DNA of 64,000 nucleotides from Bacteroidota bacterium. Lineage in GTDB: Bacteria > Bacteroidota > Bacteroidia > Bacteroidales > B18-G4. Below, piece after piece: positions 1 to 64,000 of the stretch; within the stretch, counting starts at the first letter, position 1; the number at the start of each line of letters is the position of its first letter. A model generated the notes under the pieces. The model saw only the letters and a list, made by a program, of their open reading frames with translations, was not told the DNA's origin and did no database searches. The stretch covers positions 3,315 to 67,314 of the forward strand of contig JABMQZ010000106.1 in assembly GCA_013202965.1 (NCBI GenBank), read 5' to 3'. A program made the translations under genes and the position numbers.

Positions 1-376
1 TCGGCATTTTGCAAAATAGCTGTAAATCGTTCATTTGGCTTATTCCTCTTTGGAGGATAAGCAGGAACTCCGATCATGCCAGCGAAAAAACACCCATATA
101 AAGAGAGGATAAACTCTATTCCGCTTGGGAAAAGCAATAATACACGATCACCTTTTTCTCCTGATCTCTGAAGATATGCTGCAATGGATTTCGATCTCTT
201 GACAATCTCCGAACAGCTGATTTTTTCTTTTTCATTTTCACCATCTTCAAGAAAGATATATACAATTTTTTCAGGGTATTTCTCAGCATTTTTCTGAAGT
301 ACTGATACCAGGTTACTGTCCGGGTAACTTGTCTCTTTATCAGAGGAAGTTAGAAATTGTTTGTCCTTGGTACTCA
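1..376 (-). CDS. Fatty acyl-AMP ligase / AMP-dependent synthetase, N-terminal part (gene continues past the left window edge)
   Basis: Not in the ORF track because it is open at the window edge. My own minus-strand translation from the ATG at 374-376 gives MSTKDKQFLTSSDKETSYPDSNLVSVLQKNAEKYPEKIVYIFLEDGENEKEKISCSEIVKRSKSIAAYLQRSGEKGDRVLLLFPSGIEFILSLYGCFFAGMIGVPAYPPKRNKPNERF. This is a typical FAAL-type adenylation-enzyme N-terminus. Confidence 0.7.
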
Positions 377-404
377 TATACAGGAATAAAGGGTGAAACG
401 ATGG

Positions 405-412
405 CAAAACTA
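405..412 (-). promoter_or_regulatory. Candidate Bacteroidota -7 box (TAGTTTTG) for the FAAL gene
   Basis: The minus strand reads TAGTTTTG, matching TAnnTTTG, 29 nt upstream of the ATG at 376. The motif is short, so a chance hit is possible. Confidence 0.3.
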
Positions 413-529
413 CATTTTTTTACGGTATTCTTTTGCCGGCTCATAACAAGGTATAATAATTGCTGTGAAGGAAGTGTAGCCGACAAGATCCGCATCATTC
501 TTGTGTTTCTGAATGTGAAAAGACTGTAT

Positions 530-1942
530 TTATCTGAAAGGACTGGATTCGCTAAACTCCTTACTATTCTTATCCAAACCAAAGATATCCTCGAGATTTT
601 TCATAGGCCGCATACCTTCATACACCAGATTATAATATTGAAGATTCGATCCGTATGACCAGATGGCGGACAAAGGGTTTTTAGTTTGTTTTAGCGTCCT
701 TAAAAACTTCTTTTTAAGAATCTTATCATTATATAAGGCATCCCAGTTTTTTCTGACTTCAGACATAAATACTTCCCTGCTCATGTTTTGGTGATTAAAA
801 ACGACATCCACAAAATCATAAAGCTGCCAGTCCTCAGGGTAATTATTAAATGCGATTTTTTTGTCAGCAGTCATCCTGTTGAAGAGTCCGGTTCCGGGAA
901 GTGGGGTTAGGATGGTTGCCTGCACAGCGTCAATAGCTGCATTGTTGATGTATTCTGTTCTACTGGCCATGGTTTCCGGAGTGTCGCTTTCAAGTCCGTA
1001 AATAAAAGCTCCCAGTATGGATATCCCATATTTGTGGATATTCTCGAACACCTCATCGTAATGATCAATGCCGATCTTAATGTTCAGTATCTTGTTGGTT
1101 TCTTCGAGCTGATCAATCCTTTCCGATTCTATACCAAGAAGTACCATCACACAGCCACTTTTGGCCGCCAGCTCAAGCACTTCTTCATTGTCAGCGAAAT
1201 TTAAAGAAGCAGAACAAAACCATTGCTTTTTGATGCCCCTCTCAAGCATGCCTTTGAAAAGTGCAATAGCCCTTCTCTCTGATTTTTTCCCATATCCGAT
1301 CAGGTTGTCATCAACAAAATAGATTTTTTTATGCGTAATAGTTTCCAGTTCATCCAGGACTTCTTCTACCGGACGCTCCCTGTATTTGTTGCCGTTAAAG
1401 GTATGCACCGAGCAAAAATCGCACATCATCGGGCATCCACGGGTGGTTTGAATGCTGGCAAACTGGTATTTCTTATGAAAAAGATGCCGGGCCGGGTAAA
1501 CAGCATTTTCAAAAGGAAGAAGTTTCCCTTTGTAGATCTTTTGAAGTTGTCCTTTTTCAAAGTCTTCTATCAGCTGCTTCCAGACACTCTCGACCTCGCC
1601 CTTCACTACAGCATCAAAAAACTGAATTGATTCTTCAGTCATCATGGAAGCGTGGATTCCTCCCAGTACAGTAGGAATACCTTTTTTTCGGTAGATGTCA
1701 GCCAGTTCATAAGCACGGGCAACACTGGAGGTAAGTGCTGTGATCCCAACAAGATCAGCTTCGCGATACCTAAACCTTTCAAAGTTTTCATCCAGGATTT
1801 CAACATCCCAGTCTTCAGGTGTAAGTGCTGCTACAATGCCCAATCCTATTGGCGGGTATATCACATGACTGTGAAGGATAAGTCCCTGCCTGTTTGTGCT
1901 CAAAGGATTGATGAGAAGAAGTTTTTTCTTTTTCGATGCCAT
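530..1942 (-). CDS. B12-binding-domain radical SAM enzyme (class B), paralogue A
   Basis: N-terminal cobalamin-binding-like region (LLLINP...DLVGITALTS...TVLGGIHAS). Radical SAM CxxxCxxC motif in TTRGCPMMCDFCSV. DUF4070-like tail. I chose the ATG (MASKKKK) at 1942, because the track start at 1951 is a TTG. Confidence 0.85.
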   Translation of the reverse strand: MASKKKKLLLINPLSTNRQGLILHSHVIYPPIGLGIVAALTPEDWDVEILDENFERFRYREADLVGITALTSSVARAYELADIYRKKGIPTVLGGIHASMMTEESIQFFDAVVKGEVESVWKQLIEDFEKGQLQKIYKGKLLPFENAVYPARHLFHKKYQFASIQTTRGCPMMCDFCSVHTFNGNKYRERPVEEVLDELETITHKKIYFVDDNLIGYGKKSERRAIALFKGMLERGIKKQWFCSASLNFADNEEVLELAAKSGCVMVLLGIESERIDQLEETNKILNIKIGIDHYDEVFENIHKYGISILGAFIYGLESDTPETMASRTEYINNAAIDAVQATILTPLPGTGLFNRMTADKKIAFNNYPEDWQLYDFVDVVFNHQNMSREVFMSEVRKNWDALYNDKILKKKFLRTLKQTKNPLSAIWSYGSNLQYYNLVYEGMRPMKNLEDIFGLDKNSKEFSESSPFR

Positions 1943-1991
1943 GTACGGCAAAAATAATCATTAAAAATTTAATTAATTTATTTCAAGTATA

Positions 1992-1999
1992 TAGATTTG
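1992..1999 (+). promoter_or_regulatory. Candidate -7 box (TAGATTTG) for the ACP-KASIII-SDR-GT2 operon
   Basis: Exact TAnnTTTG match 50 nt upstream of the ACP ATG, in an AT-rich divergent spacer. Confidence 0.35.
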
Positions 2000-2048
2000 T
2001 ACCACTTCATAAAAAAATGTAATTTTACCGCAAATTGAGAGAACAATC

Positions 2049-2291
2049 ATGGTTGCAATTGAAGAATTCATTAAAGGAGTTCAAGGAGAGTTTGAAGACA
2101 TGGAGTCGGGTGCACTGAAGCCCGGCAGCACGATCCAGGAGCATTTTAACTGGGATTCGATCAATGCCCTGATCTTCATCGCACATGTGAATGTAGAATA
2201 TGATGTGGTGATCAATGCTGATGATCTTGTAAACTCCAATACCGTGCAGGACCTCTACAATATCGTGTCATCAAAGGCAAACGCCGCTTAA
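2049..2291 (+). CDS. Acyl carrier protein-like (80 aa)
   Basis: The size, the acidic helical sequence and the candidate phosphopantetheine site WDSINALIF (DS motif) fit an ACP. It sits directly upstream of KASIII. Confidence 0.7.
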   Translation: MVAIEEFIKGVQGEFEDMESGALKPGSTIQEHFNWDSINALIFIAHVNVEYDVVINADDLVNSNTVQDLYNIVSSKANAA

Positions 2292-2299
2292 TATAGCCA

Positions 2300-3355
2300 A
2301 TGGCAGTTTTTAGTATCCCCGATATCAGGATCGCCGGTATCGCCGCATCCGTTCCCCGTCAGGAATATAATAACAGGGGTTATGAATTGATTTCCGAAAA
2401 GGAAAGGGATACCTTTATCAAAATTGCAGGTGTGGAAAAACGCAGGGTCGCTGTTCCGGGGATGGCTACCTCCGATTTGTGTCTGGCAGCTGCACAAAAA
2501 CTTCTTGAGGAGCTAAATTGGAAAACGGAAGATGTTGAATTGTTGATCTTCGTTTCCCAGTCGCGCGATTACCTGATCCCTGCAACAGCAGGTATTTTAC
2601 AGGATAAACTGGGACTTCCGAAGTCATGCATGGCCTTTGATATCAGCCTGGGTTGTTCAGGATATGTTTATGGCCTCTCCGTAATGGGAAGAATGATGGC
2701 CAATGGTGCTATTAAGAAAGGCCTGTTTCTGGTTGGAGATGTCTCCACACAAAATACATCATTTAAAGATAAAAGCACCTTCCCCTTATTTGGGGATGCT
2801 GGTTCTGCAACGGCGATAGAATATGTGAAAGGGGCAGCGGAGATGGCATTTAATCTGCAAACCGATGGAGCTGGTTACAAGGCCATTATCATCCCTGACG
2901 GAGGTATCCGGAATTTTGCGTCCCGTAAATCTTTTGAATACGAGGAGATTTCAGAGGGAATTGTCCGGAATAAATTTCACATTGCTCTCGACGGCCTGGA
3001 AGTATTCAACTTTTCTCTGAGGGAAGTAGCACCCAATATTAAAGCCCTGCTGAAGTATTCTGATAAAGATGTGGAGGATATTGATTATTTTGTGATGCAC
3101 CAGGCCAACAGATTGATGAACGAGACCATCAGGAAACAACTAAAGATCAGCCCGGGAAAATACCCTTATTCCATGAAAGAATACGGGAATACAAGTTCGG
3201 CATCCATACCCCTGACAATTGCTGCTGCCCTTTCGGAAGAGGTGTCTGCCAAAGATTTGAATATGCTGTTTTCCGGCTTTGGGGTCGGGCTTTCCTGGGG
3301 TAGTGTTGTTCTGAAAACAGATAAAATTCTATGCCCTGAAATCATTGAACTCTAA
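2300..3355 (+). CDS. 3-oxoacyl-ACP synthase III (FabH-like KASIII)
   Basis: Catalytic triad contexts are present: ISLGCSGYVYG (Cys), VMHQANRLM (His) and YGNTSSASIP (Asn). Confidence 0.85.
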   Translation: MAVFSIPDIRIAGIAASVPRQEYNNRGYELISEKERDTFIKIAGVEKRRVAVPGMATSDLCLAAAQKLLEELNWKTEDVELLIFVSQSRDYLIPATAGILQDKLGLPKSCMAFDISLGCSGYVYGLSVMGRMMANGAIKKGLFLVGDVSTQNTSFKDKSTFPLFGDAGSATAIEYVKGAAEMAFNLQTDGAGYKAIIIPDGGIRNFASRKSFEYEEISEGIVRNKFHIALDGLEVFNFSLREVAPNIKALLKYSDKDVEDIDYFVMHQANRLMNETIRKQLKISPGKYPYSMKEYGNTSSASIPLTIAAALSEEVSAKDLNMLFSGFGVGLSWGSVVLKTDKILCPEIIEL

Positions 3356-3366
3356 ACCTCCAATAT

Positions 3367-4116
3367 ATGTCTTTTTGTGATCTTAAGGGAAAAATTGTGC
3401 TGGTAACAGGAGCTTCATCCGGGATCGGGATGCAAGCAGCCATCAGCATCAGCAAGCAAGGCGCTACACTCATTATTAGCGGACGTAACAAGGAAAAACT
3501 TGCGGAAACACTCAGCCTGCTTGCAGGAGATAAGCATTTAATGCATTCAGGCGACCTGACAAATGACGAAGACAGAGAGGAGCTCTTACAGATGCTTCCC
3601 AAACTGAATGGTCTGGTGCAATGTGCAGGCATTGTAGGCCCGACACCTGCCAAGTTCATCCGGCAGGATGATATCAAAAAAATGTTCGGGATCAACTACA
3701 GGGTGCCGGTTTTGCTCACTGCCTCCATCCTGCAAAAAAAGAAACTCATGAAGGATGCTTCTGTAGTTTTGATGTCTTCCGTTGTAACCCGCAGTCCGTA
3801 TTTCGGAGGCGCCCTGTATGCAGGATCAAAAGCTGCCATAGAAGCATACACAAAATCACTTGCCCTTGAGCTTGTTGATCGCGGGATACGGGTCAACTGC
3901 CTGTCGCCCGGACTGGTGAATACACCTCTGATCACCGACCCTGCCAAAGAAGCAAACCCTGAGATGGTGGAGGACTCGCTGAAAAGATATATTGCCAAAT
4001 ATCCGATGGGCATCGGGCAGCCTGAGGATGTTGCCAATACCATTGTCTTTCTGTTGTCTGACGAATCGAAATGGATCTCCGGCACCAACATCGACATGGG
4101 CGGGGTGATAAGATGA
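3367..4116 (+). CDS. Short-chain dehydrogenase/reductase (FabG-like ketoreductase)
   Basis: TGASSGIG Rossmann motif and the YAGSKAA catalytic Y-x3-K motif. Confidence 0.85.
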   Translation: MSFCDLKGKIVLVTGASSGIGMQAAISISKQGATLIISGRNKEKLAETLSLLAGDKHLMHSGDLTNDEDREELLQMLPKLNGLVQCAGIVGPTPAKFIRQDDIKKMFGINYRVPVLLTASILQKKKLMKDASVVLMSSVVTRSPYFGGALYAGSKAAIEAYTKSLALELVDRGIRVNCLSPGLVNTPLITDPAKEANPEMVEDSLKRYIAKYPMGIGQPEDVANTIVFLLSDESKWISGTNIDMGGVIR

Positions 4117-4167
4117 GGTATGGGGTATGCGGGGATTTGAGCAATATACCCAGATTTCATTTTTTGC

Positions 4168-4230
4168 ATATTGTATAATACATATTGAATACTGTATACT
4201 GTATATTGTATACTGTATATTGTAAATTAT
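4168..4230. repeat. Tandem heptamer array, 9 units in constant phase (ATATTGT ATAATAC ATATTGA ATACTGT ATACTGT ATATTGT ATACTGT ATATTGT AAATTAT)
   Basis: Read directly from the spacer between the SDR stop (4116) and the GT2 start (4262). A shorter GGTATGG GGTATGC GGGGATT run begins immediately after the stop, at 4117-4137. Confidence 0.85.
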
Positions 4231-4261
4231 CCTATATTTGTTATAACAAACCATTATCCTG

Positions 4262-5185
4262 ATGTCACAACCCGATTATTCAGTGATTGTTCCCGTATTC
4301 AACAGTGATGACACACTGGAGGAGTTATTCGTGAGGACCAAAGCCGTTTTTGAACAAATGGATGCTTCATTCGAATTTGTTTTCGTGGAAGATTGCGGAT
4401 GGGACAACAGCTGGGATGTTCTCAAGAAGCTCAAAGATGAAAACCCGGAAATGGTCACTGCAATTAAGTTGCACAGGAATTACGGGCAGCATAATGCCAC
4501 CGTTTGCGGTTTTAGTTTTGCCCGGGCTGAACGGGTGATCACCATTGATGATGACCTGCAGCATCCTCCTGAAGAAATATCAAAGCTTATTGCGGCCTTT
4601 GATAAAGATGAAGCAGATATCGTTTACGGTATCTTCACCAAAAAGCAACATTCCATGATCCGCAACATGGGAAGCCGCTCCATGAAAAGGACTTCTAAAT
4701 TATTTTTGAAGGGATCGGGTAAAGGATCCTCTTTTCGCCTGATCAAAAAGAAGATCATCGACAAGCTGCTGGAACACAACATTCATTTTGTTTTCATTGA
4801 TGAACTCCTCCTCTGGTACACTGGTGATTTCTCTTTTGTTGAGGTGGAACATCATAAGCGGAAAAGTAAGAAATCGGGGTATTCAACGCAAAAACTCCTG
4901 AGCCTGGTGGCGGATCTGATGTACTTTTATACCAACATTCCTCTCAAGTTAATGGTTTACGGTGGAATGATCGCTTCTTTGGTTTTCTTTCTTTTTGGGA
5001 TGAAGTTTGTCCTGCAAAAATTGTTGTTCGATGTTGCTGTGCCAGGCTATACCTCCACCATTGTAACCATTCTCTTCTCCACCAGCATCATCGTTTTCAG
5101 CCTGGGGGTGATCGGTGGCTACCTGAGCCGGATATATATGGTGCAGAATAAAAAGCCTCCCTTTACGGTGAAAAAAGTCCTTTAA
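4262..5185 (+). CDS. Family 2 glycosyltransferase, GtrB/ArnC-like polyprenyl-phosphate glycosyltransferase
   Basis: N-terminal YSVIVPVFNSDDTLEE, a DDDLQH (DxD) motif and two C-terminal hydrophobic helices. At about 307 aa it is typical of GtrB/ArnC-type enzymes. Confidence 0.8.
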   Translation: MSQPDYSVIVPVFNSDDTLEELFVRTKAVFEQMDASFEFVFVEDCGWDNSWDVLKKLKDENPEMVTAIKLHRNYGQHNATVCGFSFARAERVITIDDDLQHPPEEISKLIAAFDKDEADIVYGIFTKKQHSMIRNMGSRSMKRTSKLFLKGSGKGSSFRLIKKKIIDKLLEHNIHFVFIDELLLWYTGDFSFVEVEHHKRKSKKSGYSTQKLLSLVADLMYFYTNIPLKLMVYGGMIASLVFFLFGMKFVLQKLLFDVAVPGYTSTIVTILFSTSIIVFSLGVIGGYLSRIYMVQNKKPPFTVKKVL

Positions 5186-5268
5186 TGCTTACCGCTTAAC
5201 GGCGACCGTATACCGGCTTCAATAATTTACAAAGATATGCTTCTGCAACAAACATCCTGAAATGTGAT

Positions 5269-6567
5269 CTATTTTTTCAATTCCCTGATCAGCTGCCGGA
5301 TCTGTGTAAAATCACTTTTCTTAAAGATCAAAATCTCTTTCAGGGGAACCTTTACAATGAGGGAGTAGGCGATCATATATCCTATCGAACCTGCAGTGTA
5401 ACTTACATTGGTTGCCATGGCTGCACCTGCACCGCCATATTGCGGGATCCATAAAAGATTGAGCAGAATATTCAGGAGCAAGGCAGGAAGGAAAATGTAA
5501 AGTATGATCTGTGGCTTCCCCAGTCCCGCAAGATGTCCGCTCAGGATCCGGAAGATCACCACCATGATAATACCCGGCAGGATCAACTGGATGATACGTA
5601 TACTTGGAATATACTCAGATCCGAAAATAAGAGGTATTAAGTATGGTACCAGGAAAAAGATGGCAACGGAAGCAATGACAGATAAAAGAAATGAAAGGCG
5701 CACCAATACCCCTGTGGTGGATGTCATGGCTGCCTGATCCCTGGTAGTTGCTGTGCGACTGAAAACCACAATGCCTATGGCCAGCGGTAACAACCACAGT
5801 TGTTCGGCAATAGAAACACCGAGAGAATAAATGCCTACTTCCGTAGCATCCCTTAGCTTTTCAATGAACAGGATATCAATACGAAAATTTAACTGTATGA
5901 TAAAAAAGGATGCTGAAAACAGAATGCCGAGTCTTAACAGGCTTATGATGATTTCTTTATGAATTCTTAGCCTGATCCTGTATGTGTTGCTGATGAGGAC
6001 AATCCCATAGATGGCAACGATAAGTCCGGAAACCAGGAAGGCGATGATGGCTCCAAGAATTTCAAAGCTAAAGGCCCAGACCAGCAAGGCAATCAGGCCG
6101 AGGTTAATGGCATTGGTAATCCAGTTCAGCTGGTTGGCTTTGTTGATCTCATCATCGCCCAGGAATATGCCACCAATGTAAACGATGGCAAGCCTGCCGG
6201 GGATTACCAGTAGCACGAGTCCGATCATTAAGAGCGTAAAAGATGGCTCATCGTAAATCCAATACGTAATGGCGGAAATGATGATGCCAAGTACCGAAGC
6301 CATGATCAGCAGCACGATGACAGAGGAAACCAGCTCATTCTTATCATATTTTCCTTTACCTACATGTAAGATGGCTGAACCGCGGATACCCAAATGCGTA
6401 AGACTGACCACGATCATGGGGATGATCACCAGTGCAGTGAAAATGCCGTATTTATCCGGGCCAAGTACCCGGGCAAGGATGATGCTTGCCAGCAAACCGG
6501 CAATGATAGAAAATGCATTGCTGTTAAAAACACCTATAACATCCCTGACGAACCTTCTTTTTGCCAT
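5269..6567 (-). CDS. Polysaccharide/oligosaccharide flippase (Wzx/MOP superfamily)
   Basis: 432 aa and almost entirely hydrophobic multi-pass membrane sequence, in a glycan-cluster context. Confidence 0.7.
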   Translation of the reverse strand: MAKRRFVRDVIGVFNSNAFSIIAGLLASIILARVLGPDKYGIFTALVIIPMIVVSLTHLGIRGSAILHVGKGKYDKNELVSSVIVLLIMASVLGIIISAITYWIYDEPSFTLLMIGLVLLVIPGRLAIVYIGGIFLGDDEINKANQLNWITNAINLGLIALLVWAFSFEILGAIIAFLVSGLIVAIYGIVLISNTYRIRLRIHKEIIISLLRLGILFSASFFIIQLNFRIDILFIEKLRDATEVGIYSLGVSIAEQLWLLPLAIGIVVFSRTATTRDQAAMTSTTGVLVRLSFLLSVIASVAIFFLVPYLIPLIFGSEYIPSIRIIQLILPGIIMVVIFRILSGHLAGLGKPQIILYIFLPALLLNILLNLLWIPQYGGAGAAMATNVSYTAGSIGYMIAYSLIVKVPLKEILIFKKSDFTQIRQLIRELKK

Positions 6568-6658
6568 GAAAATCCTGATTGCTTTGCGAATGTAAGAAAA
6601 AAGTTGATTTGGGTATCGGGTGCAGGGTTCCAGATACAGGGACAGGCCTGTTCGGTCT

Positions 6659-8035
6659 TTAGTCGTTCTGCAGCCCTTTCAGGAGTATATTCGGATCAAG
6701 CGGGGGTTTTATTCCCCTGAAAACCAGGTTATGCCTTTCCACGTTCGACAGGTAGGCCCAGGCTGCGGCTTTTGCATTACGGGTGGCCTTGAGGCTTCGG
6801 AGCATCTTCTTTTGCAGGAGTTTGTCATTATACATGATCGACCAGTTTTCCTGCATGGCATCCATAAATTCCCTGCTCTGCATCTTCGCCGGCTTATGTA
6901 CAACTTCAAGGAAATGATAATGTTTCCAGTCCTCCGGGAAATTCGTAGAAAGCAGCCTGTTTTCTTTTTCTATCCTGTGGAACAATCCGGTACCGGGCAA
7001 GGGTGTGACGATGGTGGCCTGCATGGCATCCATACCGCTGTCGATGGCAAATTGTGTCCTGTCAAAAAGATCCTGCTTCGAATCACTGTCGAGGCCATAG
7101 ATCAGGGCACCCAATACACTGATGCCGTATTTATGGATGCGATCGAAAACCTCCTGATATTTCTCAATGCCCATCTTCAGGTTCAGTTTTTTATTTATTT
7201 CCTGAAGTTGTTCTTCCTTTTCCGATTCTATACCGATCAGGATCATGCGGCAACCGCTTTCTGCAGCATATTTCAGCACCTCTTCATTATCAGCTACGTT
7301 CAGTGAAGCCTGGCAATACCAGTCTTTCTTTATGCCTCTCCCGATCATGCCCTTGAAGAGGCTGATAGCCCTTTCAGCAGATTGCCTGGAATAGCCGATG
7401 ATATTGTCATCAACGAAATAAACCAGGTCCTGTGGGATGGTTTCAAGTTCATCCAGTACCTCTTCTACGGGCCGCTGGCGGTAACGGCTGCCATTAAATA
7501 TATGAACCGAACAAAAATCGCAGTTCATCGGGCAACCCCGTGTCGTTTGTATGTTGGCATAGGTATAGTAAGGATGAAACAGATCGCGCCTGGGGATGGG
7601 CATATTCACCATTGGCAGCAATTCTCCCTGGTAGCGGTTTTTAAGCTTGCCCTTTTCAAAATCATTGATAAGATGCCTCCATGTACTTTCAGCTTCACCG
7701 ATTAAGACAACATCAAAAAAAGTTGCTGCTTCATCAGCAAGCATGGATGCATGGATCCCACCAATTACTGTTGGGATGTTCGCTTTTCTATATATGGAAG
7801 AGAGCTCATAAGCCCTGTTGATGTTAGCAGTTACTGCAGTAATGCCGACCAGATCAGCTTCTTTGAATTTGAATTCATCAAAATTTTCGTCTATGATCTC
7901 AATTTCCCAGTCGGGTGGAGTAAGCGAAGCGATGATCCCAAGGGCAAGGGGTGGCGACAGGGCATGTGTGTCGTAATACCCGTGTTTGGTATACTGGTTC
8001 CATGGATTGATCAGGATCAGCTTCTTTTTTTTCAT
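6659..8035 (-). CDS. B12-binding-domain radical SAM enzyme (class B), paralogue B
   Basis: Collinear with paralogue A, about 60% identical by eye. Motifs include TTRGCPMNCDFCSV, IPTVIGGIHAS and QATIVTPLPGTGLF. I chose the MKKKKLILINP start at 8035, and the longer track ORF to 8149 looks like an over-extension. Confidence 0.85.
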   Translation of the reverse strand: MKKKKLILINPWNQYTKHGYYDTHALSPPLALGIIASLTPPDWEIEIIDENFDEFKFKEADLVGITAVTANINRAYELSSIYRKANIPTVIGGIHASMLADEAATFFDVVLIGEAESTWRHLINDFEKGKLKNRYQGELLPMVNMPIPRRDLFHPYYTYANIQTTRGCPMNCDFCSVHIFNGSRYRQRPVEEVLDELETIPQDLVYFVDDNIIGYSRQSAERAISLFKGMIGRGIKKDWYCQASLNVADNEEVLKYAAESGCRMILIGIESEKEEQLQEINKKLNLKMGIEKYQEVFDRIHKYGISVLGALIYGLDSDSKQDLFDRTQFAIDSGMDAMQATIVTPLPGTGLFHRIEKENRLLSTNFPEDWKHYHFLEVVHKPAKMQSREFMDAMQENWSIMYNDKLLQKKMLRSLKATRNAKAAAWAYLSNVERHNLVFRGIKPPLDPNILLKGLQND

Positions 8036-8165
8036 TCTGATTAGCATGCAAAAGTTCTGATACAAAGATATTATTTTTGAAGCATGCTTTGTCCGGGCAG
8101 TTGAAAGCACAGATGAAATGATTAATTTTGCCCATTCAGCATGCTGCATTTAATATGAAGTCAAT

Positions 8166-8831
8166 ATGATTATCTCAAAATACAATATCCGTTACATACG
8201 GCTTCAGGAAGAGGATATTGAGCTGGTTCGAAAGTGGCGAAACCATCCAAGTATTGCCAAATACATGGTATACCGCGAAGAGATCACTCCTGAAATGCAA
8301 AAGAAGTGGTTTGCATCAATCAATAATAATGAGAACCTCTATTTCATCATTGAATATAAGGGGAAGAAGATCGGTCTGATCAATGGAAAGGATATCAACT
8401 GGAAAAAAAAGTCGATGGAAACAGGGATTTTTATCTGGAACAAGCATTACCGGAAGACTCATATCCCAACGCTTTGCACCTTGATATTTGCTGAACTCGG
8501 TGTTTTGATCTGGGGCCTGAAGCCCAGGGCCACAATCCTGAAAAGCAATGACAGGGCACTGAAATATAATAAAATGCTTGGGTTTAAAGTTATTGAGGAT
8601 GATCCTGATAAGGAGTATGTCAAGCTGGCAATGGACAAGGATAGTTCCGGCTTTATCGCAAAGAAACTAAAAGCTGCCCTCTTTTTGCTTGCCGGAAATG
8701 AACCGATCAAGATGGTTTTTGAAAAGGAAGATATTGACAGCGGCCTGCTGGATATAATATTGTCAGGCTTAAATCATTCCCTCATAAAAAATCATGAAAA
8801 AGGGGATGATACGGAAACGTATTATTTCTAG
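8166..8831 (+). CDS. GNAT-family N-acetyltransferase (PseH/WecD-like N-terminus) with a C-terminal extension
   Basis: RLQEEDIELVRKWRNHPSIAKYM...EMQKKWF resembles the N-terminus of sugar N-acetyltransferases of the GNAT fold. The C-terminal ~70 aa are not recognisable. Confidence 0.55.
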   Translation: MIISKYNIRYIRLQEEDIELVRKWRNHPSIAKYMVYREEITPEMQKKWFASINNNENLYFIIEYKGKKIGLINGKDINWKKKSMETGIFIWNKHYRKTHIPTLCTLIFAELGVLIWGLKPRATILKSNDRALKYNKMLGFKVIEDDPDKEYVKLAMDKDSSGFIAKKLKAALFLLAGNEPIKMVFEKEDIDSGLLDIILSGLNHSLIKNHEKGDDTETYYF

Positions 8832-8907
8832 TAAATGAGGAGATGAGCATTCCGGCGCAATATTGCCTGGCATATTTTAATGTTGGGAGCAGAAGCCAGG
8901 CCTAAGC

Positions 8908-9495
8908 TTACTTTTCATAGAAATGCATTTCCCGAATGTATTTGTACACCCGGGGGGGAAGCATATACCTGATGTCTTTCCCTTTTTTTATTGAATCCCT
9001 GATAAAACTGGCTGAGATCTCAAGCAGGGGTGCATCGAACAAGCTGATATTCTGGTGGCCGCGATATTTGCCGGGCTCATAGTTCGGACGGTTGTAAATA
9101 TAAAGGGCATAATTCTCAAGCAACACCTTGTAATTCTTCCATTTATGAAAACTGGGAAGGATGTCGGTGCCCCCGATCAATACAAAGTGCTTGTCAGGGT
9201 ACTTTTCGTCAAGATATGCCAGGGTATCGATGGTATATGATGGCTGGGGCATCTTGAACTCTATGTTACAGGAGCGCATTCGGGCATCATCTTCAACGGC
9301 TATGTTTACCATTGCAAGCCGGTGATAATCGGCCAAAAGGCTGTTCTTCTCTTTGAGGGGGTTCTGGGGGGAAACAACAAACCACACCTCCTTCAGGTCG
9401 GTATATTCTATCATATACTCGGCCAGGATCATATGTCCTGTGTGGATCGGATTAAAAGATCCAAAAAACAAACCGGTCTTTACTTTATCAGGCAT
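8908..9495 (-). CDS. nadD: Nicotinate-nucleotide adenylyltransferase
   Basis: GLFFGSFNPIHTGH (the (H/T)xGH motif) and the overall length. Confidence 0.9.
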   Translation of the reverse strand: MPDKVKTGLFFGSFNPIHTGHMILAEYMIEYTDLKEVWFVVSPQNPLKEKNSLLADYHRLAMVNIAVEDDARMRSCNIEFKMPQPSYTIDTLAYLDEKYPDKHFVLIGGTDILPSFHKWKNYKVLLENYALYIYNRPNYEPGKYRGHQNISLFDAPLLEISASFIRDSIKKGKDIRYMLPPRVYKYIREMHFYEK

Positions 9496-10060
9496 CTGTA
9501 TTTAAAAAATCCGACACTAGCTTTTTTGCTTCTGCAATTGCTGTATCCAGATCATCATTTACAATGATCTCATCAAATTCAACGGCTTTACCAATTTCAT
9601 GGCGCGCTTTGTCTATACGTTTCAAAATATTCTCTTCCGTATCGGTTGAACGCTTTCTCAAACGTTCTTCAAGAACTTCAAATGAGGGTGGCATGATAAA
9701 AATTGCAAGGGCATATTTGCCATACTGTTTTTTAATGTTCAATCCCCCGTAAACATCAACATCGAAGATGACGTGCCGGCCTTTACTCCGGATACGTTCA
9801 ACCTCCGATTCGAGGCTGCCGTAAAAATGATCTTTGTATACTTCCTCCCATTCAAGGAATGCATCTTCCCTGATCTTTTCTTTAAATTCTTCAAGGCCGA
9901 TGAAATAGTAATCTTTGCCATTGGTTTCACCTGCTCTTTTTGGCCGGCTGCAAGCCGAAACTGAAAATTCCAGGTCAGCACCTGAATCAAGCATGGCTTT
10001 CATCAGTGTGGTTTTGCCGGCACCGGAAGGTGCAGAGAAAATGATCAGCTTTCCTTTCAT
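9488..10060 (-). CDS. gmk: Guanylate kinase
   Basis: P-loop SAPSGAGKTT, then SVSACSRPKRAGETNGKDYYF. It overlaps nadD by 8 nt. Confidence 0.9.
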   Translation of the reverse strand: MKGKLIIFSAPSGAGKTTLMKAMLDSGADLEFSVSACSRPKRAGETNGKDYYFIGLEEFKEKIREDAFLEWEEVYKDHFYGSLESEVERIRSKGRHVIFDVDVYGGLNIKKQYGKYALAIFIMPPSFEVLEERLRKRSTDTEENILKRIDKARHEIGKAVEFDEIIVNDDLDTAIAEAKKLVSDFLNTDA

Positions 10061-10935
10061 CAGAGTATATTGAATAATTGTTCCTTCACCTTTTCCAGTT
10101 CATCCTTCATCAGCACCACGATTTTTTGAATGTCTGCATCATTGGCTTTTGAGCCAAGTGTATTGATCTCCCGGCCCATTTCCTGGGAAATAAAAGCGAG
10201 TTTCTTGCCGTTGGCCCCATTTTCCTTAAGGGTTTCGAGAAAATATTTACAGTGTTTCTTCAGCCGGACTTTTTCTTCGGTAATATCAAGTTTCTCCAGG
10301 TAATATATGATCTCCTGCTCGAAGCGGTTCATATCTATTGTTCCTGAAGGTACTGAATCTTTAAACTGTTTCATCAGACGCTCCCTTGTCTTAAGGATCC
10401 GGTTTTTCTCAAGTGGTAAGATCTTCTCAAGAAGTTTCTCAATATTTTCTACACGGGATACCAGATCTTTCTCCAGGGCCAGTCCTTCCTGCACCCTGAA
10501 TTCATTCAATTTCCCGATGGTATCAAGCACAATCTGCCTGACCTTGTTCCACTCATCTTCATAAAGTTCAGGCTGCTCTGCTTTTAAAACATCAGGCATC
10601 TTCACGAGTGTGTGGATCAAATCCTCATTTATTTCAAGTTGAAGTTCTTCTGCCAGGGCCTTCATTTCCTCAAAATACTGTTTGGCAAGTGGCCGGTTAA
10701 AACGGTAGCTTGCCGTTTCCACGCTCTTATCAATATTGATATTCAGTTCAATTTTGCCGCGTTCAAGGCCGGAAGTGAGTAAAATTCTGAGTTCAGCTTC
10801 TTTCTCCCGGTAAATTAGGGGTAAACGTAAACTGGCATCAAATTGTTTGCTGTTCAGGGATTTAATTTCTACACTAATACTCTTGTCAGGCAGAGCAAGG
10901 ATACTCTTGCCAAAACCTGTCATTGACTTGATCAT
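10060..10935 (-). CDS. yicC: YicC family stress-induced protein
   Basis: The MIKSMTGFG start is typical of YicC, and a C-terminal DUF1732-like region (EMGREINTLGSKAND) is present. Its stop overlaps the gmk start by 1 nt. Start taken at 10935. Confidence 0.8.
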   Translation of the reverse strand: MIKSMTGFGKSILALPDKSISVEIKSLNSKQFDASLRLPLIYREKEAELRILLTSGLERGKIELNINIDKSVETASYRFNRPLAKQYFEEMKALAEELQLEINEDLIHTLVKMPDVLKAEQPELYEDEWNKVRQIVLDTIGKLNEFRVQEGLALEKDLVSRVENIEKLLEKILPLEKNRILKTRERLMKQFKDSVPSGTIDMNRFEQEIIYYLEKLDITEEKVRLKKHCKYFLETLKENGANGKKLAFISQEMGREINTLGSKANDADIQKIVVLMKDELEKVKEQLFNIL

Positions 10936-11051
10936 ATGCGCTAGTTTATAGCAAAGATAAGAATGAAATTGCATTCTGCAAATATCAGGAGGCCCTTAGT
11001 AAAAATCTTAATTCAAAGAATTTTGATTAAATTGCGTCAAATACCTTCGGT

Positions 11052-13997
11052 ATGCTGGATCAATTGGCAAGATATTTTGGCCTGACAGTCTTTGTGCTTT
11101 TAATGATTGCTTTTTCCGGGGCATTGTTTTCACAGGAAGCTGTTGTGCGCCATTTTTCTGAAGAAGAAGGATTACCGGGTAATGATGTCTACGATATATT
11201 GAGTGCCACAAGTGGTTATATGTGGTTTGCCACGGATAATGGCGTTTCCAGGTATGACGGCCATACTTTTAAAAATTATAATGTATCGGATGGCTTGCCC
11301 ACAAATTCAGTTTTAAAATTATATGAAGACCTGCTTGGCCGGATCTGGTTTCTTGCCTATAATGGGATGTTGAGTTGTTACGATAAAGATGAGATCTTTG
11401 CTTATCAGTACAATGATTCCATTATAAAATATTTTACTGATAATTATCTCAGCAAAATATGTGTGGATTCCTCCGGTGGAATACTTTTATCTCCAAGACA
11501 GGGAGGGAGAGCATATATTACAGCTGAAGGCAGTATACACACACGCATGAATCTAATTCCCCGTTGGGGTGATTCAATTTACCTGACATTTGAAGATTAC
11601 GGAAATGACCATTTCATGAGTATCTTGAATGAAAAACCGGATGCATATGAACAAAACGGGTCCTTATTCCATATGGATAATAAATATTATTTAAAGATTG
11701 ATTGTACTGCCATAAAATTCCAGAGGAATTATCTGAAAACAGCAAATGGTGAATATGTTGTCAGTTACCGGAATAGTGTGTATGTTATTAAAGACTACAT
11801 GCTTATAGCAAAAAAGGATTTTGAAGAGGAAGTGCTGTCTCTTTATAATGATAAGCAAGGACATTTGTGGGTGAGTATAAAATTTAACCATGGAATTTAT
11901 ATGTTTGATAATGCATTGCTTAACGGCCAGGCAAGCCATTTCTTTGATGACTATACGGTGACCAGTGTCAGGCAGGACAGGGAAGGGGATTACTGGTTCA
12001 GTACGGAAGGCCATGGTGTTTTTTTTATTCCCACCTTTGATTTCAATTTGTATACCCTGCCGGGGGAAAACAGGAATCTAAATGTAATGGCTCTTGAAAT
12101 ATCAGGTGACAGGCTTTGGTTTAGCACAAGAGAAAAAGAACTGTATTCAGGCAGAATATCAAAGGGGAGGATAAGCGATATACGACGAACAGACATCGGT
12201 AATCCAAAGAATTGGATACATAACATTATTGTAGACAGAGATGGTTATTTATGGCTGTCATCAACCAGATATCTAAGGTATGATCCGGCAGGCTTTCCCC
12301 GCCCGCTTGATACGGTTATTTTTGCAACTTGCCTGGGGAAGGCCAGGGGAGATACAATCTATGCATCCTTTAAAAGACTCGGGATTTATGTGGGTAATGA
12401 ATTACTATTGCTCGGTGAACCGGGTGTAGGAAAGAGGATATATTCAATTTTCCCGGAGGATCCCGCTAAAGTCTGGCTGGGCACCTTGTATGGTTTATAT
12501 CTTTTTAACGGACAAAATTATTTTTTTAAGGGTGATCTGGCACCAGTATTGAATGAACGTATAAATTGCATTAATAAAATTGGCGATATGCTGGTGGTAG
12601 GGACTGCGGCACATGGCTTGGTATTGCTGAAAGGAGATAGTACCGCTCACCTGATTTCTACTCAGAATGATTTGAGTGGGGATGCTGTAAAATCCGTATT
12701 TATCCAAAACGATTCTATTCTATGGGTAGGTACCAAGTCAGGCCTGAATAAGATCTTATTTAGTAAATCAGGATCGGAATATTATATAGAAAGCTATGCT
12801 GAATGTGACGGGCTTCCGTCTGATGAGATTAACAGGATCAGCATGCACGATGGGTATATCTGGCTTGCCACGGGCAGTGGTCTCGTTTCTTTTTTGCCAG
12901 ATGATGTTGATCCGCATGAGATCCCCCCGATTATCAAGATCAGCAATATTCAGATCAATGACAGGGATACTGCCGTTATGGATAAATACGTGCTTGATCA
13001 TGACCAGAATAATATAAGGATCAGTATGACCGGGATCAGCTTCAGGGAAGGGGGAAGTCTGAAATACAGGTACATGCTGTCTAACTATAATGATGAAATA
13101 GTTGAGACTAAAAATCAGTGGGCATATTTCTCCAACCTTTCTCCCGGTGATTATACTTTTTTTGTGAATGTAGGTAATGCGCATGGAGTTTGGAACGAAG
13201 CACCGGAAAGTATCAGATTTCACATAAAAAAACACTATACGCAAACTATCTGGTTTCTGATACTTCTGATCCTGGTATCTTCACTCCTCCTTGCAGGTAT
13301 TCTTATTTTCCTGCATAGACAACAAAAGATCAAGGGAAAAGCCAGGATGGATCTGACCCTGATGGAGCAAAAAATGTTCCGATCGCAGATGAACCCGCAC
13401 TTTGTATTTAATGCATTACTGGCCATACAGGGATTTATGTACCAGAACAACCCCAGGGATGCCGGCAGGTATCTGACAAGCTTTGCCAAGTTGATCAGAC
13501 ATACACTGTATGGCTCCAGTGAGGAATATATTTCCCTGGATCAGGAAATTGAAGCCATGGAGTACTACATGGATCTTCAGCGCTTGAGATTTAATGAGAA
13601 ATTTGAATATCACGTCAAAACAGAAGGAGACCTGATGCCTGAATCAATAAAGATCCCACCGATGTTGATACAGCCCTTTATTGAAAATGCGATAGAGCAT
13701 GGCTTGCAGCACATGAACGGAAAAGGGAAGTTGCTTCTGAGCTTTGAAATGCCTGATGTGTATCTTAAGATTATCATTGAGGACAATGGAATTGGCAGGG
13801 AGGAAGCAATGAAATTACAGCAGAAAAGGAGCAGGCTGCATAAATCTCTTGGAATGGAAATTATGCGTAAAAGGATTGCATCCCTGAATCTGATCATGGA
13901 TAAAAAGATCAGCCTTACTATTTTGGATCTGAAAGATGCAGCAGGAAATGGAATAGGAACCAGGGTAACGATATATATACCACACCGATCAGTCTGA
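11052..13997 (+). CDS. Hybrid sensor: two-component-regulator propeller repeats + Y_Y_Y domain + TM + LytS-type histidine kinase
   Basis: Repeated propeller motifs (D..G..W..T..G...YD), a TM helix (IWFLILLILVSSLLLAGILIF), the His_kinase motif FRSQMNPHFVFNAL and an HATPase region (IEDNGIG). Confidence 0.8.
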   Translation: MLDQLARYFGLTVFVLLMIAFSGALFSQEAVVRHFSEEEGLPGNDVYDILSATSGYMWFATDNGVSRYDGHTFKNYNVSDGLPTNSVLKLYEDLLGRIWFLAYNGMLSCYDKDEIFAYQYNDSIIKYFTDNYLSKICVDSSGGILLSPRQGGRAYITAEGSIHTRMNLIPRWGDSIYLTFEDYGNDHFMSILNEKPDAYEQNGSLFHMDNKYYLKIDCTAIKFQRNYLKTANGEYVVSYRNSVYVIKDYMLIAKKDFEEEVLSLYNDKQGHLWVSIKFNHGIYMFDNALLNGQASHFFDDYTVTSVRQDREGDYWFSTEGHGVFFIPTFDFNLYTLPGENRNLNVMALEISGDRLWFSTREKELYSGRISKGRISDIRRTDIGNPKNWIHNIIVDRDGYLWLSSTRYLRYDPAGFPRPLDTVIFATCLGKARGDTIYASFKRLGIYVGNELLLLGEPGVGKRIYSIFPEDPAKVWLGTLYGLYLFNGQNYFFKGDLAPVLNERINCINKIGDMLVVGTAAHGLVLLKGDSTAHLISTQNDLSGDAVKSVFIQNDSILWVGTKSGLNKILFSKSGSEYYIESYAECDGLPSDEINRISMHDGYIWLATGSGLVSFLPDDVDPHEIPPIIKISNIQINDRDTAVMDKYVLDHDQNNIRISMTGISFREGGSLKYRYMLSNYNDEIVETKNQWAYFSNLSPGDYTFFVNVGNAHGVWNEAPESIRFHIKKHYTQTIWFLILLILVSSLLLAGILIFLHRQQKIKGKARMDLTLMEQKMFRSQMNPHFVFNALLAIQGFMYQNNPRDAGRYLTSFAKLIRHTLYGSSEEYISLDQEIEAMEYYMDLQRLRFNEKFEYHVKTEGDLMPESIKIPPMLIQPFIENAIEHGLQHMNGKGKLLLSFEMPDVYLKIIIEDNGIGREEAMKLQQKRSRLHKSLGMEIMRKRIASLNLIMDKKISLTILDLKDAAGNGIGTRVTIYIPHRSV

Positions 13998-14115
13998 GAT
14001 AGAAAACCATCCATTGCTCCCAGTGTCAGGACCGGCTTATTTCAGCCACACAAAGTCTTGCTTTTTTTGTATATTTACCTCGATTCAGGCACCCTTGCCA
14101 TAAAGAAAGGACGAT

Positions 14116-14865
14116 ATGATAAAGACAATTATTGTTGATGATGAAGTGAAAGCCCGGGAAACTATCCTGAACATGCTCGCAACTTATTGCCCGGACGTTG
14201 AAGTTATTGCTACAGCAGGAAGTGTGAGCGAAGGAGAAGAAATACTTTCTTTGCATGAGCCCGACCTTGTATTACTGGATATTAAGATGGCCGATGGGAC
14301 TGGGTTTGATCTCTTGAAAAGGCTGGATAAAATTAATTTTTTTGTGATCTTCATTACTGCTTTTGAGGAATTTGCCATCAGGGCGTTCAAATTTAGTGCG
14401 CTGGATTATATCCTGAAGCCTCTGGATCCCGATGAACTTGCAAATGCAGTGATAAAAGCTAAAGAAGAAATTGAAAAGGCAAATATGTCGGTAAAGCTGG
14501 ATGCTTTGTTCCAAAATCTTGGGGCATTGAGCAGCGATACAAAAAAAATAGTACTCAAAACAGCCTCTTGTGTTCATGTCGTCAACCTTAAGGATATTAT
14601 CAGGTGTGAATCGGATAAGAATTACACCCACTTTTTTACCATTGAGGGGGAGGAGATCACAGTCTCCAAAACCCTTAAGGAATTTAACGAATTGCTGATT
14701 GATTATAGTTTCTATAGGGTACACCAGTCACATCTGATCAATCTTGAACATATGAAACGTTATGAGAAACAGGGTGGCGGATTTTTGGTTATGGACGATA
14801 ATTCCCGCATACCTGTTTCCTTCAGGAAAAAAGAAGATCTGATGAAGTTGTTCAAAAGCCTTTGA
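14116..14865 (+). CDS. LytTR-family response regulator
   Basis: REC domain (IIVDDE...DLVLLDIKM) plus a LytTR DNA-binding domain (YRVHQSHLINL). Confidence 0.9.
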   Translation: MIKTIIVDDEVKARETILNMLATYCPDVEVIATAGSVSEGEEILSLHEPDLVLLDIKMADGTGFDLLKRLDKINFFVIFITAFEEFAIRAFKFSALDYILKPLDPDELANAVIKAKEEIEKANMSVKLDALFQNLGALSSDTKKIVLKTASCVHVVNLKDIIRCESDKNYTHFFTIEGEEITVSKTLKEFNELLIDYSFYRVHQSHLINLEHMKRYEKQGGGFLVMDDNSRIPVSFRKKEDLMKLFKSL

Positions 14866-14883
14866 CCTGAATGCACCTGAACC

Positions 14884-15972
14884 ATGACTGACGAAACCAA
14901 TATACAAAACGGAAAATCGATTTTCTTTGATGATCCCTGGCAGTATTATAATGCCATGCTTGAGGATATTGAAGGGGCCGAGACGAGTATAAGTGTTGAG
15001 ACGTACAAGTTCGGCAGCGGAAATATTGGGGAAAGATTCCGGGATGTTCTGACACGGAAAGCTGAAGAAGGAGTAAAAGTGAGGATACTGATCGATTCCT
15101 GGGGAGCCCAGGTTTCTCATGCATTTTTCAGTGAGCTGGAAAAAAGCGGTGGTGAAGTTCGCTTTTTTATGAAAATCAAGCTTGTCTGGGATTTCTTCAC
15201 CAAAAACCATCGCCGAAACCACCGGAAAATCTTGCTTATCGATGATAAAATTTCCTATATAGGCTCAGCCAATCTTGCCGGGCATTCACTGAACTGGCGT
15301 GAATCGATGCTCAGGCTTGAAAATCCTGAATTAAACAAGGTCTTGCAAAAGATATTCATCGAAGATTTTGAGATGTACAACAGCTATACATTCAAGAAAC
15401 CAGGACTGACCCGTCTTCTCAAATCCGGTAATTTTGAAATCATTCGCGATGTTCCATCCATCACCCGGCAAACGATCAAAAGCCGTTATGAAAACTTAAT
15501 TAGAAATGCCAGGCAAAGGGTAGTCATTGAAACACCTTATTTTCTCCCAGGGTTCAAGCTGAGAAAGGCTATGTCTGATGCAGTTAAAAGAGGCGTGGAC
15601 ATTACCGTGATCATTCCTAAGAATTCCGATGTCCACCTGGTCGACCTGCTCAGGGGAAGGTATCTCGGAATGCTTCATAAAAACGGAGTGAAATTTCGTA
15701 TGTATCTTCCTCATAAACTACATGCTAAACTGCTGCTCATTGATAGAGAAACTTTCGCCCTGGGCTCAGCTAATTTTGATTATCGCAGTTTCAGGTATCA
15801 GCATGAAATTATCCTTGTTGGCAGTGATCAGGATATAATATCCCAGATCAGGAGCCATATTTTCGACTGTCTGCAGAACAGTGAACCTTTTAATTATGAT
15901 GAATGGTTGAAGAGACCTTTTATCCAACGCTTTTACGAGTGGATTTTTCTTCCTTTCAGGCACCTTCTCTGA
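14884..15972 (+). CDS. Phospholipase D / cardiolipin synthase-like protein (two HKD motifs, no obvious TM)
   Basis: HRKILLIDD...GSANL and HAKLLLIDR...GSANFD. Confidence 0.8.
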   Translation: MTDETNIQNGKSIFFDDPWQYYNAMLEDIEGAETSISVETYKFGSGNIGERFRDVLTRKAEEGVKVRILIDSWGAQVSHAFFSELEKSGGEVRFFMKIKLVWDFFTKNHRRNHRKILLIDDKISYIGSANLAGHSLNWRESMLRLENPELNKVLQKIFIEDFEMYNSYTFKKPGLTRLLKSGNFEIIRDVPSITRQTIKSRYENLIRNARQRVVIETPYFLPGFKLRKAMSDAVKRGVDITVIIPKNSDVHLVDLLRGRYLGMLHKNGVKFRMYLPHKLHAKLLLIDRETFALGSANFDYRSFRYQHEIILVGSDQDIISQIRSHIFDCLQNSEPFNYDEWLKRPFIQRFYEWIFLPFRHLL

Positions 15973-16099
15973 GTTGTGAACTTAATGTCTATAGCTTATT
16001 GGATATCGTTCCGACAAACAAATAACAACTGCTTAATATTTCGTATTCATCCTCTCACATTTATAATAATTCTAAACAGATTCATGCTGGAAATATCTA

Positions 16100-16107
16100 T
16101 ACATTTG
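16100..16107 (+). promoter_or_regulatory. Candidate -7 box (TACATTTG) for rocD
   Basis: Exact TAnnTTTG match 128 nt upstream of the preferred rocD ATG (16235). Confidence 0.35.
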
Positions 16108-16127
16108 CAGTAGTTATTAATCTAATA

Positions 16128-16150
16128 ATTCCTCGTGGCTTGCTGCGAGG
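16128..16150 (+). repeat. Small hairpin element ATTCCTCGTGGCTTGC..GAGG (second copy at 63944-63967)
   Basis: A 16-nt exact match between the two sites. Both fold as CCTCG...CGAGG-type hairpins and both lie downstream of a TAnnTTTG box. Confidence 0.4.
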
Positions 16151-16234
16151 TTTCCTGATAATATCCCCTGATTTTCAGGGGAGATGTACCGCCTTAGCGG
16201 GACAGAGGGGTATTATTATAAAAAAAATCATAAA

Positions 16235-17467
16235 ATGAAGGAAGTATCTGCTGCCGGCTTAACATCAGCACAAGCCATTGAGCTTGAAAACCATTATGGT
16301 GCACATAACTATCATCCTTTGCCTGTCGTGCTGTCAAAAGGAGAAGGTGTATACGTATGGGATGTAGAAGGAAAACGTTATTTTGACTTTTTATCGGCAT
16401 ATTCTGCAGTGAACCAGGGCCATTGTCATCCCAGAATTGTGGATGCAATGGTGGAACAGGCCAGAATCCTTACACTCACTTCAAGGGCTTTCTACAGCGA
16501 TGCTCTTGGCGTTTATGAGAAGTTTCTTTGTGAGTATTTCGGATATGACAAGGTTCTGCCCATGAACACCGGTGTTGAAGGAGATGAAACTGCTTTGAAG
16601 CTGGCACGTCGCTGGGGGTATGATAAGAAAGGCATCCCCGAAAATGAGGCAAAAATTGTTGTTTGCGAAAATAATTTTCATGGCAGGACCATTACCGTTA
16701 TATCAATGTCGACCGATCCGGATGCACGTGGTGGCTTTGGCCCTTATACTCCGGGCTTTGTCATCGTCCCCTATAATAATTTGCAGGCGCTTGAGGAAGC
16801 CCTTCAGGATCCCAATGTTGCGGGCTTTCTGGTAGAGCCCATTCAGGGAGAAGCCGGCGTATACGTACCTGACGACGGATATCTTGCAAGTTCGTTCGAA
16901 CTTTGTAAAAAGCATAATGTACTGTTTATTGCTGATGAAGTACAGACAGGTATTGCCCGTACAGGGAAATTGCTTGCCTGTGATCATGAAAATGTCCACC
17001 CGGATATCCTGATCCTGGGTAAAGCATTATCCGGAGGGGTATATCCTGTTTCTGCAGTACTGGCTGATGATGACATCATGTTATGTATTAAGCCCGGGCA
17101 ACATGGCTCAACCTTTGGTGGTAACCCGGTAGCTGCCAGGGTTGCGATAGCTGCACTGGAGGTTGTGAGAGATGAAAAACTTGCAGAAAATGCGGAGGTT
17201 ATGGGGGAGATTTTTAGGTCGGAGATGAGCAAAATCGATTCCGATATGATAGCGCTTGTGCGGGGAAAAGGATTGTTGAATGCGATTATGATCACACCTA
17301 AAGATGGAAAGTCGGCATGGGATGTATGTGTGAGAATGCAGGAAAATGGACTGCTGGCAAAGCCAACCCATGATCATATTATACGCTTCGCTCCACCACT
17401 GGTTATCAATGAGGCACAGCTTTATGAAGCAATAGACCTGATAAAGAAATCCATACTGTCTTTCTAA
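16235..17467 (+). CDS. rocD: Ornithine aminotransferase
   Basis: [52 protein letters not shown] and [15 protein letters not shown] are class-III aminotransferase/OAT signatures. Start moved to MKEVSAAG. Confidence 0.9.
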
Positions 17468-17469
17468 GA

Positions 17470-20004
17470 TCAGAAGTTAACCGCCAGCCTTAAGTTGAAA
17501 AGGCGGGGTGTCAGATAATTCGGGACAGCATATTCACGGCCATTTTTATCCTTAACCCAAATATAGGAAATGGTATTATGGATTTGGAAGAGATTAAATA
17601 TTTCCAGGCTGATCCAGGCCGACCTGATATACTTCAAAGGATTCTTCGCACCAAAACTACTGTACCCACCTATTAATTCTTTGGAAAAACCGATGTCAAC
17701 CCTCCGGTATGGAGCAATACGGTAAACATGTTCATATTTGGGAGAATTTGGAGGGCCGAAAGGCAGGCTGCTTCCAAATATAAGCTTGATGTGCATTTTC
17801 CAGGTCGGATTTCGTGGGATGTAATCCTGGAAGAAAAGTGCAAAGTGAACACGTTGATCGGTAGGGCGGGGGATATACCCTGGAAATATTTGGGTGCTGT
17901 CAGTGGCTGTCTGGTCTTCCGTATATCCCGGAATGATCATTTCTCCTCCTTCATTATAATATTCCCAATAATAATCACCCTTGATATCCTCCATGGTCTT
18001 CAGGAATGAAAGACTTGCCCAGGAATCAATACCTTTTATGAATTCACCATTCACTTTCAGGTCAAGGCCATAGGCATATCCCTTGGACAAATTATCTCCG
18101 TAATACCGGATACGCACATTGTCAATGACATAGGGCACCAGGTCGTCCAGTATTTTATAGTATGCTTCGCTAACAAATTTAAACGGTCTGCCCCATGCCA
18201 TGAAATCCCAGTCGCTTCCTATCACGAAATGAATCGATTTCTGAGCCCGCACATTCGGATTGATCCGACCTTGCAAATCTCTTAATTCCCTGTAAAATGG
18301 AGGCTGCTGATAGTAACCAACGGAAAGTCTGAAGAGGATATCTTTCTTCCAGTTTGGCTTTATAGACAGTGTTGCCCTGGGACTAAGTAAAAATTGTTTG
18401 TTGACATTCCAATAACTTCCGCGTATACCGGCAATAAGATATGCATTGGCCTCTCCCAGATGAAAGTTCCAGGTATTCTGGATGAAGGCAGTATAGCGGT
18501 TCGAATGAAATGAAGTATCTGTACGGTATGCTGAAAACAACTCCAGTTGAGGATTGTAAACCGGATATGGATCTCCTACGGTAAAGGGTGGTTCGGGGAT
18601 GGTGTAGCCGGCAGAGTCAACGAGTTCCCATTCGTTCAGTTCATCCTGAATGATCTCGTGCTGGTACCTGATCCCCCATTGCAGGTAATGCTTGCTCAGG
18701 TCGAGAAAGCCCTTGTGCTCAACATTATAAACGCTGGCAAGAAGGTAATTTCTGGCGTGGTCGAGAAATGCCCCTACGCCTTGTGCTTCAACTACTTCTC
18801 CAAACTGTTCTTCGCCAATCTGGTTTTCCAGTTTACCGATATAATATTCGCCGAGGATGTCAAATGTTTCGCTTTCCCGTGTCTGGAAAGCGGAGGTGAT
18901 GAATTGTAATTTCAGATGGTCCTGTGGGTAATAATCCAGGCTGAGCGCTCCCATATAATTTTCAAAACGATCCAGTTCCTGTCCCTCGAAATAGATATTC
19001 AGCCTGTATGCCTCCTGCACGGTCCCAAATTCCGTTTGCCGGCTTGAAGGGATAACCTTATAGGAGTTGCGGGCATAATTTCCCAAGAAGGATAATTCCA
19101 CTTTTGGTGAGATCCTGTATGAAAACAATGCCTGCACATCGGCAAAATTAGGCTTGTAATCTCCTTCAGTTTCAAGACTTTTAAGAATGTAAGAGTTGGA
19201 TTTGTAGCGGATTCCCGTCAGGTATGAAAACTTCTGATTTTTAGATAATCCTTCTACATGTACTTCTGCACCAAGCATGCTAATTTGAAAAGAGCCGCCA
19301 AAAGAAGTGGGCTTCTTATATTGAATATCGAGTACGGAGGACATCTTGTCGCCATATTTAGATTCAAAGCCACCGGCCGAGAATAATATGGAACTGACAA
19401 GTGCAGGGTTTATAAAACTAAGGCCCTCTTGCTGTCCTGAGCGGATAAGGAATGGCCTGTATATCTCTATGCCGTTTACGTATACCAGGTTTTCATCAAA
19501 GTTTCCTCCCCTGACTGAATACTGGGAACTCAATTCGTTGTTGGAGCTTACCCCCGGCAATGTTTTCAGGATGTCTTCCACTCCTCCTCCCAGTGTTGGG
19601 ATCTCAGTGGCTATTTTAGGGTCCAGGCGCTGAAGGTTTGTATGCCTGATCTGCTTGTCCACGATTTCAATATCCGGAAGTTGTTCGGCAGATACTTTCA
19701 TTATTACACTCAGTTCATGTCTCTGGCCGGGCTGAAGAAATATCCTGAACATCTGTTTTTCATAACCAATAAATGATATTACCAGTGTAAGTTCAGTGGT
19801 AGGGGGCACAGATAATTCAAAGCGGCCGTCATTATCAGTAGCAACCCCACCGGCATAACCGATCACTGCAACATTGGCATACTCAACTACTTCGCCTGCT
19901 TCATCGCTTATCCGGCCATAAATAATGGCATTTTCCTGAGCGATAGCCATCACAGCCACAAGAAGGATGCTTAGGGTAATGAGTATTTTTTTTATTTTCA
20001 GCAT
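17470..20004 (-). CDS. TonB-dependent receptor with N-terminal CarboxypepD_reg-like domain
   Basis: Signal peptide, the YGRISDEAGEVVEYANV carboxypeptidase-regulatory fold, a plug region, a long beta-barrel and a terminal aromatic residue (..AVNF). Confidence 0.8.
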   Translation of the reverse strand: MLKIKKILITLSILLVAVMAIAQENAIIYGRISDEAGEVVEYANVAVIGYAGGVATDNDGRFELSVPPTTELTLVISFIGYEKQMFRIFLQPGQRHELSVIMKVSAEQLPDIEIVDKQIRHTNLQRLDPKIATEIPTLGGGVEDILKTLPGVSSNNELSSQYSVRGGNFDENLVYVNGIEIYRPFLIRSGQQEGLSFINPALVSSILFSAGGFESKYGDKMSSVLDIQYKKPTSFGGSFQISMLGAEVHVEGLSKNQKFSYLTGIRYKSNSYILKSLETEGDYKPNFADVQALFSYRISPKVELSFLGNYARNSYKVIPSSRQTEFGTVQEAYRLNIYFEGQELDRFENYMGALSLDYYPQDHLKLQFITSAFQTRESETFDILGEYYIGKLENQIGEEQFGEVVEAQGVGAFLDHARNYLLASVYNVEHKGFLDLSKHYLQWGIRYQHEIIQDELNEWELVDSAGYTIPEPPFTVGDPYPVYNPQLELFSAYRTDTSFHSNRYTAFIQNTWNFHLGEANAYLIAGIRGSYWNVNKQFLLSPRATLSIKPNWKKDILFRLSVGYYQQPPFYRELRDLQGRINPNVRAQKSIHFVIGSDWDFMAWGRPFKFVSEAYYKILDDLVPYVIDNVRIRYYGDNLSKGYAYGLDLKVNGEFIKGIDSWASLSFLKTMEDIKGDYYWEYYNEGGEMIIPGYTEDQTATDSTQIFPGYIPRPTDQRVHFALFFQDYIPRNPTWKMHIKLIFGSSLPFGPPNSPKYEHVYRIAPYRRVDIGFSKELIGGYSSFGAKNPLKYIRSAWISLEIFNLFQIHNTISYIWVKDKNGREYAVPNYLTPRLFNLRLAVNF

Positions 20005-20015
20005 ATGCCTTAGCC

Positions 20016-20693
20016 CTATGGCGCAGTTTCAATATCCGATCTGCGTTTGAATTTTCCATCTTTCCATGCCTTGATAAACTTTGCCCAGGCAAATGGATTG
20101 AGTACAGTAATGGGTTGCGTCTGACCGTTATAATATAATTTATCGACCTGTTGGTTGACCAGGTATTTAAAACTCACACTTCCTTCGGCAGGAAGGTGTT
20201 CCGCTTTTTCTAATAACTGACGGGGATTGAGATTTTTTCTGGCGATCTCAAGATCGTCATCCGGGATTTCCAGGGTGAGAAAAGCCTCCTTGAATTGTGC
20301 TTTTGTAGGCCAGGGATAGATCACTGTTTCGCTTAACCAAATAGTATCGGTTGACATTAACTGGATAATGGAATACCTGTTATTGCTAATGGAATCAGGT
20401 ACAATGAACCTGTCCGCTTTGAAGCCGACGGCACTAAATTGGACTGTATCCAGCTTCTTGGCAACAAAAGAAAAATACCCGTTAAAATCACTGATTGTCC
20501 CTCGCATAGAGTTGATCACTATGATATGCGCCAGGGGGATAGCCGTGAGGCTGTCGGATGTAATGATTACCCCTGAAAACTGTATAAGCTCATCCATATT
20601 GTATTCTTCTTCCTCCTGGGCAGATACAATGCCAGCAGAAAAAAGCAACAATAATCCTAAAAGCAATCCGGAGGATTTCTTCATCATCTGCAA
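20016..20693 (-). CDS. Secreted carboxypeptidase-like regulatory domain protein
   Basis: Signal peptide (LLLFSAGIVSAQE), then a FSGVIITSDSLTAIPLAHIIV...GYFSF motif. Confidence 0.5.
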   Translation of the reverse strand: MQMMKKSSGLLLGLLLLFSAGIVSAQEEEEYNMDELIQFSGVIITSDSLTAIPLAHIIVINSMRGTISDFNGYFSFVAKKLDTVQFSAVGFKADRFIVPDSISNNRYSIIQLMSTDTIWLSETVIYPWPTKAQFKEAFLTLEIPDDDLEIARKNLNPRQLLEKAEHLPAEGSVSFKYLVNQQVDKLYYNGQTQPITVLNPFAWAKFIKAWKDGKFKRRSDIETAP

Positions 20694-20782
20694 AAATAGC
20701 CTAAATGAACTTGATTGAAAAGTTTAACGATACGCGGCGCTTATTATTTTAAGATCAGACAGGATGAGGCTGTAAAAAGAGC

Positions 20783-20815
20783 AAAAAAAATGCTGCCATG
20801 ATCACATGACAGCAC
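20783..20815 (-). terminator. Rho-independent terminator of rpmB
   Basis: The minus strand reads GTGCTGTCATG-TGAT-CATGGCAGCA (one mismatch) followed by TTTTTTTT, about 20 nt after the rpmB stop. Confidence 0.6.
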
Positions 20816-20835
20816 ATAAGATATTTTTCCAGGGT

Positions 20836-21075
20836 CTAACCTTTATAATGCCCTTGTTCTTTGGCATCCTTCAGTGCCTCGCTTATGCCCTTCTTATTGA
20901 TGGTACGTAAACCGGCAGCTGATACTTTCAGTCTTATCCATTTATCTTCCTCAGGAATATAAAATCTCTTCGTCTGCAGGTTAGGATAGAATTTTCTCCT
21001 GGTTCTCGTGTTTGAATGAGAAACATTGTTTCCAGACATTACTTTCTTTCCTGTTATTTCACAAATTCTTGACAT
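20836..21075 (-). CDS. rpmB: 50S ribosomal protein L28
   Basis: [34 protein letters not shown] is a canonical L28 sequence. Confidence 0.95.
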
Positions 21076-21224
21076 CTTCTTAATCTTTTCAAAATGAACG
21101 CTCTAAAAACGGAGTGCAAAGAACGGAATATTTTTTTAATTATTCAAATGAAAATAAAAAAACTTAAGGATACCAACCTTTTATCTCTAAAAAGTGTCTA
21201 CTTTTATGATAAAGACCATACAAC

Positions 21225-23135
21225 ATGAAACCAAAATTCAGAATTGATCTGCACAAGGAGAAAAGATGGTTCATCAGCAGGCGGCCATCTAACAAGCTAT
21301 TTTTCATATTGCTGGGTATATTGGCAACTCTTTGGTTTATAATCAGGGTGCTTCCCAAGCCAAGTCGTGCCTCCTATCCGTGTATGCAGGTGGCAGCTCC
21401 TTTTGCGGCGAGTTTTATTGCTTATGTTTCTGGTTTATTGATCTCTGTTACAGCCTACAGGAAGCTTAGATCACTTCATCATGAATGGAATTTTCTTGGT
21501 ACTGCTTTTACTATTGTAGCATTGTCGATAGGGATTTTGCTGCTTACAGGAGGAGACAATGTATCTGGCAGGGCTGGAACGACAGGTATTTTGCTGGATG
21601 ACCCACCCAATACTCCGATTGGTATAGCACGTGGCATATATCCAGGCAGGGTGGCCTGGGTTTGGAATCCTGGGGCAACGGATGAGACATGCACCAATGA
21701 ACCTGGAGATTACTGGTTTCAGGATGATAATGTAGATACAGAAGTGATTGAGAATATGCTTTCCAAATCCTTGCAACTCTTGAGTGGTGAGGATGACGAC
21801 AGCCTTGCCTGGGATGCTCTCTTCAGGCATTATAATGAAACACACGGGAATGGAAATGTTGCATATACACCCGGACAAAAAGTTACTATAAAAATAAATC
21901 TTACTACAGGGGGCTGGGGAAATGTAAATTTGACAACTTATGAAAAAACACAACTCCTTGAAATGATGGATGGAACACCCCAACTGATCGTGGCTATGTT
22001 GAAGCAACTCATCGATGTTTTTGGAGTAGCACAGGAGGATATTTCAATAGGCGATCCTATCCGGCATTTCTACAATCAGTATTGGGACAGATGTCATGTG
22101 CTGTACCCGGATGTTCTCTACCTGGATAAGCTCGGGTACCTGGGCCGCACTGCCGTTGTCACTACACCGGAACCTGTGCTGTTCTACAGTGATGGAACCA
22201 TTAATGATTCATTGCCGACAGCATTTACTGAAGCAGATTATATGATAAATATGGGATGCCTGAAACAACATGACCTGGCGGGAGGTACTTTTTGTGCAAA
22301 GAATCATTTCGGCTCTATTTGCCGGAATTGGGCCATGCATTTACATTATGCCCTGCCAAGCCCAACACCAAACGGATTTGAAAATCTTGGCTATGGAAAA
22401 TACAGAAATCTTGTCGACCTGATGGAACACAAAGATCTTGGAGAGAAAACCATGTTATTTCTGATCGATGGTATCTGGGGCGGGGAGTTGCCTGTCACGG
22501 AACCGGTAAAATGGCAGATCGAGCCCTTCAACGATGACTGGCCTAACTCGATCTTTGTTTCACAGGACCATGTGGCAATTGAATCGGTAGGAATAGATTT
22601 TGTGAGGGCACAGTTCGATGAATATGCCGATATGTATGGGGCAGATGATTATCTTCATCAGGCAGCAGATTCAGCAAACTGGGCAGATGGAATTGTTTAT
22701 GATCCGGAAGCTGACGGTGTGTTGATCCCAAGTCTCGGTGTGCATGAACACTGGAACAACGACATTGATAAAGAATATACCAGGAACCTTGGCATAGGCG
22801 ATGGCATTGAACTGGTAAAATACCTCATGACAGGTATTGACGATGGGCAGGGATATAGCAATGTAGAAGCTATGGCATATCCGAACCCCTTCATTGAGCA
22901 AATAAACATTGAATATGTACTTTATTCAGGGGCTAAAGTCAGATTGAGTATACATGATCTCAACGGTAAAAAGCTGGCGTCATTTGCGAGTGATCACTCA
23001 TCAGCGGGAAAATTCAGTTTTGAATGGAACGGATCAGCTTACAAGGATGGGGTTTATATTTACAGCCTGCAGATTGCCAGTGAAACAGGGATCAAGCAAA
23101 TACAGGCTAAAATTCTAAAAGTAAGCGCATATTGA
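21225..23135 (+). CDS. DUF362-like protein with an N-terminal TM region and a T9SS C-terminal sorting domain
   Basis: The central region resembles DUF362 (ITIKINL...LKQHDLAGGT...). The C-terminal ~80 aa (AYPNPF...YIYSLQ...KILKV) matches the Por/T9SS sorting-tail pattern. Confidence 0.5.
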   Translation: MKPKFRIDLHKEKRWFISRRPSNKLFFILLGILATLWFIIRVLPKPSRASYPCMQVAAPFAASFIAYVSGLLISVTAYRKLRSLHHEWNFLGTAFTIVALSIGILLLTGGDNVSGRAGTTGILLDDPPNTPIGIARGIYPGRVAWVWNPGATDETCTNEPGDYWFQDDNVDTEVIENMLSKSLQLLSGEDDDSLAWDALFRHYNETHGNGNVAYTPGQKVTIKINLTTGGWGNVNLTTYEKTQLLEMMDGTPQLIVAMLKQLIDVFGVAQEDISIGDPIRHFYNQYWDRCHVLYPDVLYLDKLGYLGRTAVVTTPEPVLFYSDGTINDSLPTAFTEADYMINMGCLKQHDLAGGTFCAKNHFGSICRNWAMHLHYALPSPTPNGFENLGYGKYRNLVDLMEHKDLGEKTMLFLIDGIWGGELPVTEPVKWQIEPFNDDWPNSIFVSQDHVAIESVGIDFVRAQFDEYADMYGADDYLHQAADSANWADGIVYDPEADGVLIPSLGVHEHWNNDIDKEYTRNLGIGDGIELVKYLMTGIDDGQGYSNVEAMAYPNPFIEQINIEYVLYSGAKVRLSIHDLNGKKLASFASDHSSAGKFSFEWNGSAYKDGVYIYSLQIASETGIKQIQAKILKVSAY

Positions 23136-23140
23136 TCTGC

Positions 23141-24394
23141 TTACTGCTGATCATTTTTTACAATCATCATTCTTAATTTGTTCAGGGCCGTCACGGCAGC
23201 CAGGCGGATATTACGCTTCCTGTTTTTTCCAAAGAGGAATTTTTCTGCAATTGTCGCTGACGGACCTGCTACGGCAATCCAGGTAGTGCCGACCGGTTTC
23301 TGCTCTGTTCCCCCATCCGGGCCTGCAATGCCTGAAACGGCAATGGCATAATCGGTTCCGAATTTAATTTTAACAGCCCGGGCCATCTCTGTCACCGTTT
23401 GTTCACTGACTGCCCCATGAGCCATTAATGTGTCTTCTTTTACATCCAGGACTTCGGCTTTTATCTGATTTGAATAAGCGATAACCGAACCGGTGAAATA
23501 CGCAGAGCTGCCGGGTATGCTGGTGATGAGGTGTGCGATATACCCTCCCGTGCAGCTTTCAGCAGTTGCCAGGGTTTTAGCCTGTTTTTTCAGCAATTTT
23601 CCCACAACTTCCTCAAGGGTGTCTTCCCCATATCCGAAGATCAGCTCAGGGATCAGTGCTCCAAGTTCTTTCACTTTTTCATCCAATTCTTTGCTGAGCA
23701 TTTCTTGATCACTTCCTGTTCCGGTCAGCCGAAGCCTGACAATGCCCGGCTGTGGTAAATATGCCAGCTTCATATGATCCGGTAGCTTTTCTTCCCAGTC
23801 CTGGATCATCTCCGAAAGAAATGATTCTCCGACTCCCTGGGTAAGTATCTTTTTATAAAGCATATGCAAGCCGTTCAATCTTTTTCTAAGTTTGGGAAGA
23901 ACATGATCTGAGAGCATGGCTTTCATCTCAAAAGGGACACCCGGCATGGAAACATAAATCCGGCCTTCTTTCTCAAACCACATGCCCGGAGCGGTTCCGT
24001 TCTCATTGGTGATGGGAGTACAGTTATGTGGGATTTCGGCCTGTTTGCGGTTGACTTCCAAGATGGGCATTCCCCGCTCCCTGAATAGTTTTTCTACATT
24101 CCTGAATGATGGCTCATGGAAAAGCAGTTTTGAATCAAAATATTCGCAAAGTGTATTTTTTGTTATGTCATCACGTGTTGGCCCCAGTCCTCCGGTAATA
24201 AGAATTACATCCGCCCGGGTGAAAGCATCGTCCAGTGATTGCAGGATATCTTCCCTGCTGTCGGAAATCGTTGTGATCCTTATAACCTCAATTTTTGCAA
24301 GACTCAGTTGTTCGGCCATCCAGGAAGCATTGGTGTTGATTACCTGCCCGATCAGCAATTCATCGCCTATACTAATGATTTCCGCCTTCATCAT
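23141..24394 (-). CDS. cinA: CinA-family protein (MoCF-binding domain + NMN deamidase domain)
   Basis: MKAEIISIGDELLIGQVINTNASWMAEQL at the N-terminus and TAESCTGG in the C-terminal domain. Confidence 0.85.
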   Translation of the reverse strand: MMKAEIISIGDELLIGQVINTNASWMAEQLSLAKIEVIRITTISDSREDILQSLDDAFTRADVILITGGLGPTRDDITKNTLCEYFDSKLLFHEPSFRNVEKLFRERGMPILEVNRKQAEIPHNCTPITNENGTAPGMWFEKEGRIYVSMPGVPFEMKAMLSDHVLPKLRKRLNGLHMLYKKILTQGVGESFLSEMIQDWEEKLPDHMKLAYLPQPGIVRLRLTGTGSDQEMLSKELDEKVKELGALIPELIFGYGEDTLEEVVGKLLKKQAKTLATAESCTGGYIAHLITSIPGSSAYFTGSVIAYSNQIKAEVLDVKEDTLMAHGAVSEQTVTEMARAVKIKFGTDYAIAVSGIAGPDGGTEQKPVGTTWIAVAGPSATIAEKFLFGKNRKRNIRLAAVTALNKLRMMIVKNDQQ

Positions 24395-25291
24395 TTAATT
24401 TATCATGGATGAGAATCCGAGTTCTTTGGGAATGATGGTCATCACAGGAGCTTCGGTATTTCTGATGATATATTGGGCTGAGCTGCCCAGGAAAAGATCG
24501 AATAAACCGGCTTCACGCTGTGTCATGATCATGACCATGTCTATGGTTTCATCTTTATTGGAATAATCAACGATCAGAGGGGCAAGGGTTTTTGATGTTC
24601 CCGATTTCTGAAGGATCTCACCGCTGCACCTGATCTTTTCTTTCTTGATAAAAGAAATCACCTGATCCATCTGTTGTTGAAGCTTGAGCAGGATATCATT
24701 GCTTCCCTTTGACCAGTAAACCGATACAACCTTAATGCTTGAATTAAAAAGCTTTGCCATCTCCACGGCATGGCTCACTTTCTGCCGGGTTTCCTGCGTT
24801 AGATCCAGCGGAAGCAAAATGTTTCTGCAGCCCTTATCTTTATGTGGATTCTTTACAATGATCACAGGACACTCGGATTTTTTGATCACCCTCAGTGTAT
24901 GGGTCCCAATGTGGTTTTTCCCGGTGTCGGGATCTTCATTGTTGATGCCCTGGAGAATAAACTTAGAATGCAGGAGGTGAGCTCCTTTCAGGATCTTGTC
25001 ATGTGCTTTGCCATGGGAAATCACTGCATTTACTTTTGTTCCTGATTTCCGGGAGGCTTCAGTTGCAATCTCCAGCAACTGATTTCTCATCTGATCTTCA
25101 TATTCCTTTTTCATGCTCTTCGAACGTTCACTGCCAAAGGCTGAAAATAAATTTTGATTATCCCTGATAACATGATAGAGGGTAATCTCCAGGCCTGTCA
25201 TTTTTGCAAGAGAAAATGACGCATCAAGGGCAGCCAGGGATCGCTTGCCAAAATCGGTGGGAACGAGAATGCTATTGTATATATTCTTCAT
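24395..25291 (-). CDS. Tandem universal stress protein
   Basis: Two Usp-like halves (ILVPTDFG..., VMIMTQRE...GSSAQYIIRNTEAPVMTI). Confidence 0.7.
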   Translation of the reverse strand: MKNIYNSILVPTDFGKRSLAALDASFSLAKMTGLEITLYHVIRDNQNLFSAFGSERSKSMKKEYEDQMRNQLLEIATEASRKSGTKVNAVISHGKAHDKILKGAHLLHSKFILQGINNEDPDTGKNHIGTHTLRVIKKSECPVIIVKNPHKDKGCRNILLPLDLTQETRQKVSHAVEMAKLFNSSIKVVSVYWSKGSNDILLKLQQQMDQVISFIKKEKIRCSGEILQKSGTSKTLAPLIVDYSNKDETIDMVMIMTQREAGLFDLFLGSSAQYIIRNTEAPVMTIIPKELGFSSMIN

Positions 25292-25351
25292 TATATTTAC
25301 ATAAAATCATTTATGTTGCTTGAGTGCGCAAAGTTATTTAAATTTGTTCTG

Positions 25352-26230
25352 ATGAAAAAGATTACAGCGTCGGAGTTAATTATTAATCCTGATGGAAGTT
25401 TGTATCATATACATCTTCGTCCGGAACATCTTGCGAAAAAGATCATCCTTGTTGGGGACCCTCAGCGGGTTCCTATGGTCTCAGTATTTTTCGACAAGAT
25501 CGATTTTATGTTTGAGAACAGGGAGATCGTAACGCATACCGGCTATTTAAATAAAGAACGCCTTACGGTGATGTCAACGGGCATGGGCACCGATAATATT
25601 GATATTGTCCTTAACGAACTGGATGCCCTTGTCAACGTTGACCTGATCACACGTACCATTAAAGCTAAACACACCAGCCTCGATATTGTTCGCCTGGGTA
25701 CCTCCGGCGCCATGCAAGCTGATATTCCTGTCGACTCTTTCGGGCTGTCTACGCATGGGCTTGGGATGGACGGGCTGCTTCATTTTTACAGACATCGCTA
25801 TGTGTGTGACAGAAAAATGACTGAGGCTTTCAGGAAACATACCCGTTGGCCCCAAAAACTGCCCTCACCATATGTGGTAAAAGCTTCCGGATTACTCAGG
25901 AAGAAGCTCGGGGAAGGCTTTATTCATGGGATCACCATCACCGCTCCAGGCTTTTATGGCCCGCAGGGGAGGGAAATCAGACTTAAGACTGCTTATCCGA
26001 ATCTGAACCAGCGAATTAGTACATTCAGGTATAAAGATCAGCGCATTATCAACTTCGAAATGGAAACCTCCGCGCTTTATGCACTTGGAAAAATGCTTGG
26101 ACACAACACCCTTACAGTTTGTGCCATTATTGCCAACAGGATGAAAGAAACATACTCCCGTAACCCGAAAGACACTGTGATGCGGCTGACGAAACTTGTA
26201 CTTGGCAGGCTTGTGGGAACAAAACTATAA
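25352..26230 (+). CDS. Nucleoside phosphorylase (PNP_UDP_1 / uridine phosphorylase-like)
   Basis: ILVGDPQRV, STGMGTDNIDIV, RLGTSGA and FEMETSALY. Start taken at MKKITASE. Confidence 0.7.
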   Translation: MKKITASELIINPDGSLYHIHLRPEHLAKKIILVGDPQRVPMVSVFFDKIDFMFENREIVTHTGYLNKERLTVMSTGMGTDNIDIVLNELDALVNVDLITRTIKAKHTSLDIVRLGTSGAMQADIPVDSFGLSTHGLGMDGLLHFYRHRYVCDRKMTEAFRKHTRWPQKLPSPYVVKASGLLRKKLGEGFIHGITITAPGFYGPQGREIRLKTAYPNLNQRISTFRYKDQRIINFEMETSALYALGKMLGHNTLTVCAIIANRMKETYSRNPKDTVMRLTKLVLGRLVGTKL

Positions 26231-26282
26231 GAATAGCGAATAAAGAATAGCGAATAAAGAATAGCGAATAAAGAATAGCGAA
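26231..26282. repeat. Tandem array (GAATAGC GAATAAA) x3.5 that fills an entire convergent intergenic spacer
   Basis: It begins at the first base after the TAA at 26228-26230 and ends 1 nt before the stop of the minus-strand gene at 26284. Period is 7 nt, with a 14-nt super-period. Confidence 0.95.
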
Positions 26283-26283
26283 C

Positions 26284-27144
26284 TTAATCACTTTTGCCTG
26301 TAAGCAGGTCGTCTGCATTCTCCGGGATGTAATTACGGATGATGTTGCTTACCATCTTCACATATTCTTCACCTTTGGCAGAGTATCTTGATAAGCCCCG
26401 GGCAAGGCTGAAGGGATCGATGGGCTTGTTTCCATTCCGGAGTTTTGCACGGGTCTCGCGAAGGCCACGATATGCAAAACCGGTATTCAGGATCCACAGA
26501 TAATCTTCTATTCCTGCCATCTCGCTCGTATAGGCTTTTACATAAAAATCCGCACTGTCATTAGCTGCCGGCCTGACCCCACATCCTTCGGTATAACAGT
26601 GTACTCCGAAATAGTTGTTGTCGTTACGGGCAAAGCCTGAGTTTCCCCAGCCGGATTCAATGATGGCTTGCGCCATCACCAGTCTCAGAGGAATGATATC
26701 TGCACGCTTCAGCAGTTTATTTATTGTAATGAGCAGATCCGAAAGTGGTGGGGCCGGAGATGTAGCAACAGCATCGATCCTGTATTTCTTTAAGAATGAA
26801 TTGAGTTTATACAAGTGTTCAGCACTCGCCTGGCCGGCATCTTTCATTGTATCTTTCAGGTCCAGGATATCATTCCGTTGCTGCAGGATCTTGTTGTTTG
26901 CAGTGTGTATTTCCGGTAGGAAACGTGCCAGAAAAGCTTTATGAGATTCGGGGATCTCCCGTACTGTGCTGATGTCTTTAGGAGCAATTGAATTTGCCGG
27001 TTTTATATCGTGCCGCGCTGTTGGACTACCGCAAAATTGCATGATGAAAAAAATAAATATCAGGAAAAACTGTTTAAATGTCCGTTGATAACGTATTCCG
27101 ATTTTTTTCAAAACTGCTGAATTTAGTATTAAATTTGAATACAA
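26284..27144 (-). CDS. Glucosaminidase-domain protein (mannosyl-glycoprotein endo-beta-N-acetylglucosaminidase-like)
   Basis: VMAQAIIESGWGNSGFARNDNNYFGV is the glucosaminidase/FlgJ-type motif. The start codon is uncertain. Confidence 0.65.
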   Translation of the reverse strand: MYSNLILNSAVLKKIGIRYQRTFKQFFLIFIFFIMQFCGSPTARHDIKPANSIAPKDISTVREIPESHKAFLARFLPEIHTANNKILQQRNDILDLKDTMKDAGQASAEHLYKLNSFLKKYRIDAVATSPAPPLSDLLITINKLLKRADIIPLRLVMAQAIIESGWGNSGFARNDNNYFGVHCYTEGCGVRPAANDSADFYVKAYTSEMAGIEDYLWILNTGFAYRGLRETRAKLRNGNKPIDPFSLARGLSRYSAKGEEYVKMVSNIIRNYIPENADDLLTGKSD

Positions 27145-27203
27145 TAATAAGGATAATTATTATCAGATAAAATGAAAGACAGATTTCGGATTAAGAACTT
27201 TAA

Positions 27204-28079
27204 ATGCAAAATAATAAGCAACATAAAGAACTGAAGGCCCTGATAAGCTTGTTGGATGAGCCGGATGCGGAAGTGTATGAGCAGATCAGCTTGAAGATAC
27301 ATGCTTACGGCACTGATGCCATCCCGGTGCTGGAAGAAAGCTGGGAACAATCCTTTGATCCCTTTCTTCAGGAGCGGATTGAAGATATCATTCACCTTAT
27401 TCAGTTGGATGACCTTTATGCAGACTTGTACAGCTGGGCGCAATTTGGGAAGGATGACCTCATGAGGGGATTTATGCTGGCTGCACGCTATCAGTACCCG
27501 GACCTCAACGCTGAGAAAATCATTCAGCAGGTGGGACAACTTATGCAGGATGTCTGGCTTGAGCTAAACCCCAAGCTCACTGCCCTGGAGAAGATCAAGG
27601 TTGTGAATCATATCCTGTTTGATATTCATAAATTCAGGGGAAATAAAAGCAATATCAAGAGCCCTGACAACCTTTATCTGAATATACTGCTTGAAACCAG
27701 GAAGGGCAATCCACTTTCCATTGGAATCTTGTATATCATCATAGCAAGAAGCCTGAAACTTCCCGTTTATGGAGTAGATCTTCCCAATCATTTTGTTCTG
27801 GCTTATATGGATGTGGGTGAGAATATGAATATGGAAAGCAGTGAAAACGACCAGGCTATTTTTTACGTAAATCCGTTCAATCGCGGGATGCTGTTTACCC
27901 ATAACGAAATTGAAGCATATATCAAGCAAATGAAGTTGCCGCATAATGACAGCTATTTCCAGGCTTGCGATAATCTAACTATCATCCGGCGTTTATTCGG
28001 AGAGCTTGTTAGTCTCCACCAGGAACTCGGAAACAAAGAGAAGGTGGAAGAACTCAGGAAACTGGGGAGTGCCATTTAA
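27204..28079 (+). CDS. SirB1/transglutaminase-like (Transglut_core2) family protein
   Basis: LLETRKGNPLSIGILYIIIARSLKLPVYGVDLPNHFVLAY is typical of the SirB1 N-terminal domain. Confidence 0.6.
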   Translation: MQNNKQHKELKALISLLDEPDAEVYEQISLKIHAYGTDAIPVLEESWEQSFDPFLQERIEDIIHLIQLDDLYADLYSWAQFGKDDLMRGFMLAARYQYPDLNAEKIIQQVGQLMQDVWLELNPKLTALEKIKVVNHILFDIHKFRGNKSNIKSPDNLYLNILLETRKGNPLSIGILYIIIARSLKLPVYGVDLPNHFVLAYMDVGENMNMESSENDQAIFYVNPFNRGMLFTHNEIEAYIKQMKLPHNDSYFQACDNLTIIRRLFGELVSLHQELGNKEKVEELRKLGSAI

Positions 28080-28136
28080 ATGCATTGACAAAACTGATTA
28101 ATTCATAATTTAGCACTTTTATACAGTTTCTCATTT

Positions 28137-29399
28137 ATGTTTAAGTATTTCAGACGGTCAGAATATTTCAGGAATGTTTTTACGCTCATGAGCGGGGCAG
28201 CTATTGCCCAGGCCATTCCCCTTTTGATCTCTCCTGTACTAAGCCGCCTCTACACCCCTGAAGAATTTGGTGCTTTTGCTTTTTACATGTCAATAGTAGG
28301 GGCTTTCGCAATTATTGCTACGCTACGCTATGAGATGGCAGTCATCATGCCAAAAGATGATGCAGATGCTGTAAACATTGCCGGACTTGCCTTTCTTGTC
28401 GATATCTTTCTGAGCCTTTGCCTGTTGATAGCGATCATAATATTGGAAATGACCCTATTGGAATACTTTTCGATCAGCCATATATTAAAGATCTGGCTAT
28501 ATTTCCTTCCTCTTTTTGTTTTTCTGATTGGATCAGTAAATATCTTCCAGCATTGGTTTAACAGGAACAAACGCTATAAAGGTCTGGCATTGGCCAAGGT
28601 GATCAACTCCCTGGGAAATAATGTCACCATTCTGCTTCTGGGCTTTGCGGGTGCAGGTGCGTGGGGACTGCTCATCGGAAACATGTTTGGGCTCATTCTC
28701 TTCAATGCTTTCTTTATTATTAAGATCTATGTCCTTGATCGTAATAAATTCAAATTTTTCAACAAGACTTCTCTCCGCCCGCTTGCAAAAAAGTATAAAG
28801 ACCTGCCCATTGCCAATACTCCACAGTCATTCTCAGAAATGCTGCAGATGAACGGCATCATTTATTTATTGAAGATATTTTTTAATTCCACCGTAATTGG
28901 TTGGTATTCTTTTTCTCTGCGTATCCTCCAGGCACCTATGTGGTTGGTAGTGACTTCTATTGCCCAGGTGTTTTATAAAGAGGCTTCTGAGAAATACAAT
29001 ACTGATAGCAATATTCTCCCTACGGTTACCAAAACGATCAAGATAACTGCAGTGGTTGGCTTACCGGTACTGCTGGTGCTGCTCCTGGCAGGTCCCTGGA
29101 TTTTTGCATTGGTTTTTGGAGAACCATGGAGGGAAGCAGGAGTATATGCAAGGATTCTGGCTCCATGGATGTATTTTGACTTCATCCGCTATTCCATTGC
29201 CCAGGCGCCACTGATCGTTTCCAAGATCAAACCCATGTTTTTCCTGTCACTCATCGGTACTACTTTTGTGATCCTCTCTCTAACCACTGGGGCATATGTT
29301 TTTGGGGATGTACGCATATCATTTGTATTTTTATCGTCGTTTATGGCAGTTTATGATATTGGGATCATACTGTGGATCCTGAAAATAGTTAGAACCTAA
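28137..29399 (+). CDS. Oligosaccharide flippase (Wzx-like)
   Basis: A 420-aa polytopic membrane protein at the head of a glycosyltransferase cluster. Confidence 0.7.
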   Translation: MFKYFRRSEYFRNVFTLMSGAAIAQAIPLLISPVLSRLYTPEEFGAFAFYMSIVGAFAIIATLRYEMAVIMPKDDADAVNIAGLAFLVDIFLSLCLLIAIIILEMTLLEYFSISHILKIWLYFLPLFVFLIGSVNIFQHWFNRNKRYKGLALAKVINSLGNNVTILLLGFAGAGAWGLLIGNMFGLILFNAFFIIKIYVLDRNKFKFFNKTSLRPLAKKYKDLPIANTPQSFSEMLQMNGIIYLLKIFFNSTVIGWYSFSLRILQAPMWLVVTSIAQVFYKEASEKYNTDSNILPTVTKTIKITAVVGLPVLLVLLLAGPWIFALVFGEPWREAGVYARILAPWMYFDFIRYSIAQAPLIVSKIKPMFFLSLIGTTFVILSLTTGAYVFGDVRISFVFLSSFMAVYDIGIILWILKIVRT

Positions 29400-29409
29400 T
29401 CCGGGAATT

Positions 29410-30027
29410 TTGGTATTACACGATAAGATCATCGACAAACATAATCTCCTTCCAGGGCTTGAGAACATGGAAAGGCTGGCCATTGAACTGGGTTGTGGCC
29501 AGAAAAAAATAAGTGAAGATGTGATAGGCATAGATGCCATTAACACTGAGGCTGCTGATATCATTGCTGACATCAGTCAGGGATTGAGTTTCCTTCCGGA
29601 TAATAGCGTGGATATAATCTATTCCAATCACGTACTTGAGCATTTCGATGACCTGGGTTTTATCATGGGAGAGATTTATCGGGTTTTAAAACCGGGAGGT
29701 AAAACAATTGGGCAGGTACCGCATTTCTCCAATCCCTATTATTACAGCGACTACACCCATAAAACAACTTTTGGATTGTATACATTTTCTTATTTTACCT
29801 CCGAACAACGATTCAAAAGAAAGGTGCCGTCGTTTTACAATGATTGCAATTTTAAACTGATCAGGATTAAATTAGTTTTTTATTCACCCTTTAAGTTGAT
29901 TAATGCACTGAGAAAGATATTTACCCTTGTTTTTAATTCCTCGCGCTTCATGCAGGAATATTACGAAGGCAGTCTTAGCACCTTTATCCCGGCTCATGAA
30001 ATTGCATTCGAACTGGAAAAATCATAA
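29410..30027 (+). CDS. Class I SAM-dependent methyltransferase
   Basis: LELGCGQKK (motif I) and VLKPGG. It has a non-ATG (TTG) start in the track, so the start is uncertain. Confidence 0.65.
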   Translation: MVLHDKIIDKHNLLPGLENMERLAIELGCGQKKISEDVIGIDAINTEAADIIADISQGLSFLPDNSVDIIYSNHVLEHFDDLGFIMGEIYRVLKPGGKTIGQVPHFSNPYYYSDYTHKTTFGLYTFSYFTSEQRFKRKVPSFYNDCNFKLIRIKLVFYSPFKLINALRKIFTLVFNSSRFMQEYYEGSLSTFIPAHEIAFELEKS

Positions 30028-30033
30028 GATGGG

Positions 30034-30870
30034 ATGATAGAAAATAAAGCGTTTATCAGGGAGCTAAGCATTATCATTGTGAATTACAATGGGGGTGAAT
30101 TATTATTGAATTGCATTAACAGCCTTACGAGATATCTTCCTTCAGGCTTTGAAGTAATCGTTTTTGATAATAATTCCAGCGACAATTCTGCCGATAAACT
30201 TGAGCAACAGTTTGCGGATGAGAGTTTCTTAACCCTGATCAGATCAGATGTAAATCATGGCTTTGCCAGGGCAAACAACCTGGCAGCTGAAAGGGCAGGG
30301 GGGAGCTGTCTTCACTTCTTGAACCCTGATGTATTGATAAATTCCCGGATGGCTGAAGATTATGGCATGATCATAAACGGCAACAAGAAAGGAATATTCG
30401 TGACCGGGCTTATCGATAATGAAGGTCGCGTCCAGAAAATGCAGCACCTCATCCCCACCCTGGGGAATTATTTCAAGGCCTTATTTTGCAGGGGAAAGGC
30501 AGCATCCTGGAATATTGGAGCCAGTGTGATCATGGATACTACAGCATTCAAAGACCTTGGCGGATGGGCAGAAGATTATTTCATGTATGCGGAAGACCTC
30601 GACCTCTTTTATCTTGCGTACAAAAAGAAAATACCAATCACCTACATTGACAGCACCATCACCCATATTGGCAAAGGCTCGAGTGAAACTGTTTGGTCTG
30701 GCATGGAAAGAGCCATACTGATCGAACGGTCGACTCGAAAATTTTACACCAAGTACAAGATGGGCTGGCAGTATTATATTATACGCCCGATACAATTAAT
30801 ATATATTCTGATAAATGAGCCGAAAAATTTTGGAATTACTGTAAAAGCAATATTACATTCATTCTCCTAA
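30034..30870 (+). CDS. Family 2 glycosyltransferase
   Basis: LSIIIVNYNGGELLLNCINSL, FDNNSSD and YAEDLDL. Confidence 0.8.
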   Translation: MIENKAFIRELSIIIVNYNGGELLLNCINSLTRYLPSGFEVIVFDNNSSDNSADKLEQQFADESFLTLIRSDVNHGFARANNLAAERAGGSCLHFLNPDVLINSRMAEDYGMIINGNKKGIFVTGLIDNEGRVQKMQHLIPTLGNYFKALFCRGKAASWNIGASVIMDTTAFKDLGGWAEDYFMYAEDLDLFYLAYKKKIPITYIDSTITHIGKGSSETVWSGMERAILIERSTRKFYTKYKMGWQYYIIRPIQLIYILINEPKNFGITVKAILHSFS

Positions 30871-30871
30871 G

Positions 30872-31990
30872 ATGAAACGAGTATTATTCCTGGCCGATCC
30901 GTATTCAGTTCACACATATAAGTGGGCCACCTCCCTCTCGGAATTTGGGTATAAGATCTGCATTTTTTCTCTTCGGAGGCTTGACGAAAACAGCTTCGAT
31001 TATGGAGAGGAAATAGAAATTATACACTATGTACTCTCAAAGGATGTTTTAAGGCAAAAAAGCGGAAGTATTTTTAAGCTAAAGTACCTTGGAGCGCTCA
31101 GACATTTGCGAAAGACAATTAAAAACTTTAAACCGTCTATCATTCATGCACACTATGCCAGCAGTTATGGACTTCTGGGAGCATTGAGCGGATTCCACCC
31201 CCTGCTGATCTCATTGTGGGGAAGCGACATTTATGATTTTCCACAAAGGTCATATCTTCACAAAAGAATCTTAAAATACAATCTCAGCAAAGCCGATGTA
31301 GTCTTGTCCACCAGCAAAGCTATGGCAGATGAAGCTGGGAAGTATATTCAAAAACCAATTGAAATTACACCTTTTGGTATTGATATCGATATTTTTCAGC
31401 CATTAAAAACTGAAAGTGTTTTTGGCCCGGAGGATATTGTGATAGGAACAGTTAAGGCGCTGGAGAAAATCTATGGGATTGATTACCTGCTAAGGGCTTT
31501 TAAATTGCTGAAACAAAAACACCCTTCCAAATCGCTTAAACTGCTGATCGTTGGTGAAGGATCGCAAAAACAGCAACTTATAGATCTTGTTTCAGAATTC
31601 CACCTTGAAAACGATGTAGCGTTTCCCGGCTGGGTAAGACATGAAAAACTCCCCGCATATATTAATATGATCGATGTTTTTGTTGTTTTATCGCGTAGCG
31701 AGAGTTTTGGTGTAGCTGTACTTGAGGCCTCTTCATGCGGAAAGGCAGTGGTAGTGTCTGATGCGGGTGGACTGCCTGAAGTAGTGAAGGATAAGGAAAC
31801 AGGCATGGTAGTGCCCTCAGGAGACGTAGAAGCGGCATCACAGGCCATCGGAAGCCTGATCACAGATGAACAATTGCGCATGAAATTCGGTAATGCTGGC
31901 AGAAAAAGAGTACTGGAATTTTACAACTGGCAGGATAGTGTGAAACAAATGGCTGATATTTACGAAAAGCTAATTGGGCCTGAGAAATAG
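30872..31990 (+). CDS. Family 4 (GT-B) glycosyltransferase
   Basis: ESFGVAVLEASSCGKAVVVSDAGGLPEVV (E-x7-E region). Confidence 0.85.
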   Translation: MKRVLFLADPYSVHTYKWATSLSEFGYKICIFSLRRLDENSFDYGEEIEIIHYVLSKDVLRQKSGSIFKLKYLGALRHLRKTIKNFKPSIIHAHYASSYGLLGALSGFHPLLISLWGSDIYDFPQRSYLHKRILKYNLSKADVVLSTSKAMADEAGKYIQKPIEITPFGIDIDIFQPLKTESVFGPEDIVIGTVKALEKIYGIDYLLRAFKLLKQKHPSKSLKLLIVGEGSQKQQLIDLVSEFHLENDVAFPGWVRHEKLPAYINMIDVFVVLSRSESFGVAVLEASSCGKAVVVSDAGGLPEVVKDKETGMVVPSGDVEAASQAIGSLITDEQLRMKFGNAGRKRVLEFYNWQDSVKQMADIYEKLIGPEK

Positions 31991-32019
31991 AATGAGCTCA
32001 TACTGAATTATCTACACAT

Positions 32020-32607
32020 TCAGATAATCTTCCGGAAGGTTTTTATCATGATGGAAAGATCGGTGGTAAAAGATTGCTCCCTTACGTATTTCATGTTAAG
32101 CTCCAGTTTTGCCGGCATGATCTCTGTGATATATACCCTGTCAGGGTCTTCGCTCTGCCCCAGGAGCTCATCTTCATCGATATATTCAAGAGAAGCGTAA
32201 TCAGTGAGACCGGGCCTGACATTTAATACTTTCATCTGTTCCGCTGAGTATAGTTCAACATATTTGCGCACTTCCGGCCGTGGGCCTACAAAACTCATAT
32301 CCCCTTTCAGTATGTTCAGCATCTGTGGCAACTCATCTAATTTGGCTTTTCGGAGAAACCTACCTGCCCGGCTTACCCGCGGGTCATGATTACCAAGGGT
32401 GAGCAAACCCAATGTATCTGATTCCGGCCGCATGCTGCGGAATTTGTACATGCGGAAATCCCTGTTGTTTTTTCCAACCCTTGACTGTAAATAAAAAATG
32501 CCACCGCGGGAGTCGATAATTATCCGGATGGAAATGATGATAAAGACAGGCAATAATATAAGCATGAAAGCCAGGGACATGAATATGTCAAACAGTCGTT
32601 TTAGCAT
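32020..32607 (-). CDS. Polyprenyl-phosphate sugar phosphotransferase (small PglC/WbaP-C-type 'bacterial sugar transferase')
   Basis: MLKRLFDIFMSLAF..., KFRSM, DELPQMLNILKGDMSFVGPRP. Confidence 0.9.
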   Translation of the reverse strand: MLKRLFDIFMSLAFMLILLPVFIIISIRIIIDSRGGIFYLQSRVGKNNRDFRMYKFRSMRPESDTLGLLTLGNHDPRVSRAGRFLRKAKLDELPQMLNILKGDMSFVGPRPEVRKYVELYSAEQMKVLNVRPGLTDYASLEYIDEDELLGQSEDPDRVYITEIMPAKLELNMKYVREQSFTTDLSIMIKTFRKII

Positions 32608-32609
32608 AT

Positions 32610-33818
32610 TTAGAGTACTTCTTCCACCGATTCAATAACTGCATTGATAACCGTTTGAACCTGTTCGTCGTTCAGATCATAATACACCGGCAAGGTGATC
32701 ACACGGCTGAAATTATCATAACTGACAGGGTAATCATCTATCGTATATCCGGCATTTTTATAATAGCTTAGCATGGGAAGAGGGATGAAATGCACATTTA
32801 CCGAAACCTGCCTGTCAAAGATCCTGCTGATGATACTGTTCCTCTGCGCTTCATCAATTCCTTTTATCCTGAGCAGATAAACATGGTATGAAGATGTTTT
32901 ATCAGCAGTTTCGTATGGGGGAAGAATGGCCCAGTCCTTATCAGCCAACCCCTCGCTGTACAGCTCAAATATTTGCTTTCTTCTTACCAGCATGTCTTCA
33001 TCGTAGCGTTGTAGCTCTACTATGCCCATTGCTGCCTGTATGTCGGTCATATTATATTTATAACCGGCTTCTATCACATCGTATTGCCAGCTACCAGCCC
33101 TGGTTTTAGCCAGGGCATCTTTGGTTTGGCCATGGAGCGACTTAATACATAAATATTTATATACTTTTTCATTGTTGAAAGGCTTGGGAAGATTCAGGCA
33201 TACTGCTCCGCCTTCAGCAGTGGTCATGTTTTTAACTGCATGGAAAGAAAAAACGCTGGTATCGGTAAATGTTCCTGTTTTTCTTCCTTGGTATCTGGCG
33301 CCGATGGAATGTGCGGCATCTGAGAGTACCAGGATCCTGCCAAGCATTTCCTGTTCCTGCGTTTTCGGAGTGAACATCTTTCGAATGAACTCCTCATTCA
33401 CTAATTTGTTCATCTCATCGTAATCACAGGGAAAGCCTGCAAGGTCAACGGGGATGATCACTTTTGTAGCCGCTGTGATGGCCTGCCTGATTTTTTTGGT
33501 ATCAATGTTAAAATCTGCTCCTGAATCTACAAAAACCGGCTTTGCGCCGCAATGAACCACTACATTGGCCGTGGCAGTGTAAGTGTATGCCGGAACGATT
33601 ACCTCATCACCTTCACCCACACCAAACCAGCGGAGCATCAATTCGAGTCCTGATGATCCTGAATTTACGCAAAGCGTGGCCTCATGTCCGCAGTATTCAC
33701 TGATCATTTTCTCGAATTGCCTGGTGCGCGGACCGGTAGTGATCCATCCGGATTTAAGGGCAGCGGTTACCTCGTCAATGATTTTCTGATCGATGCGCGG
33801 CGGGGAAAATGGGATCAT
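32610..33818 (-). CDS. DegT/DnrJ/EryC1/StrS-family sugar aminotransferase (PglE-like)
   Basis: FSFHAVKNMTTAEGG (PLP lysine context), plus the N-terminal IPFSPPRID...GWITTGP. Confidence 0.9.
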   Translation of the reverse strand: MIPFSPPRIDQKIIDEVTAALKSGWITTGPRTRQFEKMISEYCGHEATLCVNSGSSGLELMLRWFGVGEGDEVIVPAYTYTATANVVVHCGAKPVFVDSGADFNIDTKKIRQAITAATKVIIPVDLAGFPCDYDEMNKLVNEEFIRKMFTPKTQEQEMLGRILVLSDAAHSIGARYQGRKTGTFTDTSVFSFHAVKNMTTAEGGAVCLNLPKPFNNEKVYKYLCIKSLHGQTKDALAKTRAGSWQYDVIEAGYKYNMTDIQAAMGIVELQRYDEDMLVRRKQIFELYSEGLADKDWAILPPYETADKTSSYHVYLLRIKGIDEAQRNSIISRIFDRQVSVNVHFIPLPMLSYYKNAGYTIDDYPVSYDNFSRVITLPVYYDLNDEQVQTVINAVIESVEEVL

Positions 33819-33832
33819 GGTCTGAATTTTTA

Positions 33833-34786
33833 CTATTGATTTGCGGCAAGAAAATCGTTTATATTCTTTTCTACCCTGTCCAGCACATTTGATACATCTG
33901 CTTTCACGAATTTATCACCGGTGATGCTTTCATAAAGTTCAATATATCTTTCAGAAACTGTATTGATAAACTCATCAGACATAAAGGGAACTTCCTGTCC
34001 TTCCTGTCCCATGAACCCCTGTCCCATGAGCCATTCACGAACAAATTCCTTGCTAAGCTGTTTTTGTTGCTCATCATTTTCCTGCCGTTCTTCGTAACCT
34101 TCACGATAAAAATAACGTGAGGAATCCGGTGTGTGAATCTCATCGATAAGGTAGATCTGATCGCCCACCTTCCCGAATTCATATTTGGTGTCAACCAGGA
34201 TCAATCCCATTTCTGCTGCAATTTCAGAACCTCTTTGAAAGAGTTCACGTGTGTATTTGTCCAGAAGGAAATAATCTTCTTCGGAAACAAGCCCCTGGCG
34301 AATGATCTCTTCTACAGAAATATCTTCATCATGAGCGCCTTCCCGGGCTTTGGTGGTTGGGGTTACTATGGGCTCCGGAAAAGCCTGGTGTTCTTTCATC
34401 CCATCGGGTATAGGTACGCCGCAGATCTCGCGTGCTCCCTTTTTATATGTTCGCCATGAACTGCCGGTAAGATATCCGCGGATGATCATCTCCACCGGGA
34501 AAGGATTGCAAAAACGGCCCACCGTCACCATGGGGTCGGGAACAGCAATTTTCCAGTTGGGAACAATGTCAGCGGTGGCATCAAGGAATTTTGCGGCAAT
34601 CTGGTTCAAAACCTGTCCTTTATAGGGTATTCCCTTAGGGAGAACCACATCAAAAGCTGAGATCCGGTCACTTACAACCATCACCATCAGCTCGTCTCCT
34701 ATATTATATACATCGCGTACTTTTCCTTTATACAAACTTTTTTGCCCGGGGAAACTAAATTCTGTTTTCGTTATAGTATTGTTCAT
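33833..34786 (-). CDS. purC: Phosphoribosylaminoimidazole-succinocarboxamide synthase
   Basis: [10 protein letters not shown]...[10 protein letters not shown]...LVDTKYEFG. Start set to MNNTITK (34786), because the 400-aa track ORF over-extends into the divergent promoter. Confidence 0.9.
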
Positions 34787-34869
34787 TCTTTTTGGTCTAA
34801 TGGGTTTACAAAAATAGAGATAATTCAGTAATTTTGCAGTTCTTAGCAGAGAATATTTTTCACCTGATA

Positions 34870-36675
34870 ATGGATCACAATATGATAAAACAACATATTT
34901 CCCATATGCTTGCAGAGCGGGCCGGACAATATCAATCCCGCGAAGTTTTCCGGTATTTTGATAAAAGCACTCAAGGAATTCTTTCCATGAGCTGGGACGA
35001 AATGATCGGACAAACCCATAATGTTTCAAGAGCAATCAAGTCCCTGGGATACGGCTATGATGATAAAATTGGCATTTTCAGTGGCAACAGGCCTGAGTGG
35101 ACTATTGCCGATTTTGGCATACTCGCTGTACGCGGAGTGGCAGTTCCATTTTATTCGACATCATCTAAACATGAAATAAAGTACATCGTGGATGAAACTG
35201 AGATGAAGCTGATGTTCGTAGGCAATCATGATCAACTTGAGAAGGCATTGTGGGTGCTTGACCATTGTGACACACTGGACAGGCTTGTGGTATTTGAACC
35301 CGGAGGGATACTGAAAGATGAGCGCTGTATGGCATGGAAGGAATTTCTCGAATTGGGTTCAGATGAAAAATATGCTCTTATGGCAGAAAAGGCCCTGGCA
35401 GAGGCTGAAGAAGATGACCTGGCCACAATCATATATACATCAGGGACTACCGGTGAGCCAAAAGGCGTGATGCTGGGCCACAATCATTTTATGTTCGCCT
35501 TCGGCATTCACGATAAGCGAATTCCAATGGAAGACACAGATGTTTCTATGTGTTTTCTGCCATTGAGCCATGTATTTGAGCGTACCTGGACCTTCTATGT
35601 CCTGTATAAGGGTGCAGTCAATCATTATCTGGAGAATCCGCGGGAAGTAATAGAGATGATGCCGAAAGTCAGGCCAACGACCATCTGTGTGGTTCCCAGG
35701 TTTTTTGAAAAAACCCATGAAGGCATTATGCTTGAATATTCAAAGTGGCCCGGGTATAAAAAGAAATTGTTTGACTGGTCGCTTAAGATTGGTTATCAAA
35801 TATCGGATTACAAAAGTAAAAATCTGAAAGTTCCGGCCTTGTTAAAGAATAAATACGCGCTTGCCGATAAACTTGTTTTGGGGAAACTCAGAAATATCTT
35901 CGGTGGTAATATTAAATTCATGCCTGTATCAGGTGCAGCCATCAGGCCTGAGCTTCTCAGGTTTTTTCATGCTACCGGCCTCTTCGTGAATTATGGATAT
36001 GGGGCAACGGAAACGACTGCAACCGTATCATGTTTTAAGTCAGATGTTTATAATTTTGATACATGCGGAACTACCATGCCTGATGTTGAAGTGAAGTTCG
36101 GAGAAGAAGGGGAGATCATGGTGAAAGGCGGAACAGTATTCAGTGGTTATTACAATAAACCTGAAGAAACACTTGCTGCTCTGCAGGATGGTTATTATAT
36201 GACCGGTGACAAAGGGTATTTTGCAGATAATGGTGATCTTGTGATGACTGACAGGATCAAAGATCTTATGAAAACCTCCTTGGGGAAATATATTTCCCCA
36301 CAGAAACTCGAACTCCTTTTAGGTAATGACAGGTATATCGAACAGATGGTCGTTGTGGGTGATGACCGTAAATTTGTATCAGCCCTGATCGTTCCCTCAT
36401 ATGAAAACCTGCACGAAAAGGCAAAAGAATTTGGATTAAGTTCTATGACGGATGCAGAGGTAGTTGAAAACGAAGTGATCCTTGCTTTTATGCAAAAACG
36501 TATTGATCTTCTCCAGGAAGAACTAAGTCAACACGAAAAAATTGTAAAATTTCATCTCTTGCCTGAAGCCTTCAGTATTGAAAAAAATACCATGACCAGT
36601 ACATTAAAGTTACGCAGGAAGATCATCGCAAAGCAATACTGTGATCAGATCGAGGCCATGTACTTATCTTCTTAG
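34870..36675 (+). CDS. Long-chain fatty acid-CoA ligase (AMP-binding)
   Basis: [23 protein letters not shown] and [18 protein letters not shown]. The start could be 34870 or 34882. Confidence 0.85.
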
Positions 36676-37542
36676 CTTCCATCGTTTATGTGTCCACAAC
36701 CAGTTTTCAGGCTTATTGATGATTACGGATTCAAGTTTTGCAGCATAACGCCGTGTAATCTCCCCCTCCTGAAGATCCTTCGGATCGTCGGCCAGTAATG
36801 AAAGCTCAATTTCATAAAAGCCACGTTTTACCCTTTGAATATCCACATACATGACAGGGTAATTATTATTCCTTGCATGTTTTTCAGGCCCGTGAAGAAA
36901 AGCGGTGTCGATGCCGAGAAAGTTGATCCAGTATGCCCTGGAAACATTTGAAGGACTCTGGTCCGCGACGAGCATATAAATTGCCGGAATGTGACGGTTT
37001 TCTTCAAAAGTTTTTGTTGTTTCTGTGATGGGTGCCAGGGTGGTTCCAAACCTGGCACGGCTTTTAAGCAGAAACTTATTTATATATGGGTTGCTGAGCG
37101 GTTTATATATGGCAAATGTTTTGTGAATCACCTGGAGGTTGGCAGAAAGGCTGCCCCATTCCCAGTTACCATAATGGCCGGTCACGGCAATGATGCTTTT
37201 CCCCGCTTCATAATAGGGCTTCACGGTTTCAGGGTTAAGGATTTTATGTCGGCGAAGGATCTGCTTTCGACTCATGGTAAATGACCGGATGCCTTCCACA
37301 ATTATATCGGAAAGGTTTATATATACAGGCTTCAGCAGCTGAGTCAGCTCCTTCTTATCCTTTTTTGGAAATGCCAGCTGAAGATTATCCAGAACCACTT
37401 TTTTCCTGTATGAAAAAATATGAAACAGGAATACATAGATCAGCCAGGAAAATGCATACATCAGGCGATATGGGAGGATACCGATAAACCATATCAGCAG
37501 GTAAAAGAAGAAAGCGGAAATAATTTTCATGCTTATCGGCAA
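36664..37542 (-). CDS. Lipid A biosynthesis (LpxL/HtrB-like) lysophospholipid acyltransferase family protein
   Basis: N-terminal TM, the GHYGNWEW (H-x4-type) motif and about 290 aa. Confidence 0.7.
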   Translation of the reverse strand: MPISMKIISAFFFYLLIWFIGILPYRLMYAFSWLIYVFLFHIFSYRKKVVLDNLQLAFPKKDKKELTQLLKPVYINLSDIIVEGIRSFTMSRKQILRRHKILNPETVKPYYEAGKSIIAVTGHYGNWEWGSLSANLQVIHKTFAIYKPLSNPYINKFLLKSRARFGTTLAPITETTKTFEENRHIPAIYMLVADQSPSNVSRAYWINFLGIDTAFLHGPEKHARNNNYPVMYVDIQRVKRGFYEIELSLLADDPKDLQEGEITRRYAAKLESVIINKPENWLWTHKRWKLRR

Positions 37543-37595
37543 TGCTATTTACCGACAAGGATAGTCTTTTTTCATGAAAAGGAAAGGACCTGACA

Positions 37596-37994
37596 CTAAT
37601 CCTGAAGCCCCAGTTCCTGCATTTTTTTATCTATTTTGTCTGAAATCGCTTCAAACCTTTTCTGAAACTCCTCCTTTTGCGCGCAGGCAGCATAGTTGCT
37701 CCAATCTGTGTACCAGGTCATCATCGACTCGGAAAGCTCAGTATATTCCTCTCCAATCTCTAAATTTGTGGGATCCTTGACATAAGCTTCCAGGATTTCC
37801 AGATAGTCGTCTGTCCATTTTTCATAATCATCAAGGAATTCATCACATGTTTTCGCAACATCATCATCCGCTGCAACATCTGATTCTTCGATATTAACAG
37901 CTTCGTCGCTGATTTCTTCCGTTTGTTCAGCGCTTCCTCCGCATGAGAACATGGTGAAACTCAGTACCACAAAGACATAAAATAATTTTTTCAT
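37596..37994 (-). CDS. Small acidic lipoprotein, function unknown
   Basis: Lipobox-like LSFTMFSCGG followed by a highly acidic mature part. Confidence 0.5.
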   Translation of the reverse strand: MKKLFYVFVVLSFTMFSCGGSAEQTEEISDEAVNIEESDVAADDDVAKTCDEFLDDYEKWTDDYLEILEAYVKDPTNLEIGEEYTELSESMMTWYTDWSNYAACAQKEEFQKRFEAISDKIDKKMQELGLQD

Positions 37995-38090
37995 AAGCTT
38001 AAAATTTGAATGAATAAGGTTTGTAAATTTGGTTTGTGATGCAATAAAGATACGAATTTTTTGCAGGAATGAAGACTGCTGGCTACCCGC

Positions 38091-38132
38091 CTTCGTTATT
38101 CGCTATTCGCTATTCCTTATTCCTTATCTTTT
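38091..38132. repeat. Tandem heptamer array (CTTCGTT ATTCGCT ATTCGCT ATTCCTT ATTCCTT ATCTTTT)
   Basis: Read directly. It straddles the phoH stop codon (38117-38119) and covers its last four codons. The unit is the reverse complement of the 26231 array unit (GAATAGC). Confidence 0.85.
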
Positions 38133-39073
38133 CCGTAGGCAGCAATAATGTTGCCAACAAGCTTATGACGAATAATATCTTTCTCGTCAAGGTAAATAAA
38201 ATCAATGCCTTTGGTTTTCTTAAGTATCCGGGCTGCGTGTATCAGGCCGGATTCCTGTTTTGGTGGCAGGTCGATCTGGGTGATATCCCCTGTTACTAAA
38301 AATTTTGCCGTACGTCCCATCCGTGTCAGGAACATTTTGATTTGGTTGGGTGTAGCATTCTGTGCTTCATCCAGGATGGCAAAGGCATGGTCGAGGGTAC
38401 GGCCACGCATGAAAGCCAATGGAGCTACCTCAATGGTGCCATCTTCAAGGTAAGATAAAAGTTTTTGTGTGGGCAGCATATCCCTGAGGGCATCATAAAG
38501 CGGTTGCAGATAAGGGTCCAGCTTTTCTTTCAGGTCTCCGGGCAGAAAGCCGAGGTTCTCACCTGCTTCCACTGCCGGCCGGGTAAGAATGATCCGCTTG
38601 ACTTCTTTGTTTTTTAAGGCCCTTACCGCCAGTGCTACTGCAGTATAGGTTTTTCCTGTTCCGGCGGGGCCGATGGCAAAAATAAGATCATGTTCTTCGC
38701 TGCTCTTAACCATCCTGCGCTGGTTTACAGTCCTTGCTTTAATCAGTAGTCCGTCGCGGCCAAAAACCAGTACATCATTGTTTTTATCTTCCTTTGTCTG
38801 CTTCATAACATCATTGTTGTCTTCTGTTCCCATGATCTGCAGCACATCGTTTTCCGTGATCCTCCCAAAGCGCTCGTAAGAAGCCAGCAGAAGTGAAAAC
38901 CGGCGATCAAATTCTTTAAGGTCCTTATCGGGACCTGCCACTTTAAGTGTGTCTCCCCGGGCGATCACTTTTAACTGGGGAAACATTGTTTTAATGAGGT
39001 TCAGGTTGCTGTCGTTGATCCCGTATATTTCCAGGAGACTGTATGCTTCTAAGGAGATGATCTTTTCGCTCAT
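38117..39073 (-). CDS. phoH: PhoH-family ATPase
   Basis: Walker A (IGPAGTGKTY) and ILDEAQN. Confidence 0.9.
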   Translation of the reverse strand: MSEKIISLEAYSLLEIYGINDSNLNLIKTMFPQLKVIARGDTLKVAGPDKDLKEFDRRFSLLLASYERFGRITENDVLQIMGTEDNNDVMKQTKEDKNNDVLVFGRDGLLIKARTVNQRRMVKSSEEHDLIFAIGPAGTGKTYTAVALAVRALKNKEVKRIILTRPAVEAGENLGFLPGDLKEKLDPYLQPLYDALRDMLPTQKLLSYLEDGTIEVAPLAFMRGRTLDHAFAILDEAQNATPNQIKMFLTRMGRTAKFLVTGDITQIDLPPKQESGLIHAARILKKTKGIDFIYLDEKDIIRHKLVGNIIAAYGKDKE

Positions 39074-39162
39074 ATATGCTATTGTGTTAATATTATGATG
39101 GCCGTTCAGGACTTATATTTTATCAAAATTATTAAAAAAACAAATGATGTATCCGAAATTAT

Positions 39163-39170
39163 TACTTTTG
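39163..39170 (+). promoter_or_regulatory. Candidate -7 box (TACTTTTG)
   Basis: TAnnTTTG match 50 nt upstream of the ATG at 39220. Confidence 0.3.
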
Positions 39171-39219
39171 ATAGCGGTTTAGAAGGGATAATAACAATAC
39201 GACCATAACATTCAGCTAT

Positions 39220-39996
39220 ATGCCGGTAATAACACTCACCAGTGACTGGGGAACAAAAGATCATTACCTTGCTTCGGTAAAGGGTATGATATTAAAGCAG
39301 ATGCCGGATGCGCGCATTATCGATATTTCTCATCATATCCCTCCCCATAATCTTACCCAGGCTGCCTTTGTAATAAAGAACTGCTACAGGGATTTCCCCC
39401 CGGGAACCATACATATTATAGGGATCAGCACCGAGGAATCAGAGGCGATGCCGCATACTGCAGTCCTGGCAGAAGGACAATTTTTTATTGGATGTGATAA
39501 CGGCATCTTTTCACTCATCTTTGATGAGCTTCCCGAGAAGATCGTTGAGATTGATGTGATCCAGGATTCGGAATTTTTTACTTTTTCCTCGCGCGACCGC
39601 TTTGTCAGGGCTGCCGTGATGCTGGCAAAAGGGGACGACATATCTGAATTGGGCAATCCCCGGGATAAATTGAATGAAAAGATCCTGTTTGCCCCGGTAG
39701 TGGAGAAAGATGTGATCAAAGGCATGGCCATATATGTGGATAATTACGAGAATGTGATCACCAATATAAGCAGGGAAAGGTTCCGGGAAGTAGGGAAAAA
39801 CAGGAAGTTCAGCATTATTATCAGGGGAGAGGAGATCAGGAAGATCTACGATTCATATTCTGATGTTCCGGTAGGCGAGATCCTCGCTCTTTTCGGTTGC
39901 CATGGCTTCATGGAAATTGCCATGAACAACGGCACGGCCGGCAGCCTGCTGGGCCTGGATACCGATGATCCGATAAGGGTGGAGTTTTATGATTAG
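39220..39996 (+). CDS. SAM hydrolase / SAM hydroxide adenosyltransferase family protein (DUF62)
   Basis: ITLTSDWGTKDHYLASVKGMIL, and the length and architecture are typical of the family. Confidence 0.75.
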   Translation: MPVITLTSDWGTKDHYLASVKGMILKQMPDARIIDISHHIPPHNLTQAAFVIKNCYRDFPPGTIHIIGISTEESEAMPHTAVLAEGQFFIGCDNGIFSLIFDELPEKIVEIDVIQDSEFFTFSSRDRFVRAAVMLAKGDDISELGNPRDKLNEKILFAPVVEKDVIKGMAIYVDNYENVITNISRERFREVGKNRKFSIIIRGEEIRKIYDSYSDVPVGEILALFGCHGFMEIAMNNGTAGSLLGLDTDDPIRVEFYD

Positions 39997-40052
39997 TCGA
40001 TTGTCGATACTCGCTATTCGTTATTCGCTATTCGATGTTCCCGCTTCGTACA
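39997..40052. repeat. Tandem heptamer array, 8 units all starting with TCG/TCC (TCGATTG TCGATAC TCGCTAT TCGTTAT TCGCTAT TCGATGT TCCCGCT TCGTACA)
   Basis: It begins at the first base after the TAG stop (39994-39996). Confidence 0.85.
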
Positions 40053-40189
40053 AGGAGATGAGAGAAGGCTGTCATCTTTATACTAAACTTCACTCCTTCA
40101 CGTTTCCATTAAAATCATTATTTTAGCGCCTTGCTTCGGGATGCAGACCTATTGCACCTGCCGGCTTAATGGATTAAGTATACTAAAGA

Positions 40190-40921
40190 ATGTTTGTACT
40201 GCTACGAAAGGAAATCGAAGGCTTTTTGAGCTCCCTCATCGCGTATATCGTGATCGTGGTATTCCTGGTTGTGGTAAGCTTCTTCCTCTGGGTGATACGT
40301 TTTGGGAATAACATCATTGCAAACGGCTATGCCGGCATCGATGGCCTCTTTACGATCGCACCCATGGTTTTCCTCTTCCTGATCCCTGCCATTACCATGC
40401 GGATGTTCGCCGAAGAGAAAAAAGGAGGCACCATCGAACTCCTCCTGACACAACCCCTGTCGGATATGCAGATCATCCTGGCCAAGTATTTTGCCGGGCT
40501 TATACTGGTGGTCTTTGCTCTGCTGCCTACACTGGTGTATTATTATTCAGTGTATCAACTCGGCATGCCTCCCGGAAACATTGATGCCGGTGCCATGTGG
40601 GGCTCCTACATCGGTTTGCTTTTCCTCGGTGGAAGCTTTGTTGCCATAGGATTGTTTGCATCTTCCATTACTGATAACCAGATCGTTTCCTTCATCCTGG
40701 CAGCCCTGCTATCAGCATTTTTCTATATAGGCTTTGAATTTATCTGGCCACTGGAAGTTTTCGGAAACGTGGGGCTTTTTATCGAATCCCTGGGCATCTT
40801 TGCCCATTATGAGTCCATCAGCAGAGGGGTGATCGACAGCAGGGATCTTGTGTATTTTGTGAGTGTCATCGGATTGTTCCTTATGCTGACAAGGTTTACA
40901 CTGGCAAGCAGGAAATGGTAA
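40190..40921 (+). CDS. gldF: Gliding-motility-associated ABC transporter permease
   Basis: A 243-aa ABC-2-type permease located directly upstream of a GldG-like gene. Confidence 0.75.
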   Translation: MFVLLRKEIEGFLSSLIAYIVIVVFLVVVSFFLWVIRFGNNIIANGYAGIDGLFTIAPMVFLFLIPAITMRMFAEEKKGGTIELLLTQPLSDMQIILAKYFAGLILVVFALLPTLVYYYSVYQLGMPPGNIDAGAMWGSYIGLLFLGGSFVAIGLFASSITDNQIVSFILAALLSAFFYIGFEFIWPLEVFGNVGLFIESLGIFAHYESISRGVIDSRDLVYFVSVIGLFLMLTRFTLASRKW

Positions 40922-40952
40922 AGAATTAAGATAACAGCAAGAACTAAACACA

Positions 40953-42689
40953 ATGGGCAACAAAAAAAATAACCAGAAACGCAGCAGCCTGATCCGGCTT
41001 GTTCTGGGTATTGTGATCATTGTGTTCGTAAATATCATCAGCGCAAACCTCTTTACCCGTATCGACCTTACCGCGGAAAAACGCTATACCGTTGGCGATG
41101 ATACCAGGGAGCTGCTCAGGAAACTTGATGATGTGGTTTATTTCCAGGTCTACCTGAAAGGCGATCTTGCCCCGAGGTACAAACGCCTGCAGCAGGCCAC
41201 ACAGGAAATGCTGGATGAGTTCAGGGTATATACCGACAACATACAGTATCAGTTCATTAACCCTTCTTCGAATGATGACCCGAAGGAACGATACAATACC
41301 CATGAAAACCTGAAAGAGCGTGGGCTGATTCCTGCGGAGGTAAGGGAGGATGATGCCGAAGGGGTGAAGTTCCAGATCATCTTTCCCGGGGCCATCGTCT
41401 CATACAAGTCGAAAGAAATGCCTTTGCAACTTCTGCGCCCGGAAAGAGGTGCCACGGAAGATGAGATGGTGAACCGCGCCATAGAAAACATTGAATTCAA
41501 CCTGGCTTATGTCATTAACCTGCTTTCCAATGAACGGAAATCAAAGATCGCTTTTATCGAAGGGCATGGCGAATTTAACTTGAAGGAAACTGCAGACATA
41601 ACACGCGCTTTGCAGGAAAATTATGTTGTAGAAAGGGTGAGACTGAACGAGCGGGTCAATATCCTTACTGAAAGGGTGGAATCCGACTCGGGCAACATGG
41701 CTATACGGAATATTTACAAGGCCATCATTATTGCCGGGCCTGATTCTGTGTTCAGCGAGAAAGACAAGTTCATCATCGACCAGTACATCATGCATGGTGG
41801 CAAGGTGTTGTGGTTGGTGGATGCGGTATTTGCCAGCATGGACAGCCTGCAATTCGGTGGAGCTACCATGGGCATCACCAATAATGTCCACCTGGATGAT
41901 CAGCTGTTTAATTATGGTGTCCGCCTGAATACCAATCTCATCATGGACTTGATTGCCCTTCCCATCCCGGTCACTACCGGAAGCCTTGCCGGGCAACAAC
42001 AGATCGATTTCTTTCCATGGTATTTCTTCCCCCTGGTGACCCCTCAGATCAACCACCCGGTGGTGAGCAACCTGAGTGCGGTAAAAACAGAATTCGTCAG
42101 CAGTATCGATACAATCAGGATTCCCGGAATAAAGAAGACTTTCTTGCTCAACAGCTCACCATATTCAAGGAGGCTGAATGCCCCCGTGTATATTAACCTG
42201 AATATCCTGGGCTATGAACCGGATGAACATCTGTACAATGAAGCATTTCTCCCTGTGGCTGTTTTGCTGGAAGGTGAATTCTCATCTTTGTACAAAAACA
42301 GGATATCTCCCTCCCTGGCATACAGCAAGGAAATAGGCTTTACAGAATATAGTGAGCCGACAGCCATGATCATTGTCTCTGACGCAGATGTGATCAGAAA
42401 CCAGCTGCATTATTCTCAGGGCTATCCGCTGGCACTGGGTTACGACCAATTTACAGAACAAACTTTTGGCAATAAGAAGTTTATTCTGAATGCGATCGAT
42501 TACCTGACGGAAGGCTCGGATCTTATCAGCATCCGCTCCCGTGAACTCAAACTCCGGCTCCTTGACAATACCTACCTGAAAGGGAATGACCTGAAGTGGA
42601 AACTGATCAATGTCGTAATACCGCCACTGCTTGTGATTATTTTCGGAATTATTTATATCTTCATCAGGAAGAAAAGATATTCAGCTTAA
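40953..42689 (+). CDS. gldG: Gliding-motility-associated ABC transporter accessory protein
   Basis: N- and C-terminal TM anchors around a large ABC_transp_aux-like region (YFQVYLKGDLAP..., KIAFIEGHGE). Confidence 0.75.
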   Translation: MGNKKNNQKRSSLIRLVLGIVIIVFVNIISANLFTRIDLTAEKRYTVGDDTRELLRKLDDVVYFQVYLKGDLAPRYKRLQQATQEMLDEFRVYTDNIQYQFINPSSNDDPKERYNTHENLKERGLIPAEVREDDAEGVKFQIIFPGAIVSYKSKEMPLQLLRPERGATEDEMVNRAIENIEFNLAYVINLLSNERKSKIAFIEGHGEFNLKETADITRALQENYVVERVRLNERVNILTERVESDSGNMAIRNIYKAIIIAGPDSVFSEKDKFIIDQYIMHGGKVLWLVDAVFASMDSLQFGGATMGITNNVHLDDQLFNYGVRLNTNLIMDLIALPIPVTTGSLAGQQQIDFFPWYFFPLVTPQINHPVVSNLSAVKTEFVSSIDTIRIPGIKKTFLLNSSPYSRRLNAPVYINLNILGYEPDEHLYNEAFLPVAVLLEGEFSSLYKNRISPSLAYSKEIGFTEYSEPTAMIIVSDADVIRNQLHYSQGYPLALGYDQFTEQTFGNKKFILNAIDYLTEGSDLISIRSRELKLRLLDNTYLKGNDLKWKLINVVIPPLLVIIFGIIYIFIRKKRYSA

Positions 42690-42704
42690 AAGATCCCTCT
42701 GCCC

Positions 42705-43760
42705 ATGAAAAAAAACAGATTCCTTCTCCTCCTTACGCTTATTCTGGTGATCATTGCCGTATTGTTTGTAAACCGGCGATACACCACCCTGGATGATACC
42801 GAAAGCGGTTTTGCGGTTGCTGATACATCAAAGGTAAGCAGGATCTTTATGGTCGACAAGAATAACCGCAGCGTCGAACTTCAGAGGGAAAACCCAGCTA
42901 AATGGATCCTCAACGGGAAGTACCTGGCGCACAATTTTAATATTTCCATGCTGCTGGGAACCATGCATGACATTACTGTTCGTTACCCTGTGCCCATTGC
43001 TGTCAGGGACAATGTCATTAAGCGCATGGCAAGCATGGGCGTAAAGGTGGAGATCTACCAGGAAGGATACCGTATCAATCTTTTTGACCGGATAAAACTG
43101 TTTCCATACGAGAAACTGAGCAAGACCTATTACGTTGGCGATGCCACCCCTGACAACCGGGGCACTTATATTCTGATGGAGGATGCGGAAAACCCATATG
43201 TGGTATTTCTCCCCAGCCTCAGAGGTTTCATATATCCCCGCTTTTCAACCGACGAGACCGATTGGCGTGACCATAGCGTTTTTAAAACGCCTTTGCAGGA
43301 TTTTGCTTCGGTCACACTGGAATTTCTGGAAAAACCGGAGGAATCTTTCAGGGTGGATGCAGATGCAAAGGGCAATTTTACACTGACCACCTTGCTGGAC
43401 GAAACCCGGCAAGGCTTTGACACCCTTCGCATGCTGCAATTTGTGACTGCCTTCAAGGATATTCGTTTTGAAGCGGTACTAAACACCAAACTGGAAGCTT
43501 CATACATTGATTCCATTGCTTCCGGGCCGGGCTTACATATCATTACATTACTGGATAGAGAAGGGAATGAGTTTGTGGTACACACTTTCCGCAAAAGCGG
43601 GATCAGCGAGTTTTACGATAAAGATGGTGTCGCACTTGAGCCTCTCGATCTGGATCGCATGTATGCCTACGTGAATGAAGGAAGGGATTTTGTACTGATA
43701 CAGTACTTTGTGTTCGATAAAGTATTGAGAACTGCATCATATTTGCAGAAAAAGGAATAG
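42705..43760 (+). CDS. DUF4340-like protein (usual gldG neighbour)
   Basis: N-terminal anchor, the size, and its position after gldG. Sequence-level recognition is weak. Confidence 0.5.
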   Translation: MKKNRFLLLLTLILVIIAVLFVNRRYTTLDDTESGFAVADTSKVSRIFMVDKNNRSVELQRENPAKWILNGKYLAHNFNISMLLGTMHDITVRYPVPIAVRDNVIKRMASMGVKVEIYQEGYRINLFDRIKLFPYEKLSKTYYVGDATPDNRGTYILMEDAENPYVVFLPSLRGFIYPRFSTDETDWRDHSVFKTPLQDFASVTLEFLEKPEESFRVDADAKGNFTLTTLLDETRQGFDTLRMLQFVTAFKDIRFEAVLNTKLEASYIDSIASGPGLHIITLLDREGNEFVVHTFRKSGISEFYDKDGVALEPLDLDRMYAYVNEGRDFVLIQYFVFDKVLRTASYLQKKE

Positions 43761-43791
43761 AACAGTTTTTATTCCAGTTAAACGCAAGCAA

Positions 43792-45030
43792 TTGAAACTT
43801 CTCATCCTTAGCCAGTATTATCCTCCCGAAGTTGGTGCTGCCCAGAACCGGCTGCATGAGCTTGCTGTACAACTCAGGCGGAAAGGTGTGGAGGTAAAAG
43901 TGCTGACGGCCATGCCCAATTACCCGCAGATGAAGATCCATGATGGATACAGGCGTAAATGCCATAAAAAGGAAGATATTGACGGCATCACTGTGTACAG
44001 GTCATGGATATATGTGAAAGACAGCAAGTCGATATTTCAACGCCTGTTGAATTATTTTTCTTTTGTGTTTACATCATTTTTTGCGGGCTGGTTCAGAATT
44101 GGAAAATGTGATTACATACTGTGTGAGTCTCCCCCTCTTTTTCTTGGGATGTCGGCATATCTGTTGTCAAGGCTAAAAAGGGCCGGACTGATATTCAATG
44201 TTTCTGACCTGTGGCCCGAAAGTGCTGAAAAACTAGGGCTCATTAAATCAAGATTTTTGCTGGGCATGAGTACTCGCATGGAGGAATGCCTGTATAAGAG
44301 ATCGGTGCTGGTGACCGGACAAACGCAGGGGATCATAAATAACATTTCCGGAAGGTTTCCTGATAAAGCCGTTTACTGGTTGCGGAACGGAGTTGATCTG
44401 TCCTATTACAACCCGGATAATATCAAAACCGCCTGGCGTACTGAAAATGGGTTTAAGCAAGATGATTTCCTGATCTATTATGGTGGAATACTTGGGCATG
44501 CACAGGGGCTGGAAGTGATCCTGAAAGCTGCCGTCCGGCTGAAAATTATGCCCGGGATCAGGTTTATTGTAATGGGCAGTGGGCCTGTGAAAGATACTTT
44601 GTTGGCAATGAAAGAAGAGCAGCAACTCGATAATGTGATTTTTTTCGAAACAGTTACTAAAAGTGACATGCCTTCCGTTGTTGCCTCCATGGATGTGTCC
44701 GTGATCCCGCTGAAGAAGCTGGATTTGTTCAAAGGGGCCATTCCGTCCAAGATATTTGAAAGTCTGGCAATGAAAAAACCCATTCTTCTTGGGGTGGAAG
44801 GAGAGGCCAGTGACCTGTTTATTGAAGAAGGAAGCTGTGGACTCCATTTTGAGCCGGAAAATGATGAGGATCTTGCCGAAAAGGTGTTACTTTTATATCA
44901 TGATCAAAAATTGACGGCGGCGCTGGGTACTAATGCCAGAAAATATGTGGAATTAAAGTTTGACAGGAAAAAGATTGCGGCTGAATTTTATGAAGAACTA
45001 ATGAAGATCAGTGACACTGGCTCTAATTAA
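43792..45030 (+). CDS. Family 4 glycosyltransferase (WcaI-like)
   Basis: KLLILSQYYPPEVGAAQNRLHELA is the typical WcaI-type N-terminus. The start is a TTG. Confidence 0.8.
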   Translation: MKLLILSQYYPPEVGAAQNRLHELAVQLRRKGVEVKVLTAMPNYPQMKIHDGYRRKCHKKEDIDGITVYRSWIYVKDSKSIFQRLLNYFSFVFTSFFAGWFRIGKCDYILCESPPLFLGMSAYLLSRLKRAGLIFNVSDLWPESAEKLGLIKSRFLLGMSTRMEECLYKRSVLVTGQTQGIINNISGRFPDKAVYWLRNGVDLSYYNPDNIKTAWRTENGFKQDDFLIYYGGILGHAQGLEVILKAAVRLKIMPGIRFIVMGSGPVKDTLLAMKEEQQLDNVIFFETVTKSDMPSVVASMDVSVIPLKKLDLFKGAIPSKIFESLAMKKPILLGVEGEASDLFIEEGSCGLHFEPENDEDLAEKVLLLYHDQKLTAALGTNARKYVELKFDRKKIAAEFYEELMKISDTGSN

Positions 45031-45054
45031 ATTGTTAAACTGTTAAATTGTTAA
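45031..45054. repeat. Tandem octamer array (ATTGTTAA ACTGTTAA ATTGTTAA)
   Basis: It begins at the first base after the TAA (45028-45030) and overlaps the putative TTG start of the next gene. Confidence 0.7.
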
Positions 45055-46307
45055 TCAGCGAAAAACATATTGCCCGCTTATACCAGACTGAATTTATTGC
45101 ATTTGCATTTCTCCTGCCTATATACAGGAAAGTGATTCCCTATGTAATTGCCGTCATGGTGCTCACATGGTTGCTGGAAATGGACTTTGTCAATAAGGCC
45201 AAAAGACTGGCAAAATCACGGCACAGGCAGAACACTTTGCTTTTCGCAGGAATATATATTTTATACTTACTTGGTTTAATGTATACCGTAAATTATAATT
45301 ACGGCCTATTTGACCTGGAGGTTAAGATGTCACTTATTATTTTTCCTGTGATCATGGCGACTGTGAGGGATGAGGTGCTTTCTTTGGCTGTGGCGAGACA
45401 GGTGCTCTGGGCCTTTATATTTGGAGTATTTGCTTCAATGTTATTGTGTTATGCTATCGCATTGGCTGATTATCTTGAAAGCGGTTCGATGATGGCATTC
45501 TATTACAGCAGGCTTTCCATACTGATCCATCCTTCATACCTTGCCATGTTCGTTAGTTTAGCCATTGCCATACTCTTATATTTCCTGTATAAAGGCTTAT
45601 TAACTACAAGGCTTAGAAAATTACTTGCTGTTTTGCTCGTATTTATGTTCGAGTTTTTTGTGATCATGCTGAGTTCCAAAGCCGGGATCCTCGGCCTTGC
45701 CATCACGCTTGCTATTTTCACTTCATATGTCATTTTTGAGGAAAGGAGAATTGCAAGGGGCCTGGTCTCTGGTGGCTTGCTTGCTGTTTCCTTTGTTTTC
45801 CTGTTAATGTTATTCCCTGCCTCCGCCGAACGCTTTGCCCAAAGCCGGGAAGTTATTGAACGTGCAGATGTCACTTCCAAAGAGATTGCCAGCAGCACCG
45901 GCGAAAGGATTATGATCTGGTGGTATACTTTTGAGATCACAAACGAGAATTTTTTGTTTGGTGTGGGAACGGGTGATGTGAAAGATCATTTATTGGATAA
46001 ATACTATGAAAAGGAAATGAATAATGCTTTCCGCCTGGAATTAAATGCGCACAATCAATACCTTCAAATTCTAATTGCGATGGGGATCATCGGGATGATC
46101 GTGCTGATGCTGAACCTGGTCCTGCCGACATTGTACAGCATTGAGCAGAAACATTTTCTGTATTTTATCTTCCTAATCCTGATCGGCTTTAATTTCCTGT
46201 TCGAATCTATGCTTGAAACACAGGCCGGGGTGGTCTTTTATGCATTCTTCAATGCATACTTTTTTGCCATAAAAAAAGATCCCGCCTCTTTAGAAACGGG
46301 ATCCTAA
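45048..46307 (+). CDS. O-antigen ligase / polymerase family membrane protein (Wzy_C)
   Basis: A polytopic membrane protein with the periplasmic-loop motif GTGDVKDHL...AHNQYLQIL. The start is uncertain (TTG). Confidence 0.7.
   Translation: MLISEKHIARLYQTEFIAFAFLLPIYRKVIPYVIAVMVLTWLLEMDFVNKAKRLAKSRHRQNTLLFAGIYILYLLGLMYTVNYNYGLFDLEVKMSLIIFPVIMATVRDEVLSLAVARQVLWAFIFGVFASMLLCYAIALADYLESGSMMAFYYSRLSILIHPSYLAMFVSLAIAILLYFLYKGLLTTRLRKLLAVLLVFMFEFFVIMLSSKAGILGLAITLAIFTSYVIFEERRIARGLVSGGLLAVSFVFLLMLFPASAERFAQSREVIERADVTSKEIASSTGERIMIWWYTFEITNENFLFGVGTGDVKDHLLDKYYEKEMNNAFRLELNAHNQYLQILIAMGIIGMIVLMLNLVLPTLYSIEQKHFLYFIFLILIGFNFLFESMLETQAGVVFYAFFNAYFFAIKKDPASLETGS
46271..46303 (-). terminator. Rho-independent terminator of gdhA, embedded in the 3' coding end of the convergent ligase gene
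   Basis: The minus strand reads GATCCCG-(12 nt)-CGGGATC followed by TTTTTTT, about 40 nt downstream of the gdhA stop. Confidence 0.5.
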
Positions 46308-46312
46308 AGTCA

Positions 46313-46340
46313 ATTTCTGACTTCTGATTTCTGGTATCTG
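46313..46340. repeat. Tandem heptamer array (ATTTCTG ACTTCTG ATTTCTG GTATCTG)
   Basis: Lies in the 38-nt convergent spacer between the ligase stop (46307) and the gdhA stop (46346). Confidence 0.8.
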
Positions 46341-46345
46341 AATTC

Positions 46346-47701
46346 CTATACGTATCCCTGTGCCATCATGGCATCAGCAATTTTTACGAAACCACCAATG
46401 TTGGCTCCTGTTACATAGTCAATATAGTCACCATCTTTCGGGCCATATTTTACACAGGTTGCATGAATGTCTTTCATGATCTGCTGCAGTCTGGCGTCAA
46501 CTTCTTCCCTTGTCCAGGAAAGGCGCAGTGAGTTCTGGCTCATTTCAAGTCCTGAAACGGAAACACCACCTGCATTGGCAGCTTTACCCGGGCCGTACAT
46601 GATCCTGGCATTCTGATAAACTTCAACTGCTTCTGGTGTGGAAGGCATGTTGGCACCTTCTGAAACCAGGAAACAACCATTGGCGATCAGTGTTTTAGCA
46701 TCTTCTTCATCAATCTCATTCTGTGTTGCACTCGGAAGGGCAACATCACATTTAATGCCCCATGGGCGTTTTCCTTCATAATACTCACAGCCATACTTTT
46801 CAGCATACTCCTTGATACGTCCTCTCTTCACATTCTTTAATTCCATGATGTAAGCAAGTTTTTCTGAATCTATGCCATCAGGATCGTAGATGAAGCCGGC
46901 TGAATCAGAAAGTGTAACGACTTTTCCACCCAGTTCAGTAGCTTTTTCAGTAGCATATTGTGCAACATTTCCTGAACCTGACACACAACAAATTTTTCCT
47001 TTCATGCTGTCGCCACGGGTTTTAAGCATTTCCTGGGCAAAATAAACCTGTCCGTAACCGGTGGCTTCCGGACGAATAAGGCTGCCACCCCATTCACGGC
47101 CTTTACCTGTGAGAACACCTGTAAATTCATTTTTAAGTCTTTTGTACTGGCCAAAAAGGAAACCGATTTCCCTGCCGCCCACGCCGATGTCTCCGGCAGG
47201 TACGTCAGTGTTGGGTCCGATATGGCGAAACAATTCTGTCATGAAACTCTGGCAGAATGCCATCACCTCATTGTCTGACTTTCCTTTGGGATCGAAATCA
47301 GAACCACCTTTTCCTCCGCCCATAGGCAGTGTGGTCAGGCTGTTTTTGAATACCTGCTCGTAAGCAAGAAACTTCAACACACCAAGATTAACGGTAGGGT
47401 GGAAGCGGAGTCCGCCTTTGTAAGGGCCGATCGCAGAATTCATTTCAATTCTGTATCCTTTGTTGATCTGGATTTCGCCTTTGTCATCTTTCCAGGGAAT
47501 TCTGAATAAAATAACTCTTTCTGGTTCTCCTATTCTCTCAAGGATTTTAGCAACCTTATATTTCGGGTTTTCTTCGACATAAGGGATGATGGTTGTAACC
47601 ACTTCCTCTACTGCCTGGTGAAATTCAACTTCACCCGGATTCTTGGCTATTACATTGGCCATGAATTCCTTAATTACAGAATCATATGCGTTGTTTGTCA
47701 T
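46346..47701 (-). CDS. gdhA: NADP-specific glutamate dehydrogenase
   Basis: KGGLRFHPTVNLGVLKFLAYEQVFKNSLTTLPMGGGKGGSDFDPKGKS is a canonical GDH sequence. Confidence 0.95.
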   Translation of the reverse strand: MTNNAYDSVIKEFMANVIAKNPGEVEFHQAVEEVVTTIIPYVEENPKYKVAKILERIGEPERVILFRIPWKDDKGEIQINKGYRIEMNSAIGPYKGGLRFHPTVNLGVLKFLAYEQVFKNSLTTLPMGGGKGGSDFDPKGKSDNEVMAFCQSFMTELFRHIGPNTDVPAGDIGVGGREIGFLFGQYKRLKNEFTGVLTGKGREWGGSLIRPEATGYGQVYFAQEMLKTRGDSMKGKICCVSGSGNVAQYATEKATELGGKVVTLSDSAGFIYDPDGIDSEKLAYIMELKNVKRGRIKEYAEKYGCEYYEGKRPWGIKCDVALPSATQNEIDEEDAKTLIANGCFLVSEGANMPSTPEAVEVYQNARIMYGPGKAANAGGVSVSGLEMSQNSLRLSWTREEVDARLQQIMKDIHATCVKYGPKDGDYIDYVTGANIGGFVKIADAMMAQGYV

Positions 47702-47890
47702 AACAAAATATGTGTTTTGGTTCTTGAATAATTGATTTTGCGAAAATGTTGCACAATATTAATGAAAAAATATGTAGAAATGCAAGATTCTCGTGTTATT
47801 TTAATTCTAAATAACATTCACTCATAGTAAAGGCAGAAAACGCAATAATTAGTACCTTTACAAGGTGTATCCATAATAATAATTTGCTAA

Positions 47891-50800
47891 ATGGAAAAAC
47901 GAGATAGGCCGAACAAAGATTTGAAGCGATTGCAGGCGGAAGCCGGGGAGAGATTAAAAGAACTTGCTGCGATCAACCAGACCACACAGTTATTGAGTGA
48001 AGGCAAGACCGTTGAAGAAACCCTGGCCCGCATCGTTGATATTCTGCCACCGGCATGGCAATACCCGGAATATACAGTTGCACGCATAGTTTTTGGTAAA
48101 CTCATATTTACCAGTGCGAATTTCATGCCTACAAACTGGAAGCAGCAACAGGCTTTTGAAACCATCGATGGCATTAAAGGCTCTATTGAAATATTCTACA
48201 TACGGGAGTTCCCCGACCTGGATGAAGGCCCTTTCATGGCGGAAGAAAGACAGCTGATCAACAACCTTAGCGGCCTCATCACGGGATATCTTAACAGTCT
48301 GAAGGGGCGTACACTCTTAAAAGAAGAAAAAGACATTCCCGGAAAGAAAAGTCCGGATATCTTGCCAGACAAACCTCAGGTCTATAGTCGTCAGCTGCTT
48401 CAAAAGTTTCTTAATAAAAATAACTACGACCGTGATATCTACCACGACCTTATGCCATTTAAGGTCAAAGAGATCCTCCTGGTTGCCAACCTATATGATG
48501 CATACAGCATTGAAAAGGAAGGCCGGTTTTCGGAGCACGTCCTGGGTGAATATCATCAGCTGAGCCTGACTTCAATTCCAAGGATCACCGGTGTTTCAAA
48601 TGAACAGGAGGCGATGGAGCAATTGCGTTCCAAACATTTTGACCTCGTGATACTGATGATGGGTGCTGACAAGAAATCTCCCATTGGATTGAGCTGCCGG
48701 ATCAAGAAGGAATATTCATATATCCCTGTATTCCTTTTGCTGAATAATAACAGTGACATAGAGTACATATCACGGCGAAAAGCTTCCACCAAACATATTG
48801 ACAAAGTATTTGTCTGGAACGGAGAATCAAAGGTATTCTTTGCCATGATCAAGCATGTGGAGGACAGCATCAATGTTGAGAATGATACCAATATTGGCAT
48901 GGTACGGGTGATATTGCTGGTGGAAGATTCCCCTAAGTATTATTCCAGGTATCTCCCCATGCTGTACAATATCGTGCTGGAGCAAACCAGACATATCATT
49001 GATGACGTCAGCACCGATGAATTATACAAGGTTCTCAAACTCAGGGCAAGGCCAAAAATATTGCTGGCTTCCAATTACGAGGAAGCTGTTGATATCATTG
49101 ATAAATACAAAGACTATCTCCTGTGTCTTATCACGGATGTGAAGTTCGAAAGGAATGGAAAAGAAGAACCCCAGGCAGGCCTGGATCTGGTGAAATATTT
49201 AAGGGAAAATACCAGGCATCTGCCCATCATCATACAGTCATCTGAGGAAGCCAATGCAGATAAAGCGTATAAACTGAAATCTACTTTTATCAATAAGAAT
49301 TCTGAAAGTCTTTCACAGGATTTTAAGAGTTTTATTACACATTATCTCGGCTTTGGTAATTTTATTTACCGCAACGATAAAGGACAGGTTATTGCTGTGG
49401 CAAAATCGCTTAAAGAATTTGAGAGGTTGCTTAAAACCATTCCGGATGAATCGCTTATCCATCATGCAAGAAAAGATCAGTTCTCCTTATGGTTGATGGC
49501 CAGGGGAGAGATACAGGCAGCCAAGATCCTTAGCCCGCATAAAGTCACTGATTTCGGAAGTCCACAGAAGATCAGGGAATATCTGCTTGAGATTATCTCC
49601 AAGTTCAGGAATGAGCAGGAGAGGGGCAAAATCGTTCCCTTTGAAAAATCGGCCATCACCGACGATTCCAATATTGTTGCACTGATGGAGGGTTCCCTTG
49701 GAGGAAAAGGCCGGGGAATCGCCTTCATCAATACCTTGATCTATAATTATGATTTCAGTCAGCAACTCCCCGGCATTCATATAAAAGCTCCGAAAACAGT
49801 TTTAATAGGCACCGAAGAGTTTGAATATTTCATGGAACGAAATGGCCTGACAGAATTGATCTTAAATGAAAAAGATTATTCAAAGATCAAAAAGGCATTT
49901 CTCAAGTCCCGCCTTACAGAAACCATGATCAAAAGATTAAAGATGGTGCTCGTCGATTTCAAAAAACCGATCGCCATAAGGTCATCCGGACTGTTTGAGG
50001 ATTCGCTGATGCAGCCATTTGCCGGAATATTTGAAACTTTTCTTTTGCCAAACAGCCACCCCGATCCCAAAGTGCGCCTGCAGCAGGCCATGGATGCCAT
50101 AAAAATGGTATATGCCAGTGTGTATTCAGAAATGGCCCGCGGCTATGTGGAAGCCGTCCATTATAAGATCGAAGAGGAAAAGATGGCTGTGGTCATTCAG
50201 GAAGTTGTAGGAAATCAGTATGATCATTACTTTTACCCGCATATCAGTGGTGCAGCCCAGTCATTTAATTATTACCCGGTATCGCACATGAAACCTGAAG
50301 AGGGATTTGTTGTAGCCGCTGTCGGACTGGGAAAATACGTTGTGGAGGGTGAAAAAGCATTCCGTTTTTCTCCAAAGTATCCTGAAATAGAGATCAACAG
50401 CCCCAAAGACCAGTATAAAAACTCACAGCTGCAATTTTTTGCTGTCGACCTGGAGAAAAAAGAACCGAATCTCCTGGAAGGCGATATCGCAGGACTGGCC
50501 CGGCTGGATATAGATGAAGCGGAAAAACAGGGAACCCTCAAACATTGCGCTTCTGTTTATAATCCCGATAATGACCAGATTCTGCCGGGGCTGACCCATC
50601 CCGGCCCACGCATTGTGAATTTTGCCAATATCCTTAAATATAAGTATATTCCACTTGCGCAAACGATCGAAGTTGTCCTTGATGTCGTGAAAGAAGCACT
50701 GGGATCTCCTGTGGAAATTGAATTTGCTGTCGACCTGAACAAAGATAAAAACGGACTGGCATCTTTTTACCTCTTACAGATCAAACCACTGCTCGGGAGT

Positions 50801-51349
50801 GCATCCGACTATAATGTCAATCTGGATAAGATCAAAAAGGAAAGTATTCTGATGTATTCCGAAAAAGGGATGGGCAATGGTATCATTGAGGATATCGAAG
50901 ATGTGATTTATGTTGATCAGTCGACTTTCGATAAAGCGGATACTGTCGAAATTGCGGAGGAAGTGAACAAACTGAATACCTTGATGGTTGCTGATAAGCG
51001 GAAATATATTCTGATTGGGCCGGGCCGTTGGGGAACACGTGACCGCTGGATCGGGATACCTGTCAACTGGCCTCAGATCTCAAATGCAGGCATCATCATT
51101 GAAACAAGTCTTGAAGATTTTCCATTGGATGCTTCTTCAGGATCACACTTTTTTCACAATGTCACCTCCATGAACGTCGGATATTTCTCTGTTCAGCCTG
51201 AGTTCGCGAACAGCTACATCAGGTATGATATTCTTGCCGGGCAGAAACTGATCAGTGAAATGAAATACGTGAAGCATATTCGTTTCAAAAAGCCATTGAA
51301 AGTCAGGATGGATGGAAAAAAACGGATTTCAGTGATCACCCTTGAATGA
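47891..51349 (+). CDS. Multidomain protein: N-terminal sensor-like domain + two receiver-like domains + PEP/pyruvate-binding (PPDK_N ATP-grasp) domain + conserved C-terminal domain
   Basis: Sensor-like part: LKELAAINQ...ILPPAWQYPEYTVARIVFG...IEIFY...DEGPFMAEERQLINNL. REC-like parts: KEILLVANLYD... and RVILLVEDSPKY... ATP-grasp signature: GSLGGKGRGIAFIN...IRSSGLFED. No phosphohistidine TSHAA-type motif was seen. Confidence 0.65.
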   Translation: MEKRDRPNKDLKRLQAEAGERLKELAAINQTTQLLSEGKTVEETLARIVDILPPAWQYPEYTVARIVFGKLIFTSANFMPTNWKQQQAFETIDGIKGSIEIFYIREFPDLDEGPFMAEERQLINNLSGLITGYLNSLKGRTLLKEEKDIPGKKSPDILPDKPQVYSRQLLQKFLNKNNYDRDIYHDLMPFKVKEILLVANLYDAYSIEKEGRFSEHVLGEYHQLSLTSIPRITGVSNEQEAMEQLRSKHFDLVILMMGADKKSPIGLSCRIKKEYSYIPVFLLLNNNSDIEYISRRKASTKHIDKVFVWNGESKVFFAMIKHVEDSINVENDTNIGMVRVILLVEDSPKYYSRYLPMLYNIVLEQTRHIIDDVSTDELYKVLKLRARPKILLASNYEEAVDIIDKYKDYLLCLITDVKFERNGKEEPQAGLDLVKYLRENTRHLPIIIQSSEEANADKAYKLKSTFINKNSESLSQDFKSFITHYLGFGNFIYRNDKGQVIAVAKSLKEFERLLKTIPDESLIHHARKDQFSLWLMARGEIQAAKILSPHKVTDFGSPQKIREYLLEIISKFRNEQERGKIVPFEKSAITDDSNIVALMEGSLGGKGRGIAFINTLIYNYDFSQQLPGIHIKAPKTVLIGTEEFEYFMERNGLTELILNEKDYSKIKKAFLKSRLTETMIKRLKMVLVDFKKPIAIRSSGLFEDSLMQPFAGIFETFLLPNSHPDPKVRLQQAMDAIKMVYASVYSEMARGYVEAVHYKIEEEKMAVVIQEVVGNQYDHYFYPHISGAAQSFNYYPVSHMKPEEGFVVAAVGLGKYVVEGEKAFRFSPKYPEIEINSPKDQYKNSQLQFFAVDLEKKEPNLLEGDIAGLARLDIDEAEKQGTLKHCASVYNPDNDQILPGLTHPGPRIVNFANILKYKYIPLAQTIEVVLDVVKEALGSPVEIEFAVDLNKDKNGLASFYLLQIKPLLGSASDYNVNLDKIKKESILMYSEKGMGNGIIEDIEDVIYVDQSTFDKADTVEIAEEVNKLNTLMVADKRKYILIGPGRWGTRDRWIGIPVNWPQISNAGIIIETSLEDFPLDASSGSHFFHNVTSMNVGYFSVQPEFANSYIRYDILAGQKLISEMKYVKHIRFKKPLKVRMDGKKRISVITLE

Positions 51350-51382
51350 ATCAGTGACAATGGCTGAAAGGGAAGGATATAC

Positions 51383-51431
51383 AGATGCTGGATGCTGGAT
51401 ACGGGATACTGGATGCTGGATACTGGACAGC
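51383..51431. repeat. Tandem heptamer array (AGATGCT GGATGCT GGATACG GGATACT GGATGCT GGATACT GGACAGC)
   Basis: Read directly, 33 nt after the stop at 51349. Confidence 0.9.
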
Positions 51432-51703
51432 TCGCGGAGGGGAGATTCATCAGAAGGCTTATTTAAATTTACTCTAAATTGCTTTATTGTATAATTGATA
51501 ATTGTTTGGATTTCAAAACCTAAGAAAAATGCATCTGATGAAGGGCAGCTTAAGGTGCTGAGACTCCGCGGAACTTAATAGGCTCCTACACTTAATTTTT
51601 ATATAATTGTGTGTGAATAGCGGGACAGAAAAAAAATAATTTAATGTTATTGCCCGCTCATAAAGTTGAGAAATAGTAATTTGATAAACTAAAGGAAAAA
51701 AAG

Positions 51704-52564
51704 ATGTATGAACTGATCTCTCTCAAGCTGAAATGCCCTGTTTGCGGGGAGTCGCTGATGGATGACAGCCACCTTGTCGACAATGAAACCAGTATTATGC
51801 TGAATGTGGAAATGGCTGGAAAGAAAGGCGAGATCCGGCTGAGCTCAATATATGGCAGCTATAACTATGTTACGGATGTAGAGATGCCTAAGGGAGAAGT
51901 TGCTAAATTCAGTTGCCCTCACTGTAAAACACAAATTACCTCGGACTCAGAATGCCTTTCCTGTGGTGCCAACATGGTACCCTTTTACCTTGACATGGGA
52001 GGGAAGGTCACGATTTGCTCAAGAAGTGGCTGTAAAAATCATATCGTCGAGTTTGAAGACCTCTCGATTGCATTGAAAAAACTCTACCAGGAATACGGGC
52101 TGGCCGGCAAGGATGACTTCAAGCCTGAGCGTAAAATCACTCCGGTTGAGCAAGCGGTTGATGAAAATAAGGAAATCATCGAATCAGGAACATTTCTGAA
52201 TGCCTATTGCCCGCATTGCGATAAGAGCCTCCTGGAAGATGGCATGCTCAAACTGAAAATCCACAATGGTGAAGAAGGCTTCCTGATGCTCAGCCCATAT
52301 CTGAACGTATTTACCTCCAAGTCGACTATTTTTCTTGCCGAAGAAAAAACTGTTAAGGATATACGTTGCTGCCATTGTAACCAAAGCCTGATCTCTGCAG
52401 ATAAAACATGTGAAAAATGCGACTCTTCAGTGGCAAAGATCGCTATTGGAGCCAGAACAAAACTGATCGATTTCTATATCTGTACAAAGAAAGGTTGCCG
52501 CTGGCATGGCCTCAGTTCGGATGACTTGATTGATATCCGCCTGCAGGACAGCCTTGAGTGGTAA
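51704..52564 (+). CDS. Cys-rich protein made of two copies of an 8-Cys/1-His CxxC module (paralogue 1), function unknown
   Basis: Module 1: C11xxC14...C71xxC74-x9-C84xxC87-x17-C105x4C110xxH113. Module 2: C169xxC172...C222xxC225-x10-C236xxC239-x20-C260x4C265xxH268. Paralogues lie at 59776 and at the N-terminus of the 61501 ORF. Confidence 0.8.
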   Translation: MYELISLKLKCPVCGESLMDDSHLVDNETSIMLNVEMAGKKGEIRLSSIYGSYNYVTDVEMPKGEVAKFSCPHCKTQITSDSECLSCGANMVPFYLDMGGKVTICSRSGCKNHIVEFEDLSIALKKLYQEYGLAGKDDFKPERKITPVEQAVDENKEIIESGTFLNAYCPHCDKSLLEDGMLKLKIHNGEEGFLMLSPYLNVFTSKSTIFLAEEKTVKDIRCCHCNQSLISADKTCEKCDSSVAKIAIGARTKLIDFYICTKKGCRWHGLSSDDLIDIRLQDSLEW

Positions 52565-52567
52565 GTT

Positions 52568-53962
52568 CTACCATTCACCACTTGTAAGATATTCATGAAT
52601 TCCTTTTGCTGCGGTTTTACCAGCACCCATTGCTAATATTACAGTTGCTGCGCCGGTTGCAACATCACCCCCGGCAAAAACACCTCTTTTTGTAGTTTTA
52701 CCTGTTTGCAGATCGGTAACAATGGTTTCTTTTCTTGTGATTTCCAGGTCTGGTGTAGTAGCCGGAATTAATGGATTGGGGCTGTTACCGATAGCAATAA
52801 TTACAATATCTACAGGTATTTTAATATTTGAGCCATCAATAGGAACAGGCCTTCTTCTGCCCGAATCATCCGGTTCGCCAAGTTCCATCCTGATACATTC
52901 AGCTTCTTTTACCCATCCGTTTTCGCCATGAAAAGCAATCGGGTTGGTTAATAGCTGAAAATTAACACCTTCTTCTTCGGCATGGTGAATTTCCTCATTC
53001 CTGGCAGGCATCTGCTCTTTTGCACGGCGATAAATCAATATGGATTCTTCCGCACCAAGACGTAGGGCAGTCCTCGCACAATCCATGGCTACATTGCCTC
53101 CGCCAACTGTGGCAACTCTTTTCCCTTTTGCAATGGGGGTTTTGTATTTCGGGAATAAATAAGCTTTCATCAAATTTGCCCTGGTAAGGTATTCATTGGC
53201 AGAATAAAGTCTGTTTAGGTTCTCACCCGGAATTCCCATAAACCAGGGTAAACCGGCACCTGTGCCAAGAAAAATTGCATCGTATTCCTCCAGTAATTCA
53301 TCAAGGCTTTTGATCATGCCGATCACTGTATCCGTATGTAATCTAACCCCCATTTTAGAAAGAAAGTCGATCTCTTTGAATACAATTGCTTTGGGAAGTC
53401 TGAATTCGGGTATTCCATACACCAGCACACCACCCGGCTCATGCAGGGCCTCAAAAATTTCAACCGTGTGCCCAAATCTAACCAGGTCTGCTGCTGCAGT
53501 GATACCAGCAGGACCGGCACCAACAACAGCCACTTTCTTTCCTGTGGATTTTGGCAGTACCGGTATTTCTATTTCAATATTTTCTCTTTCCCAATCTGCC
53601 AGGAAACGTTCTAACCTGCCAATAGCAACAGGCTCATATTTCTTCCCCAGGATGCATTCTCTTTCACACTGTTCTTCCTGAGGGCAAACCCGCCCACAGA
53701 TAGCCGGTAAGATATTTTTCTCCTTTAACCTGACAATCCCCTCTTTGAATTTTTTTTCAGCTATAAAACCTATAAAACCTGGAATATCTATTTCTACCGG
53801 ACAACCATCGACACATAATGGCTTTTTGCACTGAAGACAACGATGTGCTTCTGCTATGGCTTCTTCAGGGGAATAACCATAAGGAACCTCATTGAAGTTT
53901 TTAATCCGTTCTTCCGGTGGTTGCTCACGCATGGGATTTTTATTTGGAATAATCTTACCCAT
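52568..53962 (-). CDS. GltD/NfnB/SudA-like NAD(P)H oxidoreductase subunit (2x[4Fe-4S] + FAD + NAD(P)H)
   Basis: RCLQCKKPLCVDGCPVEIDIPGFI, CGRVCPQEEQCE, VAVVGAGPAGITAA and VFAGGDVATGAATVILAMGAGK. Confidence 0.85.
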   Translation of the reverse strand: MGKIIPNKNPMREQPPEERIKNFNEVPYGYSPEEAIAEAHRCLQCKKPLCVDGCPVEIDIPGFIGFIAEKKFKEGIVRLKEKNILPAICGRVCPQEEQCERECILGKKYEPVAIGRLERFLADWERENIEIEIPVLPKSTGKKVAVVGAGPAGITAAADLVRFGHTVEIFEALHEPGGVLVYGIPEFRLPKAIVFKEIDFLSKMGVRLHTDTVIGMIKSLDELLEEYDAIFLGTGAGLPWFMGIPGENLNRLYSANEYLTRANLMKAYLFPKYKTPIAKGKRVATVGGGNVAMDCARTALRLGAEESILIYRRAKEQMPARNEEIHHAEEEGVNFQLLTNPIAFHGENGWVKEAECIRMELGEPDDSGRRRPVPIDGSNIKIPVDIVIIAIGNSPNPLIPATTPDLEITRKETIVTDLQTGKTTKRGVFAGGDVATGAATVILAMGAGKTAAKGIHEYLTSGEW

Positions 53963-53963
53963 A

Positions 53964-54779
53964 TCACAACCTTTCTTTTGATATTATTTCTTCTTCAATG
54001 TATGCTTTCCTTCGGTCAAGAACGATATCCCAGTTTATCTTGTGACCATCGAAATGAGGGCCGTCAACACAGGCAAATTTTGTTTCTCCACCTACCTCAA
54101 GCCTGCAGGCACCACACATACCGGTTCCATCTATCATAACAGGATTCATGCTAACAATGGTATTAATACCATAAGGCTTGGTAGTATGGGCTATCTTGTA
54201 CATCATATAAGTACAGCCAACTGCAAAAACCATATCATAATATTCTCCCGATTCCAGGTTCTCTTTTAGCAGGTCATGTGAATGACCTTTTGAGCCGAGA
54301 GATCCGTCAGTTGTACTGTAACGAACTTCATCAGCCACAGATTCAAGTTTTTCATTCCAGTATAGAAGAAACCGGCTTCTGGCCTCCGAATAGCAAACAA
54401 CCTTGTTACCACATTCTTTCAAAGCTTTAGCCAAAGGATATATCGCACCGATTCCATAACAACCTCCAACTAAACCGACAGTTCCGTATTTTTTTATTTC
54501 AAAAGATCTTCCAAGCGGGCCGGTGAATGAAAAAATCTCATCACCGGTATTTAATGCAGCCAGGCTTTGGGTTCCTGCACCAATCTCAAGAAAAAGGATG
54601 CTGATTGTTCCTTGTTCATTATCCCAATCAGCAATGGTAATAGGGATGCGTTCAGCATATTTGTCCGGAATAACAATAACAAATTGACCCGCCCTGGCCT
54701 TCTTTGCAATATCCGGTGCCGCAACAATAAACTCATGGATATTTGGGACAATATGCTCTTTATGTAAAATCTTAACCAT
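53964..54779 (-). CDS. NfnA/SudB/PyrK-like FAD/NAD-binding subunit with C-terminal [2Fe-2S]
   Basis: GQFVIV...RIPITIAD, GPLG, LVGGCYGIGAIYP and GTGMCGACRLEVGGETKFACVDGP. Confidence 0.85.
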   Translation of the reverse strand: MVKILHKEHIVPNIHEFIVAAPDIAKKARAGQFVIVIPDKYAERIPITIADWDNEQGTISILFLEIGAGTQSLAALNTGDEIFSFTGPLGRSFEIKKYGTVGLVGGCYGIGAIYPLAKALKECGNKVVCYSEARSRFLLYWNEKLESVADEVRYSTTDGSLGSKGHSHDLLKENLESGEYYDMVFAVGCTYMMYKIAHTTKPYGINTIVSMNPVMIDGTGMCGACRLEVGGETKFACVDGPHFDGHKINWDIVLDRRKAYIEEEIISKERL

Positions 54780-57129
54780 GTTTCCCTCCTTTTTTATCGA
54801 TAAGCTGTTTCATGTCAGGGATTAGTTTTGACATGGAATTCCCCTGATAGAGAAAATAATCTGGTTCGGGAATCATTTCTATTTTACGCTTCTTCAATGG
54901 AATTTTAATATCAGGCATGGATAACACAAATTTTGATGTTTTCCTGCTGGTTTTATCAATTGACAAATCGAGCTTAGCCGTAATTTCCTCATATATTTCA
55001 TTCGTTTTTCTATACTGAAAGCTTTTATTTTTGAGTTTTCGACTTATATTAGAAAGTATTTGCCATGTTGGCTTTATGAATTCAGGTGCATGAACAGCCG
55101 GATTTATCTGTTTTAAATTTCTTTCAATATTAATAATATGACCATTTGATTCAGTAAAACAATATGCAGGTAATAAGATATCAGCATATTTGGATGTTTC
55201 GGTTATGAACATATTCTGCTGAACAAAAAATTCAAGTTCATTCAATTTTTCATGATCCGGCAGATCACCTTTGAGGAATAATGATTTAAAATTATTCCCC
55301 GGAAGATTACTTATCATTTCATCAGTTGATAATCCTGATACAGGTGAAATATCTATACCCCAAGCCTCTGACCATTTTTTTTCCCCATTTCTGACTTCCA
55401 GAAATCCGGGTAAATATTCCGGGTGCATACCGGTGTAAGTGGCTCCAAAACGATTTCCGTCGTCAACCAAAAACATCATCCCGCAATCAGCGAATTTATT
55501 TAAGGCAAAATGGATATTTGAAAGTAAATTAAAATTATCATTACTTGATGACGATTTAAACAAGGTATCACCTGCAATTATCAGTATTTTTTTTGCTGGT
55601 GCAAGCGATTCGATGATTTTCCTGATCTGTGCCTGTTTGATGCCTGTTGCCGTGGATGCATGTTTTTTATCAATAAGCTTTAAAGCATCGGATATGTCTT
55701 TAGGGAATTTAATGTTTTGCGCGGTCTTGAGGTCTTTTAGTATCTGAAGAAGAAAAATATTTTCTGAGCCCGGATGATATATTATCCGTTCATTCGAAAA
55801 CTGGTATGTTCTGTTTAAATGGGAATGAGCCGTAATAATTTTAGCATCATGATGATATGCTTTCCTGACCCTGTTTTCTATTATGGGATGTGATACCGAA
55901 GCGTTTGATCCAATTATAAAAATAGCGTCAAATCCAATAATTTCATCAATTCCGACAGGCTGAAACCCATGTACTTTTTTAAACAGAGATCGGTCATTGT
56001 AAGTGGGGGAAAGGTCTATATTGTTAGATCCCATAACTACTCTGCAAAATTTTTGCAATGCATAGGAGTTTTCAATCGTATCGTGGGCAGAACCGATTAT
56101 TCCAAAATCATTTCCACTGAATTCTTTAAAATGTTTTGTTATAATATCGATGGCCTGATCCCAGGTTATTTCAAGCCAGGCGCCATTTTTATTGATAAGG
56201 GGTTTTATGATTCGTTCCGGGTGATGTGTAATATCTGCCGGTATAAATTTCCCGCGGATGCATAATTGATCCGGTTCGGTCCTTTTTCCCGGCCTGGGAC
56301 CGATGTTAACAATCCGGTTGCCTTTTGTGTTGATGTTCATCCTGCAACCTACAGAACAAAGTATACATGTAGATGTTGTTGAATCGGTCGGGACACCTAC
56401 CCAACTGCCCATTTTTTCAGAAAGGGAACCAGTAGGGCATACATCTACACATGCACCACAATATTCACAACCTGCTTCTATTTGGGATTCACCAAAAGCA
56501 GTGCCAACCAGGGTAGAATTACCACGCTGCACAAAAGCCAGAACCCCGCTATATCTTTCTTCATTACATATTCTAACACATCTGCCGCAAAGGATACATA
56601 AATTATAATCCAAATCGTAAAAGGGATTATTCTTGATGGCTTGAACATTTCGATAGGTTATGGGGAACCTGATATCTTTTAGGTCAAGATATTCAACCAG
56701 GTCCTGTAGCTCACAACCTCCATTGCTTGTGCAGAAGTTACAACCGGTAGTAACAGTAACCTTTCTTGTGGTATACATGAAATCCTGACATTCCTTTTTA
56801 TCGTTGCATATCAGGCATGAATATGGATGTTCCGAAAGAATGAGCTCAAGAATTTCACGTCTGATGGATTGCAACTCAGGAGATTTAGTGCTTATTTCCA
56901 TCTCATTGGTGACCGGAGTTGTACATGCGGTTGGATAACCTATCATGTTTTTTATCTCCACAATACATAAACGGCACCCACCATAGCTTTTCAAACCTTT
57001 AAGATAACAAAGGGTGGGAATATATATCCCTGCGGACGTAGCCGCATCCAGTACCGTTGAACCTTCAGGAACCTGAATTTGTTTCCCGTCGATTTCAACT
57101 GAAATATATATACCCTTATCTGATTTCAT
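54772..57129 (-). CDS. NuoG-like Fe-S subunit with a molybdopterin-oxidoreductase-fold domain that looks catalytically degenerate
   Basis: N-terminal 2Fe-2S ferredoxin fold (TLCYLKGLKSYGGCRLCIVEI), HPYSCLICNDKKECQ, CILCGRCVRIC, CEYCGACVDVCPTG and Molybdop_Fe4S4 (CILCSVGCRMN...LCIRGKF). No H-cluster motif. No Cys/Sec-His at the FDH active-site position (it reads NNIDLSPTYND). Confidence 0.75.
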   Translation of the reverse strand: MKSDKGIYISVEIDGKQIQVPEGSTVLDAATSAGIYIPTLCYLKGLKSYGGCRLCIVEIKNMIGYPTACTTPVTNEMEISTKSPELQSIRREILELILSEHPYSCLICNDKKECQDFMYTTRKVTVTTGCNFCTSNGGCELQDLVEYLDLKDIRFPITYRNVQAIKNNPFYDLDYNLCILCGRCVRICNEERYSGVLAFVQRGNSTLVGTAFGESQIEAGCEYCGACVDVCPTGSLSEKMGSWVGVPTDSTTSTCILCSVGCRMNINTKGNRIVNIGPRPGKRTEPDQLCIRGKFIPADITHHPERIIKPLINKNGAWLEITWDQAIDIITKHFKEFSGNDFGIIGSAHDTIENSYALQKFCRVVMGSNNIDLSPTYNDRSLFKKVHGFQPVGIDEIIGFDAIFIIGSNASVSHPIIENRVRKAYHHDAKIITAHSHLNRTYQFSNERIIYHPGSENIFLLQILKDLKTAQNIKFPKDISDALKLIDKKHASTATGIKQAQIRKIIESLAPAKKILIIAGDTLFKSSSSNDNFNLLSNIHFALNKFADCGMMFLVDDGNRFGATYTGMHPEYLPGFLEVRNGEKKWSEAWGIDISPVSGLSTDEMISNLPGNNFKSLFLKGDLPDHEKLNELEFFVQQNMFITETSKYADILLPAYCFTESNGHIINIERNLKQINPAVHAPEFIKPTWQILSNISRKLKNKSFQYRKTNEIYEEITAKLDLSIDKTSRKTSKFVLSMPDIKIPLKKRKIEMIPEPDYFLYQGNSMSKLIPDMKQLIDKKGGKHG

Positions 57130-57161
57130 GTTATTTATTATGACAGTTTAATCATAGATTA

Positions 57162-59030
57162 TTAAGATACTATTATAATTGCATCGCCGGCGATAGCATC
57201 AAACCTGCAAATTTCATAACAGGCCCTGCATTTAATACACTTTTCAGGATCAAGGTTATGTGGTTCGCTTCTGGGGCCTGTAATAGCACCGGTCGGACAA
57301 ACTTCCACACAGCGCTGACAACCTGTACATTTCTCCTTTATCACCCTGTATTCCACCAGGTCGCGACAAACTGCCGCAACACAACGTTTGTCTTCAATAT
57401 GTTCTTGATATTCACGGTAAAAATATTTAAGTGTTGTGAGAACCGGGTTGGGAGCAGTTTGTCCTAAGCCGCAAAGAGATCCGTTTTTTACGGTTTTTGC
57501 AATATTTTCAAGTGTTGCAAGGTCATCGATGCTTCCAGTGCCTTTTGTGAATTTCTCAAGTATCTCTACCATCCTTTTGGTTCCGATACGGCATGGCGTG
57601 CATTTGCCACAACTTTCTTTACTGGTAAAATTTAAAAAATACTTGGCCACATCCACCATGCATGAATTTTCGTCCATAACGATCAATCCACCTGAACCCA
57701 TAATCGATCCGGCCTCAGAGAGTGATTCATAATCGATAGGCAGATCAATATGTTCTTCGGTCAGGCAACCACCTGAAGGCCCTCCGGTTTGAACAGCCTT
57801 AAAAGGTTTTATTGTCCCCCCTCCAATATCATAAATTATTTCACGCAATGTAATACCGAGAGGAACTTCAATTAATCCTGTACGCCTTACCTTTCCGACA
57901 AGGGCAAATGTTTTAGTTCCTTTGCTGTTTGCGGTTCCATACTGATTGTACCAGTCACCACCATTTCTCAGAATATTTGGGATTGTTCCCAGGGTTTCAA
58001 CATTATTGATTGTTGTTGGATTACCATTCAATCCTGATAAAGTCGGATATGGTGGCCTGCTTCTGGGCATGCCCCTTTCTCCTTCAATAGAGGCGATCAA
58101 TGCAGTTTCTTCACCACAAACAAAAGCACCTGCCCCTTCTTTAAGTTTTATTTCAAGATTGAATCCGCTATCAAGAATATTCCTGCCAAGTAATCCGGCC
58201 TGTTTCATCTGGGCAATAGCAATGTTAAGTCGTTCAATCGCCAGGGGATACTCGGCCCTGATATAAATGTATGCCTGGTTTGCACCTAAAGCATAAGCTG
58301 CAATGATCATGCCCTCAAGCAATGCAAAAGGATCTCCTTCTATAAGGGATCTGTTCATGAAAGCTCCCGGATCACCTTCATCAGCATTGCATATCAGATA
58401 TTTTATCTTTCCTTTAGCTTCCCGGCAGAATTGCCATTTTTTGTATGTTGGGAATCCGGCACCACCTCTTCCTCTTAAGCCGGATATCCTTATTTCTTCA
58501 ATTACTTCTTCCGGTCCTTTTTCAAAGGCATTGATCAGCCCTGAAAAACCATCCCTTGCAATGTAATGCATGATGTTTTCAGGATCAACAATGCCACAAT
58601 TCCGTAGTACAATACGTTTCTGGTATTTCAGCATAGGAAGTTCCCAGAATGATTTTGTGCCATTAATTGTTTCGATTCCATCACCCAGGTGCGCCAAAGG
58701 TTTGAGTTTGGATTCATCACTGAAGGCAAACTCTTTGATGATCTTTTTAGCCCTGTCAGCATCAACATTATTAAAAGTAAAACGCGATGATCCGGGTTTT
58801 TGGACATCGAGCAAAGGTTCAAAATAACACGGTCCGATACACCCCACTTTTATGGTTTGGAACTTATATTTTGAATTATCCTTGATTTTCTGAATGCTTT
58901 TCCAGACATCACCTGCTCCTGATGCCAATCCGCAAGTTCCCATGCCAACATACACTACCGGATCGGAACTATGCTGAAGCATTTCCCATTGTTCTTGTGC
59001 GGTTTTTTGCAGCTGTTCAAAATCATTCAT
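57162..59030 (-). CDS. NuoF/HydB-like NADH-binding flavoprotein with extra Fe-S domains (Bfu-type B subunit)
   Basis: GLRGRGGAGFPTYKKW, NADEGDPGAF and ESCGKCTPCRIGT. The N-terminal thioredoxin-like region has GTCGLASG...GCIGPCY. The C-terminal region has CTGCQRCVEVCPTG and CIKCRACYEIC. Confidence 0.9.
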   Translation of the reverse strand: MNDFEQLQKTAQEQWEMLQHSSDPVVYVGMGTCGLASGAGDVWKSIQKIKDNSKYKFQTIKVGCIGPCYFEPLLDVQKPGSSRFTFNNVDADRAKKIIKEFAFSDESKLKPLAHLGDGIETINGTKSFWELPMLKYQKRIVLRNCGIVDPENIMHYIARDGFSGLINAFEKGPEEVIEEIRISGLRGRGGAGFPTYKKWQFCREAKGKIKYLICNADEGDPGAFMNRSLIEGDPFALLEGMIIAAYALGANQAYIYIRAEYPLAIERLNIAIAQMKQAGLLGRNILDSGFNLEIKLKEGAGAFVCGEETALIASIEGERGMPRSRPPYPTLSGLNGNPTTINNVETLGTIPNILRNGGDWYNQYGTANSKGTKTFALVGKVRRTGLIEVPLGITLREIIYDIGGGTIKPFKAVQTGGPSGGCLTEEHIDLPIDYESLSEAGSIMGSGGLIVMDENSCMVDVAKYFLNFTSKESCGKCTPCRIGTKRMVEILEKFTKGTGSIDDLATLENIAKTVKNGSLCGLGQTAPNPVLTTLKYFYREYQEHIEDKRCVAAVCRDLVEYRVIKEKCTGCQRCVEVCPTGAITGPRSEPHNLDPEKCIKCRACYEICRFDAIAGDAIIIVS

Positions 59031-59475
59031 AATTACTCAAAATCTGACGTAGTTTAATAACCGACAATCTGCTGTGTATATCGTTATCAACCATCATTAC
59101 CGGTGCAATGGCACAACATCCCAAACATGCAACCCTTTCAAGATCAAATCTGCCGTCTTCCGTAGTACTACCGGGTGTTATCCCAATTTCCATCTGTAAT
59201 GCACTCAGTATAAAATCCCCACCCTGAACATGACAGGCTGTTCCCAGGCAGATCTTTATCGAATGTCTGCCGGGTGGATTAAACTTGAATTGAGAGTAAA
59301 AAGTGGCAACACCATAAATTGTGCTACAGGATATATTCAAATATTCGGAAATTTCTCTAATGGTGTTAGATGGAATATATCCTTCCTGATGCTGAACATG
59401 TTGAAGAATAGGAATCAGGTCTCCTTTACTGCATTCAGGAAAGTGTTTACCAAGCGTATTTAACAAACTGCTCAT
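59023..59475 (-). CDS. NuoE/HydC-like thioredoxin-fold [2Fe-2S] subunit
   Basis: CLGTACHVQGG...CLGCCAIAPVMMV. It overlaps the NuoF-like gene by 8 nt. Confidence 0.9.
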   Translation of the reverse strand: MSSLLNTLGKHFPECSKGDLIPILQHVQHQEGYIPSNTIREISEYLNISCSTIYGVATFYSQFKFNPPGRHSIKICLGTACHVQGGDFILSALQMEIGITPGSTTEDGRFDLERVACLGCCAIAPVMMVDNDIHSRLSVIKLRQILSNYE

Positions 59476-59775
59476 TGTATATTCGAATTTGAGTTTTATC
59501 CAAATTACTTTTATTACAATAAATCCACAATTTGATTTCTGTCAGCTATAACATATTTTAATCAATAAATATAAGAATAATTTATAATGTGAAGAAATTA
59601 TTTAAATTAACTGATATCTTTAATGAGCCATAAAATCTATTTATAATAATTATAAATACAGGGCAATTTATTTTTATACAGCATACTATTTTTTTTTTTA
59701 ATATAATTGCAAACATTAACTTAACTGAGGCTGTGCACATGATTCCACTTAATTGCCTCATAAATATAGTAAATT

Positions 59776-60630
59776 ATGGACGATATTCTAAATGATTTTA
59801 TTTTTTTACGGGTAAAATGCCCGATCTGTGATCATTCCCTTATGGATCAGGAAAACTATGTTGATGGTAAACCGGGAATTAAATTGTTTGTTGAATCTGC
59901 AGAGAATAAAGGAATTATCGTATTGAGTGCTATTTATGAAAGTTATAATTACAGGTGTGATATTCCGATCGAAAGTGGTGATATAGTTACTTTCTCCTGT
60001 CCGCATTGCGGGAAAGTAATTACAAGTAAAACCGAATGCGAATATTGTGAAGCAGCTATGGTACCTCTTGAACTGGATATTGGAGGAAAGGCAAGCATTT
60101 GCTCAAGAAGTGGTTGTAAAGGGCATTTCCTGGAATTTGAAGATGTCTTGCTTGCTTTTAATAAGCTTTACCAGCTTGGTGATTATAAAGGTTCAATTCC
60201 GGAAGGATTAAAAGAAAACGGAGAATCAACAGAAATTATTAAAACAGGGACTTTCCTTAATCCCTATTGTCCGAAATGCAATAAGTCTCTTATAAAAGAT
60301 GGATTGATCACACTGAAAATCATTAACGACAGGAATGAGGAAGGTCTTGTGTTTCTAAGCCCATTCCTGAATGTGTTCACTTCCAGGTCAACAGTATTTT
60401 TAAAGGAGGATCAAACAGTTAAGGATATTATCTGCACCCATTGCAATACAAGTATAATCGATTTAGACAGGAATTGTGAACAATGCGGATCACCTGTCGC
60501 TAAAATAAAAGTGAGTGCCCGCACCAAATTCATCGACTTTTATATATGTTCAAAAAAAGGATGCAGGTGGCATGGGCTGAGTAATGAAGATCTTCATGAA
60601 ATTGATCTTGAAGACAGTATGGAATGGTAA
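59776..60630 (+). CDS. Cys-rich double CxxC-module protein (paralogue 2), function unknown
   Basis: Same motif spacing as paralogue 1: C15xxC18...C75xxC78-x9-C88xxC91-x17-C109x4C114xxH117, and C165xxC168...C220xxC223-x10-C234xxC237-x20-C258x4C263xxH266. About 55% identical by eye, with the same C-terminal DS(L/M)EW. Confidence 0.8.
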   Translation: MDDILNDFIFLRVKCPICDHSLMDQENYVDGKPGIKLFVESAENKGIIVLSAIYESYNYRCDIPIESGDIVTFSCPHCGKVITSKTECEYCEAAMVPLELDIGGKASICSRSGCKGHFLEFEDVLLAFNKLYQLGDYKGSIPEGLKENGESTEIIKTGTFLNPYCPKCNKSLIKDGLITLKIINDRNEEGLVFLSPFLNVFTSRSTVFLKEDQTVKDIICTHCNTSIIDLDRNCEQCGSPVAKIKVSARTKFIDFYICSKKGCRWHGLSNEDLHEIDLEDSMEW

Positions 60631-60664
60631 ATAATGATATTGAGGAAAGATAAAAAAAGTAGAT

Positions 60665-61489
60665 ATGTTTCAGATAAAGAAAAAAGAAACAATGGCAAAG
60701 GGGACGATCGTTAGATTTGATATTGATGCCCCTAAAATTGCAAAAAAGTTAAAACCGGGACAATTTGTCATTATCAGGGTAAATGAGACAGGAGAAAGAA
60801 TTCCTCTAACAGTTGCCGATAAGGATGCATTTGCAGGGATCATAACTATTATCTTTCAGGTTGTCGGGAAAACAACTGCATTGATGAGATCGCTCAATGA
60901 GGGCGATTTTTTATTGGATGTTGTCGGGCCATTAGGTAAACCAGCAGAAGTTGATAATATTGGTACTGTTTTAATGGTTGGCGGAGGTACGGGTGTGGCA
61001 ATTCTTCATCATGTGGCAAAAGCATTTCATGAAGCAGGAAATTATGTTATCGGTATTATGGGTGCCAAGGAAAAAGATATGCTCATCCTTGAAAATGAAA
61101 TGATAGCCATATGCGATGACCTTGTTGTTACAACTGATGACGGGAGTTATGGGGAAAGAGGATTTGTTACCCAGCCACTTGAGAAATACCTGAATGAACG
61201 TCATGATATAAAATTGGTTTATACCATTGGTCCGATTATTATGATGAAGAATGTTGTGAAGCTGACAAAAAAGTTTAATGTTCCGACTTTAGTTAGCTTA
61301 AATCCTATTATGATAGATGGAACAGGTATGTGTGGAGGCTGCAGGGTAAAGGTGAATAACGAAACCAAGTTCTGTTGTGTTGACGGTCCCGACTTTGATG
61401 GTTACCAGGTTGACTTTGATGAATTGCTTAAAAGGAATTCGATGTATTTACAGGATGAGAAAGATTCATTGTTGTTTTCAATCAAGTAA
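60665..61489 (+). CDS. Second NfnA/PyrK-like FAD/[2Fe-2S] subunit
   Basis: GQFVIIRVNETGERIPLTVAD, GPLG, MVGGGTGVAILH and GTGMCGGCRVKVNNETKFCCVDGP. An alternative start exists at 60692. Confidence 0.85.
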   Translation: MFQIKKKETMAKGTIVRFDIDAPKIAKKLKPGQFVIIRVNETGERIPLTVADKDAFAGIITIIFQVVGKTTALMRSLNEGDFLLDVVGPLGKPAEVDNIGTVLMVGGGTGVAILHHVAKAFHEAGNYVIGIMGAKEKDMLILENEMIAICDDLVVTTDDGSYGERGFVTQPLEKYLNERHDIKLVYTIGPIIMMKNVVKLTKKFNVPTLVSLNPIMIDGTGMCGGCRVKVNNETKFCCVDGPDFDGYQVDFDELLKRNSMYLQDEKDSLLFSIK

Positions 61490-61500
61490 AACGAAGAAAT

Positions 61501-63330
61501 ATGTTAGAACAGGATATAAGATATTTAAAGTATAAAACCTATTTAAGTTTTTACTGCCCGCATTGTAGCAACACCTTCAATGTGGAAAGGGCACATGAAA
61601 AGTCATTGATATTCAATGCAAAATGGAAAAATGAAGACCTGGTGTTGAAGCTCAGTCCTTTTCTCGATGTTTTTGATATTAAAACATCTATTGAAATGCC
61701 ACAGGATGAGGTTCTGGATGATCTGTTCTGCCCGCATTGTAAGCAAAGTATTATTGATCCTCATGTTCATTGCGATGAATGTGGTTCCAAGGTCGGTAAA
61801 GCAATAGTATCAGCATATGCCAAGCTCATTCCGTTTTATTTTTGTTTGAAAAATGGATGTGAATGGCACGGCATTACAAAAGAGGACGAAAAGAAAATCA
61901 AGTTAAAAATTCCTCGTCAGCTTATGCCTGAGCAGGATCAGAAATTAAGGGTTAATAATTTTCAGGAAGTACCCTATGGTTATACTACCGAACTGGCAAT
62001 GCTTGAAGCCGGCAGATGCCTTCAGTGTAAAAAACCGAAGTGTGTTGAAGGATGCCCTGTAAATATTGACATACCCGGATTTATTGAATTAATAACCCAG
62101 GAGAAATTTACTGAGGCAGTACACAAAATTAAGGAAACCAACGTTTTTCCGGCAATTTGCGGACGTGTCTGCCCCCAGGAATCCCAGTGTGAAGTATTAT
62201 GTATTCTTGGTAGAAAAGATGAACCCGTAGCCATAGGTCGATTGGAACGTTTTGTTGCAGACTATGAAAGGAAAATGGATCTGGTTGAAATACCTGAAAT
62301 TAAAAAAAATACAGGTAAGAAGATAGCTGTTATCGGTTCAGGCCCTGGTGGTTTAACAGTTGCTGCCGATATGCGTATGCTTGGCTATGAGGTTACCATT
62401 TTTGAAGCCCTGCATGAATCAGGTGGAGTATTAACGTATGGTATTCCTGAATTCAGGCTTCCCAAATCAATTGTGCAATCTGAAATTGATTATTTAATAA
62501 AACTGGGTGTCAGGATAGAACTGAATCATATCATTGGGAATATCCTTACGGTTGATGAACTACTTGAACATTTTGACGCAGTTTATATTGGTGTAGGTGC
62601 AGGATTGCCCTGGTTTATGAGCCTTGAAGGTGAAAGCCTGGGGAATGTATTCTCGGCCAATGAATATCTCACCCGTATGAACCTGATGAAAGCCTATAAA
62701 TTTCCCGAGTATGACACACCTATGCCACATGGCAATCATATTGCCGTGATCGGTGGCGGAAATGTGGCCATGGATTGTGCCAGAACGGCAAAGCGTACCG
62801 GTGCATCAGAAGTGACTATCGTATACCGAAGATCACGCCATGAATTACCGGCCAGGACCGAAGAAGTGCACCATGCAGAAGAAGAAGGTATAAATTTTAA
62901 GCTTCTTACATCTCCTACCCGGTATATCGGCACAGACTCAAGTATAATCAAGTCCATAGAATGTATTAGAATGGAACTTGGCGAACCAGATGCTTCAGGA
63001 AGAAGAAGACCGATACCTATTGAGGGTTCCAACTTTATCATGGATTGCGATATGGCAATTGTTGCCATAGGAAACGGTCCCAATCCGATATTGTTCCAGT
63101 CAACTCCGGATTTAAAACTTAATAAAAGGGGCTATATCGAAGTAAATCCTGATACTATGGAAACCTCCAAAGAGTTTGTATATGCCGGCGGCGATATTGT
63201 AACCGGAGCTGCTACCGTTATTCTGGCAATGGGTGCCGGAAGGATCGCTGCCACAGCTATGCATAAAAAGCTGACAGCCATACAGGAGAAGGCGAAAAAG
63301 AAGGTGGTGCCTAAGAAGAAAAGCGAATAG
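61501..63330 (+). CDS. Fusion protein: single CxxC module (aa ~15-125) + GltD/NfnB-like oxidoreductase (aa ~145-609)
   Basis: N-terminal module: C19xxC22...C77xxC80-x10-C91xxC94-x20-C115x4C120xxH123, which has module-2 spacing. LSPFLDVFDIKTSI and FYFCLKNGCEWHG align with the free paralogues. The rest is NfnB-like: RCLQCKKPKCVEGCPVNIDIPGFI, IAVIGSGPGGLTVA and YAGGDIVTGAATVILAMGAG. Confidence 0.85.
   Translation: MLEQDIRYLKYKTYLSFYCPHCSNTFNVERAHEKSLIFNAKWKNEDLVLKLSPFLDVFDIKTSIEMPQDEVLDDLFCPHCKQSIIDPHVHCDECGSKVGKAIVSAYAKLIPFYFCLKNGCEWHGITKEDEKKIKLKIPRQLMPEQDQKLRVNNFQEVPYGYTTELAMLEAGRCLQCKKPKCVEGCPVNIDIPGFIELITQEKFTEAVHKIKETNVFPAICGRVCPQESQCEVLCILGRKDEPVAIGRLERFVADYERKMDLVEIPEIKKNTGKKIAVIGSGPGGLTVAADMRMLGYEVTIFEALHESGGVLTYGIPEFRLPKSIVQSEIDYLIKLGVRIELNHIIGNILTVDELLEHFDAVYIGVGAGLPWFMSLEGESLGNVFSANEYLTRMNLMKAYKFPEYDTPMPHGNHIAVIGGGNVAMDCARTAKRTGASEVTIVYRRSRHELPARTEEVHHAEEEGINFKLLTSPTRYIGTDSSIIKSIECIRMELGEPDASGRRRPIPIEGSNFIMDCDMAIVAIGNGPNPILFQSTPDLKLNKRGYIEVNPDTMETSKEFVYAGGDIVTGAATVILAMGAGRIAATAMHKKLTAIQEKAKKKVVPKKKSE
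61555..61869 (+). other. Extent of the CxxC module (first Cys to the conserved His) inside the fusion ORF
   Basis: Coordinates derived from residue numbers C19 to H123 of the 61501 ORF. Confidence 0.7.
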
Positions 63331-63510
63331 ATCGAACGATTGAACGATATCCGATTTTTCTCATCATAATGAAATCTGCATTTTGCAATGAGTATTTCAT
63401 CCTCTTTCACTTGATAAATAAGTTTGTGAAAGAATAAAATTCAAAATTTATTCGGAGGTTATTAGTTTAACCGCATGTAAGATAAGAAAATCTCAGATAT
63501 AAGTAAGGTT

Positions 63511-63598
63511 CTCGCAAAGACCGCCTAGATACACGCAAAGATCACAAAGAACATTTCTAATCTTTGCGGGCTTAGCGCTTTTTTGCATACTTTGCGTG
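63511..63598. repeat. Palindromic GCAAAG/CTTTGC element (REP-like)
   Basis: CTCGCAAAGA (63511) and CACGCAAAG (63532) face TCTTTGCGGG (63561) and CTTTGCGTG (63590). Only one copy lies in this window, so whether it is dispersed in the genome is unverified. Confidence 0.5.
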
Positions 63599-63613
63599 GA
63601 AGAATTAAAATAG

Positions 63614-63669
63614 GGGTGAGGCCTGGGGTGTGGGGCATGAGGCATGAGGTTTGCGAATTGCTGGCTGAG
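63614..63669. repeat. Tandem heptamer array (GGGTGAG GCCTGGG GTGTGGG GCATGAG GCATGAG GTTTGCG AATTGCT GGCTGAG)
   Basis: Read directly, with the GnnTGrG phase kept over 8 units. Confidence 0.7.
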
Positions 63670-63715
63670 GGGTTTTCTCACTTTGTTCGAAATGACAACA
63701 TCTAATTTTTAGAGA

Positions 63716-63756
63716 GGGAAATGGCGGGATGCGCACAGCGCGTCCCGCCATTTCCC
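63716..63756. repeat. Near-perfect 19-bp-stem palindrome/hairpin (GGGAAATGGCGGGATGCGC-ACA-GCGCGTCCCGCCATTTCCC)
   Basis: 14 bp of perfect outer stem, one G-T wobble, 4 bp of inner GC stem and a 3-nt loop. Confidence 0.85.
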
Positions 63757-63899
63757 CTTGTTTAGATAAGGATTTTGTCTTCTCGAAAGAACCCCGATGG
63801 TGATCGGGGTGATTGAGAGATCCCCTCAGCTTACTTATGCTAAGAAAAATATTTTACCGGACACCACTGATTCCGGAATCACTATTCATGGGGAATTCG

Positions 63900-63907
63900 T
63901 ATTTTTG
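63900..63907 (+). promoter_or_regulatory. Candidate -7 box (TATTTTTG) ahead of an ORF that starts at 63986 and runs off the window
   Basis: TAnnTTTG match. It is followed by hairpin element copy 2 (63944-63967) and an ATG at 63986. Confidence 0.3.
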
Positions 63908-63943
63908 ATGGGAAGAAACGAAGAATTAGTGTTAAATAAAATG

Positions 63944-63967
63944 ATTCCTCGTGGCTTGCCACTGAGG
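63944..63967 (+). repeat. Second copy of the ATTCCTCGTGGCTTGC hairpin element
   Basis: A 16-nt exact match to 16128-16143. It folds as CCTC-GTGGC-TT-GCCAC-T-GAGG. Confidence 0.4.
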
Positions 63968-64000
63968 ATAATCAATTTAAGAAAATGAAATTAATCACCA

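Follow-up and report, generated by a model that had tools for sequence, protein, structure and literature searches.

Genes of the cluster and their conservation

The window considered here, the whole stretch of 64,000 nt that was analysed, holds a gene cluster of an anaerobe in which electron-splitting NAD(P)H/ferredoxin enzymes of two known kinds are combined with an uncharacterised Cys-rich module that probably binds metal. The features are listed in Table 1. A check of the sequence agreed with the initial annotation on the coordinates and strands of the eight ORFs and on every junction, and the profile scores, far above chance, agreed with its family assignments. No Rex-type operator above chance was found in the AT-rich region between the two divergent operons; a sigma-70 scan of the region is not informative for Bacteroidota.

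Table 1. Features of the cluster and its upstream neighbours (positions within the window).
Feature	Position	Strand	Description
Glutamate dehydrogenase gene	46346..47701	-	divergent from P; ELFV_dehydrog and ELFV_dehydrog_N domains
P	47891..51349	+	1152 aa; receiver and PPDK_N domains (Pfam)
Z1	51704..52564	+	286 aa; two-module Cys-rich ORF
Z1 N-type module	51734-52042	+	Cys11-His113
Z1 C-type module	52208-52507	+	Cys169-His268
Z1/B1 junction	52565-52567		3 nt between convergent stops
E-F-G-A-B operon	59475 to 52568	-	genes E, F, G, A1, B1
NfnL-1 (B1)	52568..53962	-	464 aa; GltD/NfnB-like; Fer4_20 and Pyr_redox_2
A1/B1 junction	53963		1-nt gap
NfnS-1 (A1)	53964..54779	-	271 aa; PyrK/NfnA-like; NF004862, 353 bits
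G/A1 junction	54772-54779		8-nt overlap
G (BfuA/NuoG-like)	54772..57129	-	785 aa; Pfam domains in text
F/G junction	57130-57161		32-nt gap
F (BfuB/NuoF-like)	57162..59030	-	622 aa; FMN and NADH sites, Fe-S domains
E/F junction	59023-59030		8-nt overlap
E (BfuC/NuoE-like)	59023..59475	-	150 aa; thioredoxin-like [2Fe-2S]
Intergenic region	59476..59775	.	300 nt, AT-rich, divergent, between the E-F-G-A-B and Z-A-ZB operons
Z-A-Z::B operon	59776 to 63330	+	genes Z2, A2, ZB
Z2	59776..60630	+	284 aa; two-module Cys-rich ORF; first gene of operon
Z2 N-type module	59818-60126	+	Cys15-His117
Z2 C-type module	60268-60573	+	Cys165-His266
NfnS-2 (A2)	60665..61489	+	274 aa; PyrK/NfnA-like; NF004862, 391 bits
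Z::NfnL-2 fusion (ZB)	61501..63330	+	609 aa; C-type Cys8 module and NfnB-like core
ZB module	61555-61869	+	Cys19-His123; N-terminal

The conserved neighbourhood is not confined to the eight genes originally described but extends upstream to P and a divergent gene for glutamate dehydrogenase. P combines a weak receiver domain at aa 376-459 with an ATP-grasp domain, PPDK_N, at aa 602-975. It stands immediately upstream of Z in 36 of the 60 loci with at least 4 kb of upstream sequence, and is a conserved neighbour of Z and a putative regulator. At least 27 related loci, L002 among them, have the dehydrogenase (76-91% identical) upstream of P in divergent orientation; it is a conserved neighbour and no subunit.

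Six further assemblies (L018, L024, L028, L067, L079 and L001) repeat the arrangement P>Z>B<A<G<F<E<Z>A>ZB>, in whole or in the part present where a contig ends early, and L046 carries its Z>B<A< start. The idea that the eight genes form one indivisible system nevertheless fails, for across relatives they appear as juxtaposed, separable units. The cluster is three linked units: E-F-G-A-B, Z-A-Z::B, and P with a second Z. In most relatives P>Z>A>ZB is accompanied by a fused Stn-type E-F-GBG and not by the split E-F-G-A-B. As the initial annotation supposed, the arrangement is not described in the papers searched, and the E-F-G-A-B unit is absent from the published table of Bfu types.

The Bfu-type core and the two NfnS/NfnL pairs

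E matches the profiles 2Fe-2S_thioredx (E 4e-49) and NF005722 (158 bits, over its cut-off). F matches Complex1_51K (1e-45) and NADH_4Fe-4S (7e-34), contains an N-terminal thioredoxin-like domain and a C-terminal 2x[4Fe-4S] domain, and has predicted sites for FMN, NADH and the [4Fe-4S] B1 cluster, as well as B2-site ligands. Among PDB chains it is closest to the B subunits of Nfn-Bfu/Stn enzymes (9bov_B, 743 bits; 9n5u_B, 743 bits; 8oh5_B, 732 bits), and it carries the Bfu signatures ADEGDPGAFMNRS, KEGAGAFVCGEETALI and H-x5-C-x4-C. Given the BfuB signature motifs and the B2-site ligands, the NuoEF-like pair qualifies as a true Bfu core.

G contains the Pfam domains Fer2_4, NADH-G_4Fe-4S_3, Fer4_Nqo3, Molybdop_Fe4S4 and Molybdopterin, and is predicted to hold a [2Fe-2S] cluster, a His-ligated [4Fe-4S] motif, 2x[4Fe-4S] and the Molybdop_Fe4S4 cluster. 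In the PDB its highest-scoring relative is R. capsulatus FdsA (292 bits); the CARVCH stretch that provides the Mo ligand in FdsA, however, falls in a gap of the alignment with G. The C-terminal Molydop_binding domain is absent, the remaining pterin domain is vestigial, and the Mo-ligand motif occurs in 0 of 120 G orthologues. To judge from its sequence, G is a BfuA with a dead pterin site and no catalytic site. With the ligand stretch deleted, the cap domain missing and the motif in none of the orthologues, A and B become the sole candidates in the operon for a module acting on a third substrate. A duplicated extra CxxCx5C motif, specific to this clade, is present in 118 of the 120.

Full-length alignments and cofactor motifs show both PyrK/GltD pairs to be canonical NfnS/NfnL, with ERxPxT and DGTGMCGxCRx10CV in the small subunits and the PEFR arginine in the large. 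A1 (ERIPIT, DGTGMCGACR-x10-CV) matches P. furiosus NfnI-S from one end to the other (5jca_S, 278 bits) and has predicted sites for FAD, NAD(H) and an Asp/Cys3 [2Fe-2S] cluster; the corresponding match of A2 (ERIPLT, DGTGMCGGCR-x10-CV) scores 319 bits. B1, with predicted sites for 2x[4Fe-4S], FAD and NADP(H), can be aligned over its whole length with T. maritima NfnB (4ylf_B, 610 bits), as compared to 564 bits for the core of ZB (aa ~140-609), and the two large subunits match TIGR01316 at 579 and 575 bits. B1 is 61% identical to the B2 core and only about 40% identical to the GltD domain of Stn-type fusions. The pair in the Z-A-Z::B operon is highly conserved, A2 being 78-87% identical over loci from Bacteroidales, Lentimicrobiaceae and Ignavibacteria.

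The five-gene unit is found in Bacteroidota, a Zixibacteria record and unassigned metagenome contigs. G-A-B is preceded, contig permitting, by F or E-F in L018, L024, L028, L067, L001 and L091; L111 and L112 have the full E-F-G-A-B, with genes overlapping or tightly spaced; and the short Zixibacteria contig L092 is filled by G-A-B alone, with the same 8-nt overlap of A1 and G. Since no Z lies near the unit in L092 or L112, Z is not obligatory for the E-F-G-A-B enzyme. Co-transcription of the five genes is by itself no proof of one complex.

The genes might instead encode independent enzymes that are merely co-located: a Bfu enzyme with its third substrate encoded elsewhere or unidentified, plus two ordinary free NfnSL transhydrogenases, placed together so that NADPH supply is co-regulated, with Z no subunit of anything. 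The units are indeed separable (E-F-G-A-B sometimes stands alone), L094 has E-F-G-A with neither B nor Z, either canonical A/B pair could act alone, and neighbours such as glutamate dehydrogenase and, in L111, PntAB point to a regulon that balances NAD(P)H and not to one machine. I consider this quite improbable, however, because a BfuA catalytic site is found in none of 120 orthologues, A and B follow BfuA in overlapping or abutting frames in distant lineages, the extra conserved Cys motif of the G clade suggests an added cluster or interface, and the covalent fusion of Z to NfnL and NuoE-like subunits is hard to square with a Z that is no subunit.

The Z module and its contexts

Each free Z protein carries one N-type and one C-type module in tandem and the ZB fusion holds one further C-type, so that the Cys-rich element, initially counted as three copies, is present in five. 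The module comprises about 115 aa, is beta-rich, and has eight invariant Cys in CPxC-type knuckles (16 conserved Cys in Z1). Z1 and Z2 are 54% identical, and the ZB module is 36-38% identical to the C-type modules of Z. In an AF2 model Z2 has two beta-rich modules (pLDDT mostly 72-97) with a low-confidence linker between them (aa 135-157).

The earlier statement that the CxxC protein belongs to no characterised family was upheld by searches of profiles, homologues and PDB folds. Profile searches found no family-specific profile, Z1 giving only sub-threshold matches to Zn ribbons; the 184 homologues of Z2 all have generic names or none; and the PDB yielded no sequence or structural match, no fold matching Z2 at E <= 1e-3. 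The only fold resemblance is to the tandem Zn ribbons of topoisomerase I. Z proteins are acidic, which makes nucleic-acid binding unlikely.

Of 57 informative loci, 44 have the order Z>A>ZB, in which the fusion is 590-622 aa long, and five more have Z>B<A<. The convergent layout of Z1 with B recurs in L028, L067 and L091, and L111 has a variant A-B-Z order, convergent on E-F-G-A-B. The C-type module is fused to NfnL; in more than 120 protein clusters the N-type is fused C-terminally to NuoE-like proteins, in operons that also encode a NuoF::GltD fusion; and in L057 the two contexts adjoin. Evolution has thus repeatedly fused an uncharacterised Cys-rich module to subunits of electron-splitting enzymes, and the proposed link of Z to Nfn/Bfu genes is conserved and reinforced by these independent fusions.

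Z modules are seen, too, together with CBS pairs, an adenylate cyclase/AAA_16 protein and Mur-ligase-like proteins, and, in single-module form, inside hyp clusters, so that a tether for Nfn/Bfu enzymes alone is an insufficient explanation. Such contexts invite two readings. A regulatory sensor, for example a Zn-thiolate redox switch or a sensor of ligand or metal, might tune how active NAD(P)H-linked Fe-S flavoenzymes are, or how they assemble, and might itself be controlled by P. It would account for fusions of Z to CBS pairs (P0168, P0190, P0191, P0205), to adenylate cyclase with AAA_16 (P0176) and to a receiver domain with a NuoE fragment (P0240), for P lying directly 5' of Z, and for the predicted flexible two-module architecture. 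But Z opens an enzyme operon and in hundreds of clusters is joined covalently to catalytic subunits, as is more typical of a stoichiometric component; nothing points to a ligand pocket, and known sensor families gave no match in profile or fold searches, which leaves a sensor very unlikely.

Least probable is a maturation factor, a chaperone inserting Zn, Ni or Fe-S into NuoE/NfnL-type or hydrogenase proteins, despite four metagenome loci (L098, L099, L103, L108) with single-module Z between hypA or hypB and hypE/hypD/hypF and a weak, sub-threshold likeness to the HypA Zn ribbon. Such factors are rarely fused to client subunits, and the hyp clusters of L103 and L108 adjoin NuoE/F-type genes, so the link may run via a NuoE/HoxE-type partner. 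Nor is NfnSL (structures 4ylf and 5jca) known to have any Ni or Zn site that a chaperone would fill.

The initial annotation allowed that Z is an electron donor or acceptor. Nothing shows this, and a structural adaptor fits the evidence at least equally well. As a redox-active carrier, Z would bind Fe at Cys4 sites of rubredoxin or desulforedoxin type and serve the NfnSL-like pair as a built-in relay or as a dedicated acceptor or donor, replacing ferredoxin or NAD, like the postulated partner of P. furiosus NfnII. The CPxC and CxxCG knuckles suit Fe(Cys)4 as well as Zn, Z is acidic as small electron carriers are, the ZB module adjoins the Fer4_20 domain with its two [4Fe-4S] clusters at the NfnL N-terminus, rubrerythrin genes follow the cluster in nine related loci and abut single-module Z in L097, and two adjoining types of NAD(P)H transhydrogenase suggest that one has a different partner. 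A carrier is unlikely all the same. No match to a rubredoxin profile was found, only Zn-ribbon families below or just at thresholds, and CBS-pair and cyclase fusions are atypical of electron carriers. Rubredoxin-type centres lie near 0 mV, far above the Nfn/Bfu couples (-280 to -500 mV), and would make Z a sink and not a relay. Finally, Cys/His sites of solved Bfu enzymes that had been predicted to be Fe-S clusters proved to hold Zn.

A tentative scheme for the three units

The reading I prefer, though I put it at somewhat less than an even chance, is a neighbourhood of three units for balancing NAD(H), NADP(H) and ferredoxin, made up of a five-subunit enzyme, a Z-bearing NfnSL, and Z as a Zn-containing docking or tethering subunit. 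E-F-G-A-B would form one enzyme, in which BfuC and BfuB are the bifurcating core, BfuA is a wire subunit that lacks a catalytic site itself, and the separate, complete A1/B1 pair is the third-substrate module. NADP(H) would be handled at the FAD of NfnL, whose two [4Fe-4S] clusters would send electrons along the BfuA cluster chain to the BfuBC site coupling NAD(H) and ferredoxin; the NfnS branch would offer a second NAD(H) outlet. I infer both the complex and its direction of electron flow. In StnABC/NfnABC, by contrast, the NfnL domain is fused into BfuA, whereas here the NADP(H) module is a separate canonical pair. A complete bifurcating NfnSL on a second bifurcating core is thermodynamically odd, which counts against the one-complex view; Bam-Bfu is the only proposed precedent for a bifurcating module attached to a second bifurcating core.

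Z2-A2-Z::B2 would be an NfnSL-type transhydrogenase with a Cys8 module on its large subunit, produced together with the free two-module Z protein. The four Cys knuckles of a module could form two putative Cys4 metal sites, most likely structural Zn, and from its fusions I infer that Z serves complexes containing NfnL or NuoE as an adaptor subunit stabilised by metal, probably Zn. The N-type module would pair with NuoE/BfuC-type subunits and the C-type with NfnL-type, and a free Z, with both modules and a flexible linker, could hold NfnL-containing and NuoE-containing modules together. A fusion speaks for membership of the same complex and not for which subunit the Z module contacts.

Gene arrangement and its recurrence

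Electron bifurcation lets strict anaerobes keep NADH, NADPH and ferredoxin in balance at no cost in ATP, and current catalogues treat Nfn (NfnSL) and Stn (Nfn-Bfu) as alternatives that are usually mutually exclusive. Many uncultured Bacteroidales, Ignavibacteria and related lineages have the genes for both next to each other.

I will refer to the genes by letter. The minus-strand operon E-F-G-A1-B1 encodes proteins like BfuC/NuoE (E), BfuB/NuoF (F) and BfuA/NuoG (G), together with a first NfnS (A1) and NfnL (B1). The plus-strand operon Z2-A2-ZB encodes a Cys-rich protein, a second NfnS and a fusion of an eight-Cys (Cys8) module to a second NfnL, and Z1 is a second free Cys-rich protein. In gene orders, > and < give the direction of the strand, and numbers beginning with L denote related loci in genomes or metagenome contigs.

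The eight reading frames of the initial annotation, with their strands and junctions, were reproduced exactly by ORF calls, and profile searches assigned every enzyme subunit with very strong scores. E overlaps F and G overlaps A by 8 nt each, F and G are separated by 32 nt and A1 and B1 by 1 nt, the stops of Z1 and B1 converge with 3 nt between them, and A2 and ZB are spaced 11 nt apart. This gene order, whole or partly shortened at contig ends, is found in 6 further metagenome-derived assemblies (L018, L024, L028, L067, L079 and L001), and its start is present in L046. The feature is real and under selection.

Coordinates of features in the window and in related loci
Feature	Location	Strand	Remark
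GDH, glutamate dehydrogenase	46346-47701	-	divergent from P
P, receiver/PPDK_N protein, 1152 aa	47891-51349	+	precedes Z
G, 785 aa	54772-57129	-	BfuA/NuoG-like
G/A overlap	54772-54779	-	8 nt
E/F overlap	59023-59030	-	8 nt
Nested inverted repeats	63532-63830		3' of ZB
17-nt inverted pair	63664-63680 / 63814-63830		flanks hairpin
19-bp GC-rich hairpin	63716-63756
Fragmented E-F-G-A-B with neighbours	L001:3020-9719
PntAB, E-F-G-A-B and convergent A-B-Z	L111:1554-16496
cNMP-binding (Crp-like) gene, 177 aa	L094:12460-12993; L112:11467-12000		behind E-F-G-A(-B)
NuoE::Z operon	L057:2-6310		Lentimicrobiaceae
Single-module Z in hyp clusters	L098:3166-5236; L099:6637-10728; L103:4354-6844; L108:6971-13335		Z on opposite strand
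Rubrerythrin gene, 151 aa	L003:19749-20204; L001:19885-20340; L074; L083; L080; L052; L066; L070; L071		behind Stn-type GBG or Z-A-ZB

Homologues of G fall into more than 120 clusters at 44-60% identity, from sources whose names include Bacteroidota, Zixibacteria and Planctomycetes. In every context examined A comes directly after G, and B is next in all but one. The order is E-F-G-A-B in L112 and (F)-G-A-B in L091, where a convergent Z comes next. In the Zixibacteria record L092, which has G-A-B, G and A overlap by 8 nt as they do in the window. L094 carries E-F-G-A only. The order in L111 is PntAB< E-F-G-A-B> <Z<B<A, with the membrane transhydrogenase PntAB divergent from the operon.

Some of these loci show further peculiarities. 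In the convergent A-B-Z operon of L111 (B of 514 aa), Z is last and unfused, and alcohol dehydrogenase and rubrerythrin genes follow. The two loci with a Crp-like gene behind E-F-G-A(-B) are both without Z, and the encoded protein may be an alternative regulator of this type of operon. In L001, a contig of 1.14 Mb, E, A and B of E-F-G-A-B are fragmented (86, 92+191 and 273+173 aa), while the neighbouring Z-A-ZB and E-F-GBG (GBG being a Stn-type BfuA with a fused GltD/NfnL domain) are intact; the fragments could be assembly frameshifts or the decay of a split operon where the fused Stn-type enzyme coexists.

Enzyme subunits and their known relatives

The Bfu family was judged by the criteria of Schut et al. 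(2022): a BfuB with the NADH-site motif DEGDPGAF(M) and the FMN-site motif GAGAFVCGEE (reference Supplementary Figures 9-10 of PMC9304861), and a B2 site made up of a His and a Cys-x4-Cys beyond the NuoF core plus one upstream Cys (the equivalent of Cys438). The two motifs and the B2-site pattern H-x5-C-x4-C separate bifurcating BfuB from non-bifurcating NuoF, HoxF and FdsB, and the non-bifurcating homologues show DEGxxGxF/K and GAGAY instead (Supplementary Figure 10, PMC9304861). F carries motifs of the bifurcating type, DEGDPGAFM at the NADH site (CNADEGDPGAFMNRS) and GAGAFVCGEE at the FMN site (KEGAGAFVCGEETALI). The spacing H-x5-C-x4-C in its segment EHIEDKRCVAAVC equals that of the reference residues 525/531/536, the His/Cys-x4-Cys part of the B2 site, and Fer4 dicluster matches at residues 562-612 mark the C-terminal 2x[4Fe-4S] domain (B3/B4).

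The closest solved relatives of F (622 aa) are B subunits of Nfn-type Bfu enzymes: 9bov_B and 9n5u_B (743 bits each) and 8oh5_B (732 bits). The alignments run from the thioredoxin-like domain at the N-terminus through the NuoF core to the two-cluster ferredoxin domain at the C-terminus, and the Cys columns are conserved. E is a standard thioredoxin-like [2Fe-2S] subunit (2Fe-2S_thioredx, E 4e-49). With BfuB motifs, Fe-S domains and an adjacent BfuC, the E/F pair has the sequence characteristics of the Bfu family and is predicted to couple the reduction of NAD+ and ferredoxin tightly, with electrons from a third substrate. That E-F-G is the N-module of complex I is ruled out by the extra N- and C-terminal Fe-S domains of F, and is also contradicted by scores for TIGR01959 and TIGR01973 that lie under their cut-offs and by the lack of adjacent membrane nuo genes.

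G possesses the full NuoG/BfuA complement of cluster domains in Pfam, and its top solved relative is FdsA of R. capsulatus, a resemblance that raises the possibility of a molybdo- or tungsto-pterin formate dehydrogenase (FdsA/FdhF type). This can be rejected: the Mo-ligand Cys-His stretch (CARVCH type) is deleted, appearing as a gap in the alignment with 6tg9_A, and the Molydop_binding cap (PF01568) finds no Pfam match in the C-terminus of G. Because, in addition, none of 120 G orthologues has the ligand motif C.R.CH, I conclude that G is a wire for electrons whose pterin domain is vestigial, as has been described for NfnA of Csac. A duplicated CxxCx5C lies just after the motif of the His-ligated cluster and is shared by 118 of the 120 orthologues. 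In G it occupies residues ~101-139, as HPYSCLICNDKKEC, a spacer of 15 residues and then CNFCTSNGGCELQ. The duplication marks a distinct BfuA clade, and could represent an extra cluster or a clade-specific interface.

Both NfnS candidates (A1 and A2) can be aligned over their full length with P. furiosus NfnI-S (5jca_S) and T. maritima NfnA (4ylf_A). NfnS is recognised by an ERxPxT strand at the a-FAD and an Asp/Cys3 [2Fe-2S] motif, DGTGMCGxCRx10CV (PMC6405883); an FNR-like fold and an NAD-binding GGxGxA were also considered. A1 has ERIPIT, GGCYGIGA and DGTGMCGACR-x10-CV, and A2 has ERIPLT, GGGTGVA and DGTGMCGGCR-x10-CV. B1 and the ZB core align end to end with T. maritima NfnB (4ylf_B; 610 and 564 bits, respectively), and both have Fer4_20 and Pyr_redox_2 domains and the sequence GIPEFRLPK. 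The Arg of PEFR lies at the flavin N5 position; non-bifurcating StnC has it too, so it does not discriminate bifurcation. By these sequence characteristics both pairs are NfnSL, predicted to bifurcate at the b-FAD in a ferredoxin- and NAD-dependent reaction of NADP(H).

The pairs are not equally close to each other or to the fused enzymes. B1 is 61% identical to the ZB core, as against ~40% to the GltD domain of Stn-type fusions, and A1 and A2 are only 40% identical. A2 and the ZB core retain 75-87% identity between Bacteroidales and Ignavibacteria loci. Because of these values I take the minus-strand A1/B1 to be an NfnSL lineage recruited into a Bfu operon rather than a piece of a fused StnC. 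Between G and the corresponding parts of GBG fusions in related genomes (where GBG has ~1233 aa) the identity is only 25%, which together with the identities of B1 excludes a recent fission of a Stn-type GBG as the origin of E-F-G-A-B.

Since BfuA has no catalytic site, A and B are left as the sole candidates for the module that handles the third substrate, and from gene order and domain content I infer that E-F-G-A-B is a five-subunit enzyme. The 2022 classification of Bfu enzymes lists twelve types, none of which consists of ABC plus NfnSL. The operon would then represent a Bfu subtype missing from the published type table. Its substrate module appears to be an entire NfnSL pair, and in that case a single enzyme would contain two bifurcating flavins.

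The nearest described systems differ from the window in several ways. In Nfn-Bfu Type 1 (StnABC of Sporomusa ovata, NfnABC of Caldicellulosiruptor saccharolyticus and Thermococcus sibiricus; 8oh5, 9bov, 9n5u), BfuC and BfuB are the closest solved relatives of E and F, with common Bfu motifs and a common N-terminal Cys pattern in F. Common to both as well are a BfuA with a NuoG/Fdh-like body and an incomplete pterin site, and an NfnL-type FAD/NADP(H) module in the gene set. However, the NfnL-like domain of Type 1 is inserted in BfuA (~960-1180 aa) and there is no NfnS, whereas the window has a BfuA of 785 aa with the extra conserved CxxCx5C, and separate NfnL and NfnS. Pfam finds neither Fer4_20 nor Pyr_redox_2 in G, so the NfnL-like insertion is missing. 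On these sequence grounds the window system falls outside Nfn-Bfu Type 1, with an NfnL domain not within BfuA and an NfnS present.

The window pairs resemble NfnSL/NfnAB (T. maritima 4ylf; P. furiosus NfnI 5jca) in their two-gene layout, full-length collinearity and all cofactor motifs, but one pair is embedded in a Bfu operon and the other has a Cys8 module on its NfnL and a Cys16 partner. A 2019 review distinguishes four architectures of Nfn, all of them without a Cys module (PMC6405883). The only described parallel to a Bfu core with a complete NfnSL is Bam-Bfu (class II benzoyl-CoA reductase BamB-I), where a Bfu core is proposed to work in series with a second bifurcating flavoprotein module. 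That module is HdrA, not NfnSL, and the enzyme acts on benzoyl-CoA at a tungstopterin site; the window contains no equivalent of either. According to the paper on the Stn structure, most species carry either Nfn or Stn; both types are adjacent here. The initial annotation had recognised no characterised system with this arrangement, and targeted full-text literature searches likewise returned no description of the Z module or of a split NfnSL-Bfu. Comparison with the Nfn review, the Stn paper and these searches therefore leads to the conclusion that the window holds known kinds of enzymes in an unreported arrangement, together with an uncharacterised domain family.

The Z module and its genomic contexts

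Z1 and Z2 are 54% identical, and each is a tandem of two module subtypes, N-type and C-type, that share ~27% identity. At its N-terminus ZB carries a C-type module that shares 36-38% identity with those of Z1 and Z2. Among 28 diverse N-type modules the eight invariant Cys are arranged as CPxC, ~56 residues, CPxC, 9 residues, CxxC, 17 residues and C-x4-C, with a His usually present after the set. An AF2 model predicts two beta-rich modules (pLDDT mostly 72-97), with a linker of low confidence between them at residues 135-157.

Searches of structures and of families placed the module in no named group. Foldseek found nothing in PDB at E <= 1e-3 with the Z model, the closest resemblance, a weak one, being to the tandem Zn ribbons of E. 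coli topoisomerase I (9gdh_F, 9gda_F; E ~2e-3, TM 0.14), and the best hit of a PDB sequence search had only E 0.25. The named Zn-ribbon families (DZR, Zn_ribbon_6, HypA and the MetRS knuckle) were weighed by the criterion of a match above the curated gathering score across the domain. Pfam and NCBIfam gave short matches to Zn ribbons (e.g., DZR, Zn_ribbon_6), 20-40 residues long and covering single knuckles rather than the 115-aa module. For Z2 the scores were 27.8 against a cut-off of 25 (Zn_ribbon_6) and 27.8 against 27.3 (DZR), and for Z1 every Zn-ribbon match was under its cut-off; overall, most matches were without an independently significant stretch. An exhaustive HMM search of 1.84 billion representatives found only 412 clusters of Z (50% identity, E <= 1e-3). 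The source names of homologues are "hypothetical" or contradictory generic labels, and a definition of the family would provide names for hundreds of hypothetical or mis-named proteins (e.g., "methionyl-tRNA synthetase", "topoisomerase Zn-ribbon").

The occurrence of Z was surveyed in two ways: a census of genomes, with at least 581 relatives, the best 80 loci of which were kept, weighted to two-module Z proteins of the FCB group; and a scan of metagenomes for one subgroup of single-module Z proteins. All of the best 80 loci come from metagenome-assembled or single-cell genomes, of Bacteroidales, Lentimicrobiaceae, Ignavibacteria, Chlorobiota and Cloacimonadaceae. Among the 57 of these best 80 (from at least 581) with enough downstream sequence, the order Z>A>ZB is found in 44, the window-type Z>B<A< in 5 and Z>E>F>GBG in 3. 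The Stn-type GBG fusion is present in 27 of the best 80.

More than 120 clusters of NuoE-like proteins carry an N-type module fused at the C-terminus; Phycisphaerae, Sedimentisphaerales and candidate division LCP-89 are among the names of their sources. The corresponding four-gene operons (L086, L088, L089/L090, L109/L110, L057) encode E::Z, a NuoF::GltD fusion (1044-1098 aa by ORF calls), a short NuoG-like protein of ~225 aa and a protein of ~530-543 aa with a Glu_synthase domain (PF01645), and look like a putative NuoEF-linked glutamate-synthase-like complex. Their hosts are Phycisphaerae/Sedimentisphaerales-type contigs, candidate division LCP-89 and one Lentimicrobiaceae genome, L057, in which the operon lies immediately upstream of P>Z>A>ZB.

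Single-module Z genes lie within hyp ([NiFe]-hydrogenase maturation) clusters at four metagenome loci. Z is divergent from hypA in L098, L099 and L103 and from hypB in L108, where no hypA was identified; on its other side is hypE, hypD or hypF. A HoxEF-like fusion and a HoxU-like gene adjoin the cluster of L108, and genes of NuoE/F type and EtfAB/HdrD-like genes are near that of L103.

The initial annotation asked whether relatives of the Cys-rich protein always accompany GltD/NfnB-like and NuoEF-like genes. The common denominator of the dominant contexts would be a complex with a GltD/NfnL-type module, a NuoE-type module or both. Rarer N-type fusions (proteins P0168, P0190, P0191, P0205, P0176, P0221, P0208 and P0240) are with CBS pairs, adenylate cyclase with AAA_16 or Mur-ligase-like domains; one further rare type joins a receiver domain and a truncated NuoE. 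An uncharacterised Cys8 family has been fused independently to NfnL and to NuoE-like proteins, and is also found with putative glutamate-synthase-like operons and hyp clusters.

Proposed roles and neighbouring DNA

The reading adopted here is that Z is a putative metal-stabilised adaptor subunit, because it is fused to two different enzyme subunits, stands first in its operon, has knuckle-like Cys4 sites and is acidic, and because there is a precedent: in Bfu enzymes of solved structure, structural Zn occupies Cys/His sites. Since the fusion partners are split, N-type with NuoE and C-type with NfnL, the free two-module Z may act as a tether between a unit with NfnL and a unit with NuoE. It could connect B1 to E within E-F-G-A-B, or NfnSL to a neighbouring Stn-type enzyme.

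The main rival to an adaptor is that the Cys4 sites are redox-active Fe(Cys)4 centres. A rubredoxin is a fold of ~50 aa in which two CxxCG knuckles bind Fe, and rubredoxin-type potentials are far above the Nfn/Bfu couples, which disfavours this explanation. No Z protein had a Pfam or NCBIfam match to the rubredoxin family at E <= 0.01. A nucleic-acid-binding Zn ribbon or transcription factor is unlikely, given the acidity of the proteins (median pI 5.5) and their fusion to enzyme subunits. The tandem four-Cys ribbon units of E. coli topoisomerase I are the sole structural resemblance found, but those repeats are basic and bind nucleic acid, while Z is acidic and genomically tied to redox enzymes.

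The adaptor role proposed for Z resembles that of NDUFS6 of complex I and of the archaeal DUF35 scaffold in the thiolase/HMG-CoA synthase complex, small Cys-knuckle metal proteins that bridge or stabilise catalytic subunits and in some lineages are fused to a partner. A PDB sequence search and Foldseek found no similarity of sequence or fold between Z and these proteins, and Z differs from them in having two Cys4 sites per module and a motif LSSxYGSY or LSPxLNVF. Knowing the ligand of Z and whether E-F-G-A-B is one unit would define a new accessory component of bifurcating enzymes, possibly with a new stoichiometry.

For E-F-G-A-B itself, the conservative expectation is an Nfn-type reaction in which NADP(H) would enter at NfnL. 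A bolder scheme, which I consider improbable, is that the enzyme would bifurcate in two stages, in tandem; Bam-Bfu is the sole precedent that has been proposed for this. The complete NfnSL would bifurcate electrons from NADPH, sending the high-potential electron to NAD+ via NfnS and the low-potential electron to the cluster chain of BfuA, and a second bifurcation would follow at the BfuBC site. My own tally of the electrons would give a net reaction of ~4 NADPH + 3 NAD+ + 2 Fd(ox) -> 4 NADP+ + 3 NADH + 2 Fd(red); an acceptor could be driven to roughly -650 to -700 mV, and in reverse NADPH would be made at half the usual cost in ferredoxin. The Cys8 modules would in that case serve as tethers or extra redox centres that join NfnL- and NuoE-modules into supercomplexes, across several phyla.

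Upstream of Z1 in the window are the divergent genes GDH and P, and the triplet GDH<-P->Z is conserved in at least 27 related loci (L002, L010-L015, L022-L028 and others). P lies directly upstream of Z in 36 of 60 loci (from the best 80 of at least 581), and ~370 N-terminal and 175 C-terminal residues of P are without a family match. The association with GDH, the PntAB genes of L111 and the rubrerythrin genes found at 9 related loci all point to NAD(P)H balance as the probable physiological theme. A DUF2231-rubrerythrin fusion is divergent from a single-module Z in L097.

Within the non-coding DNA, matches to Rex operators numbered 5 as against 6.2 expected, with 0 in intergenic regions. A scan for sigma-70 promoters and terminators gave nothing above shuffles, the sigma-70 model being uninformative for Bacteroidota, and a scan of the whole window at Rfam gathering thresholds gave no match. 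A non-coding stretch of ~670 nt 3' of ZB contains nested inverted repeats, among them a hairpin flanked by an inverted pair, equally without a match in Rfam; they may act as a terminator or form a small repeat element.

Follow-up and report, generated by a model that had tools for sequence, protein, structure and literature searches.

NfnAB, the NADH-dependent ferredoxin:NADP+ oxidoreductase known from Thermotoga (PDB 4ylf) and, as NfnI, from Pyrococcus (5jca), has two subunits in its characterized form. Work on flavin-based electron bifurcation takes NfnAB and the NuoE/F/G-based Bfu enzymes as its reference systems, and treats them as complete with the subunits already known. In complex I, a NuoE/F/G-type NADH-dehydrogenase module is the docking site of NDUFS6 (NUMM), a small, non-catalytic subunit that binds zinc at one site and is needed in late assembly. 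Bfu-type enzymes (HydABC, NfnABC/Stn) belong to the same superfamily as the NuoE/F/G-type genes that neighbour the locus described here, and mononuclear Cys-ligated sites in Bfu/NfnABC structures have been assigned as Zn, not Fe (PMC11829005). It is the NuoF-like subunit that houses these Zn sites, and they do not form separate eight-Cys domains.

We analysed a 64,000-nucleotide stretch of DNA from a Bacteroidota bacterium (hereafter, the window) in which close homologs of both NfnAB subunits depart from the two-subunit arrangement. The NfnB homolog carries an additional 139-residue eight-Cys module, and a third gene, represented by Cys1, encodes two more such modules. The module is not described in the literature that we searched, including PMC11829005 and a survey of the Bfu family (PMC9304861).

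Cys1 consists of two diverged copies of one domain

Cys1 occupies positions 51704-52564 of the forward strand, and the 286-amino-acid ORF predicted there by a first-pass annotation is supported by a stop-free translation; stop codons abound on the opposite strand. The protein consists of an N-type module (residues 6-131; 51719-52096), a variable linker (residues 132-157; 52097-52174) and a C-type module (residues 158-286; 52175-52561), all on the forward strand. The limits of the N-type module follow an AF2 single-module model and the invariance of its cysteines, those of the linker follow low pLDDT and poor conservation, and those of the C-type module follow a homolog alignment, hhalign and an HMM. 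Scans for sigma-70 promoters and terminators gave no more sites than in shuffled sequence, and an Rfam scan of the window gave no match.

Sixteen of the 17 cysteines fall within the knuckle pattern, and the extra one, C223, is not conserved. Knuckles are arranged as C11xxC14, 56 aa, C71xxC74, 9 aa, C84xxC87, 17 aa and C105x4C110xxH113 in the N-type module, and as C169xxC172, 49 aa, C222xxC225, 10 aa, C236xxC239, 20 aa and C260x4C265xxH268 in the C-type module. The skeleton of 16 cysteines was thus described correctly in the first-pass annotation, except that in the second half the first spacer has 49 aa, not 50. The internal duplication proposed there also holds, as the two halves match each other by BLASTP (E 1e-8) and by profile-profile comparison with hhalign (98.3% probability, E 1.3e-14, 108 columns). 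The insert between the first two CxxC knuckles, which had been quoted as similar in both halves, falls inside this 108-column alignment. Cys1 is a tandem of two diverged copies of a ~120-residue, all-beta domain that is predicted to bind metal.

We found 764 homologs of Cys1 at E<=1e-3 in a 90%-identity collection, and 311 clusters at 50% identity. All 16 cysteines and both histidines are invariant across 39 full-length homologs, and the eight cysteines are invariant in a set of 60 diverse modules. Among modules clustered at 50% identity, all eight cysteines are kept in 88 of 91 N-type and 26 of 31 C-type modules, the other five C-type modules having one inner Cys substituted. The His is kept in 86% of N-type and 74% of C-type modules. 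The unit initially described as an 8-Cys/1-His module therefore has eight near-invariant cysteines, but its His is dispensable. Loss of the His, like replacement of an inner Cys in those five C-type modules, is of a kind tolerated at structural sites.

The linker is variable in length and weakly conserved in an alignment of full-length homologs (A1), and its residues 132-152 are predicted to be disordered (pLDDT <50 in the full-length model). The C-terminal tail (52529-52561, forward strand) is likewise predicted to be disordered, with pLDDT <50 for residues 275-286 in the same model, and is nevertheless conserved. It ends in ...L-Q-D-S-L-E-W-COOH, the family consensus being L-E-D-S-x-E-W, and S283, E285 and W286 are invariant in A1. 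Of the representative clusters with a C-type module at the end (n=33), 22 have a terminal W and 19 a terminal EW. As had been proposed, Cys1 has no transmembrane segment: it contains no hydrophobic stretch, the maximum Kyte-Doolittle mean over 19 residues being 1.06.

Local similarities are to zinc-binding knuckles

The eight-Cys module is covered by no Pfam or NCBIfam family. Scans of Cys1 and of its paralog Cys2, which is described below, returned only generic Zn-ribbon matches that were sub-threshold or barely passing. DZR (PF12773) scored 23.7 for Cys1 and 27.8 for Cys2 against a cut-off of 27.3, and Zn_ribbon_6 (PF07191) scored 20.3 and 27.8, respectively, against a cut-off of 25; both matches are confined to stretches of about 22-35 residues at a single knuckle pair. 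Searches of PDB sequences with the protein, with a profile of 60 module sequences and with the central segment gave no significant match.

Knuckles in methionyl-tRNA synthetase (MetRS) bind structural zinc. The inner CPxC-x9-CxxC(G)A of the module aligns with the connective-peptide zinc knuckle of this class I enzyme (PF09334; PDB 9l8v, 1rqg, 1qqt), whose segment has four CxxC in a nested order like that of the module (CxxC, x13, CxxC, x9, CxxC, x13, CxxC). MetRS was the top match in a phmmer search of PDB sequences with the central segment (E 0.008), hhalign of the inner knuckle pair against MetRS gave 72.7%, and the Pfam profile scored 23.0 bits for Cys2 (cut-off 20.1). However, this last match is limited to profile positions of about 102-174 of 391, which correspond to the knuckle insertion. 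Only about 26 columns align, and the rest of the synthetase is absent from the module. Unlike the MetRS segment, the module has a first spacer of 49-56 aa and a last knuckle of the form Cx4C, and it is a separate domain that is free or fused to redox subunits. Identity with MetRS was rejected because the 286-aa protein lacks the Rossmann core and aligns only with the knuckle insertion. Judged from these alignments, the local sequence similarities of the module are to zinc-binding knuckles only, with MetRS the best, and not to rubredoxin.

Rubredoxin shares CxxC(G) knuckles with the module, and an M(Cys)4 site is possible in principle, but spacing and size differ: in rubredoxin, a fold of about 50 aa, some 30 aa separate the two CxxCG knuckles. 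No Pfam rubredoxin match was found at E<=1 for either paralog. An NCBIfam rubrerythrin-like domain scored 12.6 bits (cut-off 32) for Cys2 only. When the module profile was compared by hhalign with a manually entered sequence of Clostridium pasteurianum rubredoxin, the result was 4% over 9 columns. We therefore rejected identity with rubredoxin (PF00301).

An AF2 model of a single N-type module (pLDDT 90.6, pTM 0.80) is all-beta with one C-terminal helix (residues 120-131), and the first spacer holds a three-stranded beta meander. A fold search of the kind suggested in the first-pass annotation, run with Foldseek on this model, gave no PDB match at E<=0.001. The full-length model gave only low-TM matches without meaning, because its two modules are flexibly linked.

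The best of the weak Foldseek matches are C-terminal Zn ribbons of topoisomerase I, and a profile search of PDB sequences also touched topoisomerase I (E 0.03 over 30 residues). JGI automatic names for family members include a topoisomerase-type, ssDNA-binding Zn ribbon and the DUF1610 RNA-binding Zn ribbon. These resemblances could suggest a nucleic-acid-binding zinc finger, perhaps a transcription factor for the operon. Such a role is very unlikely, since the Foldseek matches are not significant (E 0.28, TM 0.26), the protein is acidic (34 K+R and 43 D+E, net about -9), the fusion partners of the module are enzyme subunits and not DNA-binding or translation proteins, and no helix-turn-helix or other nucleic-acid-binding family was matched in Pfam or NCBIfam. 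On the Foldseek and profile-search values we also rejected identity with the topoisomerase I Zn ribbon (COG0551), and the DUF1610 reading was rejected as well.

Some JGI names instead point to HypA, to which Pfam gives a weak match in the Zn-ribbon part only (E 2.4e-4, 21.5 bits, cut-off 28.9). A metallochaperone or cofactor-maturation factor serving neighbouring metalloenzymes could be imagined from this match and from one single-module gene located among hyp genes, but it seems extremely improbable. The sub-threshold match covers only HypA profile positions 65-106, Cys1 begins with MYEL and not with the N-terminal Ni-binding motif of HypA, MHE, and the NfnAB operon partners contain no Ni. 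The score, the span and the N-terminus likewise led us to reject HypA (PF01155) as the identity of the protein.

Association with Nfn-type enzymes

There are 72 genome loci with at least 1 kb of DNA downstream of the Cys gene. In 62 of them, this gene opens an operon shared with an NfnA homolog, the NfnA2 gene following on the same strand with a median gap of 49 bp. All but one of these 62 loci continue into a module-bearing NfnB2, the presence of the module in the 61 NfnB2 proteins being evident from alignments that run from their first residues. The Cys-NfnA-NfnB layout is found in Bacteroidales, Ignavibacteria, Chlorobiota and Cloacimonetes, and archaeal module proteins are encoded directly upstream of NuoE-NuoF-NuoG-NfnA(-NfnB). 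The module itself ranges over Bacteroidota, Ignavibacteria, Chlorobiota, Cloacimonetes and archaea. A co-directional operon with NfnA and NfnB genes, as would mark a subunit of the Nfn complex, is thus conserved across several phyla, and is interrupted in the window.

In the window, the operon partners lie at 60665-61489 (NfnA2, 274 aa) and 61501-63330 (NfnB2, 609 aa), both on the forward strand, and score above the NCBIfam cut-offs of PRK06222 (391 bits for NfnA2) and gltA. Residues 140-593 of NfnB2 match Thermotoga NfnB (4ylf_B, E 3e-168). The preceding 139 residues have no counterpart in solved NfnB structures, as the PDB alignment starts at residue 140. This N-terminal part includes a fused C-type module (61528-61908, forward strand; HMM match E 1.5e-33) that is 36% identical to the C-terminal half of Cys1 by BLASTP (E 3e-30). 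Directly upstream of NfnA2 there is now Cys2 (59776-60630, forward strand; 284 aa), which is 54% identical to Cys1 and has the same architecture of an N-type followed by a C-type module. The window therefore contains five copies of the module: two in Cys1, two in Cys2 and one at the N-terminus of NfnB2. The first-pass annotation mentioned neither Cys2 nor the module on NfnB2, nor the dispensability of the His.

Between Cys1 and Cys2 lies a five-gene cassette on the reverse strand (52568-59475), which was annotated with Pfam and NCBIfam and encodes NfnB1 (52568-53962), NfnA1 (53964-54779) and NuoG-like (54772-57129), NuoF-like (57162-59030) and NuoE-like (59023-59475) proteins. Cys1 is convergent with NfnB1, their stops being 3 nt apart, and NfnA2 is 8 kb away. 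Such a cassette is absent between the Cys gene and NfnA2 in 62 of the 72 loci and present in five. The window thus has a minority layout, in which the cassette and Cys2 are inserted within an ancestral Cys1-NfnA2-NfnB2 operon. Because the operon is broken here, co-expression of Cys1 with NfnA2 and NfnB2 is not assured in the window.

A PPDK_N-domain protein of 1152 aa is encoded upstream of Cys1 (47891-51349, forward strand), and the same neighbour is found in 37 of the 61 loci with room for it. We set aside a functional link to this protein as lineage synteny, because the association is confined to Bacteroidota and lost elsewhere, while the link to Nfn persists. A strict rule pairing N-type with C-type modules was also dropped, as some loci have two N-type singles and one archaeal locus has only the C-type. 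Peroxiredoxin, thioredoxin or rubrerythrin genes lie downstream of the operon in some loci, and the neighbouring stress genes differ between loci.

The module also occurs in other proteins. It is fused to the N-terminus of NfnB, before the [4Fe-4S] (Fer4_20) domain, and to the C-terminus of NuoE-like proteins in at least 10 clusters, so it is found on subunits of the complexes themselves. Other modules are fused to CBS pairs (4 clusters), to adenylate cyclase with AAA_16, to Mur-ligase-like proteins or to a response regulator with NuoE, and some stand alone. The first-pass annotation had tied Cys1 to the neighbouring flavoenzymes. A tie to Nfn-type enzymes is strongly supported, because the operon is kept in 62 of 72 loci and because of the NfnB and NuoE fusions, but it is not to the abutting NfnB1, which belongs to the cassette. 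The ancestral partner is the NfnA2/NfnB2 pair at 60665-63330, 8 kb downstream.

Possible roles of the module

Three roles had been put forward for Cys1: a multi-centre Fe(Cys)4 electron carrier, a Zn-ribbon scaffold and a thiol/disulfide redox substrate. The scaffold fits best, because of the zinc-knuckle similarities, the lack of a rubredoxin signal and the non-redox fusions, and the carrier is weakened. From sequence comparisons, a zinc-binding accessory subunit is most likely, in preference to a free electron carrier. More specifically, we would give about an even chance that Cys1 binds zinc and serves Nfn-type enzymes as a docking or assembly subunit.

The four knuckles of each module may be nested, with the inner CxxC-x9/10-CxxC pair resembling the MetRS zinc knuckle, and with the first CxxC and last Cx4C closing around it. 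We infer this pairing of cysteines with sites from the order of the knuckles and the likeness to MetRS. Each module would then have two Cys4 sites, and the whole protein four, presumably occupied by structural zinc. The module would act as a docking or assembly domain, and the free two-module protein would be a non-catalytic accessory subunit that binds to the Nfn-type complex. Contact could be made through pairing of its modules with the NfnB-fused copy and through the conserved acidic ...EDSxEW tail. Once bound, the protein might bring in partners, or it might stabilize subunits or complexes or form bridges between them, and the same domain may similarly tether CBS-pair or signalling domains in other lineages. 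NDUFS6 offers a functional analogy for such a role, although its fold is different. Full-length modelling counts against docking by zinc-bearing modules, since module-module packing is not confident (pTM 0.44).

The strict conservation of eight cysteines and the near-exclusive association with electron-transfer enzymes also count against the docking role, as they would equally fit redox centres. A rubredoxin-like protein with four Fe(Cys)4 sites might exchange electrons with NfnB, at its distal [4Fe-4S] cluster, or with NuoE, at its [2Fe-2S] cluster. In this way it might lengthen the ferredoxin branch, take its place or supply electrons to oxidative-stress enzymes. The operon partners are exclusively electron-transfer flavoproteins, and peroxiredoxin, thioredoxin or rubrerythrin genes sometimes follow. 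Fused copies occur at the C-terminus of NuoE and beside the Fer4_20 domain of NfnB, whose clusters face ferredoxin and where an extra redox centre would be sensible. Nonetheless, a carrier of this kind is unlikely. Fe(Cys)4 potentials are around 0 mV, which is much too high to serve in the low-potential branch of Nfn. The fusions to CBS pairs, cyclase with AAA_16 and Mur-ligase-like proteins favour a docking domain over an electron carrier, the best likeness is to a zinc knuckle and not to the rubredoxin family, and the comparable sites of Bfu enzymes proved to contain Zn (PMC11829005).

The sensory and regulatory fusions (CBS pairs, response regulator with NuoE, adenylate cyclase), the thiol peroxidase or thioredoxin genes downstream in several loci, and the conserved disordered tail with its terminal Trp hint at a zinc-thiolate redox switch or regulatory subunit. 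Oxidation might release metal and form disulfides, or the EW tail might fill a nucleotide or flavin site, so that Nfn activity would be tuned to redox or energy state. We regard this as decidedly unlikely: no sequence feature identifies a switch, and the adjoining stress genes vary among loci. This explanation overlaps with zinc-dependent docking, as both invoke a zinc protein bound to the complex and differ only in the effect of binding.

A broader idea, also improbable in our estimation, is that the module belongs to a new class of cofactor domain, with a redox or regulatory function, that serves only enzymes of flavin-based electron bifurcation. With iron in the Cys4 sites, this Nfn variant could gain as many as six further one-electron centres, which would replace or gate its ferredoxin branch; alternatively, the ...EDSxEW-COOH tail could switch the enzyme by inserting the terminal Trp where a flavin or nucleotide binds. 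In either case, the two-subunit NfnAB of textbooks would also exist widely as a three-component enzyme in which electrons are routed or controlled differently.

Significance

The distribution of the module indicates a widespread extra component of electron-bifurcating enzymes, encoded beside them or fused to them. Uncultured Bacteroidales have it, as do four or more further lineages, archaea among them. Automatic names given to family members, such as topoisomerase-type Zn finger, HypA, DUF1610 and methionyl-tRNA synthetase, can be corrected. If the module binds structural zinc, then it would define a domain family that is new and that databases should model, and with it a new subunit for docking accessory functions or for assembly. 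If it is redox-active or regulatory, current views of electron routing or control in Nfn and Bfu enzymes would have to be revised.

Internal duplication and conservation of Cys1

The Cys1 gene (51704-52564, plus strand) is an open reading frame encoding 286 aa, and its complementary frame is full of stops. Sixteen of its 17 cysteines lie in two copies of one skeleton, which reads C11xxC14, 56 aa, C71xxC74, 9 aa, C84xxC87, 17 aa and C105x4C110xxH113 in the first half, and C169xxC172, 49 aa, C222xxC225, 10 aa, C236xxC239, 20 aa and C260x4C265xxH268 in the second. The internal duplication of an 8-Cys/1-His unit described in the first-pass annotation is upheld by a BLASTP match of residues 1-135 to 154-286 (E 1e-8) and by hhalign comparison of alignments of the two halves (98.3% probability, E 1.3e-14). 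The hhalign match covers 108 columns and takes in the insert between the first two CxxC motifs, whose likeness in both halves had been proposed; judged from these alignments, homology extends past the cysteines. Only the first spacer, put earlier at about 50 to 56 aa, needs correction, to 49 aa in the second half. Cys1 is acidic and devoid of hydrophobic stretches, in keeping with the absence of a transmembrane segment noted earlier.

Across 5.8 billion protein clusters, 764 relatives were recovered at E<=1e-3. The best 120 of these are 64-93% identical to Cys1, are nearly all about 286-291 aa long, and are unlabelled, "hypothetical", or given generic automatic Zn-finger names. All 16 cysteines, both histidines and a C-terminal E-W are invariant across 39 full-length homologs. 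Among individual modules, all eight cysteines are retained in 88 of 91 complete copies of the N-type (first-half) and 26 of 31 of the C-type (second-half), and all five C-type exceptions replace one and the same inner-knuckle cysteine with D, S or G. Only 86% of the N-type and 74% of the C-type copies keep the histidine, which is therefore not an obligatory ligand.

Proteins that terminate in a C-type module (representatives P0121-P0256; 52529-52561 in Cys1) usually end in ...L-E-D-S-x-E-W, with W in 22 and EW in 19 of 33 clusters. This tail is predicted to be disordered in the AlphaFold2 model and is absent from the module copy fused to NfnB; it may be a short docking motif.

Structure and database matches

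The full-length AlphaFold2 model (pLDDT 76, pTM 0.44) has two well-predicted all-beta domains that show no confident packing against each other and are joined by a disordered linker (residues 132-152). Modelled alone from a 60-sequence alignment, the N-type module (pLDDT 90.6, pTM 0.80) has eight strands and one C-terminal helix. Since Foldseek found no match to this model at E<=0.001 among 350,542 PDB chains (best E 0.28, TM 0.26, topoisomerase I Zn ribbons), the domain as a whole has no solved counterpart. PDB sequence searches gave no significant match, and no Pfam or NCBIfam model spans the 8-Cys module; weak local matches are to generic zinc-ribbon models, the HypA Zn ribbon and the methionyl-tRNA synthetase (MetRS) knuckle. 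Nucleic-acid binding and a HypA-like chaperone role could both be read into such matches, but this knuckle-level similarity is their sole basis, and we consider both unlikely.

The MetRS likeness is local, and concerns the inner knuckle pair CPHC-x9-CxxCGA. When the central segment is searched against the PDB, MetRS is its top match (E 0.008), and hhalign puts the similarity at 72.7% across 26 columns. The paralog Cys2 scores 23.0 bits against Pfam PF09334 (cut-off 20.1), and many homologs have PF09334 matches on record. The recovered MetRS segment contains four CxxC motifs, nested in the order seen in the module; by analogy, we infer an inner site made up of C71/C74/C84/C87 and an outer one, of C11/C14/C105/C110, that would clamp the domain. 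Comparison with a rubredoxin sequence by hhalign gave only 4% over 9 columns.

Distribution and fusions of the module

With all six frames scanned by HMM, the window contains exactly five module copies. Besides Cys1, they lie in its paralog Cys2 (59776-60630, plus strand; 284 aa, 54% identical) and in NfnB2 (61501-63330, plus strand; 609 aa). Residues 140-593 of NfnB2 match Thermotoga NfnB (4ylf_B, E 3e-168), and the first ~139 residues, which correspond to nothing in the solved structures of NfnB, are a further copy (36% identity to the C-terminal half of Cys1, E 3e-30). No Rfam family reached its gathering score anywhere in the 64-kb window.

Among 1.84 billion cluster representatives, scanned exhaustively with HMMER, 311 clusters carry the module at E<=1e-3. 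Among the best 150 of these, 76 have a single N-type module, 24 a single C-type module, 16 an N-C tandem, 18 an N-type module with an N-terminal extension and 8 one with a C-terminal extension, and a few have other combinations. NuoE-like thioredoxin-type [2Fe-2S] domains make up most of the N-terminal extensions (10 confirmed), and one of them is accompanied by a response-regulator receiver; CBS pairs occur among the C-terminal extensions (four clusters). A C-type module sits ahead of the NfnB Fer4_20 domain, and further fusions involve adenylate cyclase with AAA_16, and Mur-ligase-like proteins. Fusions to sensory domains might suggest a zinc-thiolate switch or regulatory subunit, as might thiol-peroxidase genes near some loci, but these neighbours differ among loci and we hold this explanation to be quite improbable.

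Operon context

We mapped the window proteins onto 80 loci from species-representative genomes, mostly uncultured Bacteroidales, with Lentimicrobiaceae, Ignavibacteria, Chlorobiota and 'Ca. Tepidiaquacella'. In 62 of the 72 loci whose sequence extends 1 kb or more downstream, the next gene is an NfnA homolog on the same strand (median gap 49 bp), and 61 of those continue into a module-bearing NfnB homolog. Five loci have a convergent NfnB1 as in the window, and five have another layout or none. The order two-module protein, NfnA, module-NfnB recurs in one Cloacimonetes contig. These counts and the spread of hosts argue that a three-gene operon of this order is the ancestral unit.

In the window, an inverted cassette of NuoE-like, NuoF-like, NuoG-like, NfnA1 (53964-54779) and NfnB1 (52568-53962) genes occupies 52568-59475 on the minus strand, between Cys1 and NfnA2 (60665-61489, plus strand). 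Cys2 is divergent from it, and just 3 nt separate the stop codon of Cys1 from that of NfnB1. The upstream order of glycosyltransferase, Wzy-like protein, glutamate dehydrogenase, PPDK_N protein and Cys1 is identical in relatives with the canonical operon. The full window layout recurs in two other loci (L023, 94% identical, and L037), and in three more (L028, L039, L049) up to the limit of their sequence. By gene order, the window layout is thus a minority variant in which the cassette was inserted within an otherwise conserved operon, and NfnB1 is therefore not the ancestral partner of Cys1. That partner, NfnA2/NfnB2, now lies 8 kb away with Cys2 ahead of it. The suggested tie to flavoenzymes is strongly supported for Nfn-type enzymes, by the 62 of 72 loci and the NfnB and NuoE fusions, with NfnA2/NfnB2 and not the adjoining NfnB1 as the ancestral partner.

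The 1152-aa PPDK_N protein (47891-51349, plus strand) is named for its ATP-grasp, PEP-synthase-like PPDK_N domain and also has a weak receiver-like region. Among 61 genome loci with enough room, 37 have its gene immediately before the Cys gene. This adjacency is seen in Bacteroidota only, and is also kept in L094, a locus without NfnA downstream. Just past its stop, a GATACTG tandem repeat (51384-51427; 6.3 copies, or 2.1 copies of a 21-nt unit) is absent in the close relatives L007 and L023; the rest of the intergenic region is highly conserved.

Four canonical loci (L002, L004, L005, L008) have, within a few kb after the Cys-NfnA-NfnB operon, genes for NuoE, NuoF and a ~1233-aa protein with Fer2_4, GltD-like and NuoG-like/molybdopterin domains (about 13-20 kb in locus coordinates). 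Given the resemblance of this set to NfnABC or to the Sporomusa-type Nfn (Stn), these loci would have a pair of adjacent transhydrogenase-like systems.

Archaeal gene orders point to a link of the NuoE/F/G-NfnA/B cassette's own to module proteins. On one Thermoplasmatota contig, NfnA is followed co-directionally by a 594-aa NfnB bearing a C-type module at its N-terminus, by a lone C-type module of 140 aa, and then by NuoE, NuoF, NuoG-like and NfnA genes. On another archaeal contig, a tandem-module protein of 244 aa is encoded immediately upstream of NuoE, NuoF, NuoG-like, NfnA and NfnB; the 263-aa protein ahead of it may be a second one. In the Thermoplasmatota locus L092, a 69-aa frame (3888-4094) overlaps the start of the gene for a 317-aa NfnA and aligns with the final ~40 positions of the C-type module (E 1.3e-10). 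It could be what is left of a module gene once located upstream, or else part of NfnA, extending its N-terminus. In locus L093, two tandem single N-type module genes (7001-8061) lie between hypA and hypE/D/C/F, with a NuoE-NuoF fusion and a cluster of the [NiFe] hydrogenase/MvhD type nearby; the module therefore occurs beside hydrogenase systems too.

Proposed role

Each module would bind two metal ions in Cys4 sites. Strict cysteine conservation, operon partners that are all redox enzymes, and fused copies adjoining cluster-bearing domains are consistent with an Fe(Cys)4 electron carrier, which we nevertheless regard as improbable: the potential of such a centre is far too positive to serve the Nfn ferredoxin branch. 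Structural zinc is the metal we favour, because zinc knuckles account for all the similarity that could be detected, fusions also join the domain to proteins outside electron transfer (CBS pairs, cyclase/ATPase, Mur-ligase-like), and one ligand is occasionally lost. Moreover, in the related bifurcating Bfu enzymes, mononuclear Cys sites that might have contained iron proved to contain zinc (PMC11829005).

With zinc in these sites, the module would be a docking or assembly domain and the free two-module protein a third, non-catalytic subunit of an Nfn-type enzyme, which may contact the NfnB-fused module and use its acidic Trp-ended tail. NDUFS6, a Zn-binding accessory subunit of complex I, offers a functional analogy only. 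We judge the chances of this full proposal for Cys1 to be about even, and are considerably more confident that the protein is an accessory to Nfn. Zinc knuckles, NfnAB and NuoE/F/G-type partners are already well known, and the literature searched nowhere describes the module. The novelty lies in the domain as a unit, in its occurrence as a free-standing tandem, and in an NfnAB that has three components and is decorated with modules.

Follow-up and report, generated by a model that had tools for sequence, protein, structure and literature searches.

The locus described here raises the question of whether a HydBC/Bfu-type core and NfnAB, two electron-splitting enzymes handled as separate alternatives in the searched literature, are joined in one complex. 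In the genome of an uncultured sediment Bacteroidales, five tightly packed minus-strand ORFs (59475..52568) lie within the window, the whole 64,000-nucleotide stretch of DNA that was analyzed. A sequence-only reading had described a five-gene operon for NuoE/F/G-like and NfnA/NfnB-like subunits, and all five co-oriented ORFs were found where it placed them. The domains of the five proteins were assigned by Pfam and NCBIfam matches, and the features are as follows.

59501..59507, minus strand: candidate -7 promoter element of the Bacteroidota type, TAATTTG, 26-32 nt before the bfuC start codon
59023..59475, minus strand: bfuC (NuoE/HydC/StnA-like), 150 aa, thioredoxin-like [2Fe-2S] protein
57162..59030, minus strand: bfuB (NuoF/HydB/StnB-like), 622 aa
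54772..57129, minus strand: bfuA (NuoG/FdsA-like), 785 aa
53964..54779, minus strand: nfnA / nfnS (PyrK-like), 271 aa, FAD and an Asp+3Cys [2Fe-2S] cluster
52568..53962, minus strand: nfnB / nfnL (GltD-like), 464 aa, two [4Fe-4S] clusters, FAD and an NADP(H) site

We consider it probable, at roughly three chances in four, that the products of the five genes form one soluble complex, in which a HydBC/StnAB-type core, a BfuA wire and NfnAB interconvert NADPH, NADH and ferredoxin. Suitable names would be BfuCBA-NfnSL or, in the style of the Adams lab, Nfn-BfuABCSL. In the literature searchable up to October 2026, we found neither a characterized enzyme with this arrangement nor a description of the combination of BfuABC with NfnSL.

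The gene junctions define an operon. The stop of bfuC and the start of bfuB share the 8-nt overlap ATGAATGA at 59030..59023, the bfuB-bfuA junction is a 32-nt gap, and the nfnA-nfnB junction is a 1-nt gap. The second 8-nt overlap, between the bfuA stop and the nfnA start, is at 54779..54772 as the sequence-only reading had it, but it reads ATGGTTAA with a TAA stop and is not of the ATGA type. The same reading took these overlaps to imply a stoichiometric complex. However, compact operons often have overlaps of 4-8 nt, which are evidence of operon membership, not of a stoichiometric complex; that support is supplied instead by the conserved synteny and the gene fusions described below. Upstream of bfuC is an AT-rich region of ~300 bp, which is common to a divergent plus-strand gene, and a convergent gene ends 3 nt past the nfnB stop. 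A scan for sigma-70 promoters gave chance-level scores. TAATTTG at 59501..59507 is a candidate bfuC promoter element, from its likeness to the Bacteroides promoter consensus TAnnTTTG. Among RNA runs, none was found to contain the locus.

The synteny sought in other genomes was found in six or more phyla. The BfuA type of the five-gene locus is encoded by 402 species-level genomes; the relatives found are all metagenome-assembled genomes, none of them cultured, and the hosts of the cluster include Bacteroidota, Desulfobulbales, Planctomycetota, Chloroflexota, Gemmatimonadota and Bathyarchaeia. Among the best 80 BfuA loci, from which the synteny counts were taken, NfnA and NfnB directly follow BfuA in 49 of the 51 loci with at least 2.4 kb downstream, and the five genes are colinear in 43 of the 46 loci with full flanks. 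BfuA and NfnA overlap in 25 of 62 pairs, and the median gap between them is 1 nt. A duplicated CxxCx5C motif with a 15-residue spacer was found by the strict pattern in 64/73 BfuA orthologues, and the other nine comprise eight with variants and one whose ORF is cut off before the region. This duplicated motif is a hallmark of exactly those BfuA proteins that have NfnAB downstream.

In many relatives, BfuA and NfnA are a single polypeptide. When long proteins with an NfnA-like region were collected (E<=1e-20), the best 120 of 1155 matches were all BfuA::NfnA fusions, and two of these viewed in context showed the order NuoE-NuoF-(BfuA::NfnA)-NfnB. In the fusion P0229, residues 26-763 align with the entire BfuA (P0003), with the duplicated Cys motif kept, and residues 855-1119 match the entire NfnA (P0004) at 52% identity. 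As support for a single complex, these fusions carry much more weight than the gene overlaps.

The most serious alternative is that two independent enzymes are co-transcribed for shared redox regulation, namely a free NfnAB and a BfuABC that has a distant partner or is a plain NADH:ferredoxin oxidoreductase. NfnA and NfnB indeed resemble complete canonical Nfn subunits, and in a range of organisms nfn adjoins genes for further redox enzymes, among them a multimeric hydrogenase cluster (PMC6405883). Adjacency alone can mislead, since the nfn of C. autoethanogenum lies beside a true multimeric [FeFe]-hydrogenase cluster and yet the two are treated as separate enzymes (PMC6405883). In the locus L006, BfuA and NfnA are separated by a tolerated 5-kb insertion of unrelated genes for secreted proteins, and in another exception, L042, NfnA has no NfnB after it. 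Furthermore, the BC core has been swapped in evolution, because the BfuB clades differ between loci with similar BfuA, NfnA and NfnB. On the other hand, the fusions are abundant and keep the same operon order, NfnAB lies behind nearly every BfuA of the duplicated-Cys subtype in all the phyla, and BfuA lacks a catalytic site. Nor does the genome offer the module a second context free of NfnAB, and no candidate for a third-substrate subunit adjoins it. We therefore regard two co-transcribed enzymes as unlikely and a single BfuCBA-NfnSL complex as the better reading.

The putative bifurcating core consists of BfuC and BfuB. BfuC matches PF01257 (E 3.6e-49), and its translation contains the [2Fe-2S] Cys pattern C76-x4-C81-x35-C117-x3-C121. 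BfuB contains PF01512, PF10589 and two Fer4 domains (Pfam). Its parts are a thioredoxin-like domain at the N-terminus, an FMN/NADH domain, one site each of the [4Fe-4S] and H+3Cys types and, at the C-terminus, a 2x[4Fe-4S] domain for ferredoxin binding. Its best solved relatives, all aligned end to end, are NfnB of C. saccharolyticus (9bov_B, 743 bits), NfnB of T. sibiricus (9n5u_B, 743 bits) and StnB of S. ovata (8oh5_B, 732 bits). The motifs that separate bifurcating from non-bifurcating homologues are tabulated in the supplement of PMC9304861, and the discriminating residues of the NADH/FMN domain lie in DEGDPGAFM[DN]R and GAGAFVCGE (A202, M204 and F282 in A. mobile numbering) (PMC9304861). 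BfuB contains DEGDPGAFMNR at 217-227, GAGAFVCGE at 299-307 and GGPSG at 416-420, and the first two motifs are kept in 74-75 of 75 BfuB orthologues. The B1 cluster ligands are C474, C477, C480 and C520. Three groups of metal sites are present in BfuB proteins and absent from NuoF: B2 (His + 3 Cys), B3/B4 (C-terminal 2x[4Fe-4S]) and B5 (N-terminal thioredoxin-like) (PMC9304861). All of these were found here, as C457, H544, C550 and C555 for B2, as two CxxCxxCxxxC motifs (C568/571/574/578 at 568-578 and C598/601/604/608 at 598-608) for B3/B4, and as C33, C64 and C68 for B5, with the same pattern in the solved Csac, Tsib and Sov NfnB/StnB. The Bfu-type N-terminal Cys region and C-terminal clusters claimed in the sequence-only reading are thus located to individual residues. 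The Bfu family is also recognized by the four-Cys [2Fe-2S] site of BfuC and by at least the A1 [2Fe-2S] and A2 clusters of BfuA, and these are present, in BfuA as C41/52/55/69 and H101/C105/C108/C114. Its defining activity is bifurcation, in which a third substrate reduces NAD+ and ferredoxin in tight coupling (PMC9304861). The predicted BfuB protein therefore carries every published sequence hallmark of bifurcating Bfu enzymes.

The NuoEFG-like genes could instead provide the NADH-input (N) module that an 11-subunit complex I-like enzyme lacks, a matter of debate for Bacteroidota and other anaerobes, with NfnAB as unrelated passengers. In its degenerate molybdopterin domain, the NuoG-like subunit agrees with complex I NuoG; its sequence and fold matches include many NuoG chains, and a 'Nuo-Bfu' class has been predicted (PMC9304861). 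However, PF00146 (NuoH) scored in 11 of 14 control genomes and has no match in the present genome, which is 93% complete; since the genome lacks NuoH, the locus is not a complex I module. The genes also lie outside any nuo operon, BfuB is closest to the B subunits of Nfn-Bfu, and the conserved partners are NfnA and NfnB, which together make this alternative very improbable.

BfuA contains PF13510, PF10588, PF22117, PF04879 and PF00384, and has no match to the pterin cap domain PF01568 (Pfam). Its cluster sites are one [2Fe-2S] and four or five [4Fe-4S], and its molybdopterin domain is degenerate. The ligands invariant in 25 homologues are C41/52/55/69, H101/C105/C108/C114 and C130/C133/C139, followed by C178/181/184/188, C221/224/227/231 and C255/258/262/290. 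The best Foldseek matches are FdsA, NuoG and HydA of NiFe-HydABCSL; the iron-sulfur region of the AlphaFold2 model is unreliable. Alignment to R. capsulatus FdsA (6tg9_A) shows that BfuA has lost the 'CARVCH' segment with the Mo-ligand Cys and catalytic His, and reads SNNIDL------SPT at this position. The family consensus has no Cys there, and 39 of the 42 orthologues scored have no Cys past the NNxD motif. The molybdopterin domain is thus predicted to be catalytically dead, with no active site. Because this segment is deleted and the cap domain is absent, BfuA would be unable to act alone, and the Bfu core would have no third substrate without a partner. A formate-dependent Bfu enzyme (Fdh-Bfu), whose large subunit is an active molybdo/tungsto-pterin formate dehydrogenase, is consequently hard to credit, even though the large subunit is most similar, in sequence and in fold, to the alpha subunits of NAD-dependent formate dehydrogenases and JGI labels several homologues 'formate dehydrogenase alpha subunit'.

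The partner in the favored BfuCBA-NfnSL complex would be a complete Nfn pair. NfnA matches NF004862 (353 bits) and aligns at full length with P. furiosus NfnI-S (5jca_S, 278 bits, the best solved match) and T. maritima NfnA (4ylf_A, 217 bits). Its cluster ligands D217, C222, C225 and C237 lie in the motif DGTGMCGACR...FACVDGP, and 60 of 61 orthologues share the Asp motif. The small subunit of canonical Nfn (NfnA/NfnS) carries the NAD(H) site, in an FNR-like FAD/NAD(H) domain that NfnA here also has. NfnB matches TIGR01316 over the cut-off (579 bits). Among solved structures it scores best against T. maritima NfnB (4ylf_B, 610 bits), followed by P. furiosus NfnI-L (506 bits), compared with only 309-349 bits for the GltD domains of Nfn-Bfu/Stn. 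Its clusters are ligated by C42/45/50/54 and by C89/93/99/103 with Glu118 in GRLERF, and the Glu118 equivalent is present in all 46 NfnB orthologues matched by pattern. R188, which may contact the flavin N5, lies within YGIPEFRLPK, and a YRR motif occupies 311-313; the same Arg is also found in the non-bifurcating StnC. By the diagnostic ligands (Asp+3Cys; Glu118), the predicted proteins are true canonical-type Nfn subunits, in line with the earlier claim that the GltD-like and PyrK-like subunits are separate genes. Both modules look functional, as the cofactor-binding motifs are all intact, and the two potential bifurcation sites proposed earlier, the FMN of the NuoF-like subunit and the NfnB flavin, hold as a predicted cofactor inventory; in the complex the NfnB flavin may still bifurcate, and the two sites may work in series.

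Comparison with known systems places the locus between several of them. Type 1 Bfu transhydrogenases, StnABC/NfnABC (8OH5, 9BOV, 9N5U), have BfuC and BfuB subunits homologous end to end, with the BfuB ligands and Bfu motifs shared, and like this locus they combine a NuoG-like large-subunit scaffold containing a dead FdhF-like domain with an NADP(H) site from a GltD/NfnB-type FAD module. As the sequence-only reading stated, Stn has three subunits, with the GltD-like NADPH/FAD domain within the BfuA polypeptide and no NfnA (PyrK-like) homologue (PMC10482914). Here, in contrast, the module is a separate 464-aa protein accompanied by an NfnA subunit with FAD and a [2Fe-2S] cluster. The strictly conserved Lys K170 that ligates the flavin-proximal [4Fe-4S] cluster of StnC is replaced by Glu118; LERF occurs in T. 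maritima and P. furiosus NfnB/L, whereas LKRF occurs in Csac and Tsib NfnA and in the genome's own fused protein. At the former GltD insertion point, BfuA carries a further 3-Cys motif, and BfuB falls outside the fused-type clade. Identity with Stn/Nfn-Bfu type 1 was rejected, since the GltD-like gene is separate, NfnA is present and the ligand is Glu, not Lys. Nor is the locus simply a split Stn enzyme, because the same genome has elsewhere a separate fused Stn-type operon, encoding a 1235-aa fused homologue with the Stn-type Lys. An identical net reaction would be redundant with this operon, which hints that the reaction or stoichiometry may differ.

Canonical NfnAB/NfnSL (T. maritima 4YLF, P. 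furiosus NfnI 5JCA) is close over the full length of both subunits, and its ligands are kept here: Asp+3Cys in the small subunit, and the Glu+3Cys proximal cluster and the EFRLPK Arg in the large one. However, canonical Nfn is a free heterodimer that passes low-potential electrons to soluble ferredoxin, whereas here the pair is encoded behind BfuCBA, and NfnA is fused to BfuA in many relatives, both of which speak against a free-standing dimer at this locus. NiFe-HydABCSL of Acetomicrobium mobile (type 3 Bfu, 7T2R/7T30; BfuB 712 bits, BfuA E 7e-57) has the same plan of a BfuABC core, a BfuA without a catalytic site and two extra third-substrate subunits. Its extra subunits are a [NiFe]-hydrogenase pair, and those here are NfnS and NfnL, a bifurcating enzyme by themselves. 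In the published scheme, the enzyme would be a 'type 3' Bfu with NfnSL in place of the NiFe small and large subunits. Bam-Bfu (benzoyl-CoA reductase BamB-I) is a proposed complex of a Bfu core with the flavin-based bifurcating HdrA (PMC9304861); its second module is HdrA rather than NfnSL, its substrate differs, and Bam bifurcation is itself only proposed.

In the proposed complex, BfuC and BfuB would supply the FMN, the NAD(H) site and the C-terminal ferredoxin-binding 2x[4Fe-4S] domain, and BfuA would be an iron-sulfur 'wire' protein to which the complete NfnA/NfnB pair is attached. By itself the Bfu core has no NADP(H) site; NfnB would provide one, and the enzyme would therefore interconvert all three substrates, with ferredoxin-coupled NADH/NADPH transhydrogenation as the net reaction. 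The five proteins would be expected to co-purify. Electrons would pass between the [4Fe-4S] pair of NfnB and the BfuA chain, and the route may use the extra BfuA site C130/C133/C139, exactly at the StnC insertion point. StnC/NfnA-Bfu supports this arrangement by analogy, in that a GltD/NfnB-like domain is covalently inserted in the same BfuA scaffold and feeds electrons to it (PMC10482914).

The cluster is inherited patchily and as a block, which favors a single complex. The genus has it in 2 of 16 species and the family in 4 of 23, and it occurs in 0 of 38 other families of the order. In the BfuB tree, the Desulfobulbales sequences are nested within the Bacteroidota clade.

The island comprises five co-oriented genes on the minus strand, and the open reading frames read in the window agree exactly with the coordinates proposed in the sequence-only reading:

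59475..59023, minus strand, NuoE-like BfuC, 150 aa
59030..57162, minus strand, NuoF-like BfuB, 622 aa
57129..54772, minus strand, NuoG-like BfuA, 785 aa
54779..53964, minus strand, NfnA, 271 aa
53962..52568, minus strand, NfnB, 464 aa
59507..59501, minus strand, candidate -7 promoter element TAATTTG in the spacer upstream of bfuC

The bfuC and bfuB genes overlap by ATGAATGA, and bfuA and nfnA by ATGGTTAA, which is 8 nt long. Overlaps of 8 nt and of one type had been described at both junctions; the length is right at both, but the type differs, the bfuA/nfnA overlap having a TAA stop. The remaining gaps are 32 nt (bfuB/bfuA) and 1 nt (nfnA/nfnB), an AT-rich spacer of ~300 bp upstream of bfuC is common to the island and the divergent gene, and the convergent gene downstream ends 3 nt past the nfnB stop. 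Given these overlaps, short gaps, spacer and convergent end, the island looks by sequence like a single, compact unit of transcription. The Bacteroidota -7 promoter consensus is TAnnTTTG, which TAATTTG in the spacer presumably fits. A sigma-70 promoter and terminator scan of the locus stayed at chance level and is uninformative for Bacteroidota. None of the sequencing runs with the locus is an RNA run; the DNA runs are freshwater, sediment and cold-seep metagenomes.

BfuC is a NuoE-type [2Fe-2S] protein, and BfuB is a flavoprotein of the NuoF type whose C-terminal part has two additional ferredoxin motifs (Pfam, NCBIfam). Over its whole length, BfuB aligns with the B subunits of all three solved Nfn-Bfu/Stn enzymes, the three-subunit type with a GltD-like domain fused into the large subunit StnC (9bov_B and 9n5u_B, 743 bits each; 8oh5_B, 732 bits), whereas complex I NuoF reaches about half of these scores. 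Its next-best solved matches are the B subunits of bifurcating NiFe- and FeFe-hydrogenases. Schut et al. (PMC9304861) tabulated residues that separate bifurcating from non-bifurcating homologues, and BfuB carries the tabulated bifurcation residues DEGDPGAFMNR and GAGAFVCGE, together with the His+3Cys B2 site, the B1 cluster ligands, the GGPSG loop and both clusters of the C-terminal 2x[4Fe-4S] ferredoxin domain that the sequence-only reading had claimed. In the BfuB tree, the fused Stn/Nfn-Bfu B subunits (three references and five Bacteroidales sequences) form one supported clade without window BfuB, and Desulfobulbales sequences nest inside Bacteroidota. The split type is not monophyletic but makes up at least three clades, and the root, which hangs on one very long HoxF branch, is insecure; we therefore infer no order of origin for the split and fused forms.

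The GltD-like and PyrK-like subunits, thought from the sequence to be separate genes, are a full-length NfnB/NfnL and a full-length NfnA/NfnS. NfnA matches NF004862 ('sulfide/dihydroorotate dehydrogenase-like FAD/NAD-binding protein') with 353 bits and, over its full length, P. furiosus NfnI-S (278 bits) and T. maritima NfnA (217 bits). NfnB matches a TIGR01316-type 'NADPH-dependent glutamate synthase' with 579 bits and, likewise over its full length, T. maritima NfnB (610 bits) and P. furiosus NfnI-L (506 bits). In StnC, Lys170 is a ligand of the flavin-proximal cluster (PMC10482914). The equivalent position reads LKRF in the fused proteins of C. saccharolyticus and T. sibiricus, whereas T. 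maritima and P. furiosus NfnB/L and window NfnB (Glu118) read LERF. Window NfnB is assigned to the Nfn kind, not to the Stn kind. Glu occupies this position in all 46 pattern-matched NfnB orthologues from five-gene clusters, and the Asp+3Cys [2Fe-2S] motif typical of NfnA is kept in 60 of 61 NfnA orthologues.

BfuA is of the NuoG/FdsA type, with a [2Fe-2S] cluster, several [4Fe-4S] clusters and a molybdopterin-oxidoreductase domain (Pfam, NCBIfam). Its best solved match is the alpha subunit of NAD-dependent formate dehydrogenase, and Foldseek with the AlphaFold2 model of BfuA confirmed the FdsA/NuoG fold and nothing beyond it. Deletion of the 'CARVCH' segment has removed the molybdenum-ligand cysteine and catalytic histidine from BfuA, which also lacks the cap domain. 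BfuA is therefore an iron-sulfur scaffold without an active site; NuoG, HydA of NiFe-HydABCSL and the FdhF-like part of StnC are dead scaffolds of the same kind. NuoG, HydA and FdsA have a single H-x3-C-x2-C-x5-C motif, whereas window BfuA has two copies (H101/C105/C108/C114, then C130/C133/C139) with a spacer of 15 residues, and both copies align to one and the same HydA segment. These seven residues are invariant in 25 homologues, and a strict pattern finds the duplication in 64 of 73 orthologues; the other nine comprise eight with motif variants (including Chloroflexota and Bathyarchaeia) and one ORF cut off before the region. The GltD domain of the fused StnC type sits as an insertion exactly where window BfuA has C130/C133/C139, and the fused protein of the window's own genome reads H-YAD-C-IAP-C-QQT-C-P, straight into the GltD cluster motif. 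Because the NADPH module is covalently attached at this point in relatives, C130/C133/C139, a putative metal site, suggests itself as the place where NfnB may dock or be bridged. In the AlphaFold2 model, the iron-sulfur region (residues 99-244) has pLDDT <50 and is unreliable, and its geometry is unreadable.

A BfuA profile search of ~186,000 species-representative genomes gave 402 relatives, and the best 80 of the 402 loci were examined. The five-gene synteny, which the sequence-only reading had suggested looking for in other genomes, recurs among these 80: the order E-F-G-NfnA-NfnB is kept in 43 of the 46 loci with enough flank on both sides, NfnA and NfnB directly follow BfuA in 49 of the 51 loci with at least 2.4 kb downstream, and the median BfuA-NfnA gap is 1 nt. 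The two of these 51 loci in which NfnA and NfnB do not directly follow BfuA are locus L042, without NfnB, and the Bacteroidales locus L006, with an insertion between BfuA and NfnA. This insertion (13080-17609), the only operon interruption seen in the loci examined, holds three genes for PKD-domain proteins that end in C-terminal sorting tails of type IX secretion, with two 100-aa ORFs between them. The hosts are mostly Bacteroidota, and also Desulfocapsaceae/Desulfobulbaceae, Planctomycetia, Anaerolineae, Gemmatimonadota and Bathyarchaeia. The cluster is patchy in the window's lineage: 2 of 16 species in the genus and 4 of 23 in the family have it, and none of the order's 38 other families does. 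This patchy spread and the nested Desulfobulbales BfuB fit a transfer of the gene block as a unit.

Some loci encode BfuA and NfnA as one protein. A search for proteins of 581-1848 aa with an NfnA-like region gave 1155 matches at E<=1e-20, and all of the best 120 of these 1155 combine NuoG-type domains with the NfnA iron-sulfur domain. Two of the fusions were placed in their contigs, and the gene order is NuoE - NuoF - BfuA::NfnA (1131 aa) - NfnB in locus L086 and NuoE - NuoF::GltD (1039 aa) - BfuA::NfnA (829 aa) - NfnB in loci L087 and L088. In the 1131-aa fusion, residues 26-763 are colinear with the whole of window BfuA (E 1e-128), the duplicated Cys motif included, and residues 855-1119 match the whole of window NfnA with 52% identity. 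The fused pair corresponds to the same two genes, in the same order, as those with the 8-nt overlap in the window. No other available evidence speaks as strongly as these fusions for BfuA and NfnA belonging to one particle. It is improbable that the five genes encode two independent enzymes with a common operon; elsewhere, nfn genes do neighbour those of other redox enzymes, one example being the multimeric hydrogenase cluster of C. autoethanogenum (PMC6405883), but such an arrangement leaves the fusions, the dead BfuA and the dedicated BfuA subtype unexplained.

Variation is also seen in BfuB, which is ~1040 aa long in L014 (6612-9731), L076 and L087 (2849-5968). Here the NuoF core is followed by GltD-like Fer4_20 and Pyr_redox_2 domains replacing the C-terminal 2x[4Fe-4S] ferredoxin-binding domain, and BfuA or BfuA::NfnA, then NfnB, still lie downstream. 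This variant would have a further pyridine-nucleotide-type site, and its ferredoxin site is possibly absent. In the four-gene fused version of L086 (region 9405-12884), NfnB has an extra DRTGG domain. Next come genes for an HATPase_c protein and for an [FeFe]-hydrogenase-like one (Fe_hyd_lg_C), which together resemble a hydrogen-sensing regulatory pair.

The description of the island as just a split Stn is rejected as incomplete: NfnB carries the Nfn-type Glu in place of the Lys of Stn, an NfnA is encoded, BfuB falls outside the clade of the fused type, and a true fused Stn-type operon stands on another contig of the genome:

C119 of the window's genome (G000), locus L084 5978-12024, minus strand, fused Stn/NfnABC-type operon with a NuoE-like protein of 172 aa, a NuoF-like protein of 591 aa and a GltD-NuoG fusion of 1235 aa

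The 1235-aa large subunit reads YLKRF, with the Stn-type Lys. Since this operon and the window island occur in one genome, the organism has both types. In the related Bacteroidales loci L006, L007, L013 and L072, the fused operon directly adjoins the five-gene island. A complex I N-module is rejected for the window's genome, which has no NuoH homologue in a search where control genomes score, and an active formate dehydrogenase is rejected by the deleted ligand segment and absent cap domain of BfuA.

As judged from its sequences, the island encodes a complete bifurcating BfuBC core, which combines an NAD(H)/FMN site with a domain for ferredoxin binding, BfuA as an iron-sulfur wire, and a complete NfnAB with an NADP(H)/FAD site and two [4Fe-4S] clusters, to which NfnA adds a [2Fe-2S] cluster and FAD. 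We propose that NfnAB would dock on BfuA and bring NADP(H) as a third substrate. The complex would be a 'type 3' Bfu enzyme, with NfnS/L in place of the small and large hydrogenase subunits of HydABCSL, and its net chemistry would join NADPH, NADH and ferredoxin. More tentatively, with a probability of roughly one in four, two unlike bifurcation centres may act in series, the crossed-potential FAD of NfnB and the FMN/[4Fe-4S]/[2Fe-2S] 'flavobicluster' of BfuBC. NADPH would be split at the NfnB flavin, the high-potential electron passing through NfnA to NAD+ and the low-potential electron to BfuA, not to ferredoxin; the latter electron would be split again at BfuBC, reducing NAD+ and ferredoxin. 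Bam-Bfu is a two-module precedent that is proposed, not demonstrated (PMC9304861).

If the centres do act in series, our own arithmetic gives 4 NADPH + 3 NAD+ + 2 Fd(ox) = 4 NADP+ + 3 NADH + 2 Fd(red), and, with physiological potentials of -380 mV for NADPH and -280 mV for NADH (PMC9304861), an equilibrium potential of ~-680 mV for the last acceptor. The 'gear' would be 4 NADPH : 3 NADH : 2 Fd, versus 2 : 1 : 2 for Nfn or Stn. Such a complex would be a source of unusually low-potential reductant or, run in reverse, a transhydrogenase that would need half as much ferredoxin per NADPH made as Nfn or Stn, and it would account for the island being kept beside a normal Stn-type enzyme. With a Stn-type operon also in the genome, redundancy between the two enzymes seems somewhat less likely.

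NfnSL, the canonical two-subunit transhydrogenase, and BfuABC are treated as unrelated families in the Stn and NfnABC structure papers (including PMC10482914) and in a 2026 paper from the same field. The electron-bifurcation papers covered here present them as alternative answers to one problem, and in acetogens they are almost mutually exclusive (PMC7483475). Of the twelve classes in the 2022 Bfu classification, the sole NADP(H) class is the three-subunit fused type (PMC9304861), and none of the four fusion patterns in a 2019 Nfn review involves Nuo-like proteins. The sequence-only reading would have given way to an already characterised enzyme with this arrangement; none was found in the literature searched. 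BfuABC with separate NfnA/NfnB or PyrK/GltD subunits is likewise not described in that literature, which covers full text outside subscription-only papers. Both modules are well known, and their union is undescribed in the literature searched. A widespread conserved operon with full NfnAB, a BfuABC core and natural fusions is at odds with the picture of alternative families. If the complex forms, it would be a new class in the Bfu family and a natural test of chaining two bifurcating centres, and models of NADH/NADPH/ferredoxin balance would change for sediment Bacteroidota, Desulfobulbales, Chloroflexota, Planctomycetota and Bathyarchaeia. In annotation, the large subunit is routinely labelled 'formate dehydrogenase' or 'molybdopterin oxidoreductase', and NfnB 'glutamate synthase'.

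The island is flanked by further Nfn-related genes. The divergent operon (window 59776-63330, plus strand) encodes a 284-aa Cys-rich protein with weak double-zinc-ribbon Pfam matches, a second NfnA of 274 aa and a second NfnB of 609 aa with a Cys-rich N-terminal extension of ~130 aa, and the gene directly after nfnB encodes a convergent 286-aa paralogue of the Cys-rich protein (51704-52564, plus strand). Beside the five genes, Bacteroidota loci conserve the convergent Cys-rich gene together with either the divergent trio or an NfnA2-NfnB2 (513 aa) pair; loci of other phyla are without them. The same genome has a Hox-type NAD-linked [NiFe]-hydrogenase on contig C253 (locus L085 4128-8694, minus strand), made up of a 600-aa HoxE-F fusion, a 232-aa HoxU-like protein, and small and large subunits of 182 and 483 aa, respectively. 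A 1152-aa protein with receiver-like domains and PPDK_N (pyruvate phosphate dikinase ATP-binding) adjoins the island (window 47891-51349, plus strand), and a 995-aa receiver-like and PPDK_N protein lies directly after the fused Stn-type operon (L084 2934-5921, minus strand). These proteins beside both NADPH-linked operons may be a shared regulator or partner.
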